Source: Eubacteriales bacterium (GTDB lineage Bacteria > Bacillota > Clostridia > Oscillospirales > CAG-272). Taken from it: 52,487 nucleotides of DNA. The notes beneath the pieces were generated by a model. It did no database searches. It had not been told where the DNA came from and saw only the letters and a program-made list of their open reading frames with translations. Shown one piece after another: positions 1-52,487 of this stretch; within the stretch, counting starts at the first letter, position 1, and each line of letters starts with the position of its first letter. Made by a program: the position numbers and the translations under genes. The stretch lies in the NCBI GenBank assembly GCA_045587025.1, contig JAZNBK010000044.1:1-52487 (forward strand). The letters are read 5' to 3'.

Positions 1-2463
1 AAAATCACGTACGTAACTTCGAACAACCACACGGAACGTTACGACGCCCCCGAAGAACAAGTCCGCGCAGAATTTTGGGCGGAGCTTATTTATAAGTACG
101 AGTATCCCGCAAGCCGAATAAAAATAGAAGTGGCAGTTCCAAACAGAACGCCGACCGACAGGGCAGATATAGTTGTTTTTAGAGACGACGAATGCAAGCG
201 TCCGTATGCTGTGGTCGAATGTAAAAAAGACGGAGTAACCGATGCTGAATTTACCCAAGCAATAGAACAAGGAGTAGGAAACGCTACTTGGATAAAGCTT
301 CGTGCCGACTACGTTGTAATCATTGCTGGTGGAACACGTCGCGTGCTTGATGTGAGCGACAAATTCGGAATTTTGGAGCGAGAACAAAATATCCTTGCAG
401 ACTTGCCGCGTACATATGGAAAGCCACAGGAGTTCCGTTTTTATAAGGGAACGGAAAATGATATTAAGCCCGTTTCTCGTGAGGAATTGATAGCGGCTAT
501 CAAGAAATGCCATCAGACGCTTTGGGGCGGTGGTCGTCTTTCTCCGCCTACTGCTTTTGGAGAGCTTTGTAAGCTTATATTTGTAAAAATCAGCGACGAG
601 CAAAAAGCTCGTAAGAAAGGCGAACCCTATCAGTTCCAGATAAAGACGAGCGAGCCGTCGTCAAAGCTGGCAGAGCGTATAAATAATCTGTATAACGAAC
701 AGAAAGTAAAAGACCCCGAAGTATTTACCGAATCTATCAAGGTAGATGACCGTGTGCTTCGCACCGTCGTTTCTCACTTGGAATCAATCAACTTGAACAA
801 AACCGACCTTGACGTTAAGGGCGTTGCCTTCGAGCAGTTTATGGACGGATTTTTCAAGGGTGATTTCGGTCAGTATTTTACTCCCCGTCCTATTATAGAA
901 TTTTGCGTAAAAATGATGAAGCCCGAACAGGATTGGGACGTTCTTGATCCTTCTTGTGGATCGGGTGGATTCCTTCTGCATGCTCTTGACTATATGCGTA
1001 ATCAAGCAGGAGATTATTACGAAAAAGGTACAGAAGACTATTATAAATACTGGCACGACTTTGCCGAAAAGCACCTTTTCGGTATTGAAATCAACGACGA
1101 AATTGCCCGCGTAGCGAAAATGAATATGATAGTACACGATGACGGACATACTAACGTCATCAGCCACGACGCGCTCGAAAGCATTGACAAAATGCACAGT
1201 CACAATAAAGGTTTTGCGGAAAATCGCTTTGATCTAATACTTACAAATCCGCCTTTTGGCTCTACTATCAACCTTTCTGAAAAGCCCTATTTGTCTACCT
1301 TTCAGCTCGGTAATACCGTAGATGCCAAGGGTAATAAAAAGCCTCGTAAAAATCAAAGCTCCGAGGTTCTTTTTGTTGAGCGTATATGGCAATTCTTAAA
1401 GTTTGGAACAGGCAAAGCGGCTATCGTATTGCCCGACGGTATTCTGACAAACAGCTCAATGCAATACGTCCGCGATTTTATCCTTGAAAAATTCCAGCTT
1501 CTCGCGGTTGTAAGTCTGCCTCAATGCGCCTTTGCTCATTTTGGAGCAACGGTTAAATCATCTATAATATTTGTTAGAAAAAGAAAATTAAATGAACTTC
1601 CGAATGACAATGAACACATCTTTTTGGCTTCTCCCGAACAAATTGGTTATGACGCAACTGGAAAGAAAACTGTTTCACAATTAGATGAAGTTGTAGTCGA
1701 ATGGGAAAAATTTCAAAATAATATTTCCACAATGGCTTCCAAAACAAGAGCTAACACATTTTACGAATATTGTCCAACTCTATGCAGTATAAATACGCGT
1801 GCTAATTTGCGCGAAATGGGTATATATTGTAATCCGCACAGCGATTATTTGAATAGGGTATTTTTGCATTTGCGCGAAAACGAATATTATGCGGGCAATT
1901 TAGAGGACTTTGTGGAAATCAATCCTACGACAAGTCGCGTTGGCATACAGGACGATACGCCTGTCACATTCGTGCCTATGCCTGCGGTGGAAGAAAAAAC
2001 GAACGTTGTTTCTTATGAATTAAAACCGTACAAAGAAGTAAAAACGGGCTTTACGGTTTTTCAAAAGAACGATTTGCTTTGGGCGAAAATTACGCCTTGT
2101 ATGCAAAACGGAAAATCGTTTATTGCCGCCGATATGCCGACGGAAATCGGATTTGGCTCAACGGAGTTCCACATTTTAAGAAAGAAAGACGAGCGTATCT
2201 ATATGCCGTATTTGTGGGTTCTTTTATCTGATTCGCATATTTTGGAAGCAGCACAAGGAATGTTCAGCGGTTCGGCAGGACAGCAACGCGTTCCTGATAC
2301 CTTTTTAAAAAAGTTTCCTATCGTACTCCCGCCCGTTGAAATTCAAAAGGAATTAGCCGACAACGTTTTCAACGCTTTGAAACAAGCAGATAGAATGCGT
2401 AAAGAGGCGGGAAATATTGTTTTTACGGCAAAAGAACAATTTGAGAAAAAATTATTGCAATAA
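1..2463 (+). CDS. Fused restriction-modification protein (HsdR-N-like nuclease + N6-adenine methyltransferase + one HsdS-type target recognition domain); 5' end outside window
   Basis: Frame is open from base 1 (..PEEQVRAEFW..RADIVVF..VVECK, PD-(D/E)xK-like); MTase motifs GQYFTPR, DPSCGSGGF, NPPF; C-terminal AKITPCMQNGK..GSTEF..GSAGQQRVP typical of HsdS TRDs. Confidence 0.85.
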   Translation, partial: KITYVTSNNHTERYDAPEEQVRAEFWAELIYKYEYPASRIKIEVAVPNRTPTDRADIVVFRDDECKRPYAVVECKKDGVTDAEFTQAIEQGVGNATWIKLRADYVVIIAGGTRRVLDVSDKFGILEREQNILADLPRTYGKPQEFRFYKGTENDIKPVSREELIAAIKKCHQTLWGGGRLSPPTAFGELCKLIFVKISDEQKARKKGEPYQFQIKTSEPSSKLAERINNLYNEQKVKDPEVFTESIKVDDRVLRTVVSHLESINLNKTDLDVKGVAFEQFMDGFFKGDFGQYFTPRPIIEFCVKMMKPEQDWDVLDPSCGSGGFLLHALDYMRNQAGDYYEKGTEDYYKYWHDFAEKHLFGIEINDEIARVAKMNMIVHDDGHTNVISHDALESIDKMHSHNKGFAENRFDLILTNPPFGSTINLSEKPYLSTFQLGNTVDAKGNKKPRKNQSSEVLFVERIWQFLKFGTGKAAIVLPDGILTNSSMQYVRDFILEKFQLLAVVSLPQCAFAHFGATVKSSIIFVRKRKLNELPNDNEHIFLASPEQIGYDATGKKTVSQLDEVVVEWEKFQNNISTMASKTRANTFYEYCPTLCSINTRANLREMGIYCNPHSDYLNRVFLHLRENEYYAGNLEDFVEINPTTSRVGIQDDTPVTFVPMPAVEEKTNVVSYELKPYKEVKTGFTVFQKNDLLWAKITPCMQNGKSFIAADMPTEIGFGSTEFHILRKKDERIYMPYLWVLLSDSHILEAAQGMFSGSAGQQRVPDTFLKKFPIVLPPVEIQKELADNVFNALKQADRMRKEAGNIVFTAKEQFEKKLLQ

Positions 2464-2465
2464 GG

Positions 2466-2496
2466 AAAACGAGAAGTCGATTGACTTCTCGTTTTT
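2466..2496. terminator. Bidirectional intrinsic terminator
   Basis: aaaacgagaagtc-gatt-gacttctcgtttt perfect 13-bp stem between convergent genes. Confidence 0.8.
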
Positions 2497-2541
2497 GCAT
2501 TTTCTCCGTTAAGCATATCGCGCTTAACGCACCCTGGTTTT

Positions 2542-3693
2542 TTAATTAGAATGAATAACAACAGAGTTTTTAAGAGAAATTTTTACGAGACCTATATACG
2601 TTTTACCTCTGTTTATAACGAGGGGATTTCCGTTTTTATCTGTGAATTTCAAATTTGAATTTGAATCTCTGTGCCATATGATGTCCATATATTTTCCTTC
2701 GGAAATATAAAAGCCGGTACCGCCGCTCGTCACGTCCATGCTGATTTCCGTGCCGGTCGCCTTATCATACGTAATTGAATCACAGAAAAGAATGATAATA
2801 TTCTTGTAGGAAAGCGTTTTTCCGTTTAATGCATCAGAGTGGAGCGAGCCGAACTGATATCTGTCATACCCTTCGCTTGACGCGTTATATTTGAATTCAG
2901 TCGTCTGAATGGAAGAAAAGGGAATTTTTATATACGTTGAATCATTCCCCGAAAGGACCGCCTTTGAAAAATATTCAGGAAATTCAAAGGGAAGCGTTTT
3001 TTTCGAGTTGACAGGACTTAGTCCAAGAGAAACAAGTCCACGGAAAAGCTTTTCTCCGTTGGTCATAATATGATGCGGAGAGTTCCTTGATGAGTCGGAA
3101 TAGTATACGTTTGACATATTTTGAATTATGTAATCCATTGTGTCATAGTTACTGAAAGAAGTCGATTTACCTAAATCGGTAGTGCCTGCGTATGCCTGCA
3201 CGGCGCCAAATTCATTTGCAATATCGGCAAGATAGCTTCTCGTAGAGCGCACGGAGCCAATTACCAAATCGCTTGAATAATTGCACGAAATCATCATTAG
3301 CCGAGTTATCCCCGCTTCTACGGGAGCTTCAACGAGTATATCGGCGTAGCTTAATCCGAATTGCGGAAGAGAAGAAGCAGTATTGCCTACGCAGACAGAC
3401 ACAGGTCTGGCGTTTGCGACGTCTCTAGTTGCTTCCAAACCGGTCAATGGGTTTAAAAATTCCGGTGGCTTTGGCGGTTCTGTAACGGGAATTGTAGTAA
3501 CCGGCGCTACCGTAGTTTGCGGAGCGTTGGTCGTTACGTTTGTATCTGATGGGACGCCGTTTCCGTTATTTTTTTCTTTAAAGGTTAATTCGTTTAATTC
3601 ACATCCTATGCATGACGCCGAAATTATGAAAAGCGCCGTTAGAAAAACAGCTATCATAAATCCGGTCCTCATGCATTTCTTTTCTCTTTTCAT
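2542..3693 (-). CDS. DUF3048/YerB-like exported lipoprotein
   Basis: Signal peptide, T/P-rich linker, NPLTGL..RP...PQFGLSYAD...EAPVEAGITR..GSVRSTR pattern. Confidence 0.75.
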   Translation of the reverse strand: MKREKKCMRTGFMIAVFLTALFIISASCIGCELNELTFKEKNNGNGVPSDTNVTTNAPQTTVAPVTTIPVTEPPKPPEFLNPLTGLEATRDVANARPVSVCVGNTASSLPQFGLSYADILVEAPVEAGITRLMMISCNYSSDLVIGSVRSTRSYLADIANEFGAVQAYAGTTDLGKSTSFSNYDTMDYIIQNMSNVYYSDSSRNSPHHIMTNGEKLFRGLVSLGLSPVNSKKTLPFEFPEYFSKAVLSGNDSTYIKIPFSSIQTTEFKYNASSEGYDRYQFGSLHSDALNGKTLSYKNIIILFCDSITYDKATGTEISMDVTSGGTGFYISEGKYMDIIWHRDSNSNLKFTDKNGNPLVINRGKTYIGLVKISLKNSVVIHSN

Positions 3694-3746
3694 TTTTGTT
3701 TACCTCCTTGGCGTAACGCCACATAAATGAAAATTTTATTAAATTA

Positions 3747-4037
3747 TCAAGCTCGGTTTGCTCTTTCAAGCCATGCGGTTCCAAGTTCAAAAGCTTCGCT
3801 CAGACTGTTCACCATTTTTTGTTTTTCAACCGTTTGGTTTCCTGATGTGGGGATGATTTGTACCAATACCTTGTCCGGTACCTGAATTTTGAATTTTTCT
3901 ATCTCTCTGTAGCCCATTATCATCATAAAAAGATAGAATTTTTCGGACATATCCCCGTAATAAAGCTCGTTTTCCAAGCGTACTAAGGGTTGTCCCTTGT
4001 ATTCAAGGTATTTTCCTTGAATTCCTTTTGCGTTCAT
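3747..4037 (-). CDS. Hypothetical protein
   Basis: 96-aa ORF with aaggag RBS and upstream TTGACA (4115-4120) promoter on minus strand. Confidence 0.7.
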   Translation of the reverse strand: MNAKGIQGKYLEYKGQPLVRLENELYYGDMSEKFYLFMMIMGYREIEKFKIQVPDKVLVQIIPTSGNQTVEKQKMVNSLSEAFELGTAWLERANRA

Positions 4038-4164
4038 AGAATACTCCTTTCAACTTTTCTAAAAAATGACTGCTTGTCTTTTTTCACTGTTATAATACCA
4101 AAATTGGTAAATATTGTCAATTCATTCGACAATAATAGACCAAAAAAGATATCGTGAAAATTCG

Positions 4165-5388
4165 CTATTTTTTGCAAAAGGGCGTAGCTCTTAAAAATTC
4201 ATCACCCGAAGATATAATTGGCTTAGCCAGCGAATAGATTCTATCCGCGCGATTAGACGTTTCTGCTTGTGCTTGTGCCTCGGCGGAAAGGGAGGTAAAA
4301 TCGGCTGGCTTTGTCAAAATTTCAATTCGGGAATGACTTTTCATTTCCTTGAGCTTTCTTCTTCCTTTGCCATCCATAGCAAGAACCTGCGTATAATTCG
4401 GTAAATTTTTTACGTCAGAGGAGGTAATTCCGAAATAAAAATTTAAAATTGCGCGCCGTATTCTTGCATTGGTGTAGCGTTTAGTCAGAGCAAGCGTAAT
4501 TAATTGATTTATATCCGCCGCCTGTAGCGAAGAATTATACAGGCGATGGGCGAGTCCGCCGTCACAGTCGAACGGAACATTCTCCTTCGACGGAGGATTC
4601 ATTCTTAAAAATGCTAAAATAGCATTAGAAAGACGGGAGTTATTAACAGGCAGAGCGCCGTTTGCAAGAGCTTCAGCGCAAATCTCTCTCGAAAATTCGG
4701 GAAGAAGCAAAAGCGCCTTTTCGTGTCTGCCATCAAGGAAAAGCTCTCTTATTGCCGAGGAAGAAGCGAATTCGTTTTCGGTCTGGAGCGCTTGATCGTG
4801 GCGCGAGCCGACACGCTTGACTGTGTGAAGCTTGGCTGAGTAGTTTTCCCTTATAAGAGATTTTATATATTCTAATCCGAGAATATTATTGGGGTTTCTT
4901 AAAAGCTTTTGACCTTCAACGTCATTATAGAGCTTTTTGTATATGCTTTCGTATAATTTAGGATGCCCGAGCGCCTGTTCGCTTTTTTTATTGGCGCAAA
5001 TAATAAATTCCTCGTTAAATTCATCTGAAAGCAGTCGGTGGGCAACCGTTTTCATCAGCTCCTTGTCTTCGTTTTCACAACCGAAGGATAGGGCGTCGGG
5101 CATTACGGCTTGACAGATAATATGAATGGCAGAGGAGGCAAAGATTTCCGCGCTTTGCATAGAAAAAGGAAAGGGAAGCTCGAGTACGAGAGAAACGCCC
5201 TCCATAACCGCAATTTTTGCGCGGGTAAATTTATCGAGAATGGCTAATTCTCCGCGCTGCGCGTAATTGCCGCTCATAACTGAAACGATACAGGTATCGT
5301 CGCCGAAATCTTTTTTTATTTGCTCGAGCTGATATTTATGACCACGGTGAAAGGGGTTATATTCGCAAACTATCGCGACGGTCTTCAA
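4165..5388 (-). CDS. tmcAL: HIGH-family nucleotidyltransferase, tRNA(Met) cytidine acetate ligase (YlbM/TmcAL)
   Basis: CEYNPFHRGH, MSGNYAQRGE, PNNILGLEY, SSSAIR, KRYT..RIRR motifs; divergent from ackA. Confidence 0.85.
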   Translation of the reverse strand: MKTVAIVCEYNPFHRGHKYQLEQIKKDFGDDTCIVSVMSGNYAQRGELAILDKFTRAKIAVMEGVSLVLELPFPFSMQSAEIFASSAIHIICQAVMPDALSFGCENEDKELMKTVAHRLLSDEFNEEFIICANKKSEQALGHPKLYESIYKKLYNDVEGQKLLRNPNNILGLEYIKSLIRENYSAKLHTVKRVGSRHDQALQTENEFASSSAIRELFLDGRHEKALLLLPEFSREICAEALANGALPVNNSRLSNAILAFLRMNPPSKENVPFDCDGGLAHRLYNSSLQAADINQLITLALTKRYTNARIRRAILNFYFGITSSDVKNLPNYTQVLAMDGKGRRKLKEMKSHSRIEILTKPADFTSLSAEAQAQAETSNRADRIYSLAKPIISSGDEFLRATPFCKK

Positions 5389-5493
5389 AAAATATCAGCT
5401 CCTTCAAAATAAAATCGGTAAACTCTTGTAATTTGGAATAAAATGTTATATAATGGTAGGGTAATAAAAATTAAAATTAACGGAGGAATAAAA

Positions 5494-6699
5494 ATGAACG
5501 TTTTGGTTGTAAATGCCGGAAGTAGCTCGTTGAAGTATCAATTGTTTGATACCGAAAAAAACGAGGTAAAGGCGAAAGGACTCTGCGAACGTATAGGAAT
5601 TGACGGAAAAATAATTCACAAGGTGCCCGGAAAGGAAGATTACGTAGCGGAAATAGAAATGAAAAATCATGCGCAGGCGACGCGTATCCTCGTAAATACC
5701 CTTACCGACAAAAGCGTTGGGTGTATCTCTGACATGAAGGAGATTGAGGCAGTTGGACACAGAGGTGTGCATGGTGCCCAATATTTCAAAGAGTCCGTGC
5801 TTTTAACTAAGGAAGTATTGGAAAAGATAGAGCTGTGCAAAGAGTTGGCTCCTCTCCATACACCTCCTATAATTATGGGAATAGAGGGCTGTTTTGAAGC
5901 AATGCCCGGAGTTCCGCAGGCGATTGTATTTGACACAGCGTTTCATCAGACAATGCCCGAAAAGGCGTATTTCTATCCAATTCCATACGAGTACTATGAA
6001 AAATACGGAGTTCGTAAATACGGCTTCCACGGTACTTCTCACAGATACGTTTCGGGAGAAATGATAAAGCTCCTCGATAAGCCGGCAGAGGAAACGAAAA
6101 TAGTAACCTGCCATCTCGGTAACGGTTCTTCGATTTCTGCTGTTAAGGGTGGACAGGTTGTTGATACAACGATGGGCTTTACACCTCTTGACGGCGTTAT
6201 AATGGGAACACGCTCGGGAAATATAGACCCTGCGGTAGTTACCTTCCTTATGAACAAGGAGAACCTCACAATCGACGAGGTGAATGATATTCTTAACAAA
6301 AAGAGCGGATTTTTGGGAGTCAGCGGAATATCCTCCGACTGCCGCGATATATGCGACGCAATTGAAAAGGGAGATGAGAGAGCAAAGCTCGCCCTCGATA
6401 TACTCGGATATCAGATAAAGAAATATATAGGCGCATATTCTGCCGCAATGGGTGGACTTGACGCAATAGTATTTACCGCAGGTATAGGCGAAAATACACC
6501 TATAATCCGCGAGATGTCCTGCGAAGGACTTGAGTATCTCGGAGTAGAATTAGACAAGGAAGTAAATAATAACGTTCCGAGACCGATAGCAACGACCTGC
6601 CTCTCTAAAAAGGATTCCAAGGTGAAGGTTTACTTAATACCCACGAACGAGGAATTGGTTATTGCAAACGATACGGCAGATATCGTATCAAAGCTTTAA
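5494..6699 (+). CDS. ackA: Acetate kinase
   Basis: NAGSSSLK, FDTAFH, YGFHGTSH, CHLGNGSS, FTAGIGEN, IPTNEE; ggagg RBS before ATG 5494. Confidence 0.97.
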   Translation: MNVLVVNAGSSSLKYQLFDTEKNEVKAKGLCERIGIDGKIIHKVPGKEDYVAEIEMKNHAQATRILVNTLTDKSVGCISDMKEIEAVGHRGVHGAQYFKESVLLTKEVLEKIELCKELAPLHTPPIIMGIEGCFEAMPGVPQAIVFDTAFHQTMPEKAYFYPIPYEYYEKYGVRKYGFHGTSHRYVSGEMIKLLDKPAEETKIVTCHLGNGSSISAVKGGQVVDTTMGFTPLDGVIMGTRSGNIDPAVVTFLMNKENLTIDEVNDILNKKSGFLGVSGISSDCRDICDAIEKGDERAKLALDILGYQIKKYIGAYSAAMGGLDAIVFTAGIGENTPIIREMSCEGLEYLGVELDKEVNNNVPRPIATTCLSKKDSKVKVYLIPTNEELVIANDTADIVSKL

Positions 6700-6705
6700 T
6701 TCATT

Positions 6706-6735
6706 AAAAGAGTGTTTTCATAAACACTCTTTTTT
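6706..6735 (+). terminator. Intrinsic terminator after ackA
   Basis: aaaagagtgttt-tcat-aaacactctttt followed by T-run. Confidence 0.75.
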
Positions 6736-6827
6736 GTTTATAGAATAATTGTAACACATTTTGGCGTCAATGTCAATAAAAGCAAATATAAAGCGTGGTA
6801 ATTTTTGCAAATTTTTTGCTCCGCCAA

Positions 6828-6856
6828 TTGACATAAATTTTATGATGTAGTATAAT
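6828..6856 (+). promoter_or_regulatory. Sigma-A promoter for coaE operon
   Basis: TTGACA-17 bp-TATAAT perfect consensus. Confidence 0.8.
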
Positions 6857-6912
6857 ATATTAGATAAGATGTTAGTTTTTGCGATAAGACGGTTTTCAAA
6901 AGGAGGTAAAAT

Positions 6913-7509
6913 ATGAAGGTAATAGGGCTTTGCGGCGGCAGCGGAAGCGGAAAAACTTCTGCTACGAAAAGCTTTATAAACAGGGGCATTCCTTCTTTGA
7001 ATACAGACGAGCTGTATCATTCTATGATAGCGCAAAACAGCGATTGCGCGCGCGAGCTGGCTGACGCCTTTGGCGAGCGTATACGTAATTCCTCGGGCGG
7101 TATAGACAGAAAAGCATTAGCAGATATCGTTTTTAGAGAAGATAAGAAAAACTTGAAAATTTTAGATAAAATTGCGCATAAGCACGTGGTAAATGAATGT
7201 AAGAAGTGGATTTTAAAAAAGGAAAAAGAAGGCGCAAGAGCCGTTCTGATAGACGCTCCGCTTTTGTTCGAGTCGGGATTTGATAAAGAATGTGACGTTA
7301 TCGTAGCCGTCATAGCAGGCGAAGAGGAAAGAATAAAAAGAATAATAGACAGGGATAGCTTAACCGAAGAAGAAGCAAAGAAAAGAATTGAAAATCAGAT
7401 AGACGATAAGCTCTTGGCAGAGAGGGTAAATTACGTAATTGAAAACGATTCATCCGAGCAGGCGCTCGATTTACAGGTGGAAAAAATTTGCCGATTGATT
7501 TTGAGATGA
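6913..7509 (+). CDS. coaE: Dephospho-CoA kinase
   Basis: IGLCGGSGSGKT P-loop, IDRKALADIVF, DAPLLFE, RIENQ. Confidence 0.93.
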   Translation: MKVIGLCGGSGSGKTSATKSFINRGIPSLNTDELYHSMIAQNSDCARELADAFGERIRNSSGGIDRKALADIVFREDKKNLKILDKIAHKHVVNECKKWILKKEKEGARAVLIDAPLLFESGFDKECDVIVAVIAGEEERIKRIIDRDSLTEEEAKKRIENQIDDKLLAERVNYVIENDSSEQALDLQVEKICRLILR

Positions 7510-7544
7510 GGGCATATAATAAATAATATTGAGAGGGAAATATA

Positions 7545-8945
7545 ATGAGTGAACTTACAAACGGACAAAAATTGAATGAAGAATTGACCTTTATAAAGAA
7601 AAGCGTATACGAGCAATGCACAAAAGAGAAGCTCGCAAAAATTATGGATTATGCAGAGGGCTATAAGAAATATATAGATGATGCAAAAACCGAGCGTGAA
7701 GCTGTAAAAGTGTCTATTGAAATGGCTAAGGCGAATGGATATAAAGAATATCATTTAGGCGATAAGCTTGAAAAAGGTGATAAGAGATATTTCAACAACC
7801 GCGATAAGAGCTTGTATCTTTTTAAGGTGGGCTCTAACTCTATCGAGGACGAGGGAATACGTATCGTTGCCGCTCATATAGATTCTCCGAGAATTGATTT
7901 GAAGCAGGTTCCGCTTTATGAAGAGGCGGGAATGAGCTTTTTTAAAACTCATTACTACGGCGGTATTAAAAAATATCAGTGGACTGCTATTCCGCTTTCG
8001 CTCCACGGCGTCGTTGTATGCGAGGACGGAAAAAGAATTGAAATTTGCATAGGTGAGGATGAAAACGATCCCGTTTTCTATATAAACGATCTCTTGCCGC
8101 ATTTAGGCGCAGATCAAGCTGCAAAGCCTCTCGGAAAAGCTATCGACGGTGAGGCGTTGAATATTTTAATAGGCGGCTTGCCTTATCCTGACGATAAGGT
8201 CGATAATAAGATAAAGCTTAACGTATTGAAGATCCTTAATGAAAAATATGGTATAAAGGAAGAGGATTTTATAAGCGCCGAGCTTGCTGCCGTTCCTGCC
8301 TTCAAATCGAAGGATATCGGCTTTGACAGAGCCCTTATAGGCGCATACGGACACGACGACAGAGTTTGCGCTTACCCTGCGCTTACCGCTCTTTTTGATT
8401 GTAATAGCGATGAAAGGACTGCTCTCGTTATATTAGCAGACAAGGAGGAAATAGGAAGCGAGGGTAATACCGGTATGCAGAGCTTTCTTCTGCTCGATAT
8501 TATTTCCGAGATTTCAGGGGCGCTTGGCGCAAATCCCGTCAAGGTTCGCGCAAATTCGAAGTGCTTATCCGCTGACGTAAACGCAGCGTTTGATCCTAAT
8601 TTCCCCGAGGTTTACGAGCGCAGAAACAGCGCAATGCTTTCTTGCGGTACGGCTATGTCTAAATTTACGGGCGCAAGAGGAAAGTCGGGCACGAACGACG
8701 CTTCTGCTGAATACGTGGGCTTTATTCGCAAATTGTTTGCGGAAAACGGCGTCGTCTGGCAAACAGCCGAGCTTGGCAAGGTTGATATCGGCGGCGGCGG
8801 AACTGTCGCTATGTATATTTCAAAATTGAATATTGATACGGTAGATTTGGGCGTTCCCGTCATTTCTATGCACTCGCCGTACGAGGTTATTTCCAAGGCA
8901 GATTTATATACGACGTACGAAGCGTTTTCTGCGTTTTGCAAATAA
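7545..8945 (+). CDS. M18 family aminopeptidase
   Basis: AHIDSPRIDLK, HYYGGIKKYQW, GHDDRVC, DKEEIGS, SMHSPYE. Confidence 0.92.
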   Translation: MSELTNGQKLNEELTFIKKSVYEQCTKEKLAKIMDYAEGYKKYIDDAKTEREAVKVSIEMAKANGYKEYHLGDKLEKGDKRYFNNRDKSLYLFKVGSNSIEDEGIRIVAAHIDSPRIDLKQVPLYEEAGMSFFKTHYYGGIKKYQWTAIPLSLHGVVVCEDGKRIEICIGEDENDPVFYINDLLPHLGADQAAKPLGKAIDGEALNILIGGLPYPDDKVDNKIKLNVLKILNEKYGIKEEDFISAELAAVPAFKSKDIGFDRALIGAYGHDDRVCAYPALTALFDCNSDERTALVILADKEEIGSEGNTGMQSFLLLDIISEISGALGANPVKVRANSKCLSADVNAAFDPNFPEVYERRNSAMLSCGTAMSKFTGARGKSGTNDASAEYVGFIRKLFAENGVVWQTAELGKVDIGGGGTVAMYISKLNIDTVDLGVPVISMHSPYEVISKADLYTTYEAFSAFCK

Positions 8946-8963
8946 TAATTTCGGAGTTGTCAG

Positions 8964-10034
8964 ATGTTAAATAAGTTGGCAAAGACAGAGGAGCGCTTTC
9001 TCGAGATAGAGAAATGCTTGTCTGACGGAGATATCGTAAACAACCAGGACGAATATAAAAAGTTGATGAAGGAGTATAAAAATCTTACTCCTTTAATCGA
9101 AAAATACAGGGAATATAAGAAGGCAGAATACGAAATGTCAGAGGCAGGCAAGCTTATGAAGGATAGCAGCGCAGACGCTGACATAAGGGAGTTTGCCGAA
9201 GAAGAATATAAAAGCATTCGTGAACAAAGCGAGTCGCTTTTAGAGGAACTGAAGGTTTTGCTTCTTCCGAGAGATGAAAATGATGAGAAAAATGTCATTG
9301 TCGAAATACGCGGCGGCGCGGGCGGTGAAGAAGCGGCGCTTTTTGCGTACGTTCTTTACCGAATGTATAATATGTATGCCGAATCCGCGGGATATAAGGT
9401 AGAGCTTATCAGCGTAAACGAAACAGGTCTTGGCGGATTTAAGGAGGTTACCTTTCAGGTAATAGGCGACGGGGCATATTCACGCCTGAAGTTTGAGAGC
9501 GGCGTTCATAGAGTTCAAAGAGTTCCTGAAACCGAAACGCAGGGAAGAATACACACCTCGACCGTAACCGTTGCGGTTTTGCCTGAAGCAGAAGAGGTCG
9601 AGGTTGAAATAAATCCCGCTGATTTGAAGATAGAGACGATAAAGAGCAGCGGAGCCGGTGGACAGCACGTAAACAAAACCGAATCTGCTATTCGTCTGAT
9701 ACACAAGCCGAGCGGTATAGTTATAGAGTGTCAGGATGAAAGAAGCCAATACAAAAACCGCGATAAAGCAATGAAGCTCCTGCGTACCAAGCTCTATGAT
9801 ATGATGCAGTCAGAGCAAACTCAAAAAATCGCGTCAGAACGAAAAAGTCAGGTCGGTACAGGCGACAGAAGCGAGAGAATAAGGACTTATAACTATCCGC
9901 AAGGACGGGTAACGGATCATAGAATTGGATTTACCCTTTATTCTCTTGATAGCTTTTTAAATGGAAATATAGGTGAAATGATAGACGCTCTCGTTATAGC
10001 GGATACTGCCGAACGGCTGAAGGAAGGCGTGTGA
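8964..10034 (+). CDS. prfA: Peptide chain release factor 1
   Basis: GAGGQHVN (GGQ) and RVPETE (PxT, RF1-specific). Confidence 0.97.
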
Positions 10035-10035
10035 C

Positions 10036-11085
10036 ATGCAAACTGAAATTGTAAAAATAGATACGATCGAAGACGAAAAAGCACAAAACGCGCTAAAAAA
10101 AGCAGGGCAGATAATCAAAAACGGTGGACTCGTCGTTTTTCCGACCGAGACCGTGTACGGTCTTGGCGCAGACGCAACGAACGAAAGGGCGGCCGAGAGC
10201 ATTTACAGAGCGAAGGGCAGACCGTCCGATAATCCGCTTATAATACATATTCAAAATCCGGCGCAAGCAGAGAAGTACACCTATACGAACGAGCTTTATT
10301 ATAAAATTGCCGAGGCGTTTATGCCCGGCCCTATTACCGTCGTATTAAAGGTAAAGGATATAATTCCGCGTACCGTGACGGCAGGGCTTGATACGGTCGC
10401 TGTCAGATGTCCTATCCACGAGATAGCAAGAGAGCTTATTCGCGCGGCAGGAGTTCCCATTGCCGCCCCTTCGGCGAATCTTTCCGGAAGTCCGTCTCCC
10501 ACGTGCTTCAGGTATGCCTCGTCGGATATGAACGGCAGAGTTGATATGATAATTGACGGCGGAGAGTGTGAGGTCGGTCTTGAATCTACGATAGTCAAGA
10601 TTGAGGACGACGGTGCGTTGACCTTGTTGCGCCCGGGGGCAATTACGGTAGAGGACCTGAAGTCAGTTTGCGCTGACGTAAAGATTTCCTATTCGGTATT
10701 GAATGCTTTGCGGGAGGGCGAAACGGTTCTTTCACCTGGTATGAAATATAAGCACTATGCGCCAAAAACGCAGTTCTGTCTTTTAGAGGGCGATTTTAAA
10801 GCGAGATATGAATATATTTCAAAGCGTGATAAGAAAATCGCTCTGCTTTGTTATGACGAAGAAATAGCCGAATTTGAGAAAATAATTCCCGGAGAAATGC
10901 TATTTTCTATCGGCTCTGAAAACGATTTGAAAACACAGGGTAGATTACTGTTTACCTCGTTAAGAGACGCAGACGCCGTTTGCGCCGAAGAAATATACGC
11001 GGCTTTGCCCACGACAGACGGGATAGGTATGGCGCTCTATAATCGAATGATAAGGGCGTCGGGATATAAAATTATAACTTTGTAA
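10036..11085 (+). CDS. sua5: Threonylcarbamoyl-AMP synthase (Sua5 type)
   Basis: FPTETVYGLGA, KGRPSDNPLI, AAPSAN, PGMKYKHYAP. Confidence 0.95.
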   Translation: MQTEIVKIDTIEDEKAQNALKKAGQIIKNGGLVVFPTETVYGLGADATNERAAESIYRAKGRPSDNPLIIHIQNPAQAEKYTYTNELYYKIAEAFMPGPITVVLKVKDIIPRTVTAGLDTVAVRCPIHEIARELIRAAGVPIAAPSANLSGSPSPTCFRYASSDMNGRVDMIIDGGECEVGLESTIVKIEDDGALTLLRPGAITVEDLKSVCADVKISYSVLNALREGETVLSPGMKYKHYAPKTQFCLLEGDFKARYEYISKRDKKIALLCYDEEIAEFEKIIPGEMLFSIGSENDLKTQGRLLFTSLRDADAVCAEEIYAALPTTDGIGMALYNRMIRASGYKIITL

Positions 11086-11099
11086 CGTAGGAAAGAAAA

Positions 11100-13295
11100 A
11101 TGGGAAGAAAGAAGAAAGAAGAAATTAAAGAAATTTTGCCTGAAGCAGAGATTACCATTCAGCCGATAACGGAGACGCTGGAAAAAAACTATATGCCGTA
11201 CGTAATGAGCGTAATAATCTCTCGCGCAATACCTGAAATAGACGGTTTTAAGCCGTCGCACAGAAAGCTGCTTTATACTATGTATAAAATGGGGTTGTTG
11301 ACAGGGCAGAGGACGAAAAGCGCAAACGTCGTAGGTCAAACGATGAAGCTGAATCCGCACGGCGATGCTTCAATATACGAAACGATGGTTCGACTTACGA
11401 GGGGTAACGAAGCGTTACTGCACCCTTTTATAGATTCCAAGGGAAGCTTCGGTAAGCAATACAGCAGAGATATGGCGTACGCTGCGTCGAGGTATACCGA
11501 GGTAAAGCTCGATCCCTTTTGCGCTGAACTTTTTAAGGGTATTGATAAAAATGCGGTAGACCTCGTTCCTAACTATGATAATACTATGGAAGAGCCATCC
11601 ATTTTGCCTACTACCTTTCCGAACGTATTGGTCTCGCCAAACCTTGGTATTGCGGTAGGTATGACCTCCTCTATTTGTTCCTTTAACCTTTCAGAGATTT
11701 GCGACGGTACAATTGCGTTGCTCAAAAATCCCAATATAAGTACCGAAAAGCTTATGGAAATCATAAAAGCCCCCGATTTTCCCGGCGGCGGACTTCTCGT
11801 TTATGAAAAGGAAAAGATGAAGCGGGTCTTTGAGACGGGTGTCGGAAGCATAAAGCTTCGCGCCAGATATTCCTACGATAAGGCGAATAATTCCATTGAT
11901 ATATTGCAAATTCCTTATTCTTCCTGTATAGAAGCGATTATGAATAAGGTGTCAGAATTAATGAAGGCGGGAAGAGTAAAGGAAATTTCAGATTTCCGTG
12001 ACGCTATTGACTTGAACGGATTTAAGCTGACACTCGATTTAAGAAAGGGCTCAAATCCCGAAAAGGTAATGGCGAAGCTCTATAAAATGACTCCTCTTGA
12101 ATCTAATTTCGACTGCAACTTCAACGTTCTGATAAACGGAGCGCCGAGATTGCTCGGCGTAGCAGATATCCTCAAAGAGTGGATTCTTTTCCGCTCTAAC
12201 TGCGTAAAGAGAGAGCTTACGTTCGATTTGGAAAGGAAGAGAGAAAAGCTCCACTTGCTTTTGGGACTTTCTCTTATATTGCTTGATATTGATAAAGCGA
12301 TAGAAATAATTCGGGGTACGAAAAAAGAAGAGGACGTCGTGCCGAATTTGATGAAGGGCTTTTCACTTTCAGAGGTACAGGCGGAGTATATTGCTGAAAT
12401 TAAATTAAGGCATTTGAACCATGAGTATCTGTTAAAGCGAGCGCAGGAAATTGAAAATCTCCAAAAGGAGATAGCCGATATTGAGGCGATACTTGCGGAC
12501 GAGCTTAAAATTCGGGCGTATATCGCAGGACAGCTCTTTGAAGTTAAGAAAAAATACGGAAAGCAAAGAAAAACTCAACTCATAGGAGAAGAAGAGATTG
12601 AGACGATAGACGAGGAAGAGCTTTTCGAGGAAAATTATAACGTCCGTCTCGTTGTTACGCACGACGGATATATGAAGAAAATTACTATGCAGTCCCTTCG
12701 CGGAAACGACGAGCAGAAGTTAAAGGAAGGAGATTATATCGTTTACAGCGAGGATACCGATAATAAGGGAGATATGATTTTCTTCACCAACAAGGCGCAG
12801 GTATACAGGGCAAAAGTTTCTGACTTTGAACAGCAGAAGGCGTCATCGCTCGGAGAATTTTTACCTGCTAAGCTCAACATGGAGGATGGCGAATATCCTC
12901 TTATGTCAAAAATGATTTATAATTATAATCCATCTCATCATATCGTTATCATTTTTGAAAACGGAAAGGGAGTAAGAGTTCCTTTGGGCGCGTATGAAAC
13001 GAAGGGAAATAGAAAGAAGCTAACCTCTGCTTTCTCTACCGCATCTCCTGCCGTAGCTGTTTTCTATGAGGACAAGCCGTTTGAGCTTTTACTTATAAAC
13101 AATAAAAATAAAGGTATCGTTATTGATAGCTCGCTCATTCCTGTCAAGTCGACGAAAACGTCGGTGGGAGTCACACTCTTGAGCTTGAAGAAGGGCGAAA
13201 AAGTGCAAATTGCCACAAACGACGAAGCCAGAGTGAAAAAAGCGACGGGCTGCCGAAAACGCAAAATTCCTTCTACGGCAAGCTCGTTAAAATAA
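11100..13295 (+). CDS. Type IIA topoisomerase subunit A, ParC-like
   Basis: SRAIPEIDGFKP, PHGDASIY, catalytic AASRYT; shortened CTD with no GyrA box seen. Confidence 0.85.
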   Translation: MGRKKKEEIKEILPEAEITIQPITETLEKNYMPYVMSVIISRAIPEIDGFKPSHRKLLYTMYKMGLLTGQRTKSANVVGQTMKLNPHGDASIYETMVRLTRGNEALLHPFIDSKGSFGKQYSRDMAYAASRYTEVKLDPFCAELFKGIDKNAVDLVPNYDNTMEEPSILPTTFPNVLVSPNLGIAVGMTSSICSFNLSEICDGTIALLKNPNISTEKLMEIIKAPDFPGGGLLVYEKEKMKRVFETGVGSIKLRARYSYDKANNSIDILQIPYSSCIEAIMNKVSELMKAGRVKEISDFRDAIDLNGFKLTLDLRKGSNPEKVMAKLYKMTPLESNFDCNFNVLINGAPRLLGVADILKEWILFRSNCVKRELTFDLERKREKLHLLLGLSLILLDIDKAIEIIRGTKKEEDVVPNLMKGFSLSEVQAEYIAEIKLRHLNHEYLLKRAQEIENLQKEIADIEAILADELKIRAYIAGQLFEVKKKYGKQRKTQLIGEEEIETIDEEELFEENYNVRLVVTHDGYMKKITMQSLRGNDEQKLKEGDYIVYSEDTDNKGDMIFFTNKAQVYRAKVSDFEQQKASSLGEFLPAKLNMEDGEYPLMSKMIYNYNPSHHIVIIFENGKGVRVPLGAYETKGNRKKLTSAFSTASPAVAVFYEDKPFELLLINNKNKGIVIDSSLIPVKSTKTSVGVTLLSLKKGEKVQIATNDEARVKKATGCRKRKIPSTASSLK

Positions 13296-13307
13296 CAATT
13301 TCAAGTA

Positions 13308-13338
13308 TGGAGCATATACAATTTTTGTATATGCTCCA
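13308..13338 (+). terminator. Hairpin / probable terminator
   Basis: tggagcatataca-atttt-tgtatatgctcca perfect stem, T-rich tract downstream. Confidence 0.65.
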
Positions 13339-13403
13339 ATGTATTTTTTATATGTAAATTAGAGATAATAAGCCACAACAAATATATTTTGAAAGGATAC
13401 AAA

Positions 13404-14735
13404 ATGAAAAAATATAAAATTCTTTTGGCTCTGTTGTCACTATCTCTACTTTTACCCACGCTTTTTTCCTGCGGTAAAAAAAGCGAAGATTCAATTTATT
13501 ATCTGAACTTTAAGCCGGAGGTCGCGTCGGTATATAACGATATTGCAGAAGCGTATAAGCAGGAAACAGGCGTAGATTTACGTGTCGTCACGGCGGCGTC
13601 GGGTACGTACGAGCAAACGCTGAAATCAGAAATAGGAAAAAAAGAAGCTCCTACGATATTTACGATAAACGGCCCAATGGGCTTCGCCTCCTGGCGCGAT
13701 TATTGCGCCGATTTGAGCGATACCGAACTTTATAAGCACTTAACCGATAAGAGTATGTGTATTTCCGAGGGTAATGCCGTTTACGGTATTCCTGCGGTCG
13801 TAGAGGGATACGGAATAATTTATAATCAAGCCCTCGTAAACAAATATTTCTCACTTGCGAACAGACAAAAGACGGTAAACTCAATAGAAGAAATAAATGA
13901 TTTTGACAGTTTAAAGACGGTAGTAGAGGACATGACGAAATTGAAGAGCGAGCTTGGAATTGACGGCGTTTTTGCCTCTACGTCACTGCAATCGGGCGAG
14001 GATTGGCGCTGGCAAACGCATCTTGCAAACGTTCCGATATATTACGAGCTGATAAACGGAAATAAAAATTTGGCAGATCCTGAAGCTACAAAGGAAATAA
14101 GCTTTAGTTACAGCGATAATTTCAAGAATATTTTCGACCTTTATATAAATAACTCTACTACCGACAAAAAATTACTCGGAAGTAAGCAGGTAGCAGACTC
14201 AATGGCGGAATTTGCTCTCGGCAAGTGCGTAATGGTTCAAAACGGAAACTGGGCGTGGAGTCAAATTAACGATATCGCGGGAAACGTAGTAAAAAAGGAA
14301 GATATTAAATTTATGCCTATTTATACGGGTATGGAGCAGGATTCTTCGCAGGGGCTTTGTATAGGCACTGAGAATTTTTTGTGCATAAATTCAAAGGCGA
14401 CGCCTGAGGAGCAAAAGAGAGCCGCAGATTTTCTCTATTGGCTTTATTCAAGCGATACGGGAAAAGAATTTGTGACCGAAAAGCTAAATTTTATTACGCC
14501 TTTTGACACCTTTGAGGCTTCGGAAAGGTCGAAGGATCCGCTTTCTCTTCAGGTGAGTGAATGGATTGAAAAAAAGGATATAACGACTATACCGTGGAAT
14601 TTTACGCTGTTTCCAAGCCAGAATTTCAAAAGTGATTTTGGCTCGGCGCTTTTGCAATACGCTCAGGGGAATATGACGTGGGAGCAGGTAAAGGAAACCT
14701 TTGTAACAAGGTGGAAAGAGGAAGCGGGCGCATAA
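13404..14735 (+). CDS. Sugar ABC transporter substrate-binding lipoprotein
   Basis: Lipobox LFSC, YYLNFKPE, AASGTYEQTL, QNGNWAW; precedes two permeases and malQ. Confidence 0.9.
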   Translation: MKKYKILLALLSLSLLLPTLFSCGKKSEDSIYYLNFKPEVASVYNDIAEAYKQETGVDLRVVTAASGTYEQTLKSEIGKKEAPTIFTINGPMGFASWRDYCADLSDTELYKHLTDKSMCISEGNAVYGIPAVVEGYGIIYNQALVNKYFSLANRQKTVNSIEEINDFDSLKTVVEDMTKLKSELGIDGVFASTSLQSGEDWRWQTHLANVPIYYELINGNKNLADPEATKEISFSYSDNFKNIFDLYINNSTTDKKLLGSKQVADSMAEFALGKCVMVQNGNWAWSQINDIAGNVVKKEDIKFMPIYTGMEQDSSQGLCIGTENFLCINSKATPEEQKRAADFLYWLYSSDTGKEFVTEKLNFITPFDTFEASERSKDPLSLQVSEWIEKKDITTIPWNFTLFPSQNFKSDFGSALLQYAQGNMTWEQVKETFVTRWKEEAGA

Positions 14736-14736
14736 A

Positions 14737-15579
14737 ATGCAAAAGACGTTAAAAAAGTATTTTCCCGTTTTTATTCTCCCTACCTTTGTTGCCTTTTCTA
14801 TCGCCTTTTTGGTGCCGTTTATTATGGGCGTCTATCTATCGTTTACCGAATTTACTACCGTTTCAAACGCAAAATGGGTTGGAATTAAGAACTATATCGA
14901 ATTGTTTACTGCAAACAGAGATTTCTTAAATGCTCTTTGGTTTACCGTGAAATTCACCGTCGTGTCGATAATAACGATTAACATCAGCGCGTTTGCGCTT
15001 GCGTTACTTTTGACACGTGGGATAAGAGGCACTAATTTCTTTCGTACAGTATTTTTTATGCCTAATCTCATCGGCGGAATAGTTCTTGGATATATATGGC
15101 AGTTGATTATAAACGGAATATTGCGCGGAATAGGTGTGGATATTACCTATTCCGCCACCTATGGCTTTTGGGGATTAGTTGTGCTCACCAACTGGCAGCT
15201 TATAGGATATATGATGATAATTTATATTGCAGGAATACAAAATATACCGTCTGAAATGCAGGAGGTAGCTTCTATCGACGGAGCGGGGTATTGGCAGACC
15301 TTGAAGCATATAACGATACCGCTTGTAAAGCCATCAATTGCCATATGTACTTTTTTAACTCTAACGAATTCATTTAAAATGTTTGACCAAAATTTTGCGT
15401 TGACGGGCGGAGCGCCCGGTAAAGAGACCTCAATGCTTGCCCTCGATATATTTCAAACGTTTTACGGAAGCGTTGGCAGCGAGGGAATAGGACAGGCGAA
15501 GGCGGTTATTTTCTTTATAATGGTTGCAATAATTGCGGGAATTCAATTGAAAATTACGTCAGATAAAGAGGTATATTGA
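14737..15579 (+). CDS. Carbohydrate ABC transporter permease (MalF-like)
   Basis: Multiple TM segments, EVASIDGA (EAA loop). Confidence 0.9.
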   Translation: MQKTLKKYFPVFILPTFVAFSIAFLVPFIMGVYLSFTEFTTVSNAKWVGIKNYIELFTANRDFLNALWFTVKFTVVSIITINISAFALALLLTRGIRGTNFFRTVFFMPNLIGGIVLGYIWQLIINGILRGIGVDITYSATYGFWGLVVLTNWQLIGYMMIIYIAGIQNIPSEMQEVASIDGAGYWQTLKHITIPLVKPSIAICTFLTLTNSFKMFDQNFALTGGAPGKETSMLALDIFQTFYGSVGSEGIGQAKAVIFFIMVAIIAGIQLKITSDKEVY

Positions 15580-16413
15580 TTGAATACTAAAAGAAAAACT
15601 TATATCATAATAGAAATATTTCTGATACTGTTGGCGGTGGCGTTCGTTCTGCCTATAATTATCGTGGCGATAAACTCGTTTAAAGGGCAGTTTTATATAT
15701 CGGCAGCACCGTTCAAATTGCCAAATGCTGAAACGTTCGTAGGGCTGCAAAATTATACGAACGGCGTAGAACGAATTGACTTCTTCATGTCTTTTGCATA
15801 TTCGCTTTTTATAACAGTGTTCTCAACCTTTGCAATTTTGCTTTTTTCGTCAATGAGCGCTTGGTATATCACGCGTTTTAACAGAAGCGTGACGAAAATC
15901 CTTTATTATTTATACGTTTTCAGTATTATAGTCCCATTCCAAATGGTAATGTTCACAATGTCAAAGGTGGCGAACAGCTTGGGACTTGAAAATCCCGTCG
16001 GAATTATTCTGATATATCTCGGGTTTGGCGCGGGATTATCGGTCTTGCTCTTTAGCGGATTTGTAAAAAGTATGCCTATCGCAATAGAAGAAGCGGCGGA
16101 GATAGACGGTTGTAATCCCATCACGATGTTTTTTAAGGTCGTTTTTCCTATTTTACGGCCTACCGCTATAAGCGTCGCCGTCTTGAACGTCATGTGGATA
16201 TGGAATGACTATCTTTTGCCGTATTTAGTGATCGGCTCAAAGTATAGGACCATACCCGTCGCCGTGCAATATTTGCAGGGCGGATACGGCTCGCGAGATA
16301 TGGGCGCGTTAATGGCAATGCTTATTTTAGCAATAATTCCGATTATAGTTTTCTATTCATTTTCGCAAAAATATATTATAAAAGGCGTAGTGTCGGGCGC
16401 AGTAAAGGGTTAA
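15580..16413 (+). CDS. Carbohydrate ABC transporter permease (MalG-like)
   Basis: EEAAEIDGC, WNDYLLP, C-terminal GAVKG. Confidence 0.9.
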   Translation: MNTKRKTYIIIEIFLILLAVAFVLPIIIVAINSFKGQFYISAAPFKLPNAETFVGLQNYTNGVERIDFFMSFAYSLFITVFSTFAILLFSSMSAWYITRFNRSVTKILYYLYVFSIIVPFQMVMFTMSKVANSLGLENPVGIILIYLGFGAGLSVLLFSGFVKSMPIAIEEAAEIDGCNPITMFFKVVFPILRPTAISVAVLNVMWIWNDYLLPYLVIGSKYRTIPVAVQYLQGGYGSRDMGALMAMLILAIIPIIVFYSFSQKYIIKGVVSGAVKG

Positions 16414-16426
16414 ATAGGGAACACTT

Positions 16427-17908
16427 ATGAAAAAACAAGAACGCTTTGAACGTGGAGCGGGAGTTCTGCTTCCTATTTTTTCCTTACCGTCAGACGGAGG
16501 AATTGGTTGTTTTGATAATCAGGCGTATAAATTTGTGGATTTTTTACACGAAGCAGGGCAAAAATATTGGCAAATACTGCCCTTAAATCCTACGGGATAC
16601 GGCGATAGCCCTTATCAAAGCAGCTGCGCTTTTGCAGGTAATCCTTATTTTGTAAACTTGGAGGAAATATTATCGGCAGAAGAATATAGCAAGCAGGAAA
16701 AGACCTTTTCTGAATATATTGATTACAAAAAATTATACGAAAACCGCATAAATATAATGCGGCAGAACTTTTTCGGCATCCCAAAAAAGTCGGAAAGCGA
16801 ATATAGAAGATTTTGCGAGAGCAATTCTTTTTGGCTAGACGAATTTTCGGTGTTTATGACGGTAAAGGAAAAAAACAAAAACCGGATATGGTGCGATTGG
16901 GAGCACGAGGGATTAAGAAACCACGATGAAAATGCAATTTTTGAATTTTCGCAGGAAAACAAATTCGAAATAGAATTTTGGAAATATATTCAATTTTTGT
17001 TTTTTTCTCAATGGAATTCTTTAAAAAGATATGCAAACGAGAGAGATATCTCTATAATAGGCGATATTCCTATCTACGTCTCGCTCGACAGCAGTGACGT
17101 TTGGGCGAACAGGGAGTTTTTTCTATTACATTCTGACGGCTGTCCCGTAGAGGTCGCGGGAGTGCCACCCGATAAATTCTCAGACGACGGTCAGCTGTGG
17201 GGAAATCCTATATACAATTGGAAAGCCCTTGAGGAAAAGGATTTTTATTGGTGGAAAAAAAGATTGGAAACGTGCTCGTATTTATACGATGCGATAAGAA
17301 TTGACCACTTTATCGGAATAGTAAATTATTATTCTATTCCGTATCGAGCGAAAACAGCCAAAAACGGCAGGTGGCACAAATCTCCGGGAGAAAAGCTAAT
17401 ATCCTCATTCGCTGATATTGATAACATCAAAATAATCGCGGAAAATCTCGGAAACGTCACCGAGGAAGTCACGTTGCTTTTAGAGAAGTCGGGTTACCCC
17501 GGGATGAAGATATTGGAATTTGCGTTTTCAGGAGATGAAACGAACGGTAATCTGCCGCATAATTTTGAGCAAAATTCGGTAGTATACGGCGGAACTCACG
17601 ATAACCAAACGCTCGTTGGATATTTTTCGGGCTGTAACGAAAATGAATTAAATTTCGCCTGTGAATATCTGAATATAAAAAACAAAAGCCCCGCCGTAAT
17701 TTCAAAGGAAATTATACGGGCAGGGCTTTCAAGCGTTGCCGATATTTCTATCTTTTCAATTCAGGATTATCTGGGGCTTGACGACAGGGCGAGAATAAAC
17801 GTTCCGTCGGTAGCCGAGGGAAATTGGCGCTGGCGCGTTTCCGAGAAGAAAATAACGCCAAAGCTTGCGGGGGAAATAAAAAACCTGTGCAGAAATTATA
17901 ACAGATAA
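16427..17908 (+). CDS. malQ: 4-alpha-glucanotransferase (GH77)
   Basis: WQILPLNP, GDIPIYV, GVPPD, GQLWGNP, RIDHF, THDN. Confidence 0.95.
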   Translation: MKKQERFERGAGVLLPIFSLPSDGGIGCFDNQAYKFVDFLHEAGQKYWQILPLNPTGYGDSPYQSSCAFAGNPYFVNLEEILSAEEYSKQEKTFSEYIDYKKLYENRINIMRQNFFGIPKKSESEYRRFCESNSFWLDEFSVFMTVKEKNKNRIWCDWEHEGLRNHDENAIFEFSQENKFEIEFWKYIQFLFFSQWNSLKRYANERDISIIGDIPIYVSLDSSDVWANREFFLLHSDGCPVEVAGVPPDKFSDDGQLWGNPIYNWKALEEKDFYWWKKRLETCSYLYDAIRIDHFIGIVNYYSIPYRAKTAKNGRWHKSPGEKLISSFADIDNIKIIAENLGNVTEEVTLLLEKSGYPGMKILEFAFSGDETNGNLPHNFEQNSVVYGGTHDNQTLVGYFSGCNENELNFACEYLNIKNKSPAVISKEIIRAGLSSVADISIFSIQDYLGLDDRARINVPSVAEGNWRWRVSEKKITPKLAGEIKNLCRNYNR

Positions 17909-17909
17909 A

Positions 17910-18845
17910 TCAGACGTATAAAAGCAGGGCAATTATAGGCATAGTTAGAATTGACAAAATTGTGGAGATCGAGACGATTTTGCTTGCATACGGAGAATTG
18001 CCGTCGTAAAGCTCTGCAAACATTGAGGTAGCGGTTGCCACAGGGGTGGCGGAACAGAGAAGTGTTACCGTCATCACCGTGGGATCGTTGTATCCGCAGA
18101 TAGAAGCTAGCTTCAGAATTCCCCAAACAAGAGTCGGGATAATCAACATTCTGAGCGCTAAAAATTTATACATCTTAAGATCCTTGAAAACGCCTTTTAT
18201 ATCTATTTTTGAGAGCTGTAATCCTATCAAAAGCATAGATAGCGGAGCGACCATATCCTTTAACGCAACAAGCAAATTATTTACCACATTCGGCACGTAT
18301 TGATTTATAGGCAGGAAGAAGAATAAAAGGCCAATAATCGTAGAAATCGTGGCAGGATTTAAGAGTGCTTTTTTTATCGAAATATATTTTTTGTCCTCGG
18401 TAAAGATGTAACATCCGATTGTCCAGAAAAAAACGTTGAAAATGATTACGTAAATTGAAGCGTATATAGTCGCCTCATCACCCAAAATGCTCTTTATAAG
18501 AGGTATTCCCATATAACCCGCATTGGTGAAAATCGTCGCAAATCTGAAAATCTGGCGAAGGTCACGGGGGTATGCTTTGTATAAAGAAAAGCTAATTAAA
18601 GCGAAAATTATATGCACGACGATAGAAAACAGTAAGACTGCGATAGCGCGGAAAAGGATTTCTCGGTCGAAGTCTCGTATATAAGCGTATACGATAAGAG
18701 CCGGTTGTGTTATATAAAGAATAAGATTTGCTATCCCTTTTCCAAACAATTCGTTAGATAATCCGAATTTTGACATCAACACGCCCGGAATTATCATTAA
18801 AAGCAAAAGCAAAACGCTGTTAAAAAGGGTTGGAATGTCTATCAT
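17910..18845 (-). CDS. AEC (auxin efflux carrier) family transporter
   Basis: ~10 TM helices, NAGYMGIP, LLNP, PLSMLLIG. Confidence 0.85.
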   Translation of the reverse strand: MIDIPTLFNSVLLLLLMIIPGVLMSKFGLSNELFGKGIANLILYITQPALIVYAYIRDFDREILFRAIAVLLFSIVVHIIFALISFSLYKAYPRDLRQIFRFATIFTNAGYMGIPLIKSILGDEATIYASIYVIIFNVFFWTIGCYIFTEDKKYISIKKALLNPATISTIIGLLFFFLPINQYVPNVVNNLLVALKDMVAPLSMLLIGLQLSKIDIKGVFKDLKMYKFLALRMLIIPTLVWGILKLASICGYNDPTVMTVTLLCSATPVATATSMFAELYDGNSPYASKIVSISTILSILTMPIIALLLYV

Positions 18846-18969
18846 AAATACACCGCCTAATCAAACTTAATTTTAACAGAAAGAATTATAGCACATTTTC
18901 TCCTGTTTATCAATCTTTTTTTATATTATTATCACTTTATTATAAAAAACAAATAATTTCAAAAAAGTA

Positions 18970-18998
18970 TTGATTTTTATAATAAAATGTACTATAAT
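18970..18998 (+). promoter_or_regulatory. Sigma-A promoter of serS leader
   Basis: TTGATT-17 bp-TATAAT. Confidence 0.7.
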
Positions 18999-19004
18999 TA
19001 ATAT

Positions 19005-19223
19005 TGATGTTGATGAAAGCTATCAATGAAATTTCGAGCGAAGAGAGCTGTCGGTCGGTGTAAGGCAGAGTCGTGTTTCTTGTATCCACTTTCGTAGTCG
19101 TCGGCGAGAGCCGAAGGGTGTGCCCTTTACAGCACGTTTGAGTGGTCGGAAATTTCCGACAATTTGGGTGGCAACACGGAGTTTTTCGTCCCATTTTTAT
19201 GTGGCGGAGACTCTTATTTTTTT
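19005..19223 (+). promoter_or_regulatory. T-box riboswitch (Ser specifier)
   Basis: AGAGA and GGTG stem-I motifs, TCC (Ser) specifier at 19085-19087, T-box aatttgggtggcaacacgg at 19161-19179, terminator plus T-run before serS. Confidence 0.9.
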
Positions 19224-19255
19224 ATCTATAATTTATCTGTAAATGGAGGACAAAA

Positions 19256-20542
19256 ATGTTAGATTTGAGATTTGTTCGAGAAAATCCTGAGCTCGTAAAG
19301 GAAAATATTAAAAAGAAATTTCAGGATAATAAGCTTCCTCTCGTTGACGAGGTAATCGTTCTCGACGAGGAGAACAGAAAAACAAAGCAAAAGGCGGACG
19401 AGCTTCGCGCTAACAGAAATAAGTATTCCAAGATGATTGGCGGACTTATGGCGCAGGGCAAGAGAGAAGAAGCCGAGGAAATGAAGAAGAAGGTTACCGA
19501 GCAGTCGGAGCTGCTTGCGCAGTGCGAGCAGAAGGAAGCTGAGCTTGATGAGAAAATCAAGAAGATAATGATGACTATCCCTAACATCATTGATCCGTCC
19601 GTACCGATAGGTAAGGATGACAGTGAAAACGTTGAGGTGGAAAAGTTCGGAGAGCCGATAGTGCCCGATTTTGAAGTACCTTATCACACCGATATTATGG
19701 AAAGATTCTGCGGAATTGACCTTGATAGCGCAAGACGTGTGGCAGGAAACGGCTTCTATTACTTAATGGGCGACATCGCGCGCCTTCACTCCGCCGTAAT
19801 CTCTTACGCAAGAGATTTTATGATAGACAGGGGCTTTACCTATTGCGTACCGCCTTTTATGATCAGAAGCGACGTAGTTACGGGCGTTATGAGCTTTGCG
19901 GAAATGGACGCAATGATGTATAAGATAGAGGGCGAGGATCTCTATTTGATTGGAACGAGTGAGCACTCGATGATAGGTAAATTTATAGATAGAATAATTC
20001 CTGAGGAAGAATTGCCGCACACGCTTACGAGCTATTCTCCCTGCTTCCGTAAGGAAAAGGGCGCTCACGGCTTGGAGGAGCGCGGAGTTTATAGAATTCA
20101 CCAATTCGAGAAACAGGAAATGATAGTCGTTTGTAAGCCGGAGGATAGCAAGGCGTGGTTTGAAAAGCTCTGGCAGAACACGGTTGACCTTTTCCGCACT
20201 CTCGACATTCCCGTGAGAACTCTTGAGTGCTGCTCGGGCGATTTGGCAGATTTGAAGGTGAAATCTATCGACGTAGAAGCGTGGTCGCCGAGACAGAACA
20301 AATATTTCGAGGTTGGTAGCTGCTCCAATTTGGGAGACGCGCAGGCGAGACGTCTGAAAATTCGTGTAAACGGAAAAGACGGTAAGTATTTTGCTCATAC
20401 ATTGAATAATACGGTTGTTGCTCCTCCGAGAATGCTTATCGCTTTCCTTGAGAACAACCTCAATGCAGACGGCTCCGTTAATATCCCCGTAGCATTGCGC
20501 TCATATATGGGTGGAAAAGATAAGCTTATTCCCAAAAAATAA
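19256..20542 (+). CDS. serS: Seryl-tRNA synthetase
   Basis: N-terminal coiled coil, LIGTSE, CFRKEKG, HQFEKQE, EVGSCSN, HTLNNT. Confidence 0.97.
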   Translation: MLDLRFVRENPELVKENIKKKFQDNKLPLVDEVIVLDEENRKTKQKADELRANRNKYSKMIGGLMAQGKREEAEEMKKKVTEQSELLAQCEQKEAELDEKIKKIMMTIPNIIDPSVPIGKDDSENVEVEKFGEPIVPDFEVPYHTDIMERFCGIDLDSARRVAGNGFYYLMGDIARLHSAVISYARDFMIDRGFTYCVPPFMIRSDVVTGVMSFAEMDAMMYKIEGEDLYLIGTSEHSMIGKFIDRIIPEEELPHTLTSYSPCFRKEKGAHGLEERGVYRIHQFEKQEMIVVCKPEDSKAWFEKLWQNTVDLFRTLDIPVRTLECCSGDLADLKVKSIDVEAWSPRQNKYFEVGSCSNLGDAQARRLKIRVNGKDGKYFAHTLNNTVVAPPRMLIAFLENNLNADGSVNIPVALRSYMGGKDKLIPKK

Positions 20543-20608
20543 AGAAAAGCGATATAAAATATCTTTAATTTAAGTGCCTTTTTGGATTTTAACGAGGAGG
20601 GTGTAATT

Positions 20609-21361
20609 ATGCACAAAAAAATTAATACGGAAAATGCGCCAAAGGCGATAGGACCGTATTCACAGGCGACGGTAATCGGTGACTTTGTCTTTACGTCAGG
20701 TCAGATAGCGATAAATCCCGAGACGAATGAGCTTGTCGGAAATACTATTAAAGAACAAACGCATATGGTTTGCCGTAATTTAAAGGCAATTCTTGCTGCG
20801 GCGGGAAGCTCTTTGGATATGGTTATAAAATGTGTATGCTATCTTAGTGATATTGCGGATTTTGCGAGCTTTAATCAGGTCTATTCCGAGTATTTCACAA
20901 ATAAGCCCGCGCGTTCCTGCGTTGCCGTAAAGGACCTTCCGAAAGGTGCGTTGGTAGAGATAGAGGTGGTCGCCGAAAAGGGCAAAAACGAGGACGATGA
21001 CGAAAAAATCGTTATAGACGGTCTCGAAACGTTGGATTTCAGTAAAGAGGGCTATAAGCGCACGGCTCAATTTGAAAATTGGGTTGTCGCTACTATGGCT
21101 TATTCAAGACAAAATGACGAGAGATACAGCAATTATATCGAACGCCATATGAAAACAGACGAGGTTCTGATTCTTTTTGAGGGAGAAGCAACCCTTATCA
21201 TAGGTATGGAGATGCACAGAGTGCAGATGGAGAAGAATAAAATTTATAACGTTAAAAGAGGCGTTTGGCATACTGTAATATTAAAGGAAGACGCCAAGGT
21301 TATTGTGGTCGAAAATTCCAATACCTCAAAAGAGAACAGCGAATATTACTATTACAAATAA
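20609..21361 (+). CDS. RidA family protein fused to a C-terminal cupin-like domain
   Basis: APKAIGPYSQA..SGQI..PARSCVAV..LPKGALVEIE followed in frame by ERHMKTDE..YNVKRGVWH (cupin motifs). Confidence 0.8.
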   Translation: MHKKINTENAPKAIGPYSQATVIGDFVFTSGQIAINPETNELVGNTIKEQTHMVCRNLKAILAAAGSSLDMVIKCVCYLSDIADFASFNQVYSEYFTNKPARSCVAVKDLPKGALVEIEVVAEKGKNEDDDEKIVIDGLETLDFSKEGYKRTAQFENWVVATMAYSRQNDERYSNYIERHMKTDEVLILFEGEATLIIGMEMHRVQMEKNKIYNVKRGVWHTVILKEDAKVIVVENSNTSKENSEYYYYK

Positions 21362-21388
21362 TGAAAATATGTTGTGGGAAGTAGAAAA

Positions 21389-22273
21389 ATGAAGCTTTCA
21401 AAACTTTTTTCGTCGGAAGAGCTTTCTATTTCATTTGAAGTTTTTCCACCAAAAACAAATGCGAAATTCGATAGCGTTAAGGGCGCTATCGAGGAAATAG
21501 CGAAATTGAAGCCCGCCTTTATGAGTGTTACATACGGCGCAGGCGGCGGGACAAGTCAATATACTCTTGATATTGCGAAAAACATAAAAAATATGTATGG
21601 CGTCTCCACTCTTGCCCATCTCACCTGTGTTTCTTCGACGAGAGAAAAGGTTCATAGTATGATAGAAACGTTAGAAAAAGAGGGCATAGAAAACGTTATG
21701 GCGCTCAGAGGCGACATTCCCGAAAGCATGAGCGCGGAAGAGAAGGATAAGTGGCATTACCGCCACGCTATCGAATTGGTTCGCGAGCTGAAAGAGAGCA
21801 AAGCCGACTTTTGTATAGGGGGTGCGTGTTATCCCGAGGTGCATCCCGAGAGCAGTACGCAGAAAGAGGATATCAAGTATCTTCGCGAGAAGGTAGAGGC
21901 CGGCTGCGACTTTTTAACCACGCAGATGTTTTTTGATAATAATCTGCTTTACAATTTTCTTTATAAAATAAGAGAAAGCGGAATTACTGTTCCTGTTATT
22001 CCTGGAATTATGCCTATTACCAATGCAAATCAGCTTGAAAGGGCAATAAAGCTTTCCGGCTCGTTCGTTCCCCGCCGTTTTGTCAGCATCGTCGATAAAT
22101 TCGGCTCTGATCCGGAGGCGATGAAGCAAGCAGGAATAGCTTACGCCACCGATCAGATAATAGACCTCTATGCGAACGGAATCAAAAACGTTCACGTTTA
22201 TTCTATGAATAATCCTTATGTGGCTGAAAGTATTCAAAACAACCTTTCGTCAATATTGGGTAAAAAATTGTGA
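21389..22273 (+). CDS. metF: Methylenetetrahydrofolate reductase
   Basis: SFEVFPPK, SVTYGAGG, AHLTC, ALRGD, TQMFFD. Confidence 0.95.
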   Translation: MKLSKLFSSEELSISFEVFPPKTNAKFDSVKGAIEEIAKLKPAFMSVTYGAGGGTSQYTLDIAKNIKNMYGVSTLAHLTCVSSTREKVHSMIETLEKEGIENVMALRGDIPESMSAEEKDKWHYRHAIELVRELKESKADFCIGGACYPEVHPESSTQKEDIKYLREKVEAGCDFLTTQMFFDNNLLYNFLYKIRESGITVPVIPGIMPITNANQLERAIKLSGSFVPRRFVSIVDKFGSDPEAMKQAGIAYATDQIIDLYANGIKNVHVYSMNNPYVAESIQNNLSSILGKKL

Positions 22274-22869
22274 GTGTTATAATTAAAGAATTCAGCGAGC
22301 CACCGTATAACTACAAGGAAATTTTACGGTATCTGAATTGTAAAAAAGCAGACGATAATGTAATGCAGAATATAAATGAATGTATATCGGAGCTTAATGG
22401 TAAGCTCAGATATTCGGTGTGCTACACAGAGCTTTTTATTGACAGACAAGGAGATACACTCGACTTCGGAGGGCTCGTAATTACCTCAAAGGATCTTTCT
22501 AAAAATCTTTTCGGATGCAAGAGAGCGGTGCTTTTTTCTGCTACGATAGGTATCGAAATTGATCGCTTAATTTCAAAGCACGGTCTGCTTACGCCCTCGA
22601 AGGCGCTTATTTTGCAGAGTATTGGAGCAGAGCGTATAGAGTCGTTGTGCGACGCTTTCTGCGATTTTATGCAAGAGCGAGCGAAGATAAATAATAGCAC
22701 CTTGCGCTCACGCTTCAGCGCCGGCTACGGAGATTGCCCTATTGAAGCGCAGAGGGATATCCTGCGCTTGCTTGACAGTGGCAGAAAAATCGGTCTGACG
22801 CTCACAGAATCCTGTTTAATGACACCTACTAAATCGGTTACCGCTTTCGTTGGAATAAAAGAGCAATAA
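22270..22869 (+). CDS. Stand-alone B12-dependent methionine synthase activation domain
   Basis: ATIG, RFSAGYGD, MTPTKSVTA; lies between metF and truncated metH. Confidence 0.85.
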   Translation: MSVIIKEFSEPPYNYKEILRYLNCKKADDNVMQNINECISELNGKLRYSVCYTELFIDRQGDTLDFGGLVITSKDLSKNLFGCKRAVLFSATIGIEIDRLISKHGLLTPSKALILQSIGAERIESLCDAFCDFMQERAKINNSTLRSRFSAGYGDCPIEAQRDILRLLDSGRKIGLTLTESCLMTPTKSVTAFVGIKEQ

Positions 22870-22898
22870 AATTTGTTTAATATTGTATAGGAGAGAAA

Positions 22899-25271
22899 AT
22901 GTCTGTATTACGATTATTAAAAGACGAGCTTGTTATACTTGACGGTGGAATGGGCACTTTGTTGCAGACGGCAGGGCTTAAGGCAGGCGAGCTACCTGAA
23001 AAATGGAATATATCGCATCCGGATATAATTCAAAAAATACATAAGAATTATTTTGATGCGGGAAGTAATATAGTTTGCGCCAATACCTTTGGCGCAAATC
23101 TTCTCAAATTTTCCGAGCCAGAGCTTGAGAATATAATCAGCTCAGCTATTTTAAACGCGCGTATTGGTTCAGAGCAGAGCGCATCAAAAAAAGAAAAATA
23201 CGTAGCACTCGATTTAGGACCGACTGGTAAACTCTTGAAGCCGTACGGAGACCTCGCTTTTGAAGAAGCAGTAGAAATTTTTGCCGCTACGGTAAAGCTC
23301 GGCGCAAAATACGGAGCAGATCTGGTCTTTATCGAAACTATGAACGATATATACGAGACGAAGGCGGCGCTGCTGGCCGTAAAGGAGAATTGCGACCTGC
23401 CCGTATTCGTTTCTAACGCCTACGGCTCTGACGGAAAGCTTATGACGGGCGCAGACGTTTGCGCGGTAGTTGCCCTCCTTGAGGGGATGGGCGCAGATGC
23501 GATAGGAGTTAATTGCTCTCTAGGTCCGAAGCATCTTATGCCTATTGTTAATGAATATTTGAGCGTCTCCTCTTTGCCTATTATAGTGAAGGCAAATGCA
23601 GGTCTGCCTGAAAATAAAGACGGAAAAACAATATATAACGTCGGAGAGGACGAGTTCTCCTGCGACGTATTGGAGCTTGTCAGAATGGGAGCTCGGCTTG
23701 TCGGCGGTTGTTGCGGCACGACGCCTGCGTATATAGAAGCTACTTGTAAAAAGCTTGTCGGCGTTAAAGCGAAGGAAGTCATCGAGAAGAATATCACCTG
23801 CGTTTCTTCCTATACTCACGCCGTTGATTTTGATAAAGACATAGTGCTTATCGGTGAGAGAATAAACCCTACGGGCAAAAAGCGATTTAAGCAGGCGCTA
23901 TGTGAAAACGATATGTCCTATATCTTGAGTGAAGGAATTTCACAGCAGGAAAAGGGAGCGCATATACTTGACGTCAACGTCGGTCTGCCCGAAATCGACG
24001 AGGTTAAAATGCTCAGAGAAACGGTATTTGAATTGCAGAGCGTGATTGATCTCCCCTTGCAGATAGACACCGTTGACGTCAATGCAATGGAGGCGGCGCT
24101 TCGATTATATAACGGAAAGGCAATGATAAACTCCGTAAACGGCAAAAAGGAAAGCATGGAGCAGATTTTTCCGTTAGTTAAGAAGTACGGCGGCGTCTTG
24201 GTTGCGCTTACGTTAGATGAAAACGGCATACCCGATACGGCAGAAGGTCGATTGGAAATTGCGAGAAAAATATTAAATAAGGCGAAGGAATACGGAATAA
24301 AGCCAAAGGATATCGTCTTTGACACTCTTTGTATGACGGTGAGCGCAAAGCAGAATGCAGGAGAAATTACCTTAAAATCCCTGAAAGCCGTCAGAGACGA
24401 GCTTTCCTGCCATACCTCTCTCGGTATTTCAAACGTTTCCTTCGGCTTGCCCGAGAGAAAAATTGCGAACAGCACCTTCTTTGCCATGGCATTACAAAAC
24501 GGCTTGTCCTGCGCTATCATGAATCCCTATTCCAATGAGATGATGAACGTATATTATTCATATCGGGCTCTTTCGGGCAGAGATGAAAATTGCGCTGATT
24601 ATATTCAATATTTTGGGAACAATAAAAAAGAAGAAGCAAAGAGCGCTGATATAACATCAATTTCGCTTAAAGATGCTATAATAAAAGGTCTTTCGGATAT
24701 CGCCGCAAAGCAGACGGCGGAGCTTTTAAAAACCACCGACGGTATGCAGATAGTTCAGAATGAAATCATACCTGCTTTGGATATAGTGGGAAAGGGATAT
24801 GAGGACAAAAAAATCTTTTTGCCTCAGCTTCTTATGAGCGCCGAAGCGTCAAAATTGGCTTTTGAGCAAATCAAGGCAAAGGCGACGGGCGCGAAAAGCA
24901 TAAAAAAGGGAAGCATAGTTATTGCTACGGTTAAGGGCGATATACACGATATCGGTAAAAATATCGTGAAGCTTTTGCTTGAAAATTACGGCTTTAACGT
25001 GCTTGATTTGGGAAAAGACGTAGCGCCGCAAAAAATAGCAGAGGAAGTGAAGCGCACAGGCGCTGTCCTCGTAGGACTTAGCGCGCTTATGACCACGACA
25101 GTCCCCTCAATGCAGGAAACGATAGACCTTCTTCATAAGGAAGCGCCCGACTGCAAAATCGTCGTCGGAGGCGCAGTACTGACGAAGGATTACGCGGACA
25201 GGATAGGCGCGGATATGTATGCAGCTGACGCTATGGAAGCGGTAAGATATGCGGAAAAAATTTTCTCTTGA
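22899..25271 (+). CDS. metH: Cobalamin-dependent methionine synthase (Hcy-binding, pterin-binding, B12-binding domains)
   Basis: LDGGMGT, GGCCGTTP, IGERINPTG, GDIHDIGKN; no activation domain. Confidence 0.92.
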   Translation: MSVLRLLKDELVILDGGMGTLLQTAGLKAGELPEKWNISHPDIIQKIHKNYFDAGSNIVCANTFGANLLKFSEPELENIISSAILNARIGSEQSASKKEKYVALDLGPTGKLLKPYGDLAFEEAVEIFAATVKLGAKYGADLVFIETMNDIYETKAALLAVKENCDLPVFVSNAYGSDGKLMTGADVCAVVALLEGMGADAIGVNCSLGPKHLMPIVNEYLSVSSLPIIVKANAGLPENKDGKTIYNVGEDEFSCDVLELVRMGARLVGGCCGTTPAYIEATCKKLVGVKAKEVIEKNITCVSSYTHAVDFDKDIVLIGERINPTGKKRFKQALCENDMSYILSEGISQQEKGAHILDVNVGLPEIDEVKMLRETVFELQSVIDLPLQIDTVDVNAMEAALRLYNGKAMINSVNGKKESMEQIFPLVKKYGGVLVALTLDENGIPDTAEGRLEIARKILNKAKEYGIKPKDIVFDTLCMTVSAKQNAGEITLKSLKAVRDELSCHTSLGISNVSFGLPERKIANSTFFAMALQNGLSCAIMNPYSNEMMNVYYSYRALSGRDENCADYIQYFGNNKKEEAKSADITSISLKDAIIKGLSDIAAKQTAELLKTTDGMQIVQNEIIPALDIVGKGYEDKKIFLPQLLMSAEASKLAFEQIKAKATGAKSIKKGSIVIATVKGDIHDIGKNIVKLLLENYGFNVLDLGKDVAPQKIAEEVKRTGAVLVGLSALMTTTVPSMQETIDLLHKEAPDCKIVVGGAVLTKDYADRIGADMYAADAMEAVRYAEKIFS

Positions 25272-25364
25272 GGCATTTAAAATAAATTCATAATAGAGGT
25301 CAAAATTCCTTGACTTTTATATCTCGATGCTGTAATATATAAGATGACAAAAGGAGCGAAAAAA

Positions 25365-27152
25365 ATGGAAGTTACTAACAATATAAAGTACATTGGAGTA
25401 AATGATAAAGAAATTGACCTTTTTGAAGGACAATATATCGTCCCTAACGGAATGGCATATAACTCGTATGTAATTCTCGACGAAAAAATTGCGGTAATTG
25501 ATACAGTAGATAAAAATTTTACTCACGAATGGCTCGATAATCTTCAAAATGCTTTGGGCGATAGAAAGCCCGACTATTTGATAGTTCAGCATATGGAGTC
25601 GGATCACTCGGCTAATATTGCTACCTTTATGAGCTTGTATAAGGATGCACGAATCGTTTCGAGCGCTAAGGCGTTCGATATGATGAAAAACTTCTTCAAA
25701 ACTGATTTTGAAGATAGGAGAATCGTTGTTGAGGAGGGGAGCGTTCTTTCTCTCGGTAGCCATAATCTTACCTTCGTTACTGCTCCCATGGTCCACTGGC
25801 CCGAGGTTCTCGTGACCTATGAAAGCACGACGGGGATTCTGTTTTCCGCAGACGGATTTGGAAAATTCGGCGCTCTGGACGCAGACGAGGAATGGGCGTG
25901 CGAGGCGCGCCGTTACTACTTCGGTATTGTAGGCAAATACGGAGCGCAGGTACAGTCGCTTCTCAAAAAGGCGTCTGCCCTTGATATCAAGATGATATGC
26001 CCTCTGCACGGACCTGTTCTCAAGGAAAATTTAGGATACTATATAGACCTTTATAATACCTGGTCCTCTTATAAGCCCGAGTCTGAGGGAATTATGATTG
26101 CGTATACCTCTATCTACGGAAACACTAAAAAAGCCGTGGATATGCTTGCCGAAAAGCTTAAGGCGAAGGGAGCGCCAAAGGTCGTCGTTTGCGACCTTGC
26201 GCGTGAAGATATGGCAGAAGCAGTAGAGGATGCCTTCCGCTATAATAAGCTCGTTTTAGCTACGACCACCTATAATGCGGATATATTTCCGTTTATGAAG
26301 CAATTTATAGATCATTTGACCGAAAGAAATTATCAGAACAGAACGGTCGCCTTTATTGAAAACGGCTCTTGGGCGCCTATGGCGAACAAGATAATGAAAA
26401 AAAAGCTCGAGGGCAGTAAGAATTTGAGCTACGCCGAGAATGACGTTACGATAAAGTCCGCAGTAAGCGAGGAGAGCGCCAAAAAGCTCGAAGCGCTTTC
26501 AGACGAGCTCTGCCGTGAGTATCTTGCAGAGCAGAGCGAGACGGTAAATAAAAACGATACTACTGCGCTCTTTAATATTGGATACGGTCTTTACGTCGTA
26601 ACCTCAAACGACGGAAAAAAGGATAACGGCTTGATAGTTAATACCGTTTCTCAGGTCACGAATACGCCCAATAGAATTGCGGTAACGATAAATAAAGATA
26701 GTTATTCGCACCATATTATCAAGCAGACAGGGATAATGAACATCAACTGTCTTTCAAAGGACGCGCCCTTTGAGCTTTTTAAGCTCTTTGGCTTTAAGAG
26801 CGGAAGGAGTGAAAATAAATTTGAGAATGAAATGCCCTTGCGCTCGGATAACGGATTGGTATATTTGTCGAAATATATAAATTCCTTTATGTCGCTCAAG
26901 GTAGAGCAGTATTTAGACCTTGGTACGCACGGAATGTTTATCTGCAGTATTACAGAGTCGAGAGTGATATCAGACGCTGAAACTATGACGTATACCTATT
27001 ATCAGAATAACGTTAAACCGAAGTCGGAAGCAAAGAAAAAGGGCTACGTCTGCAAGATTTGCGGATACGTTTATGAGGGCGACACTCTGCCTGACGATTT
27101 CGTTTGCCCTTGGTGCAAGCACGGAGCGTCCGACTTTGAGCCGATAAAATAA
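25365..27152 (+). CDS. fprA: Flavodiiron protein with flavin-reductase and rubredoxin domains
   Basis: HMESDH, VHWPE, SADGFG, PLHG, flavodoxin SIYGNT, flavin reductase (IGYGLYVVT..GTHGMF), CKICGY..CPWC. Confidence 0.88.
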   Translation: MEVTNNIKYIGVNDKEIDLFEGQYIVPNGMAYNSYVILDEKIAVIDTVDKNFTHEWLDNLQNALGDRKPDYLIVQHMESDHSANIATFMSLYKDARIVSSAKAFDMMKNFFKTDFEDRRIVVEEGSVLSLGSHNLTFVTAPMVHWPEVLVTYESTTGILFSADGFGKFGALDADEEWACEARRYYFGIVGKYGAQVQSLLKKASALDIKMICPLHGPVLKENLGYYIDLYNTWSSYKPESEGIMIAYTSIYGNTKKAVDMLAEKLKAKGAPKVVVCDLAREDMAEAVEDAFRYNKLVLATTTYNADIFPFMKQFIDHLTERNYQNRTVAFIENGSWAPMANKIMKKKLEGSKNLSYAENDVTIKSAVSEESAKKLEALSDELCREYLAEQSETVNKNDTTALFNIGYGLYVVTSNDGKKDNGLIVNTVSQVTNTPNRIAVTINKDSYSHHIIKQTGIMNINCLSKDAPFELFKLFGFKSGRSENKFENEMPLRSDNGLVYLSKYINSFMSLKVEQYLDLGTHGMFICSITESRVISDAETMTYTYYQNNVKPKSEAKKKGYVCKICGYVYEGDTLPDDFVCPWCKHGASDFEPIK

Positions 27153-27232
27153 CTGTTTTCTCTCTTCGAAAGAGTGAAAATAAATACAATTTAATTTGAG
27201 TAATTTTGTATATCTTAAAAGGAGTAATTATT

Positions 27233-28216
27233 ATGAGAGCCGGTATTATAGGTTTGGGTGGAATAAGCGCCTCACATATCGCTGCATTGCTGAATTTAGA
27301 GCAGGAAATCGTTGCTTTCTGCGACGTCGACCTTGAAAAATGCAAGGAAAAAAATGAAAAATTCGGCATAAATGCAAAAATTTATAGCGACTATAAACAA
27401 ATGCTCAATGAGGCAGATCTTGACGTCGTACATATCTGCACGCCGCACTATCTGCACGCAGAAATGACCTGCGAAGCGTTAAGTAAAAATATAAACGTTA
27501 TTTGCGAAAAGCCGATAGCGATAACCTTAGAACAGCTTGCCGACGTTGAAAAAGCGGTGAAATCAAGTCAGGCGCAGCTCGGCGTATGCTTCCAAAACCG
27601 CTTCAACAAATCCAATATATACGTAAAAGAATTCCTGCGGGACAAAGTGGTTGATGCGGCATATGCAAGCATAATCTGGCGGAGAGATGCTACATACTAC
27701 GCCTTGGCGGAGTGGAGAGGCACGTGGGCGCAGGAGGGCGGCGGCGTTATGATAAATCAGGCGATACATTCGGTCGACTTCCTTCTCGACGTTTGCGGAA
27801 TGCCAGAAAGCGTTATAGCGAACGTTGCAAACAACTCTCTGAAAAACGAAATAGAGGTCGAGGATACCGCATTCGGACTTTTTAAGCTAAAGAACGGAAA
27901 CAAATTCATTATAAATGCGACGAATTCTGCAAGCGGAACCTTCCCCGTGGTTTTCAATTTCTTTGCGGGCAAAGATAGGTTGCAATTGTGCGAGAATGAT
28001 ATTACCTTGAACGGAAACGTTATTTCACTCAGCGATGAGCTTACCCCCGTCGGTAAAGCCGTCTGGGGAACGGGACATCAGCGATTGATAGAAAACTTTT
28101 ACAATTGCGTCAAAACGGGAGAAAAGTTCTCTGTAGGTTACGACGAGGCGTGCAAGGCAGTAAAGCTTGTCTTGGCAATGTATAGGTCTAACGGAGAAGA
28201 AGTAAAAATAGATTAA
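27233..28216 (+). CDS. Gfo/Idh/MocA family oxidoreductase
   Basis: GIIGLGGI, ICTPHYLH, CEKP, GGGVMINQAIH. Confidence 0.9.
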   Translation: MRAGIIGLGGISASHIAALLNLEQEIVAFCDVDLEKCKEKNEKFGINAKIYSDYKQMLNEADLDVVHICTPHYLHAEMTCEALSKNINVICEKPIAITLEQLADVEKAVKSSQAQLGVCFQNRFNKSNIYVKEFLRDKVVDAAYASIIWRRDATYYALAEWRGTWAQEGGGVMINQAIHSVDFLLDVCGMPESVIANVANNSLKNEIEVEDTAFGLFKLKNGNKFIINATNSASGTFPVVFNFFAGKDRLQLCENDITLNGNVISLSDELTPVGKAVWGTGHQRLIENFYNCVKTGEKFSVGYDEACKAVKLVLAMYRSNGEEVKID

Positions 28217-28221
28217 AAATA

Positions 28222-28299
28222 ACAGCCGCCAAAAACTTGATATGCGCCCCAAAGGTTAGATGCTCTTGGAGGTGCATATTACTTTAAAAAGGCGGCTGT
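28222..28299. repeat. Nested inverted repeat: outer terminator-like stem enclosing an IS3-like end remnant
   Basis: acagccgcc/ggcggctgt outer stem; inner tgatatgcgcccc..ggaggtgcatatta imperfect IR. Confidence 0.5.
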
Positions 28300-28377
28300 C
28301 TTAAATTTATATGAATTGGGATTGAATATCTGGCGCATTTATGTTATTATATAAGCATAAAAGCATGGAGATGAAAA

Positions 28378-28905
28378 ATGGACTGTAAATTTACTTTCAA
28401 ACGAGTCAAAGAAAATGAAATAGCGAGAGTTATGGATATAATCAATGACGCCAAGGCGTTGTTAAAAAACACCTCGAAGCAATGGCAAAACGGATATCCA
28501 AACGAAGCTTCAATGAGGCAAGACATAAAAAACGGCTATCTTTTCGGCATTTACGAGGAGGCAGAACTTTTAGCAATCTCGGCTATGATTTTAGACGAGG
28601 ATGAAAATTATTCCTATATAGAGGACGGAGCGTGGCAGATTCCTTCGTCAAGCTCGGATCTCGTTGTCCACAGAGTGGCGGTAAAAAAAGAGCACTACCG
28701 CAGGAGCTTAGCCAAAAAAATGCTCGAATGCGCTAAGGAATACGCAAGAGAAAACGGTTGCAAATCAATTAAAATGGACACTCATAAGGATAATATCCCA
28801 ATGCGCCGACTGCTTGAAGGCGAGGGCTTTTCCTATCGAGGAATTATCTATATAAAGCACGATGAAACGAACAACGCCCGTGTTGCATACGAATTTATAA
28901 TCTAA
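28378..28905 (+). CDS. GNAT family N-acetyltransferase
   Basis: [26 protein letters not shown]. Confidence 0.85.
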
Positions 28906-28916
28906 CGAGGTTTAAT

Positions 28917-29588
28917 ATGGAAATTAAAGAAATACTTTCAAGGGTGGACCATACGCTTCTTTCGCCTACTGCTACGTGGGAGGAAATAAAAGGAATTTGC
29001 GACGACGGAATTTATTATTCTGTCGCCTCGGTCTGTATTCCTGCTTCCTATGTAAAAAGGGCGAAGGAATACGTGCAAGAAAAGCTCAAAATCTGTACCG
29101 TAATCGGCTTCCCGTGCGGTTATTCCACCACCGAGGCGAAATGCTTCGAGGCATCAAGTGCGGTAGATAACGGCGCGGATGAAATAGATATGGTCATCAA
29201 TATCGGATTTTTGAAGGATAAGCGATACGACGAACTGTTAAATGAAATAAAAGAAGTGAAAAAATCTTGCAAAGGCAGGATTTTGAAGGTAATCATCGAA
29301 ACCTGCCTTTTAAGCGAGGCGGAAAAAATCAAGATGTGCGAAATAGTTTCAAATTCAGGCGCGGATTATATAAAAACCTCTACCGGATTTTCCACAGGGG
29401 GCGCAACGAGAGAGGATATCGCGCTGTTTTCAAAGCATATAAAGGGAGATTTGAAGATTAAAGCCGCAGGCGGAATTTCATCTATCGAGGATGCCCGTGA
29501 TTTTATACGGCTCGGCGCTTCCCGCTTGGGCACGAGCAGAATAGTCAAAATTGTCAAGGGCGAAGAAAACAAAGCGAAAGGATATTAA
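28917..29588 (+). CDS. deoC: Deoxyribose-phosphate aldolase
   Basis: [36 protein letters not shown]. Confidence 0.96.
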
Positions 29589-29603
29589 AGAGAGGGAAGA
29601 GGT

Positions 29604-30011
29604 ATGACCGAAAAAGAGTTGTGCAAAGAAGCAATTTCAGCCATGAGAAATGCGTATTCGCCATATTCTAATTGTAAGGTAGGCGCCGCATTGCTCACAA
29701 AGTCGGGAAAACTTTATACAGGAGTTAATATAGAAAACGCTTCGTATTCTGCGACGGTATGCGCCGAGAGAACTGCGTTTTTCAAGGCGATAAGCGAAGG
29801 CGAAAGCGAATTTTTAATGATTTGTGTGGTTGGCTCGCGAAACGGCGAGATAATAAACGATTTTAATCCTTGCGGTATATGCCGACAGGTAATGGCGGAA
29901 TTTTGCGATTCTGATTTCGTCGTTTTGGTAGTAGACAGGGAGGACGGCTTTAGTAAATATACTCTATCCGAGCTTCTACCTTTCTCCTTTACATCAGAAA
30001 AACTGAAATAA
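29604..30011 (+). CDS. cdd: Cytidine deaminase
   Basis: AYSPYS, NIENASY, CAERTA, PCGICRQ. Confidence 0.95.
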   Translation: MTEKELCKEAISAMRNAYSPYSNCKVGAALLTKSGKLYTGVNIENASYSATVCAERTAFFKAISEGESEFLMICVVGSRNGEIINDFNPCGICRQVMAEFCDSDFVVLVVDREDGFSKYTLSELLPFSFTSEKLK

Positions 30012-30013
30012 AA

Positions 30014-30048
30014 AAAGGACTGTTGCGTATCTTTTGCAACAGTCCTTT
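30014..30048. terminator. Bidirectional terminator between cdd and mntP
   Basis: aaaggactgttgc..gcaacagtccttt 13-bp stem. Confidence 0.8.
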
Positions 30049-30052
30049 ATGC

Positions 30053-30625
30053 TTAAAATCTCAAAATTTCCAAATGCTCTAAAAGGATTTTCAGACCTAT
30101 AAAAATCAGCACGGCGCCTCCGAAAAATTCCGCCTTCGATTTGAATAGAAGCCCAAACACGTTTCCTATCTTAACGCCTAAAGCGGAGAGCGCAAAGGTG
30201 ATGCATCCTATCAAAGCGATAGATAGCCAGATGTTTACGTTTCCTTCAATACAAGCGAGAGTAACGCCAACCGCAAGGGCGTCAATGCTCGTGGCTATCG
30301 CCATCGGAAGCATACTTTTGGGAGAAAGCGAGCAGTCGGCTTTATCCTCGTCCTTTGATAACGCCTCTCTTATCATATTTATACCGATAATTCCAAGCAG
30401 GATGAAGGCGATCCAATGGTCGTATTTCGTTATATATTCGCGGAAGTTGATGCCTAAAAAGTATCCGACAAGAGGCATAAGCGCCTGAAAACCGCCGAAC
30501 CATAATCCAACTATCGACATTTGCAAAGGGTTGGATTTTTTTATTGCGAGCCCCTTGCAGATTGCGACAGAAAATGCGTCCATTGCGAGACCTACCGCGA
30601 GCAAAAAAAGTTCAAAAAAGTCCAT
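30053..30625 (-). CDS. mntP: Manganese efflux pump
   Basis: [30 protein letters not shown]. Confidence 0.92.
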
Positions 30626-30780
30626 ATAAATTAATCCTTGCCTCGTTTTTAATAGATGCTGATTTTGTGAAATAGGAATATTTTCAAAAACTAAAAAAGC
30701 AATTGCAATTTTACTTGTTACTTAAATATATTATCATAAACAGCGCGACATGTCAAACACTTTTTAAAGAACCGAGCGCT

Positions 30781-30809
30781 TTCACACAGCGACTCTTTTT
30801 GCATAGTAT
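30781..30809 (+). promoter_or_regulatory. Mother-cell (sigma-E/sigma-K-type) promoter of cotJ operon
   Basis: ttcaca..15 bp..CATAGTAT matches the CATAnnnT -10; cotJ is a mother-cell operon in Bacillus. Confidence 0.55.
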
Positions 30810-30855
30810 GGTATTGCAGATATAATCTGCAAAAATAAAGAGTAAGGAAGATTTC

Positions 30856-31113
30856 ATGAATATATTTGATGACTATATGACACCTCTCGATAGATATGAG
30901 GAAGAAGGGAAAAGGAAGTGCCCAAAAAGCGCAGTCCCCTCGATATCGACCGAGATGTTTGAAGATATTACTCCGAAAAGACCTCTTGCGATGGTGTATG
31001 CTCCGCTTCAGAAATGGGAGAACGTTTACGAACCGAGCGAGGCGTTAGAAAAGGGAACTTTGTTTGCCGACCTGTATTTTCCCTGGTTAGCAGATGAGAA
31101 AGGCGGTAGATGA
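30856..31113 (+). CDS. cotJA: Spore coat-associated protein CotJA
   Basis: PLAMVYAPLQKWENVYEPSEALEKGTLFADL. Confidence 0.9.
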   Translation: MNIFDDYMTPLDRYEEEGKRKCPKSAVPSISTEMFEDITPKRPLAMVYAPLQKWENVYEPSEALEKGTLFADLYFPWLADEKGGR

Positions 31114-31114
31114 A

Positions 31115-31369
31115 ATGAATAATACAAAAAAACGTTTAGAAGAAGAAATTGCAAAGCTTTCGTTTGCAGCTCTGGAAACGAACTTATACCTTGACTGTCA
31201 TACCGATGATAATGCAGCTTTAAGATATTTCAATAAAATTACTAAGGAACAAAAGGAAAAGGTAAAGCAATACGAAAAAGAATACGGCCCGCTTACGCCG
31301 AGCGGAAACGATAGCGAAAGCGAGTGGCAATGGTCTACTCAAAAGTGGCCGTGGCAAATGGAGGACTGA
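31115..31369 (+). CDS. cotJB: Spore coat protein CotJB
   Basis: FAALETNLYLDCH..YEKEYGPL..WQWSTQKWPW. Confidence 0.9.
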   Translation: MNNTKKRLEEEIAKLSFAALETNLYLDCHTDDNAALRYFNKITKEQKEKVKQYEKEYGPLTPSGNDSESEWQWSTQKWPWQMED

Positions 31370-31371
31370 AT

Positions 31372-31479
31372 ATGTGGATTTATGAAAAGAAGCTTCAATA
31401 TCCCGTAAATATCAAAAAACCAAATGCAAAATATGCTCAAATCATTATTTCGCAACTGGGCGGTCCTAACTGCATATAG
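31372..31479 (+). pseudogene. cotJC: 5' fragment of cotJC (Mn-catalase family), interrupted by prophage
   Basis: Translates MWIYEKKLQYPVNIKKPNAKYAQIIISQLGGP|NCI*; CotJC normally continues GGPDGE; follows cotJB; recombinase stop lies 4 bp away. Confidence 0.9.
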
Positions 31480-31482
31480 ATA

Positions 31483-32961
31483 TTATTGCAACTCGTGAAA
31501 AACAACTCTCAATCGCTCGGTTGGCTTGTCGTAGACAATGCTTTCTATTACCGAGTGGAGAGCTTCGTTCTTTGCCATAGGTGATATGTCTTCTCGTTCG
31601 ATCAGAGCGATAACACCGGCAATTTTCTGCGAAAATGCAACTCTATCTATGTTTGCTACTGCGACGTTCTCCGACATCTGTTCGCGGAGAGCATTAATTC
31701 TATTGAGTATTTCGTTCTTGTTCTTCCCGTACTGCTCGAGCGTGTCGACCTCCGACAAGTATGCTTCTTTTGCACGAGCAAGGCGTCGTTCTTCGGCTGC
31801 GATGAGCTTGGCATAATCGACCGGAGCTTGAGCCGTTTTTGTCGACGTTTTTTTCGGCAATATAGTAAAATCTCCGTTCTGCACGTGCGCTTTCAATGAG
31901 TTCAAGAGAGCAGCTTCTATTCTTGGCAACGTTATCGAGTGAGAAACGTGGCACGATCCTCTTGAATAATTGAAGCATTGCAGGGTGGGGCTTTTGTTTT
32001 TTCCACTCTTGGCACTCGCCATTCCTATGGTGCCGCCGCAGGTGCTGCATCGCAACAGTCCTTTAAGCATATATTCTATATTTTGTTCTCTGCGGGCGTA
32101 CTTCGGGTATGCCTTTTTCTGATAGTCGAGCCGCGCTTGAACCTCGTCCCATATTTCCATAGATATAATTGCCTCGTGCTTTCCCTCGACGGTCAGTATG
32201 TTAGCGTTATCGTAGTCGCGCTTGCTTACGGCTCTTACACCGTCAAGTGACCAGCGTATCTTCCCGACGTAGCAAGGATTCCGTAGCATATACTCTATCC
32301 AGCGATTGTCGGGTACGTTGCCGAACTTCGAACGAATGCCGCGCTTGCCGAGGTCAACGGCTATTTCACGTACTTTTTTGCCTCCGGCGTATGATGCGAA
32401 GATTTCGCGCACAATATCAGCAGCGCCGCTTTCCTCATCTGGATAATAATTTCCGTCTTTCATTATGTATCCGAAAGGCGGAGCGCAGGTCGGCTCTCCT
32501 CTGGTTGCTTTCTCGGTCATTCCTCGTGTTACTTCTTCACCAAGGTTTATCAGATAGAACTCGTCCATCCACTCGATGATGCGCTCGATGAGCGAGCCGA
32601 ACGGTCCTTCAGGTATAGATTGCGATACGGAAATTACTGAAACTCCCTTTTTTAAGAGCAAATTCTTATAGACAAGACTCTCCTCTTGATTTCTCGCAAA
32701 TCTTGAGAATTTCCATACATATATCCTGTCGAATGGACGCGTTTTTTCTTTGGCTATCGCAATCATTCGGTTGAAGTCGTCGCGTTTCTTGACGCTCTTT
32801 CCAGATATACCGTCATCGTAGAACACGTATTCGTCGGGGATATAATATCCGTCTTTAGTCGCATTTTCCCGTATCTTCTTTAATTGAGAGTCGGGCGAAT
32901 ACTCGTCCTGGCGCTCGTCAGAGACACGGATATATGCCGCGCCTATTTTTAATTCCGTCAT
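31483..32961 (-). CDS. Large serine recombinase (integrase)
   Basis: AYIRVS catalytic Ser, DDGISG, SRFARN, PPFGY recombinase domain, CSTCG Zn ribbon, coiled coil. Confidence 0.95.
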   Translation of the reverse strand: MTELKIGAAYIRVSDERQDEYSPDSQLKKIRENATKDGYYIPDEYVFYDDGISGKSVKKRDDFNRMIAIAKEKTRPFDRIYVWKFSRFARNQEESLVYKNLLLKKGVSVISVSQSIPEGPFGSLIERIIEWMDEFYLINLGEEVTRGMTEKATRGEPTCAPPFGYIMKDGNYYPDEESGAADIVREIFASYAGGKKVREIAVDLGKRGIRSKFGNVPDNRWIEYMLRNPCYVGKIRWSLDGVRAVSKRDYDNANILTVEGKHEAIISMEIWDEVQARLDYQKKAYPKYARREQNIEYMLKGLLRCSTCGGTIGMASAKSGKNKSPTLQCFNYSRGSCHVSHSITLPRIEAALLNSLKAHVQNGDFTILPKKTSTKTAQAPVDYAKLIAAEERRLARAKEAYLSEVDTLEQYGKNKNEILNRINALREQMSENVAVANIDRVAFSQKIAGVIALIEREDISPMAKNEALHSVIESIVYDKPTERLRVVFHELQ

Positions 32962-32999
32962 AGGATTTCTCCTTTAGCTAACTACTAAATTTACAGATT

Positions 33000-33121
33000 T
33001 TCAACAAATTTTAGATTATATAAAACATTTTTCGACATTTCCCGTATTATATTTCGTTCCACTTTTCGACAAAATGTGATATAAAATGACAATGGCTAAT
33101 GCCAAATTTACATTTTCAACA
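33000..33121 (-). promoter_or_regulatory. Cluster of Spo0A-box-like sites
   Basis: TGTCGAA (minus strand) at 33031-33037 and 33065-33071; TGTTGAA at 33000-33006 and 33115-33121. Confidence 0.6.
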
Positions 33122-33141
33122 TTTTGAAGGAGGACAAAAAA

Positions 33142-33384
33142 ATGACTAAAAACGAATTAGAATTGATTGAGCTCATTCGCAATAGCGAGGAGCCGGAAAA
33201 GGTGGCGGAGAAAGTCCCTAAAAAAAGCAATAATGAACAATCCCCCTATTTAGAGGAAGTTGTCCAGCTCTTGTCATTGCTTTCGCCAAGTAAGCTGGGC
33301 GAGGCAGTTAATTTTCTGGAGAAGTTAAAAGATAGCGAAGAAAGTCACGAAACTGCTTCTGCTTTTCGAGAGACAAAGAATTAA
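33142..33384 (+). CDS. Small protein, putative antirepressor resembling the repressor C-terminal helices
   Basis: aaggagg RBS; EEVVQLLSLLSPSKLGEAVNFLEKL aligns with repressor tail; overlaps repressor 3' end convergently. Confidence 0.55.
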   Translation: MTKNELELIELIRNSEEPEKVAEKVPKKSNNEQSPYLEEVVQLLSLLSPSKLGEAVNFLEKLKDSEESHETASAFRETKN

Positions 33385-33889
33385 ATGCCTTAATTATATC
33401 TTCGCCCGCTACCGCTTCGGTGGTGGGCCTTTCTTTTTCTATAAGATCGGATTTTTTTATACCAAAATAATTTGCTAACAGTTCCACTTTATCCATTCGT
33501 GGATATTTTGTGCCATTTACCCATGCGGTTACAGTGAAATAACTAATACCAAGAGCTTCGCTGATATCATTTCTGCTCTTACCTCGCAACTCCATATATT
33601 TTCTCAAGTTAGAGGCAAAAATATCCTTTTCTTCTGGACTTTTCATAAAACCGCCGGTGAGGTCGTCCGAACCGCGGGAGATTTCTTTTTCGTCCCAGCC
33701 CATGAGATAGACGGGACTTACATGCAAAACTTGAGCTAATTTTTCAATTTTTTCAGGCGGAATATTTGTAACTATATCATTTTCATATTTATATATTGCT
33801 TGTTTTGTTGTCTCTAATTGTTTCGCTACATATTCAAGGGAGAGGTTTAATCGTTTTCTTTCTTTACAGATCCTTTTTCCAATGCTCAT
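33308..33889 (-). CDS. Phage repressor with two tandem XRE/Cro-C1 HTH domains
   Basis: HTH1 SLEYVAKQLETTKQAIYKYEN..SPVYLMGW; HTH2 SRNDISEALGISYFTVTAWVNG..KSDLIE; RBS gaaaggagg. Confidence 0.88.
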   Translation of the reverse strand: MSIGKRICKERKRLNLSLEYVAKQLETTKQAIYKYENDIVTNIPPEKIEKLAQVLHVSPVYLMGWDEKEISRGSDDLTGGFMKSPEEKDIFASNLRKYMELRGKSRNDISEALGISYFTVTAWVNGTKYPRMDKVELLANYFGIKKSDLIEKERPTTEAVAGEDIIKAFNSLSLEKQKQFRDFLRYLLTSPEN

Positions 33890-33910
33890 CAACCTTCCTC
33901 CTTTCAATTT

Positions 33911-33939
33911 ATTATACACTACAGTTTTTTAGTTGTCAA
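33911..33939 (-). promoter_or_regulatory. Leftward (repressor) sigma-A promoter
   Basis: TTGACA-17-TATAAT on minus strand. Confidence 0.8.
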
Positions 33940-33962
33940 GTATTACAAAAAAAATTTCAAAA

Positions 33963-34016
33963 ATGACTTGACAAGTTACATTTCTTGTGCTATAATGTAG
34001 TAAACTAACAAGTTAC
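33963..34016 (+). promoter_or_regulatory. Rightward early promoter with two overlapping 17-bp operators
   Basis: TTGACA(33968)-17-TGcTATAAT(33991); ATGACTTgacAAGTTAC 33963-33979 and GTAAACTaacAAGTTAC 34000-34016. Confidence 0.8.
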
Positions 34017-34038
34017 AAAGATGAAAGGAGAGTTATTT

Positions 34039-34236
34039 ATGCTTGACAGAAACGCTTTAAGAGGAGAAATCGCACGAAATGGACTTACTCAAAAAGATGT
34101 AGCAAAAATGTTAAATATCAGCGAAAAAACATTCATATCACGAATGAAAAGAGGAATATTTGGCACGGATGAGGTAGAGATATTGGTCGATAATTTAAAA
34201 ATAAAAAAGCCAATGGATATTTTTTTTAAAAAATAA
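34039..34236 (+). CDS. Cro-like HTH regulator
   Basis: LRGEIARNGLTQKDVAKMLNISEKTF..DIFF; divergent from repressor. Confidence 0.88.
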   Translation: MLDRNALRGEIARNGLTQKDVAKMLNISEKTFISRMKRGIFGTDEVEILVDNLKIKKPMDIFFKK

Positions 34237-34253
34237 GTAACTTTGGAAGTCAC
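34237..34253. promoter_or_regulatory. Third operator-like palindrome downstream of cro
   Basis: GTAACTTtggAAGTCAC, same consensus as the promoter operators. Confidence 0.65.
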
Positions 34254-34267
34254 AGAAGGGGGCGGAA

Positions 34268-34705
34268 ATGAACGAAAAAGAATACGAAACTTTTGCAAAC
34301 AAGGCAAGACTTGGGATGTTTGAAGAGCTGAAGACGTTTTACGATTACAAGAGGGCACAAGACGAAAAAAACTCCTCACGCATAGAAGGGTGGGGAGTGA
34401 CAGACACGATGTTTGAAGTTGTGTTTGAGATACTGAACGCAAAGATAGACGGGCGAGAAGTAAAAATGCTGCCTATTAACGATCTGCACATCGCACAGCA
34501 AGCGTGCTCAATGCTGCTGAATTTCTCGTATGCTTGCGACTTGATAAGTCGGGGGTTTGTGACGTTTGGCAGGTGTGACAATCGAGAAAGACGGTGGTAT
34601 GAGCACCCGCTCGAGGAGATGATAGAACTGATTGAGGAAGAAATTCACCGATTTGCATCACTTAATCGGGAAGCTCGTCAAAAACTCCAGCAAAAGGAAT
34701 ACTAA
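34268..34705 (+). CDS. Hypothetical phage protein
   Basis: 145-aa ORF with RBS in early operon; no motif recognised. Confidence 0.65.
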   Translation: MNEKEYETFANKARLGMFEELKTFYDYKRAQDEKNSSRIEGWGVTDTMFEVVFEILNAKIDGREVKMLPINDLHIAQQACSMLLNFSYACDLISRGFVTFGRCDNRERRWYEHPLEEMIELIEEEIHRFASLNREARQKLQQKEY

Positions 34706-34735
34706 AAATGAAATACCCAAGAAAGTTGAGGAGCT

Positions 34736-35854
34736 ATGAAAAATCGAGCGTATAAATTTCGGATATACCCCAATCGAGAACAAGAAAACTTAATACAGCG
34801 CACGTTTGGCTGTAGCCGTTTCGTGTATAATCACTATCTTGCTTACCGTAAGGAACTTTATGAGACAAAGGGCGAGAGTGCTAATTTTTATGCGTGTTGT
34901 AAAGATTTAACTAAATTAAAGAGCGAGTTGACTTGGTTAAAAGAGGTAGAAAACCGTGCATTACAAACGTCTCTCAAAGACCTTGACAATGCATATCGGA
35001 ACTTTTTCCGCAGAGTCAAGCAAGGGGCTGATAAAGTAGGATATCCGAAATTTCAGAGCAAGCACGATAAAAACAAATCATATAGAACTAACTTTGCGAA
35101 TGGTAATATCAAAGTATTATCTAATTCGGTTAAGCTTCCCAAGCTCGGACTCGTTAAGTGCTGTGTTTCAAGGGAAATACAAGGACGGATACTTTCTGTT
35201 ACTGTCAGTCAGAGCACATCGGGAAAATACTTCGTGTCTATATGTTGTACCGATGTCGAAATAGAGCCATTGCCAAAAACCAACAAGAGCGTAGGCATTG
35301 ACTTAGGTATTCACGAGCTTGCAATCACATCAGACGGAACTAAATATCCCAATCCTAAACACTATAGCAAATCGCAGAAGACGCTCGCACGGCTTCAGCG
35401 TCAGCTCTCCCGAAAAACAAAGGGGAGTAATAACCGCGAGAAAGCCCGTATCAAAGTAGCGAGACTTCAAGAGCATATCGCCAATCAAAGAAACGATATG
35501 ATGCATAAAATGACTATAGACTTAATCCGCAACTATGACGTAATCTGTATAGAGGATTTAACACCCTCGAATATGGTAAAAAATCACAAGTTAGCAAAGG
35601 TTATCTCCGACGCTTCTTTTGCGGAGATACGCCGACAGCTCGAATACAAAGCGGAGTGGTACGGAAGAAAGATTTCTGTTATAGACCGCTTCTATCCGTC
35701 GAGTCAGTTGTGTTCGTGTTGTGGTTATAAAAACACTGAAACAAAAAACTTGAACATAAGAGAATGGACTTGCCCGATATGCGAGCAAGCCCACGATAGA
35801 GATATAAATGCCTCAATCAATATTTTAAATGAGGGATTAAAAGTTTTAGCTTAA
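34736..35854 (+). CDS. tnpB: IS200/IS605-family RNA-guided endonuclease TnpB
   Basis: [17 protein letters not shown]; RuvC GIDLG, IEDL, DRDINA; Zn finger CSCCG..CPIC. Confidence 0.95.
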
Positions 35855-35861
35855 ATTCAAT

Positions 35862-35947
35862 TATGGTAGGGCGAGGTACGCCCGAACCTAACGCTTGGGG
35901 AGACTATGTAAGACCTATTTCATAGGCAAAGGTCGCTGAGCCAAGAA
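35862..35947 (+). ncRNA. TnpB omega-RNA scaffold (3' right-end hairpin not recognisable)
   Basis: Stems gggcg/cgccc, tagg/ccta, cttgg/ccaag, cctat/atagg and gtaagac motif directly after tnpB. Confidence 0.7.
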
Positions 35948-36007
35948 GATTTATTTAATCGTACCGCAATCAAGCAACATAATCTATTAAGGAAAGGACG
36001 GTATTTT

Positions 36008-36205
36008 ATGGGAAGAAAGTGCAAACCGATAACGGTAGAATTCTACATAGGCGACAAGCAGATTACGGAGATAACTCCGGAGCAATGGAAAGTGATGTCG
36101 GCGCGACTGACGGAGAGTATGAGCCGTTACTATTCTGACCACCCTGATGAGTGGGAAAAGATAAAGGATACGTTACCCGATGCGCCAGCGGAATGTGGCG
36201 CATAA
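36008..36205 (+). CDS. Small hypothetical protein (candidate recombination directionality factor)
   Basis: 65 aa, aaggaaagga RBS, preceded by CATAATCT sporulation-type -10; function is inference. Confidence 0.6.
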   Translation: MGRKCKPITVEFYIGDKQITEITPEQWKVMSARLTESMSRYYSDHPDEWEKIKDTLPDAPAECGA

Positions 36206-36242
36206 ATAAAGGAAGAACAAAAAACAAAGGAGATAAAAAATA

Positions 36243-36470
36243 ATGTCAAAACCGGCAAAGGAATTTTCACACAACAACACAATTCTCAGTCCCTGCAAGG
36301 AGTGCAAGGACAGGCGAGCAGGGTGTCACTCTGAGTGCGAGAAGTACAAGGAGTACAAGCAGACGTTATATGAGTTTCATAAGGGACTGTACAAGAGGCA
36401 CAACGCAGAGCAAGAAGCTACAGCGCACGAGGTCGATAGCAAATTAAGGACAATAAAGAGGAATAAGTAA
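36243..36470 (+). CDS. Cys-rich hypothetical phage protein
   Basis: PCKECKDRRAGCHSECEKY; aggag RBS. Confidence 0.7.
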   Translation: MSKPAKEFSHNNTILSPCKECKDRRAGCHSECEKYKEYKQTLYEFHKGLYKRHNAEQEATAHEVDSKLRTIKRNK

Positions 36471-36607
36471 TGATTAAGAAATTTTTGAAAGCTTTATCTA
36501 ACATTTTTACACTCCTAATTGGCGCAAAAAGCGAAATAACCGACAAGGCGGTTGATGATGGAATTTGCGATTTCAGCGGACAAGGAAGGGATAAAAAAGG
36601 AAAGTGA
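36470..36607 (+). CDS. 45-aa hypothetical phage protein (not in ORF track)
   Basis: MIKKFLKALSNIFTLLIGAKSEITDKAVDDGICDFSGQGRDKKGK*, coupled via TAATG overlap. Confidence 0.6.
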   Translation: MIKKFLKALSNIFTLLIGAKSEITDKAVDDGICDFSGQGRDKKGK

Positions 36608-36618
36608 GGTATAAATAA

Positions 36619-37053
36619 ATGGCATATCGTTGTTTAGATTGTGGACATATATTTGAAGAAGGAGAGCAGGTAGAGTGGATAGAGATGCACGGCTTCACAG
36701 GAGGCGGTGGCGAACACTTTAGTGGTTGTCCTCTTTGTCGTGGCGAATACGAAGAAACTGTACGCTGCGCTAAATGCGGCGCGGAACACCTTAAGGACGA
36801 GCTTAACGGCGGCGTCTGCGATGAGTGTATAGACGAGTGCAGAAAAGACTATAAGACCTGTTTTTACATATCGTTAGGTGATAGAGAAGAGGTCAAGCTG
36901 AGTTCCTTTCTTCTTACCTTGTTCGACGCGAAGGATATCGAGCAGGTGCTTCTTGAGCACATTAAAAGGAATTGCCCCGATATAGATTGCTCTGAATATA
37001 TCGACAATGACATCTGCGACTTCGGTGAGAAGCTCGCTAAGGAGAGCGCATGA
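36619..37053 (+). CDS. Zn-finger hypothetical phage protein
   Basis: CLDC, CPLC, CAKC, CDEC pairs. Confidence 0.7.
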   Translation: MAYRCLDCGHIFEEGEQVEWIEMHGFTGGGGEHFSGCPLCRGEYEETVRCAKCGAEHLKDELNGGVCDECIDECRKDYKTCFYISLGDREEVKLSSFLLTLFDAKDIEQVLLEHIKRNCPDIDCSEYIDNDICDFGEKLAKESA

Positions 37054-37853
37054 GAAAGGTTAAGGACACCGCCACAGAGTATCACGAAAGCGGAGCGATA
37101 AATCGTTCCTCGCTCTTTATGATGAGTAAAAGCCCCGCACATTTCAAATATTCTATGGAAAACAGAGAAGAAACTGATGCTTTACGTTTTGGCAGAATGT
37201 TTCACACCTTCGTATTAGAGCCGGAAGAATTCGAAAAGCAGTACCTTCTCATAGAACGGATAGATAGAAGGACGAAAGAGGGCAAGATTCTTCTCGAGCA
37301 GGCGGCAGAAATCGGGAAGCAGATTATAACTGCCGAAGAATATGACGTTATAAACAAAATGAAGGAAAGTATCTTCAGTAATAAATACGCCTCGGCTCTC
37401 TTGCGAGGAGAAAAAGAAATTTCGTACTATTGGCAGGACGAGATGACGGGTATCGAGTGTAAGTGCCGTCCTGACTGCATCACTCCGATAGGCGAGCTTA
37501 ATATCATTGTAGACCTAAAGTCTTGCGACAATGCCTCTACGGAGGAATTTATGAAGGCAGCTCTCCGATACGGATATGACTTGCAGTCGGCACAGTATAA
37601 GACGGGCGTCGAGCTCGTAGAGCAGAAGCCGCACAAATTCGTTTTTATAGCGGTAGAGAAAAAACCTCCCTATGCTTTGAATATCCTCGAAGCAGACGAA
37701 ATATTTATCCGAAAGGGCTACGACGATTTCAGGATCTATTTAGGTATGCTGAAGTATTGTCGTGAGACGGATAATTGGTACAGTTACACGGGCGAAACGG
37801 GAAGACCTAACGTGCTTAATCTCCCCGCTTGGCTTATTAAAGAATATGAATAA
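37050..37853 (+). CDS. RecE/exonuclease VIII-like PD-(D/E)xK nuclease (DUF3799-like)
   Basis: SPAHF, CKCRPD, IVDLKS, YGYDLQSAQY, FIAVEK. Confidence 0.85.
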   Translation: MRKVKDTATEYHESGAINRSSLFMMSKSPAHFKYSMENREETDALRFGRMFHTFVLEPEEFEKQYLLIERIDRRTKEGKILLEQAAEIGKQIITAEEYDVINKMKESIFSNKYASALLRGEKEISYYWQDEMTGIECKCRPDCITPIGELNIIVDLKSCDNASTEEFMKAALRYGYDLQSAQYKTGVELVEQKPHKFVFIAVEKKPPYALNILEADEIFIRKGYDDFRIYLGMLKYCRETDNWYSYTGETGRPNVLNLPAWLIKEYE

Positions 37854-37873
37854 AAGTTTGAAAGGGAAAACTT

Positions 37874-38530
37874 ATGCAAAACGCAGAAGCAAAAAAAGAA
37901 ACTACCGAATTAGCTGAAATTCAGCAGACAAAATCCTTAACTAATGTTTGGGAAAATAAAGATGCATTCAATCAAATGTTAAGAGCTTCGCAAATGTTGA
38001 GTCAGACAAGCATTATACCTCAGAACTATCAAGGAAAACCTCAAGACTGCTTTGTGGCTATTGAGATGGCAAATAGAATGGGCATATCGCCTATGGTGGT
38101 TATGCAAAATATGTATGTCGTAAAAGGCAAACCTTCTTGGGCAGGACAAGCGTGCACTATGCTGATAAACAGTTGTGGTAAATTTCGTGACGTGAAGCAC
38201 ATTTATACAGGCCAGAAGGGAACTGATAAAAGAGGTTGCTATGTTGAGGCTACCCGAATTTATGATAACGAAATAATTCAAGGTGTAGAAGTTACAATGG
38301 ATATGGCAAAATCAGAAGGTTGGACTTCTAACCCGAAATGGCGAAATATGCCTGAACTGATGTTGGCGTATCGAGCGAGCGCGTTTTTTGCAAGGGTACA
38401 TTGCCCAGAGGCATTGATGGGCGTTCATACCGAAGACGAAATATATGATGCCTACGAAAGGCCTCAAAGAACCTCTATCGAAATAGCAGAAGAGATTGAT
38501 AAGATGGAGGACACTGTAAATGATAAATAA
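37874..38530 (+). CDS. RecT-like single-strand annealing protein
   Basis: IPQNYQGKP..VMQNMYVVKGKPSW..W..MPELMLAYRA; between exonuclease and ssb. Confidence 0.75.
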   Translation: MQNAEAKKETTELAEIQQTKSLTNVWENKDAFNQMLRASQMLSQTSIIPQNYQGKPQDCFVAIEMANRMGISPMVVMQNMYVVKGKPSWAGQACTMLINSCGKFRDVKHIYTGQKGTDKRGCYVEATRIYDNEIIQGVEVTMDMAKSEGWTSNPKWRNMPELMLAYRASAFFARVHCPEALMGVHTEDEIYDAYERPQRTSIEIAEEIDKMEDTVNDK

Positions 38531-38909
38531 GATTGTTTTTCAGGGCAGACTCACCACAGACCCCGTACTTAAAAAGACCGCATCTGAACTCAGAGTTTGC
38601 TCCTTTACGGTAGCTTGGAGCGAAAAGCGTAACGAGATAGAGACAAAGTGCTTTTTGCGCTGCACCGCATGGAGAGGTACGGCAGAATTCATTTCTAAGT
38701 ATTTCAGAAAAGGACAGGAAATTCTCGTATCGGGCAAGCTCACAACGAGCAACTGGACCGATAATGAGGGCAACAGTAAGACCGCGCTCGAGATGACCGT
38801 CGAGGAAGCGCATTTCTGCGGTAGCAAGGCGGCGAACGAGCAGAGAGCAGATACGGAAGCACTGGAGGAGATTACCCCTTCCGATGAGGACGACGGGCTG
38901 CCCTTTTAA
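38520..38909 (+). CDS. ssb: Single-stranded DNA-binding protein
   Basis: NKIVFQGRLTTDP, AEFISKYFRKG, acidic DDGLPF tail. Confidence 0.93.
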   Translation: MINKIVFQGRLTTDPVLKKTASELRVCSFTVAWSEKRNEIETKCFLRCTAWRGTAEFISKYFRKGQEILVSGKLTTSNWTDNEGNSKTALEMTVEEAHFCGSKAANEQRADTEALEEITPSDEDDGLPF

Positions 38910-38919
38910 GAGGTGAACG

Positions 38920-39378
38920 ATGATTATCTATTGCGATACGCGGCAGAAAAACGGAAAGCATACCGTAAAGCATAATCAGATGCGCTCGTTAGGATACGAG
39001 CTTCGCTCAAAGGTTCTTGACGTGGGCGACTATATGATAGAGGGGGACAACTCTATATCGGTCGACACTAAGCAGGATCTCACCGAGGTTTATAGCAATA
39101 TATTCAACGATAAGAGCCGCTTTATGAAGGAGGTCCGCAGAGCTTATTATAGCAAGGTGAAGCTGTACGTCCTCATAGAGCACGGCGGACCGATAAAGAA
39201 GCTCGAGGACGTGTGCGCTTGGCGTCCAAAGTACGGATACCATTCGGGGCGCGAGGCAATGGAAAGAATGATGAAAATTCATATGTCTTACGGCGCCGAA
39301 TTTCTCTTCTGCGACAAGCGCGTAACGGGAAAACGGATAATAGAAATACTGACGAAGGGTGAAGGTTATGTACGATAA
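38920..39378 (+). CDS. ERCC4-domain nuclease
   Basis: DTRQK, LDVGDY, VDTKQDL, VLIEHG. Confidence 0.75.
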   Translation: MIIYCDTRQKNGKHTVKHNQMRSLGYELRSKVLDVGDYMIEGDNSISVDTKQDLTEVYSNIFNDKSRFMKEVRRAYYSKVKLYVLIEHGGPIKKLEDVCAWRPKYGYHSGREAMERMMKIHMSYGAEFLFCDKRVTGKRIIEILTKGEGYVR

Positions 39379-39919
39379 TAAGGCAGAAAAGATAAAGGAT
39401 AGAATTAATATGCAAGACGTCCTTCTGAAGTACGGCTTCGAGCCAAAACGCAGAATGAAGTGTCCTCTACATAACGGAAACGATTATAATTTTGAGGTAA
39501 AAACCAATACCTTCACATGCTATTCCCGATGCGGAGGCGGTGACGTCATTACCTTCGTGCAGAAATTGTTTTCGCTCTCGTTCTCGGAAGCGCTGACGCG
39601 TATAGACGAGGATTTTGGGCTTGGGTTATACAAGAGGCAGGGAGAACGCGAAAAGCTCTCTGCGGCAAAGAGAAACTACGAGGAGAGCAGGAAGCGTCGC
39701 GAAAGACAAAAAGAAACCGAGCGTGTGAATAATAAGTATCACGCCGCCCTTGACGAATACGCCCGTCTGGACCGTCAGATGATAGATTTCCGACCAGAGA
39801 GTCCGGACGAGCTACCGAGAAGGGAATTTATAGAAGCATTAAAGAATATCGAAACCGCGGGCTATATGCTCGGCTTGGCGGAAGAGGAGGTTTATTTAAA
39901 TGAGCAACGTGCAAATTGA
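39368..39919 (+). CDS. CHC2 zinc-finger protein (primase Zn-binding domain only)
   Basis: CPLH..FTCYSRCGGGDVITFV; no TOPRIM domain. Confidence 0.8.
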   Translation: MYDNKAEKIKDRINMQDVLLKYGFEPKRRMKCPLHNGNDYNFEVKTNTFTCYSRCGGGDVITFVQKLFSLSFSEALTRIDEDFGLGLYKRQGEREKLSAAKRNYEESRKRRERQKETERVNNKYHAALDEYARLDRQMIDFRPESPDELPRREFIEALKNIETAGYMLGLAEEEVYLNEQRAN

Positions 39920-41753
39920 GATACCGCAGTTTACTGCGAAGGAATATAAAAGCTCCTCTGCGCCGTATGAGTGGCTGTATCAGTATAAAGACGATAAATT
40001 TATGCTGCGTCAGCTTTGCGAGCAGATGAAGGATAATGCCGGGGCTGTCGGTGTTCGCGCCTTTATGGCAATGTGGAATTCCTACTGCGAGATGCAGGCA
40101 GAGAAAAAAGGATTCTCGCTTGAGAACGCGACGAACTTCGAGGACCAGCCACTTGAACTCTTTTCCGGCTCGTATATCTGCGACGAGATGGGTGTAGCCG
40201 TTATGGATAGATACGGATACGAGCAGACGGTATGCAGACACCCGATACTTCCTTGTGAGCGTCTTGTAAATATCGACACGGGCGAGGAACGTCTGAAGAT
40301 AGCTTATAAGAACAGTACAAGGAACAGGACTTGGCGAGAGCTTATAGCGGAGAAGGCGGTAGTCGCTTCATCAAGCGCGATACTCCAGCTTTCGCAGAAG
40401 GGCGTAGTGGTGAATAGTGAGAACGCGAAGGCACTCTCTACGTACTTGCTTGAGCTTGAACAGTTAAATTATGACTTTATACCCGAGCAGAAGTCGGTAG
40501 GTCGCTTGGGGTGGGTAGGAAAGCACGGATTTTCTCCTTACGTAGAGGACCTTGTGTTTGACGGTGAGAATAACTTTAAGCATATCTTTGCAGCCGTCAG
40601 ACCGAGTGGTGACCGCGACACGTGGGTAGAAGCAATGAAAAAGGTCAGAGCAGAGAAGAGCGCAGCTCGTTTCGTTCTCGTCGCTTCCTTTGCAAGCGTC
40701 ATATTAGAGCCTTGCGGTCTTTTACCTTTCTTCCTGCACATCTGGGGACAAACCGAGGTCGGTAAAAGCGTAGCTCTTATGATAGCGGCTTCGGTGTGGG
40801 CTTCGCCAAAGCTCGGAGATTTTATAACCACGTTCAACTCTACTATGGTAGGTCAAGAGATGATGGCAACCTTCCTCAATTCCTTACCGATGTGCATAGA
40901 CGAGCTTCAGATTCAGTCAGGCTCGGGTGTACGCGAGTTCGATAAGATAATATATCAGCTCACCGAGGGCGTCGGCAAGACACGAGGAGCGAAGCAGGGA
41001 GGCTTGCAGAAGCTCAACACGTGGAGAAATTGCTTTATTACAAACGGCGAAAGACCTATCAGTTCGGAGAATAGCGGAGGTGGAGCTATAAACCGTATTA
41101 TCGAGATAGAGTGTACCGAAAAGGTATATAGTGACCTCGTAGGACTATGCACGGTCATCAATAATAATTTCGGCTGGGCAGGCGCAGAATTCGTCGGCTG
41201 GCTTCAGACAGACGGTGCATTTGAACGAATAAACGCGCTTCAGAAGGAGTATTATCACGAGCTTCTGAAGGTGGATAGCACGGACAAGCAGGCGGCATCG
41301 GCTTCAGCTATCCTTGCCGCAGACCATATCGTGACGGAGCTTATATTCAAGGATGGAAACAATCTCACGGTAGAGGATATGGAAAAGATAATGCAGAAAA
41401 AGAGCGAGGTAGACGTTAATGTGAGGGCTTATGATGCCATTATGGATATGGTAAGCTCTAATATAAATCACTTCAAGAAAAACGATTTCGGCGAGTATCA
41501 AGGCGAGGTGTGGGGCAAGCTCGACGGAGATTATGTATACATTATAAAATCTGTTTTTGACCGCGAAATGCAGAACAGGGGCTATAACTCCACAGCGTTC
41601 CTGTCATGGGCTAAAGCTAATAATTTGTTGTTATGTAGCGGAAATAAAACAACTCGCGTAACACGAATTATAGGTCCTTCTACGCGGTGCGTTTGCATTA
41701 AGAAAGACGAAAACCTTTGGGAAAAATGGGACGGAAAGAACCCCGAATTTTAA
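39900..41753 (+). CDS. DUF927-domain replication protein / helicase-like initiator
   Basis: SVGRLGW, Walker A GQTEVGKS, IDELQ, GKTRG, TNGE, GGAINR; C-terminal winged-helix-like region. Confidence 0.82.
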   Translation: MSNVQIEIPQFTAKEYKSSSAPYEWLYQYKDDKFMLRQLCEQMKDNAGAVGVRAFMAMWNSYCEMQAEKKGFSLENATNFEDQPLELFSGSYICDEMGVAVMDRYGYEQTVCRHPILPCERLVNIDTGEERLKIAYKNSTRNRTWRELIAEKAVVASSSAILQLSQKGVVVNSENAKALSTYLLELEQLNYDFIPEQKSVGRLGWVGKHGFSPYVEDLVFDGENNFKHIFAAVRPSGDRDTWVEAMKKVRAEKSAARFVLVASFASVILEPCGLLPFFLHIWGQTEVGKSVALMIAASVWASPKLGDFITTFNSTMVGQEMMATFLNSLPMCIDELQIQSGSGVREFDKIIYQLTEGVGKTRGAKQGGLQKLNTWRNCFITNGERPISSENSGGGAINRIIEIECTEKVYSDLVGLCTVINNNFGWAGAEFVGWLQTDGAFERINALQKEYYHELLKVDSTDKQAASASAILAADHIVTELIFKDGNNLTVEDMEKIMQKKSEVDVNVRAYDAIMDMVSSNINHFKKNDFGEYQGEVWGKLDGDYVYIIKSVFDREMQNRGYNSTAFLSWAKANNLLLCSGNKTTRVTRIIGPSTRCVCIKKDENLWEKWDGKNPEF

Positions 41754-42544
41754 AAAATGTTACACCTGTTACACTTGTTACACCTAAAAACATACCTACT
41801 TATACGCGAGAAGATATATACATAAGCGTGTAAATATGAGTATATATTTTAACCGCGTGTAAAGACAAAAAAACAGGTGTAACAGGTGTAACAGTGTAAC
41901 AAATGATAAAAGACAAAGATAAATAGCAGCATTTTTGTGTAACACTTTACTCTTGAGGTTGTGTAACAAGTGGTTACAAAAGGAAATTCCAAAGTGGGAA
42001 GAGTGGGACGGAAAGAACCTCGAATTTTAAAAAATGTTACTGGTGTTACTGGTGTTACTGTTAAAAATACACCTACTTATATATGTGAGAATATATACGC
42101 GCGAATACGCAAAAAAACACCTATATATTTTCTTCGCGTGGAAAGATGAAAAAACACCAGTAACACCAGTAACATCAGTAACAAGTATCAAAAAAGCAAG
42201 ATAATAAGCCAACTTTTTACTGTTACCACAAAATTAAGTTATGTGTAACAAGTGGTTACAAAAGGAAATACCGAGATGGGAAGAATGGGACGGCGACCCT
42301 AAATTTTAATTAAAATGTACTCAGTGTACTCGCTGTACTCGGTAAAAAGATACCTACTTATATAGGGGAAACATATATATGCGCGTGAATACGCGAAGAA
42401 TAACTATATATTTTTATCGCGTGGGGAAAGAAAAATTACCGAGTACACCGAGTACAGTGGGTACAAAATCAAAAGAACAAGCATAACAAGCCACTTTTTC
42501 ACGTTCCCGCTTTTTGTGGGCACGTGGTACAGGTGGGTACAAAA
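41718..42544. repeat. Three tandem ~280-bp origin-like units with unit-specific inverted iterons
   Basis: Units start 41718, 41995, 42277; iterons 3x TGTTACACC / 3x TGTTACTGG / 3x TGTACTCGG with inverted triplets ~90 bp downstream; shared AT-rich core. Confidence 0.9.
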
Positions 42545-42563
42545 CATTATTTAGGAGGGTAAT

Positions 42564-42677
42564 ATGGCAACATTACAGGAATACGAAGCATATAAAAGAT
42601 ATTTGCAGGGGTTGAATTTACCCTGTGCGGAGTATGAAAAGCGCCTGCGCGAATGGTGCAGACGAAATAATTTCTAA
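42564..42677 (+). CDS. 37-aa hypothetical phage protein (not in ORF track)
   Basis: aggaggg RBS; MATLQEYEAYKRYLQGLNLPCAEYEKRLREWCRRNNF*. Confidence 0.7.
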   Translation: MATLQEYEAYKRYLQGLNLPCAEYEKRLREWCRRNNF

Positions 42678-42719
42678 TTTGATAACCAAAAATTTTTTAT
42701 AAAAGAAAGGAAAAGAAAA

Positions 42720-43055
42720 ATGAAGAATGAAAAGGAAATGTTAGAAGAACTGTTAGTCGAGGCAGCAAAGGTAATGGACTGCCCGCAGCCGCACGAGGTA
42801 GCCGAATATCTGCTCGAAAACGGAGTTAAGCTCCCGCCTGTAAAGATAGGTCAGACGGTATATTCCGCTATTTCTCCCGAGATTGATATAGACGAGCATA
42901 CCGTGACCGAATGGAAGGTCAAGGGCATTTTGTGCGAGGAAAACTGCTATTATGCGGAAAACTCTGACGGAGAGTTCTTCGTGGTCGGTAGTGACCTCTG
43001 CAAGCTCACCCGCAGACAAGCCGAATCCGCAGCTAAAGGCGCTGCTAAAAAATAA
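42720..43055 (+). CDS. Hypothetical phage protein
   Basis: AEYLLENGVKLPPVKIGQTVY pattern seen in phage accessory ORFs. Confidence 0.7.
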   Translation: MKNEKEMLEELLVEAAKVMDCPQPHEVAEYLLENGVKLPPVKIGQTVYSAISPEIDIDEHTVTEWKVKGILCEENCYYAENSDGEFFVVGSDLCKLTRRQAESAAKGAAKK

Positions 43056-44218
43056 TGGGACAGGGCAGAAACTGGTCAAAAGAAGAGGAAGCGCAACTCT
43101 CGGAAGAGTGGGGTACATATAGCATTGACACTCTCGCAAGACGACTTGGAAGGTCACGTAATTCCATTATAGTCCGCGCTCAACGTCTTCATTTGGGTGG
43201 GCATATGGAGAGTTCGGATAAAATCTCTTTTAATGTCCTTTTGAAAGAACTTGGGCTGAAGGGCGGTTATGAATGGGAGTTGCGAAAATTCACCGAAGCA
43301 GGACTCAAAATCTATATGCATCGAGTGAAGGATAACTCCTTCAGAATGGTAAAAATAGAGGATTTCTGGAAGTTCGCAGAAAATAATAGGCATCTTATAG
43401 ATTTTTCTCGCCTTGAAAAAAATGCTCTCGGCGCAGAGCCCTCGTGGGTGAAATCGAAAAGAACTGAAGACTTTAAGCGTAAGTGTGTCGTAAAGCCCCA
43501 TAATTCCAAATGGACCGCGGAAGAGGATGGAGAGCTCCTTCGACTTCTACGCGCCTACCGTTATACCTACCCCGAGATAGCGGACCGTCTGCGCCGATCT
43601 GAAGGTGCTATACAGCGACGTGTGCTGGACCTTGGAATAAAGGAAAGACCTCTCAAAGCCGATAATCACACTCTTTGGACTGAGGATCAGATAAAAAACC
43701 TCTGCCAAATGATTAAAGCCGGAAGCAATTACGAGAGTATGAGCCGCGTCCTCGGAAAATCCTCAAAGGCAATACGCGGCAAGGTGTTTACGGTTTATCT
43801 TACCGAGAACCTTAATAAAGTAAGAAACCTTATCTGTGACGGTGAATGGGGAGATAATCGTCCGGAGCGCTGCCTGAAGCAAAAGCTCTTTATGACGGTA
43901 GAAGAAAAGACCGAGGTAAAAGAAACGATAAGCGTATTGGCGGGGCTGCTCGCTTATAGAATCCGAAAGCATTTCGACGATCAGGATAACTGGCAGAGGA
44001 ATCTTTGTCAGAATTGGGACGACGTGAGGGGTTGCGCCGTATGTGAAACCGACTGCGACGCCTGCTCCTCGTTTACAAGAATCCGACCTCAATACTGTGT
44101 GAGGTGTGGCGCCACGTTCTACGAACGCAAGGAAAACCGTGTTTGTGAAAGATGCAGAATTCAACGAAAAAAGCAGGCATATAGAAAATATCTATACATA
44201 AGGAGTAGAGAGCGATGA
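43055..44218 (+). CDS. Multi-HTH (Myb/SANT-like repeat) protein with C-terminal Cys cluster
   Basis: WSKEEEAQL, WTAEEDGEL, WTEDQIKNL each followed by helix..LGRS/LRRS/LGKS; CVRCG..CERC. Confidence 0.65.
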   Translation: MGQGRNWSKEEEAQLSEEWGTYSIDTLARRLGRSRNSIIVRAQRLHLGGHMESSDKISFNVLLKELGLKGGYEWELRKFTEAGLKIYMHRVKDNSFRMVKIEDFWKFAENNRHLIDFSRLEKNALGAEPSWVKSKRTEDFKRKCVVKPHNSKWTAEEDGELLRLLRAYRYTYPEIADRLRRSEGAIQRRVLDLGIKERPLKADNHTLWTEDQIKNLCQMIKAGSNYESMSRVLGKSSKAIRGKVFTVYLTENLNKVRNLICDGEWGDNRPERCLKQKLFMTVEEKTEVKETISVLAGLLAYRIRKHFDDQDNWQRNLCQNWDDVRGCAVCETDCDACSSFTRIRPQYCVRCGATFYERKENRVCERCRIQRKKQAYRKYLYIRSRER

Positions 44219-44433
44219 ATAAACACTGCTACAACTGCTTAAATACAGAGCACTGCGCTAATTACGGAAAAGACGATTGCGCATATAAAGGAAAACCTCT
44301 TAAACTGTTTGAAGGTCAAAACTGTAAAAAAGAGTGCTTTGCCTGCAAACATGAGGATATCTGCGTCGCAAGCTGTAAAGGGCAAAGATGCTCAAAATGT
44401 AGATTTTACGAAAGGACGTGTAAGGGACAATGA
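44215..44433 (+). CDS. Cys-rich hypothetical protein
   Basis: 72 aa with many Cys; ATGA overlap. Confidence 0.55.
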   Translation: MNKHCYNCLNTEHCANYGKDDCAYKGKPLKLFEGQNCKKECFACKHEDICVASCKGQRCSKCRFYERTCKGQ

Positions 44434-44720
44434 GCAAAGAAAAGCAGATTGATGAAATAGCAAAACTTATATGTACTTATCCTCAATGTGTTCATTATAA
44501 CATTATTGGCGAGTGCAAAAATACTGTTTGTCAAACCGTTGATTTTGCAGAACACCTTTACAACTCAGGATACCGCAAGCAGAGCGAGGTTGTGAGGGAG
44601 ATTTTCGAAGAAATTGAGAAATTTACACATCGTTTCCTTGACGATTTCAATTATTTAGGCGGTGATTTAGTATACGACATTGCCGAACTCAAAAAGAAAT
44701 ACACGGAGGAAAGAAAATGA
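44430..44720 (+). CDS. Hypothetical phage protein
   Basis: Coupled ORF; AEHLYNSGYRKQSEV..IAELKKKY. Confidence 0.65.
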   Translation: MSKEKQIDEIAKLICTYPQCVHYNIIGECKNTVCQTVDFAEHLYNSGYRKQSEVVREIFEEIEKFTHRFLDDFNYLGGDLVYDIAELKKKYTEERK

Positions 44721-44920
44721 GCGAACTTAACAGAGAACAGATTATAAATGCTTTGGAGTGGTGTATTCAAAGTGAATCTTGTGAATATTGCGAGTACCAC
44801 GATGAATCAAACGGAGATGTCTGTTCTATAAGAAGCGATGCCCGCGCACTTGTCAATGAGCTCACCGAAGAGAATGAGAACTTAAAGAAATCCTATGCGG
44901 TGCATGAGGAGTGGAAATGA
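44717..44920 (+). CDS. Hypothetical phage protein
   Basis: ggagg RBS; IINALEWC..CEYCEY. Confidence 0.6.
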   Translation: MSELNREQIINALEWCIQSESCEYCEYHDESNGDVCSIRSDARALVNELTEENENLKKSYAVHEEWK

Positions 44921-45240
44921 ACACAAAATGGGAAGATACACCGTATAGCGTTATATGTGTAGTGGTGGCGCTCTGCAAGGATTACGGAAGGCGCAAGAAG
45001 ATACTCTCGAGGTCTGATATATCTGTCGAGATTAGAAATAGATACGTAGAGCTTAATTCTGCCATTGAGGAAGAACTCGGTAAGCTTGAGCCCCTTATAG
45101 CCAAAAACATGGTAGACGACGTAGGAAGGGGACGAGGTTATAACTATTCACCTTCTGCGCCGTATATCGCAAAGAATACCTATTATAAGCGCCGTCATAG
45201 TTTTATATTAGGAGTCGCGGAGAATCTGAGACTTGTGTAG
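44917..45240 (+). CDS. RinA/ArpU-like late transcriptional activator
   Basis: Last gene before terminase; C-terminal KNTYYKRRHSFILGVAENL helix pattern. Confidence 0.65.
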   Translation: MNTKWEDTPYSVICVVVALCKDYGRRKKILSRSDISVEIRNRYVELNSAIEEELGKLEPLIAKNMVDDVGRGRGYNYSPSAPYIAKNTYYKRRHSFILGVAENLRLV

Positions 45241-45242
45241 TT

Positions 45243-45275
45243 TGCGACAATTCACAGTTGCCCTTATGCTATAAT
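45243..45275 (+). promoter_or_regulatory. Late promoter 1 (TGCGACAATT-17-extended -10)
   Basis: TGCGACAATT 45243-45252, TGcTATAAT ending 45275; same geometry at 47319 and 47455. Confidence 0.7.
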
Positions 45276-45299
45276 AAAAAAAGAAAGGAGAGATTGTCA

Positions 45300-45710
45300 A
45301 TGAGAAACGAAAAAGGACAATTTTGCGAAGGGAACGAAATAGGCAAGGAAACAAGGTTTTCTGAAGGTCACGAATTTTCTAAAAAATATAATGATAAATA
45401 TTGCGATGAAATGGTGAAATATTTCCATACTTATTCGGGATACCCTACGTTTGAATTGTTTGCCGATAGCATAGGTGTTATTGACGATACACTTCGTAAT
45501 TGGTGCGAGGAATTCCCCCAATTTCGCCACGCTTATAAGCGTTGTATGAATATTCAGAAGGGAAAACTGATAGACAACACGCTTTCCGAGAAGTATAATG
45601 CTAATTTTGCGAAATTTGTAGCCGTAAACTGTCACGGAATGAAGGAACGTATTGAGCAGGACGTAAATGCTAACGGCGCTCTTGAGGTCAATATAAATGT
45701 CATCGATTAA
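45300..45710 (+). CDS. terS: Terminase small subunit
   Basis: RNEKGQF..GN, KY..YCDEMVKYF, HTH DTLRNW; directly upstream of terL. Confidence 0.8.
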   Translation: MRNEKGQFCEGNEIGKETRFSEGHEFSKKYNDKYCDEMVKYFHTYSGYPTFELFADSIGVIDDTLRNWCEEFPQFRHAYKRCMNIQKGKLIDNTLSEKYNANFAKFVAVNCHGMKERIEQDVNANGALEVNINVID

Positions 45711-47076
45711 CATAGATATAACGAAAAAGCAGAGGGCATTTATTGGTGCGACGGAAGACGAGGTGCTTTTTGGTGGCGCTGCGGGCGGAGGAAAGTCCTA
45801 CGGTCAGATAGTAGATGCTTTGCTATTCGCCTTGAAATATCCCGGCTCGAAGCAGCTTATTCTGAGACGCACATTTGCGGAGCTTGATAAATCGCTCATC
45901 AGAACGGCGTTATCCTTATATCCGCGCGAGATATTCACGCTTAATTCTTCCTCGCACGTGGGAAGGTTTAAGAACGGCTCTTGTATAGATTTCGGTTACT
46001 GCGCAAGCGAAAACGACGTCTATCAGTATCAGAGCGCAGAATATGACGTTATTCGGTTCGACGAGCTCACCCACTTTACACAGGGTCAGTATATATATCT
46101 TATATCACGAGTGAGAGGGGCAAATAGCTTTCCAAAGCAGATTAAATCCTCGACAAACCCTGGTGGAGTAGGTCATACTTGGGTAAAGGAGCGTTTCGTA
46201 GACCCGGCGCCACCTAACACGAGCTTTGCCGGGACTCAAGGTATGAAACGGATATTTATACCGTCTTTCGTAGACGATAACAAATTCCTGATGAGCGCCG
46301 ACCCGAACTATAAGCAACGTCTGCTTGCACTTCCCGAACACGAGCGCAGGGCATTGCTTGAAGGTGATTGGGATATCTTTGAAGGACAGTATTTCGACGA
46401 GTTTAATAGAGATTTGCATGTCTGTTTGCCGTTTGACATACCGAAGGAGTGGCGAAGGTATATAGCGATTGACTACGGTCTTGATATGCTCGCGGCTTAT
46501 TGGATAGCCGTAGATAGCACGAGAACTGCCTTTGTCTATAAAGAATACTGTAAGTCAAACCTTCCGATAAGCACGGCTGCAAAGGCAATATTAGAGTATA
46601 CCGACGAGGACGAGGAAATATATGCTACGCTTGCGCCTCCTGACCTGTGGAGCAGAAGCCAGGAAACAGGAAAAAGCAAAGCAACACTCTTTTACGAGGC
46701 AGGGCTTGAGCTTACGAAATCAAATAACGATAGGGAAGCCGGTTGGCTCGCTATCAAGGAGCTTATGCAGAAGGATAGCAACGGTACGAGCAGATTACGG
46801 ATATTTAACACCTGCACACAACTGATTAAGCACCTTCCTATGCTTCAGAGAGACCCGAGAAAACCTACGGACACACAAAACGAGCCGCACGAGATAACGC
46901 ATAGCCCCGACGCATTGCGATATTTCGCTATATATTGGATTTATCCCACCGACGATAAAAAAGAAAGACGCATCAAATATCGTCCCGACCAGCTGGAAGA
47001 TTATTTGAACGCGTCTGAAGATGAGAGGGCATACCTTGTAAAGAAATACGGAGGAGAACCGTCTAACTATTATTAA
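45697..47076 (+). CDS. terL: Terminase large subunit
   Basis: GGAAGGGKS Walker A, FDELTHF Walker B, STNPGG, IDYG nuclease, HSPDALRY. Confidence 0.95.
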   Translation: MSSINIDITKKQRAFIGATEDEVLFGGAAGGGKSYGQIVDALLFALKYPGSKQLILRRTFAELDKSLIRTALSLYPREIFTLNSSSHVGRFKNGSCIDFGYCASENDVYQYQSAEYDVIRFDELTHFTQGQYIYLISRVRGANSFPKQIKSSTNPGGVGHTWVKERFVDPAPPNTSFAGTQGMKRIFIPSFVDDNKFLMSADPNYKQRLLALPEHERRALLEGDWDIFEGQYFDEFNRDLHVCLPFDIPKEWRRYIAIDYGLDMLAAYWIAVDSTRTAFVYKEYCKSNLPISTAAKAILEYTDEDEEIYATLAPPDLWSRSQETGKSKATLFYEAGLELTKSNNDREAGWLAIKELMQKDSNGTSRLRIFNTCTQLIKHLPMLQRDPRKPTDTQNEPHEITHSPDALRYFAIYWIYPTDDKKERRIKYRPDQLEDYLNASEDERAYLVKKYGGEPSNYY

Positions 47077-47084
47077 AAATAGTA

Positions 47085-47113
47085 TTGACTTTTGTTGCCT
47101 CTTATGTTAAAAT
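47085..47113 (+). promoter_or_regulatory. Sigma-A promoter for small RNA 1
   Basis: TTGACT-17-TGtTAAAAT. Confidence 0.65.
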
Positions 47114-47117
47114 AGAG

Positions 47118-47208
47118 GAGCGAGAGGGGAGGCAAACTTAAACCCCTCAAGCTCTTGTTTTTCTAAAGCCGTTCAGCTATCTGCCAAAGTGCCTGAACGG
47201 TTTTTCTT
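47118..47208 (+). ncRNA. Putative two-hairpin (kissing-loop) small RNA 1
   Basis: gagc..gagggg/cccctc..gctc stem, pyrimidine linker, ccgttcag/ctgaacgg stem + T-run; loops GGCA/TGCC complementary. Confidence 0.6.
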
Positions 47209-47311
47209 ATTTTGTTGCTATGTAATCAAGCAACTTGACGATTTCGCTATCTGACCAACCGACTGACTTAAGATATTCTATCAATCTTTTTAATGTGCTG
47301 TCGCTCATCAT
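47207..47311 (-). CDS. 34-aa amphipathic helical peptide antisense-convergent to RNA 1 (not in ORF track)
   Basis: MMSDSTLKRLIEYLKSVGWSDSEIVKLLDYIATK*; no clear RBS. Confidence 0.45.
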   Translation of the reverse strand: MMSDSTLKRLIEYLKSVGWSDSEIVKLLDYIATK

Positions 47312-47318
47312 AAAACAT

Positions 47319-47351
47319 TGCGACAATTTTGAGTAACTTTTATGTTATAAT
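47319..47351 (+). promoter_or_regulatory. Late promoter 2 (drives RNA 2)
   Basis: TGCGACAATT-17-TATAAT with TG extension. Confidence 0.65.
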
Positions 47352-47440
47352 AGAAGCGCAGAGAGGTAACTACGCTTCTTGTTCTTTCATTTTTCTTTAA
47401 CCGTTCGGGAATTTACCACGTTTCCGAACGGTTTTTTCTT
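47352..47440 (+). ncRNA. Putative two-hairpin (kissing-loop) small RNA 2
   Basis: agaagcg/cgcttct stem, pyrimidine linker, aaccgttcgg/ccgaacggtt stem + T-run; loops GGTAA/TTACC complementary. Confidence 0.6.
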
Positions 47441-47454
47441 TAAAGCGTAAAAAC

Positions 47455-47487
47455 TGCGACAATTCGCAGTAACTTTTGTGGTAAGAT
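47455..47487 (+). promoter_or_regulatory. Late promoter 3 (portal operon)
   Basis: TGCGACAATT-17-TAAGAT with TG extension. Confidence 0.62.
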
Positions 47488-47531
47488 ATAGTTGGATAGA
47501 TAAAATACAGACCAAAGCCCGATTAAGAGGC

Positions 47532-47572
47532 AGAGTCACATTCACCGTATTGGTGAGCGTGGCTCTTTTTTT
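47532..47572 (+). terminator. Terminator-like hairpin in the portal leader
   Basis: agagtcac..tcacc/ggtga..gtggctct followed by T7. Confidence 0.6.
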
Positions 47573-47590
47573 ATTTTATACGAAAGGAAA

Positions 47591-49516
47591 ATGAAAATGA
47601 TTATTCCAAAAATGACAAGTACCGAAAAAATTACCTTCTTCCAAGACCTATATAATGAAGCAAGGTCGTCGGCAGAAGAAATCTACACCGCTATGGAAAA
47701 GCATTTAAATCAATATAAGGGGAGCGACGAAATAGACGGCTCAAACGAGAAAGCGAAGGTCGTGAGAAATATTACCTACGAGCTTATTGAGTCGCAGATA
47801 TCGTCTTATTTGCCTACACCGTCAGTTGCCCCAAAAATGTGGAGCGAGGAGAGAGAAAGAAATGCTAAGAGCGTGGAAACGCTTCTCGGTAATAAGCGCA
47901 ATGAACTTCCATACGAAAAGAATAACGATATGGATGAGCGCTTTAACCCCATTTATGGTGGCTCGGTATGGCTTCCAGAATGGGATAATTCAATTATGAC
48001 ACATAACACGGTAGGTGATATAAAGCTCTCTTGTATTGCGCCTAAGCATTTTACAGGACAGCCAAATATTTATGACGTTAAGGATATGGAATATTGCTTC
48101 GTAGAGTTTCAGACAACGAAGGAGGATATAATTCGTAAGTATGGTGTCACTCCTGATATTGCAGAAAAAACCGAGAACGACGAGGAAGCCGACGACAAGA
48201 CCGCTACACTCTACGTCTGCTATTATAAGGACGGCGAAGGAAAGGTCTGTCAGTTTATATGGTCGGCAGATACGATACTCTCGGATATAGACGACTATTA
48301 CTCACGAAAGAGAAAAATCTGTAAGAAATGTGGCAAGAGAGAGGAACTTTGTAATTGCGAAAAGCCGGATTTTGAGCTTCAAAACGAAGATTACGAGGAG
48401 CTTGATCACGATATAGTTCTTTCTGATGGAAGAATACTTCCCGCGCGCTCGGTAGTAATCAAGGACGGACAGATAGTCACCGAGAGGGTACAGAAGCAGG
48501 CAATGACACCTGACGGACAGCTTATGTTTGACAACGTGGGCGGAGTGGTGCTTCCCAAGATGATCGAGGTAGAGATTCCTGTAATGGAACCCACGAGGAT
48601 CCCATTCTATAAGCCGAATATTCTTCCCGTAGTTATAAGAAAGAATACGTCCGAAGAAGATTGCCTTTTTGGACAGTCCGATTGCGAGTTTATAAGACCT
48701 CAACAACAGACAATAAATAAGTTAGAATCGAGAATACTCGAGAAGCTCATCGGCGCAGGCGTATATCCTATGGTCCCCGACGACTTTAAGAGCGACCTCG
48801 ATAATTCAATATTTAAAAAGATATTCAGGGTTAAGCAGAATCAGGCGGCACTTTTCGGTAGAGTAGATCTTCAAGTGAATATAAGCTACGATATAGCGCA
48901 GTCTGACCGTCTCTACGACCAAGCGAAGAGAATACTCGGAATTTCCGACTCCTTCCAAGGACAGTATGACGGCTCGGCTCAGTCGGGAGTGGCAAAACAA
49001 CTTCAAATTCAGCAGTCGGCAGGTCGTCTTGATTCCAAACGGCAGATGAAGAATGCAGCGTATGCAGAGATAGACCAGATTATATTCCAGTTCTATCTTG
49101 CCTATGCAGACGAGCCACGCCCTGCGACCTATAAGGACGTCGAGGGCAGAATACAAAACTGTAGCTTTAATAGATATGACTTCATCGAGAGGGACGAAGC
49201 GGGTGAGTATTACTATAATGATGAATATTTATTCAGCTCCGACGCGACTATCGACGTAGAGCGCTCGCGCCAGTTCTTGTGGCAGGAAAACAGGCAGAAC
49301 TTCCAACAAGGAGCATACGGAGATCCTGCGCTTCCACAGACGCAACTTATTTTCTGGCTGAATATGGAAAAGGCGCATTATCCCTTCGCTCACGATAACG
49401 TCGAGAGATTGCGTGAGGAGATAAAGCAGCAGCAAATAGCTATAGAGCAACAGGCGATGCAACAGCAACAAATAGCCGCGCAAGGCGGCCAAATAAATAG
49501 AGGAGGTATTATGTGA
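47591..49516 (+). CDS. Portal protein
   Basis: 641 aa after terL; NITYELIESQI, FGQSD, QQ.IN, GISDSFQG..SGVA, Q-rich C-terminal helix. Confidence 0.8.
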   Translation: MKMIIPKMTSTEKITFFQDLYNEARSSAEEIYTAMEKHLNQYKGSDEIDGSNEKAKVVRNITYELIESQISSYLPTPSVAPKMWSEERERNAKSVETLLGNKRNELPYEKNNDMDERFNPIYGGSVWLPEWDNSIMTHNTVGDIKLSCIAPKHFTGQPNIYDVKDMEYCFVEFQTTKEDIIRKYGVTPDIAEKTENDEEADDKTATLYVCYYKDGEGKVCQFIWSADTILSDIDDYYSRKRKICKKCGKREELCNCEKPDFELQNEDYEELDHDIVLSDGRILPARSVVIKDGQIVTERVQKQAMTPDGQLMFDNVGGVVLPKMIEVEIPVMEPTRIPFYKPNILPVVIRKNTSEEDCLFGQSDCEFIRPQQQTINKLESRILEKLIGAGVYPMVPDDFKSDLDNSIFKKIFRVKQNQAALFGRVDLQVNISYDIAQSDRLYDQAKRILGISDSFQGQYDGSAQSGVAKQLQIQQSAGRLDSKRQMKNAAYAEIDQIIFQFYLAYADEPRPATYKDVEGRIQNCSFNRYDFIERDEAGEYYYNDEYLFSSDATIDVERSRQFLWQENRQNFQQGAYGDPALPQTQLIFWLNMEKAHYPFAHDNVERLREEIKQQQIAIEQQAMQQQQIAAQGGQINRGGIM

Positions 49517-49517
49517 T

Positions 49518-51359
49518 ATGGGTTGGTTTAAAAATGCAGTCGGAAAAGCAAGCGATTTTATAGGAGATCTCTTTGCTCCGTCAAAATCTAATAATGAACA
49601 ACACGTAGGGTGGAACATAAATCTTCCAATAAAGACTTATACTTACGATAACAGCAATGAGTCGCCATTAACCAAAGCTAATGACCCGCTATACAAAATA
49701 CAACAAGACATAGCAGATGCTGCTGTCGCTGCGGCTTACGGAATAACAATACCGAAGGTTCCAACGACAACACCAACAACTACAGTCACAACAGGCGGAA
49801 GCGCAGATGATTTCACGGTTTCAGGTGAAAAGGAGGAAAAAGAAAAGAAACAAAGCGACATTGCAGCAATTATTGCTGCGATAAAAGAAGGTATGGTTGG
49901 CGCATCAGGATATGCGAAGAGTCAATACGAAAATCAGCTTGCAGCTATAGAGGAACAGCGCAAGTATTCAGAAGAACTCGCAAAACAGGCACGTGAAGAA
50001 GCAATAAAGAAAGCTTACGTGAACTACGATAGAAGCTTATCCACCTACGGACAGAACGCTGAAAAGCTTGCTCAAATGGGACTTTCTAATAGTGGATACA
50101 GCGACTACTTAAATGGAGTAGCATATTCATCTATGGTAGGAGGTGTTCAGGACGCTCATAAAACTGAAAACGAAGCTATTGAGAGAGCATATTATAATGC
50201 GTCGCAGGCAAAAGCAGAGGCCGCCGATACATATTACGATAGAGCTACAGCCGCGCAGAATGCATATCAGGATAGGATTGTATCTCTGCTCGGTGCTATA
50301 GGAACTGGTGAGATAGACGCCAATACAGCAATGACCATAGCAGCTGCCTATGGAATGGATGAGAGTGTAGCATCTATGATAGGTGACGTTGCAAAGACGA
50401 ATTACGAAAATGTTGTTGCAGAGAACACGGCTTTACTTGAAGCGTCATTGGCGGGAGAAGACGACGAATACGGTGGAAAAACATTTGCATCCGACGAGGC
50501 GATAAAAGCTGCTGCAAATAAGATTGGCATTACGGACGAATCTGTAATACAGGGATATATTGATACCAAGAATAAGAACGAAAACGAATATAAGGACAAA
50601 AAGACTTATGATTTAGCTTTGTCACAAATAACGGCAGAAACAACCGATGAAGAGATTGAAGGTTGGGGACTGTCAACAGAGAACACAGATAAGCTTAAGG
50701 CGGAAAGAAATAACAAAATCGTGTCAGATGAAAAGCAGAAAATAGCCACAGAAACGGCAAGTGGTAACGTTTCACTTGGTAACATTGAAGCTATTGACAT
50801 TCTGTATCAAAACGAAAAGATAACCAAAGATGTATATCAAAAAATATACTTCGATAAGGCGGTTTCGTTTGCTAAAGGAATTGAAAACCTTGACGAATAC
50901 CAAACAGCAATCGAGCAAATAAACGGTTACGTAAATCAAGATAAAATGACAAACGAGAATGCTCAAAAAGTAAAAGAATATATAGCGAGCGTTTATGCTA
51001 CAGTAGTTCCTGAAAACTCATATATTCTTGAAAAAGCTTACTTATTAGACGCAAGATGTATTTATGGAAAAACTTACGTATTAGAAGTAAATGGTGAGAC
51101 ATATAGCGTAATGGACGCACGAGAAAAAAATGTAGAAGATGACACCGTAAAAAAACTTATAGACATTGTATTGGGAAATCAAAAAGAACTCGGTTTTGTT
51201 ATGATAGGCGACGCTATTTATATAAGAACAGGCGAAACAAAATATTCTTATAGGAAGATGAAGGATTATCATGACACGACTAAAGTACTTCGCAATTTGG
51301 CACTAACCAGCGCAAGAACCCCCATTAAACCATCTTACACACCTTCAAAGGAGCAATAA
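49518..51359 (+). CDS. Hypothetical virion-associated (probable ejection/internal) protein
   Basis: A/Q/Y-rich coiled coil with EKLAQMGLSNSGYSD motif; late operon position. Confidence 0.55.
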   Translation: MGWFKNAVGKASDFIGDLFAPSKSNNEQHVGWNINLPIKTYTYDNSNESPLTKANDPLYKIQQDIADAAVAAAYGITIPKVPTTTPTTTVTTGGSADDFTVSGEKEEKEKKQSDIAAIIAAIKEGMVGASGYAKSQYENQLAAIEEQRKYSEELAKQAREEAIKKAYVNYDRSLSTYGQNAEKLAQMGLSNSGYSDYLNGVAYSSMVGGVQDAHKTENEAIERAYYNASQAKAEAADTYYDRATAAQNAYQDRIVSLLGAIGTGEIDANTAMTIAAAYGMDESVASMIGDVAKTNYENVVAENTALLEASLAGEDDEYGGKTFASDEAIKAAANKIGITDESVIQGYIDTKNKNENEYKDKKTYDLALSQITAETTDEEIEGWGLSTENTDKLKAERNNKIVSDEKQKIATETASGNVSLGNIEAIDILYQNEKITKDVYQKIYFDKAVSFAKGIENLDEYQTAIEQINGYVNQDKMTNENAQKVKEYIASVYATVVPENSYILEKAYLLDARCIYGKTYVLEVNGETYSVMDAREKNVEDDTVKKLIDIVLGNQKELGFVMIGDAIYIRTGETKYSYRKMKDYHDTTKVLRNLALTSARTPIKPSYTPSKEQ

Positions 51360-51362
51360 TGT

Positions 51363-52487
51363 ATGGCACTTGTAAGAGTAGATAAATCTTTCAGAAATGT
51401 CCTCAGTAATGACGCATATAAATCTACCTCTCTCTCTTCTTTCAAAGGGGGAGAGGACAAGAATGTAGGCGGGTTGATAGGCGGGGTCGGGTATCTTGGC
51501 GAAAAGGTAGCCGTAGGTGCGGTGTCGTCTATCGAGGGAATATCCGACTACGTTATAGGCGGTGTTGCTAAGCTCTTCGGCTTCGATAAGTTTGCCGAGC
51601 GTCAATTTGCAAACGATTGGTTCGGTGACTGGTATAGCCACCCTGACGAGTGGTTTAATCCGGGCGAGGGATGGAAGATAGCAGGTGACGTCGCAGGCGG
51701 TATAGGTACATCATTGCCCGCTATGGCGGTAGGTATCGCCACTGCCGGAGCCGGTACTATTGCTATGGGCTTGGCGACAGGTGTTACAGCAGGCCTTGGT
51801 GCAGCAGGTAACGCAACAAAGGAAGCGTATCGAGAAACGGGTAAGCTGACAGGAAAGGAATTTGCCTACGGAGCATTGACGGGAGCAGTAGAAGGCGGAA
51901 TGGAAACCGTCACAAACATCATAGGTTTTGGTACAGGAGCTGTAATTAAGAGTGTTTCTAAATCGCTTGGAAATAATGTCGCCAAAGCAGCCGTGAGAGA
52001 CGGTTTGACAATGACACTTGCAAAATCCTTTATAGGTGAAGCGTTTGAGGAAGGTGTTGCAGAGATATTGTCAGGACCTATTAAGCGTAAGACCTATGAT
52101 AAGGACGCAAAAAATGCCACTTGGGAAGAAGTGGCATACTCGTCTATTATTGGCGGATTAAGCGGTCTTGTAATGGGTGGAGCAGGAACAGTATTCTCTA
52201 CCACCAAAAATACGATAAACGGCAATAAGCTTGTAAATGAAGGAAAGCAAGGCGAAGTCCTCTCCTTGTCAAAAGATATTATAAACACGGCAAAAGAAAA
52301 AGGAATGGACGCAGAGTATTACGCTCAAATATCCGATACCTATAATAAGCTACAAAAGAGCATTGAAAAGACGGGTGGGGAGATAAGTAATGCTTACCAG
52401 AAACGGCTCCTTGGAGAGCTTAATATAGATAACGTAACGTCTAAAATAATGCCTCAAATATATAAAGAGGCGGCTACCGTAGTAGGC
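51363..52487 (+). CDS. N-terminus of a large G/A-rich protein, probable ejection / large polyvalent protein (runs off window; not in ORF track)
   Basis: aaggag RBS; MALVRVDKSF..GIGTSLPAMAVG..AAGNATKEAY..GAVEGGMET..GEAFEEG; open to window end. Confidence 0.65.
   Translation, partial: MALVRVDKSFRNVLSNDAYKSTSLSSFKGGEDKNVGGLIGGVGYLGEKVAVGAVSSIEGISDYVIGGVAKLFGFDKFAERQFANDWFGDWYSHPDEWFNPGEGWKIAGDVAGGIGTSLPAMAVGIATAGAGTIAMGLATGVTAGLGAAGNATKEAYRETGKLTGKEFAYGALTGAVEGGMETVTNIIGFGTGAVIKSVSKSLGNNVAKAAVRDGLTMTLAKSFIGEAFEEGVAEILSGPIKRKTYDKDAKNATWEEVAYSSIIGGLSGLVMGGAGTVFSTTKNTINGNKLVNEGKQGEVLSLSKDIINTAKEKGMDAEYYAQISDTYNKLQKSIEKTGGEISNAYQKRLLGELNIDNVTSKIMPQIYKEAATVVG

What the first reader, a model, noticed from the sequence alone, without database searches (positions are those of the whole stretch)
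41718..42544. Array of three replication origins, each with a different iteron code, behind a single initiator gene
Seen: three tandem units (periods 277 and 282 bp) with the same scaffold (acctacttata..atatata..tatatatttt..cgcgtg) flanked by three direct 9-bp repeats and three inverted copies. Unit 1 TGTTACACC (41758-41784 / 41876-41901), unit 2 TGTTACTGG (42035-42061 / 42157-42183), unit 3 TGTACTCGG (42316-42342 / 42439-42465). All six repeats in each unit change together on both arms, which random decay of a duplication would not produce. Established: inverted iterons around an AT-rich core just downstream of a helicase-initiator gene is the origin layout of SaPI/P4-type replicons, where iteron sequence sets Rep specificity. 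Inference: only one unit is cognate for the encoded Rep; the others match initiators of related phages and act as a master key (replication in trans on a co-infecting relative's Rep), as decoys titrating a competitor's Rep, or as an ordered record of origin swaps. Best candidate for an undescribed system in this window.
Basis: partly seen in the sequence, partly recalled or inferred. Interest (0 to 1): 0.92.

Follow-up and report, generated by a model that had tools for sequence, protein, structure and literature searches.

The report
Three stacked phage origins, recombination relics
A gut-bacterium prophage carries three complete but differently coded replication origins in a row behind one initiator gene, and the leftover gene ends between them suggest they piled up when the initiator's DNA-reading domain and its origin were swapped by recombination.

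Summary
Window 41754-42545 holds three tandem SaPI-type origin units, each with 3 direct and 3 inverted 9-bp iterons around a conserved AT-rich core. Each unit has its own iteron sequence. They lie directly behind a DUF927 + HTH_56 initiator-helicase gene of an integrated prophage.

Units 2 and 3 are each preceded by an in-frame remnant of about 45 nt of another rep allele's 3' end. These remnants match the C-termini of the Reps whose first 500 residues are 96.6% identical to the window's Rep, while their DNA-binding domains are only about 70% identical.

- A relative's contig carries unit 3 alone, joined to the same downstream genes.
- Unit 2's core is closer to another MAG's single origin (85%) than to unit 1 or unit 3.
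- None of 86 related loci has an array.
- Across 57 relatives, iteron sequence covaries with the Rep C-terminal domain, which points to unit 1 as the cognate origin.

Best reading (about 0.6): a recombination scar that records swaps of the specificity cassette. Units 2 and 3 are silent unless a matching Rep is supplied. A selected master-key or decoy role is untested. This is one case from a MAG, and no reads were available to check the assembly.

The parts
39900..41753 (+). rep: 617-aa initiator-helicase. DUF927 covers aa 108-371. The C-terminal HTH_56 'Cch HTH' winged-helix covers aa 505-604.
   Evidence: Pfam gives E 2.2e-40 and 4.1e-18. PHROG 8841 primase/helicase gives 7.9e-150. PDB 8tch 'Pathogenicity island protein' gives 3.9e-21 and 5dgk gives 4.1e-6.
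41412..41711 (+). Coding region of the Rep C-terminal DNA-binding domain. This is the mosaic part.
   Evidence: HTH_56 match at these coordinates. Against P0002-P0005, residues 1-500 are 483/500 identical, but residues 501-602 are only 69-71/102 identical.
41758..41784 (+). Unit 1 left arm: 3 direct iterons (TGTTACACC, TGTTACACT, TGTTACACC).
41785..41875 (.). Unit 1 AT-rich core with the conserved boxes ACCTACTTATA, TATATATTTT and CGCGTG.
   Evidence: GC 0.28-0.33
41876..41901 (-). Unit 1 right arm: 3 inverted iterons.
   Evidence: (I2, I5)
41937..41981 (-). Unit 1 distal iteron-like sites (41937-41944 and the pair at 41961-41981).
   Evidence: (D5). A distal pair about 55 nt after the right arm recurs in relatives.
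41960..42011 (+). Junction 1/2: distal pair followed by the start of a foreign rep tail. It is 90% identical to junction 2/3, and the first 28 nt are identical.
   Evidence: (D3)
41980..42030 (+). Remnant of a foreign rep 3' end (pseudo-tail 2). It reads in frame as KEIPKWEEWDGKNLEF then a stop.
   Evidence: The tails of P0002-P0005 begin KEIPKWEEW.
42035..42061 (+). Unit 2 left arm: 3 direct iterons (TGTTACTGG, TGTTACTGG, TGTTACTGT).
42062..42156 (.). Unit 2 AT-rich core.
   Evidence: It is 85% identical to the core of L161's single origin.
42157..42183 (-). Unit 2 right arm: 3 inverted iterons.
   Evidence: (I1, I4)
42242..42293 (+). Junction 2/3: a unit-1-type distal pair (42243-42263) followed by the start of pseudo-tail 3.
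   Evidence: (D3, D5)
42262..42309 (+). Remnant of a foreign rep 3' end (pseudo-tail 3). It reads in frame as KEIPRWEEWDGDPKF then a stop.
   Evidence: Compare the P0003 and P0005 tails.
42316..42342 (+). Unit 3 left arm: 3 direct iterons (TGTACTCAG, TGTACTCGC, TGTACTCGG).
42343..42438 (.). Unit 3 AT-rich core.
   Evidence: From 42345 onward it is collinear with a relative's contig.
42439..42465 (-). Unit 3 right arm: 2 good inverted iterons and one variant.
   Evidence: (I3)
42524..42544 (-). Unit 3 distal pair, directly before the ribosome-binding site of the next gene.
   Evidence: (D5)
42564..42677 (+). First downstream ORF (37 aa) behind AGGAGGG. It has no family match.
39359..39919 (+). 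Primase-like gene upstream of rep. Only the CHC2 zinc ribbon is detected.
   Evidence: Pfam Zn_ribbon_DnaG 9.4e-9; PHROG primase families.
37050..38530 (+). Phage recombination pair: a PDDEXK exonuclease (37050-37853) and a RecT-like annealing protein (37874-38530). It is a plausible engine of short-homology recombination.

Best explanation
The region is the replication-origin region of an integrated temperate phage that uses a SaPI/Cch-type self-loading initiator-helicase.

How it works (inferred from the family, not assayed here): Rep hexamers bind the two inverted iteron arms of unit 1 through the C-terminal winged-helix domain. They melt the AT-rich core and load themselves.

Units 2 and 3 are complete origins of two other specificity classes. 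They were stacked here when the specificity cassette (Rep C-terminal domain plus its origin) was replaced by recombination.
- The left crossover lay in the conserved rep body, near codon 500.
- The right crossover was an illegitimate or short-homology join from the end of the incoming origin's distal pair into the last roughly 15 codons of the resident rep.
- The old rep tail and the old origin were therefore kept.

The second junction is a near copy of the first. This fits an unequal crossover at the distal pairs between two two-unit forms, possibly aided by the phage's own exonuclease/RecT pair. Unit 3 is the origin that belongs with the downstream genes.

With only the resident Rep present, units 2 and 3 are replicated passively. 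They would be recognised only if a related phage supplied a matching Rep.
For: Shown here:
1. Family and layout: DUF927 + HTH_56, similarity to a solved SaPI protein, and three origin units directly behind rep.
2. Units 2 and 3 are preceded by in-frame remnants of rep 3' ends. These differ from the resident tail. They match the tails of P0002-P0005.
3. P0002-P0005 are 483/500 identical to the window's Rep in residues 1-500, but only 69-71/102 in the DNA-binding domain. P0007 is 408/500 in residues 1-500 but 79/102 in that domain. The resident Rep is therefore a mosaic.
4. A 17,088-nt contig of run X1 aligns to the rep body. It then has 119 unlike letters, a 31-nt tail match and 58 unlike letters. 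It then runs collinear from 42345 through unit 3's core, right arm and downstream genes, with 36 differences in 956 nt. That is one origin in the place of three.
5. Core identity is u2-L161 0.85, u2-u3 0.76, u1-u2 0.66 and u1-u3 0.64. The units are not each other's closest kin.
6. Across 57 relatives, iteron distance tracks C-domain divergence after controlling for the N-domain: partial Mantel r 0.47, with 0 of 999 permutations reaching it. The nearest C-domain (L161, 76%) has an iteron one base from unit 1's. L111 and L114 (43% Reps) share unit 1's GTTACAC word.
7. Single origins are the rule. 0 of 86 related loci show tandem origin units. A scaffold profile hits each of 18 related loci once and the window three times.
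8. The junctions share only short similarity with true rep genes, and the longest exact repeat in the array is 28 nt. This argues against a k-mer mis-join.
Against: - Units 2 and 3 look fully intact: 3+3 iterons and all core boxes are present. A pure relic should decay. They are therefore either recent or maintained.
- The contigs of the closest Reps (P0002-P0005, 91%) could not be fetched. The cognate Rep class of unit 2 is therefore unknown, and two-unit intermediates have not been seen.
- In the X1 contig, the 58 letters that should hold the left arm did not align. Only unit 3's core and right arm are shown to be shared.
- Units 1 and 2 share the first six iteron bases (TGTTAC), so some cross-binding by the resident Rep is not excluded.
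- The conserved rep tail could itself be part of the cis-acting origin module rather than a scar.
- The covariation test uses related loci that are not independent.
- No reads of the source sample were available, so the array rests on one MAG contig.
Confidence: 0.6

Rival explanations
1. The array is a selected multi-specificity origin bank. Units 2 and 3 are kept because they let the (pro)phage be replicated in trans by initiators of related phages. Alternatively they titrate those initiators (a Per-like decoy), or they let the phage change its Rep domain by one crossover without losing a working origin.
For: All three units are intact, with complete arms and core boxes. Rep-iteron specificity classes are many and fine-grained in this family. 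Reps with tails like the two remnants exist in public data. The element is a prophage, where superinfection by kin is plausible.
Against: No array was found in 0 of 86 related loci. The rep-tail remnants and near-identical junctions are what recombination would leave without any selection. There is no second Rep of the family in this genome. No functional data exist.
Confidence: 0.2
2. All three units are used by the resident Rep. Its specificity is relaxed to the shared TGT..AC core, giving a redundant or stronger origin.
For: Units 1 and 2 share TGTTAC. A unit-1-type site sits in unit 2's distal pair at 42243. One SaPI Rep showed low discrimination between origins in vitro (passage read in PMC9371898).
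Against: Among relatives, one-base iteron differences go with changes in the C-domain. For example, Reps with RRF versus RNM in the wing region pair with TGTGGCAC versus TGTGGGAC. Unit 3's word differs from unit 1's at most positions after TGT. Relatives manage with one unit.
Confidence: 0.08
3. The array is an assembly artefact: three co-occurring strains with different rep-ori cassettes were chained into one contig.
For: The source is a metagenome-assembled genome. No run holding more than 27% of the sampled words was found, so the reads could not be checked. The exact Rep is a singleton in the protein collection.
Against: Strain collapse swaps homologous segments and does not chain them. 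Each junction joins a distal pair to the last roughly 45 nt of a rep gene, with only a few bases of similarity to a true rep sequence. The longest exact repeat in the array is 28 nt, so the usual k-mer sizes and read lengths resolve it. The remnants lack the rest of their rep genes, as real deletions would.
Confidence: 0.07
4. The array arose by in-situ tandem triplication of one origin, followed by divergence and concerted change of the iterons.
For: The unit length is regular (277 and 282 bp), the scaffold is shared, and the junctions are near-identical.
Against: Unit 2's core is closer to another genome's origin (0.85) than to units 1 or 3 (0.66, 0.76). The two remnants match rep alleles other than the resident one. 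Six copies per unit changing in the same way without a matching Rep is implausible.
Confidence: 0.05

Closest known systems
SaPI (Staphylococcus aureus pathogenicity island) replicon: Rep initiator-helicase with the ori immediately downstream
   Same: The Rep has DUF927 plus a C-terminal winged-helix domain. The origin lies directly after the rep stop codon. Iterons sit on both sides of an AT-rich region and point in opposite directions. A primase-like gene lies upstream. (Passages read in PMC9371898 and PMC7581432; Pfam and PDB matches.)
   Different: The element here is a full temperate prophage of a gut Clostridia-type MAG, not a satellite. The iterons are 9-bp units. There are three heterospecific origins in tandem, with rep-tail remnants between them. 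The passages I read describe one ori per island.
SCCmec Cch / Cch2 helicases and their putative origin
   Same: Pfam names the Rep's C-terminal domain after Cch (HTH_56). A DUF927 helicase binds repeats downstream of its own gene (PMC7581432 passages; 5dgk match).
   Different: Similarity to 5dgk is weak (E 4.1e-6). The SCC origin described there has three direct 5-nt iterons, with no array of different origins.
Lambdoid phage O protein / ori iteron specificity modules (recalled, not read here)
   Same: The initiator's DNA-binding domain and its iterons co-vary, and they are exchanged as a module between related phages.
   Different: In lambdoids the ori lies inside the O gene, so a swap replaces both at once and leaves no stacked old origins. 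The protein family is also different.
Per (phage-encoded resistance): cloned phage origins that protect by titrating replication factors (recalled; only a search listing was seen)
   Same: An origin of another phage's specificity carried in the cell could sequester that phage's initiator.
   Different: Per is a laboratory construct on multicopy plasmids. Here the origins are single-copy in a prophage, and no protective effect is shown.
Extra iteron clusters of iteron replicons (P1 incA, F incC, P4 crr; recalled)
   Same: Additional initiator-binding repeats lie beside or away from the origin.
   Different: Those clusters have the same specificity as the origin and serve copy control or cis-activation. 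Units 2 and 3 have different words and full origin anatomy.
Vibrio PLE RepA/ori modules under attack by phage ICP1 (abstract of PMC7145576 seen in listings; the rest recalled)
   Same: Satellite and phage conflicts can select for exchange of the initiator DNA-binding domain together with the origin.
   Different: The initiator family is different. Tandem retention of old origins is not known to me there.

Membership tests
SaPI/Cch-type self-loading initiator-helicase replicon | Rep with a DUF927 helicase/ATPase domain | tested here: met
   PF06048 E 2.2e-40, 139.5 bits against a cut-off of 22.6.
SaPI/Cch-type self-loading initiator-helicase replicon | C-terminal winged-helix DNA-binding domain | tested here: met
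   PF18662 HTH_56 E 4.1e-18, aa 505-604.
SaPI/Cch-type self-loading initiator-helicase replicon | Sequence relationship to a solved SaPI Rep or Cch | tested here: met
   8tch 'Pathogenicity island protein' E 3.9e-21 over aa 142-553; 5dgk E 4.1e-6.
SaPI/Cch-type self-loading initiator-helicase replicon | Origin immediately downstream of rep, with at least 2 iterons on each side of an AT-rich region in opposite orientation | tested here: met
   Unit 1 starts 5 nt after the stop codon, with 3+3 iterons around a core of GC about 0.3. The same design is seen in relatives.
SaPI/Cch-type self-loading initiator-helicase replicon | Primase gene upstream of rep | tested here: inconclusive
   Only a CHC2 zinc ribbon was found in the 186-aa product of 39359-39919. 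PHROG primase families match its N-terminal part. No catalytic primase domain was detected.
SaPI/Cch-type self-loading initiator-helicase replicon | Rep binds its iterons specifically and the fragment supports replication | not testable with these tools
   Only indirect evidence: C-domain/iteron covariation, partial Mantel r 0.47 with 0 of 999 permutations.
Phage satellite (SaPI/PICI) | Lacks its own packaging and structural genes | tested here: not met
   A large terminase (45697-47076) lies downstream. A serine integrase and a CI-like repressor lie upstream. It reads as a prophage, although the contig ends inside it.
Same-specificity extra iteron cluster (incA/incC/crr type) | The extra repeats have the same sequence as the origin's iterons | tested here: not met
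   The unit 2 and unit 3 words differ from unit 1's. Only one unit-1-type site recurs, at 42243.
In-situ tandem duplication | The copies are each other's closest relatives | tested here: not met
   Core identity is u2-L161 0.85, above u2-u3 0.76 and u1-u2 0.66.

The most novel reading that the evidence does not exclude
The three-origin array is maintained by selection as a bank of origin specificities. It would make a prophage replicable by, or a sink for, the initiators of two other Rep classes circulating among gut Clostridia phages. It would also let the phage switch its Rep DNA-binding domain by a single crossover without ever lacking a matching origin. This would be an unreported strategy in conflict or cooperation between phages over replication.
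Probability: 0.17. Interest if true: 0.8.

Novelty: new variant of a known kind. Interest (0 to 1): 0.45.

Why it matters
If the array is real, it is a natural snapshot of how phages exchange the initiator-specificity cassette (Rep winged-helix domain plus iterons). The old origins and the last codons of the old rep alleles are still in place, so the crossover points can be read directly.

It also supplies three closely related origins on one scaffold with different iteron words. Together with the roughly 60 Rep/iteron pairs collected here, these could serve to work out a recognition code for HTH_56 domains.

Should the extra origins respond to other phages' Reps, that would be a new route of replication-level interaction between a prophage and superinfecting kin.

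Tried and rejected
- blastn (distant mode) of rep plus the array against 50,697 phage records gave no match. tblastn found only Reps at or below 44% identity in cultured Clostridia phages. I did not examine their origins.
- IMG/VR scans gave no useful hit. The scaffold word gave 74 stretches, a unit-2 iteron triple gave 32 and a unit-3 triple gave 31. None of these loci encodes a Rep homologue by tblastn, so they are chance or unrelated repeats. IMG/VR holds only 3 relatives of this Rep.
- The metagenome and genome scans returned no Rep above 80% identity. Their origins therefore remain unseen.
- Family-level and order-level genome searches (400 genomes each) gave 4 and 6 further, distant loci.
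- My first strict repeat detector missed two of the six arms. The second found one unit in 26 of 76 loci and never more than one. Its low sensitivity is why I added the profile search, the k-mer search and the self-BLAST search.
- In read laying, runs X2-X4 gave only short pieces, and nothing covered 41640-41975 or most of unit 2. Absence of cover is not evidence.
- Rfam gave no family at E <= 0.1.
- The promoter scan showed no enrichment: 3 found against 3.6 expected. No + strand terminator was found in the array.
- Literature searches for tandem or duplicated heterologous origins in phages returned nothing on point in the listings I saw. Supplements are closed and may hold origin maps I could not see.
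- I considered and dropped small minus-strand ORFs inside the units, because they are not in register between units.
Full report
**What is in the sequence**

The stretch 41754-42545 lies between the stop codon of a 617-aa ORF (39900-41753) and the ribosome-binding site of a small ORF at 42564. It contains three head-to-tail units, with start-to-start spacing of 277 and 281-283 bp. The units align at 78% mean column identity.

Each unit has the same parts:
- three direct 9-bp repeats;
- an AT-rich core of about 90 bp with the invariant boxes ACCTACTTATA, TATATATTTT and CGCGTG;
- three inverted copies of the same 9-mer;
- a spacer of about 55 nt;
- a distal pair of iteron-like sites.

The repeat word differs by unit: TGTTACAC(C) in unit 1, TGTTACTG(G) in unit 2 and TGTACTC(GG) in unit 3.

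The words are confined to the array.
- Unit 1's 8-mer occurs 9 times in the 52-kb window, all within 41758-42250. Shuffles give 0.47 on average, and 0 of 100 reach 9.
- Unit 2's 8-mer occurs 7 times, 6 of them in the unit. Shuffles give 0.82, and 0 of 100 reach 7.
- Unit 3's 7-mer occurs 6 times, 5 in the unit. As a bare count this is not significant, since 11 of 100 shuffles reach 6. Its support is the phased, inverted clustering.

**Context**

- The window is a whole contig of a 1.5-Mb, 64-contig MAG.
- Its left 30 kb is chromosomal, with a gyrase/topoisomerase IV subunit and methionine synthase.
- From about 31.5 kb it is a prophage. In order it carries a serine integrase, a CI-like repressor, an IS605-type OrfB/TnpB, a PDDEXK exonuclease, RecT, an ERCC4-type nuclease, a primase-like zinc-ribbon protein, the 617-aa protein, the array, regulators and a large terminase. 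The contig ends inside the prophage.
- The 617-aa protein has DUF927 (E 2.2e-40) and a C-terminal HTH_56 'Cch helix-turn-helix' domain (E 4.1e-18).
- It matches a solved 'Pathogenicity island protein' (8tch, E 3.9e-21) and 5dgk.
- Passages I read in PMC9371898 and PMC7581432 describe the SaPI replicon. Rep is a self-loading helicase. Its C-terminal winged-helix recognises iterons. The ori lies immediately downstream of rep, with iterons on both sides of an AT-rich region pointing in opposite directions.
- Unit 1 fits that description exactly, and so do the single origins behind related Reps.

**The detail that decides the reading**

Units 2 and 3 each begin with an in-frame remnant of about 45 nt of a rep 3' end, stop codon included.
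- 41980-42030 reads KEIPKWEEWDGKNLEF-stop.
- 42262-42309 reads KEIPRWEEWDGDPKF-stop.
- The resident rep ends DENLWEKWDGKNPEF-stop.

Among 120 listed homologues (of 5,511 with E <= 0.001), the four closest full-length Reps are P0002-P0005, at 91% identity. They end KEIPKWEEW(N/D)GDP(E/K)F.

Those four are 483/500 identical to the window's Rep over residues 1-500. They are only 69-71/102 identical over residues 501-602, the DNA-binding domain. P0007 shows the reverse: 408/500 in residues 1-500 but 79/102 in that domain.

The resident Rep is therefore a mosaic. Its body belongs to the lineage whose tails survive as the two remnants. Its C-terminal domain comes from elsewhere.

**Evidence from a relative**

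No public run held more than 27% of the sampled words of 41000-43300, so the source reads could not be inspected. Laying Logan contigs of four runs showed one 17,088-nt contig of run X1 with this pattern:
- it aligns to 40800-41581 with 126 differences in 782;
- then it has 119 unlike letters;
- then it matches 31 nt of the remnant start (41978-42008);
- then it has 58 unlike letters;
- then it is collinear from 42345 to 43300 with 36 differences in 956, that is, unit 3's core, right arm, distal pair and the downstream genes.

17,088 nt is also the longest contig on record for P0006, a 973-aa Rep with an intein. That the two are the same contig is my inference.

This relative has one origin where the window has three, and it is the unit-3 origin. 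Its left arm fell within the unaligned 58 letters, so I cannot say that its left-arm iterons are identical.

**The units are not a local triplication**

In the core columns, unit 2 is 85% identical to the single origin of L161, which lies in a different MAG behind an 80%-identical Rep. It is only 76% identical to unit 3 and 66% to unit 1. Units 1 and 3 are 64% identical.

The two junctions are near copies of each other: 90% identical over 52 nt, with the first 28 nt identical. Unit 2's distal pair is of unit-1 type.

The simplest history has two steps.
1. An incoming segment ran from about codon 500 of rep through unit 1's distal pair. It replaced the resident C-domain. Its right end joined, by a few bases of similarity, into the last roughly 15 codons of the old rep.
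2. A later unequal crossover at distal pairs between two such two-unit forms produced the three-unit array.

The phage's own exonuclease/RecT pair is a plausible agent. This history is inferred, and no intermediates were seen.

**Which unit is cognate**

I extracted the Rep ORF and the dominant inverted 7-mer within 330 nt of its stop for 81 loci, the window included.

The iterons have the form TGT plus five or six variable bases, and they differ widely between relatives.

For 57 loci I compared iteron distance with protein divergence. These had at least 4 copies, a GT anchor in the consensus and a Rep ORF of at least 560 aa. The other 24 were dropped for failing one of these.
- Iteron distance correlates with C-domain divergence (Spearman 0.68) more than with N-domain divergence (0.55).
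- The partial Mantel correlation controlling for the N-domain is 0.47, with 0 of 999 label permutations reaching it.
- The loci are related to one another, so this overstates independence.

The C-domain nearest the window's (L161, 76%) has an iteron one base from unit 1's. L111 and L114, only 43% identical as Reps, share unit 1's GTTACAC word.

In a human-gut subgroup, Reps with RRF versus RNM in the wing region go with TGTGGCAC versus TGTGGGAC. Two RRF loci gave ambiguous words.

Together with adjacency, this points to unit 1 as the resident Rep's origin. It is an inference, not a binding result. Units 1 and 2 share TGTTAC, so partial cross-recognition is possible.

**How unusual it is**

- A profile of the origin scaffold, built from 7 seeds that match by construction, hits the window three times. 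It hits each of 18 related loci once on the + strand.
- A strict arm detector found one unit in 26 of 76 loci and never two.
- Self-BLAST of the 1.6 kb after rep found no origin-sized direct repeat in 80 relatives. Eight of them had under 600 nt downstream. L092 and L093 have a 34-nt repeated iteron set within one origin.
- Six further loci also had none.
- Some loci are duplicates of one contig, for example L083 and L232.
- The genome has no second DUF927 or HTH_56 protein above threshold.

**Artefact?**

I could not check reads. Against an artefact:
- strain collapse exchanges homologous segments rather than chaining them;
- each junction joins a distal pair to the last codons of a rep gene, with only a few bases in common with a true rep sequence;
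- the longest exact repeat in the array is 28 nt.

I leave about 7% for this reading.

**Verdict**

These are three heterospecific SaPI-type origins behind one initiator, and probably only the first is cognate.

A selected master-key or decoy function (about 0.2) is not excluded. The extra units are intact, and the setting in a prophage makes it conceivable. But there is no evidence for it, and no second instance.

In the listings of three literature searches I saw no description of tandem origins of different specificity with rep-tail remnants. Supplements were closed.

I rate it a new variant of a known kind, with interest 0.45. It is a neat natural record of cassette exchange and a useful substrate for a Rep-iteron code.

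Noticed in passing
P0006 and P0009; L161:~1000-3987: Two close Rep homologues are about 970 aa long and carry a LAGLIDADG_3 domain (PF14528). This looks like an intein inserted in the initiator-helicase. L161's Rep ORF is 987 aa.
   Followed up: no
window 34736-35854 (+): An IS605-type OrfB/TnpB (OrfB_IS605, Cas12f1-like TNB, HTH_OrfB_IS605) sits inside the prophage's early region, between the repressor and the recombination genes.
   Followed up: no
window 31483-33919 (-) and 30053-30625 (-): The left end of the prophage holds a large serine recombinase (Resolvase + Recombinase + Zn_ribbon_recom) and a two-HTH CI-like repressor, next to a chromosomal MntP gene. The contig ends inside the prophage at 52487, so the right attachment site is not in the window.
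   Followed up: partly
L122-L136, L141-L143, L102, L157, L162, L144, L147: In a human-gut subgroup of Reps, a three-residue difference about 13-15 residues before the conserved (E)CV motif goes with a one-base iteron change. RRF or RRM pairs with TGTGGCAC. RNM, RNL or KNM pairs with TGTGGGAC. This is a candidate recognition-code contact. L137 and L155 gave ambiguous words.
   Followed up: partly
window 41727-41743, 42004-42020, 42286-42302: The conserved rep tail encodes W-E-x-W-D-G. At the DNA level this is TGGGA repeated at 9-bp spacing, the same period as the iterons. The tail might therefore be part of the cis-acting origin module rather than only coding sequence.
   Followed up: no
L006:5719-5885: A relative's downstream gene holds a 6-nt / 30-nt tandem coding repeat of about 26 copies, rich in Gly, Asp and Tyr codons.
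   Followed up: no
L092/L093, +9 to +204 after rep: These relatives repeat the left-arm iteron set in direct orientation about 162 nt downstream, instead of as an inverted distal pair. This is a variant origin design.
   Followed up: no
window 42564-42677 (+): A 37-aa ORF with a strong ribosome-binding site lies directly after the array. It has no Pfam or PHROG match. The distal pair of unit 3 abuts its ribosome-binding site, so Rep binding there could affect its expression.
   Followed up: no
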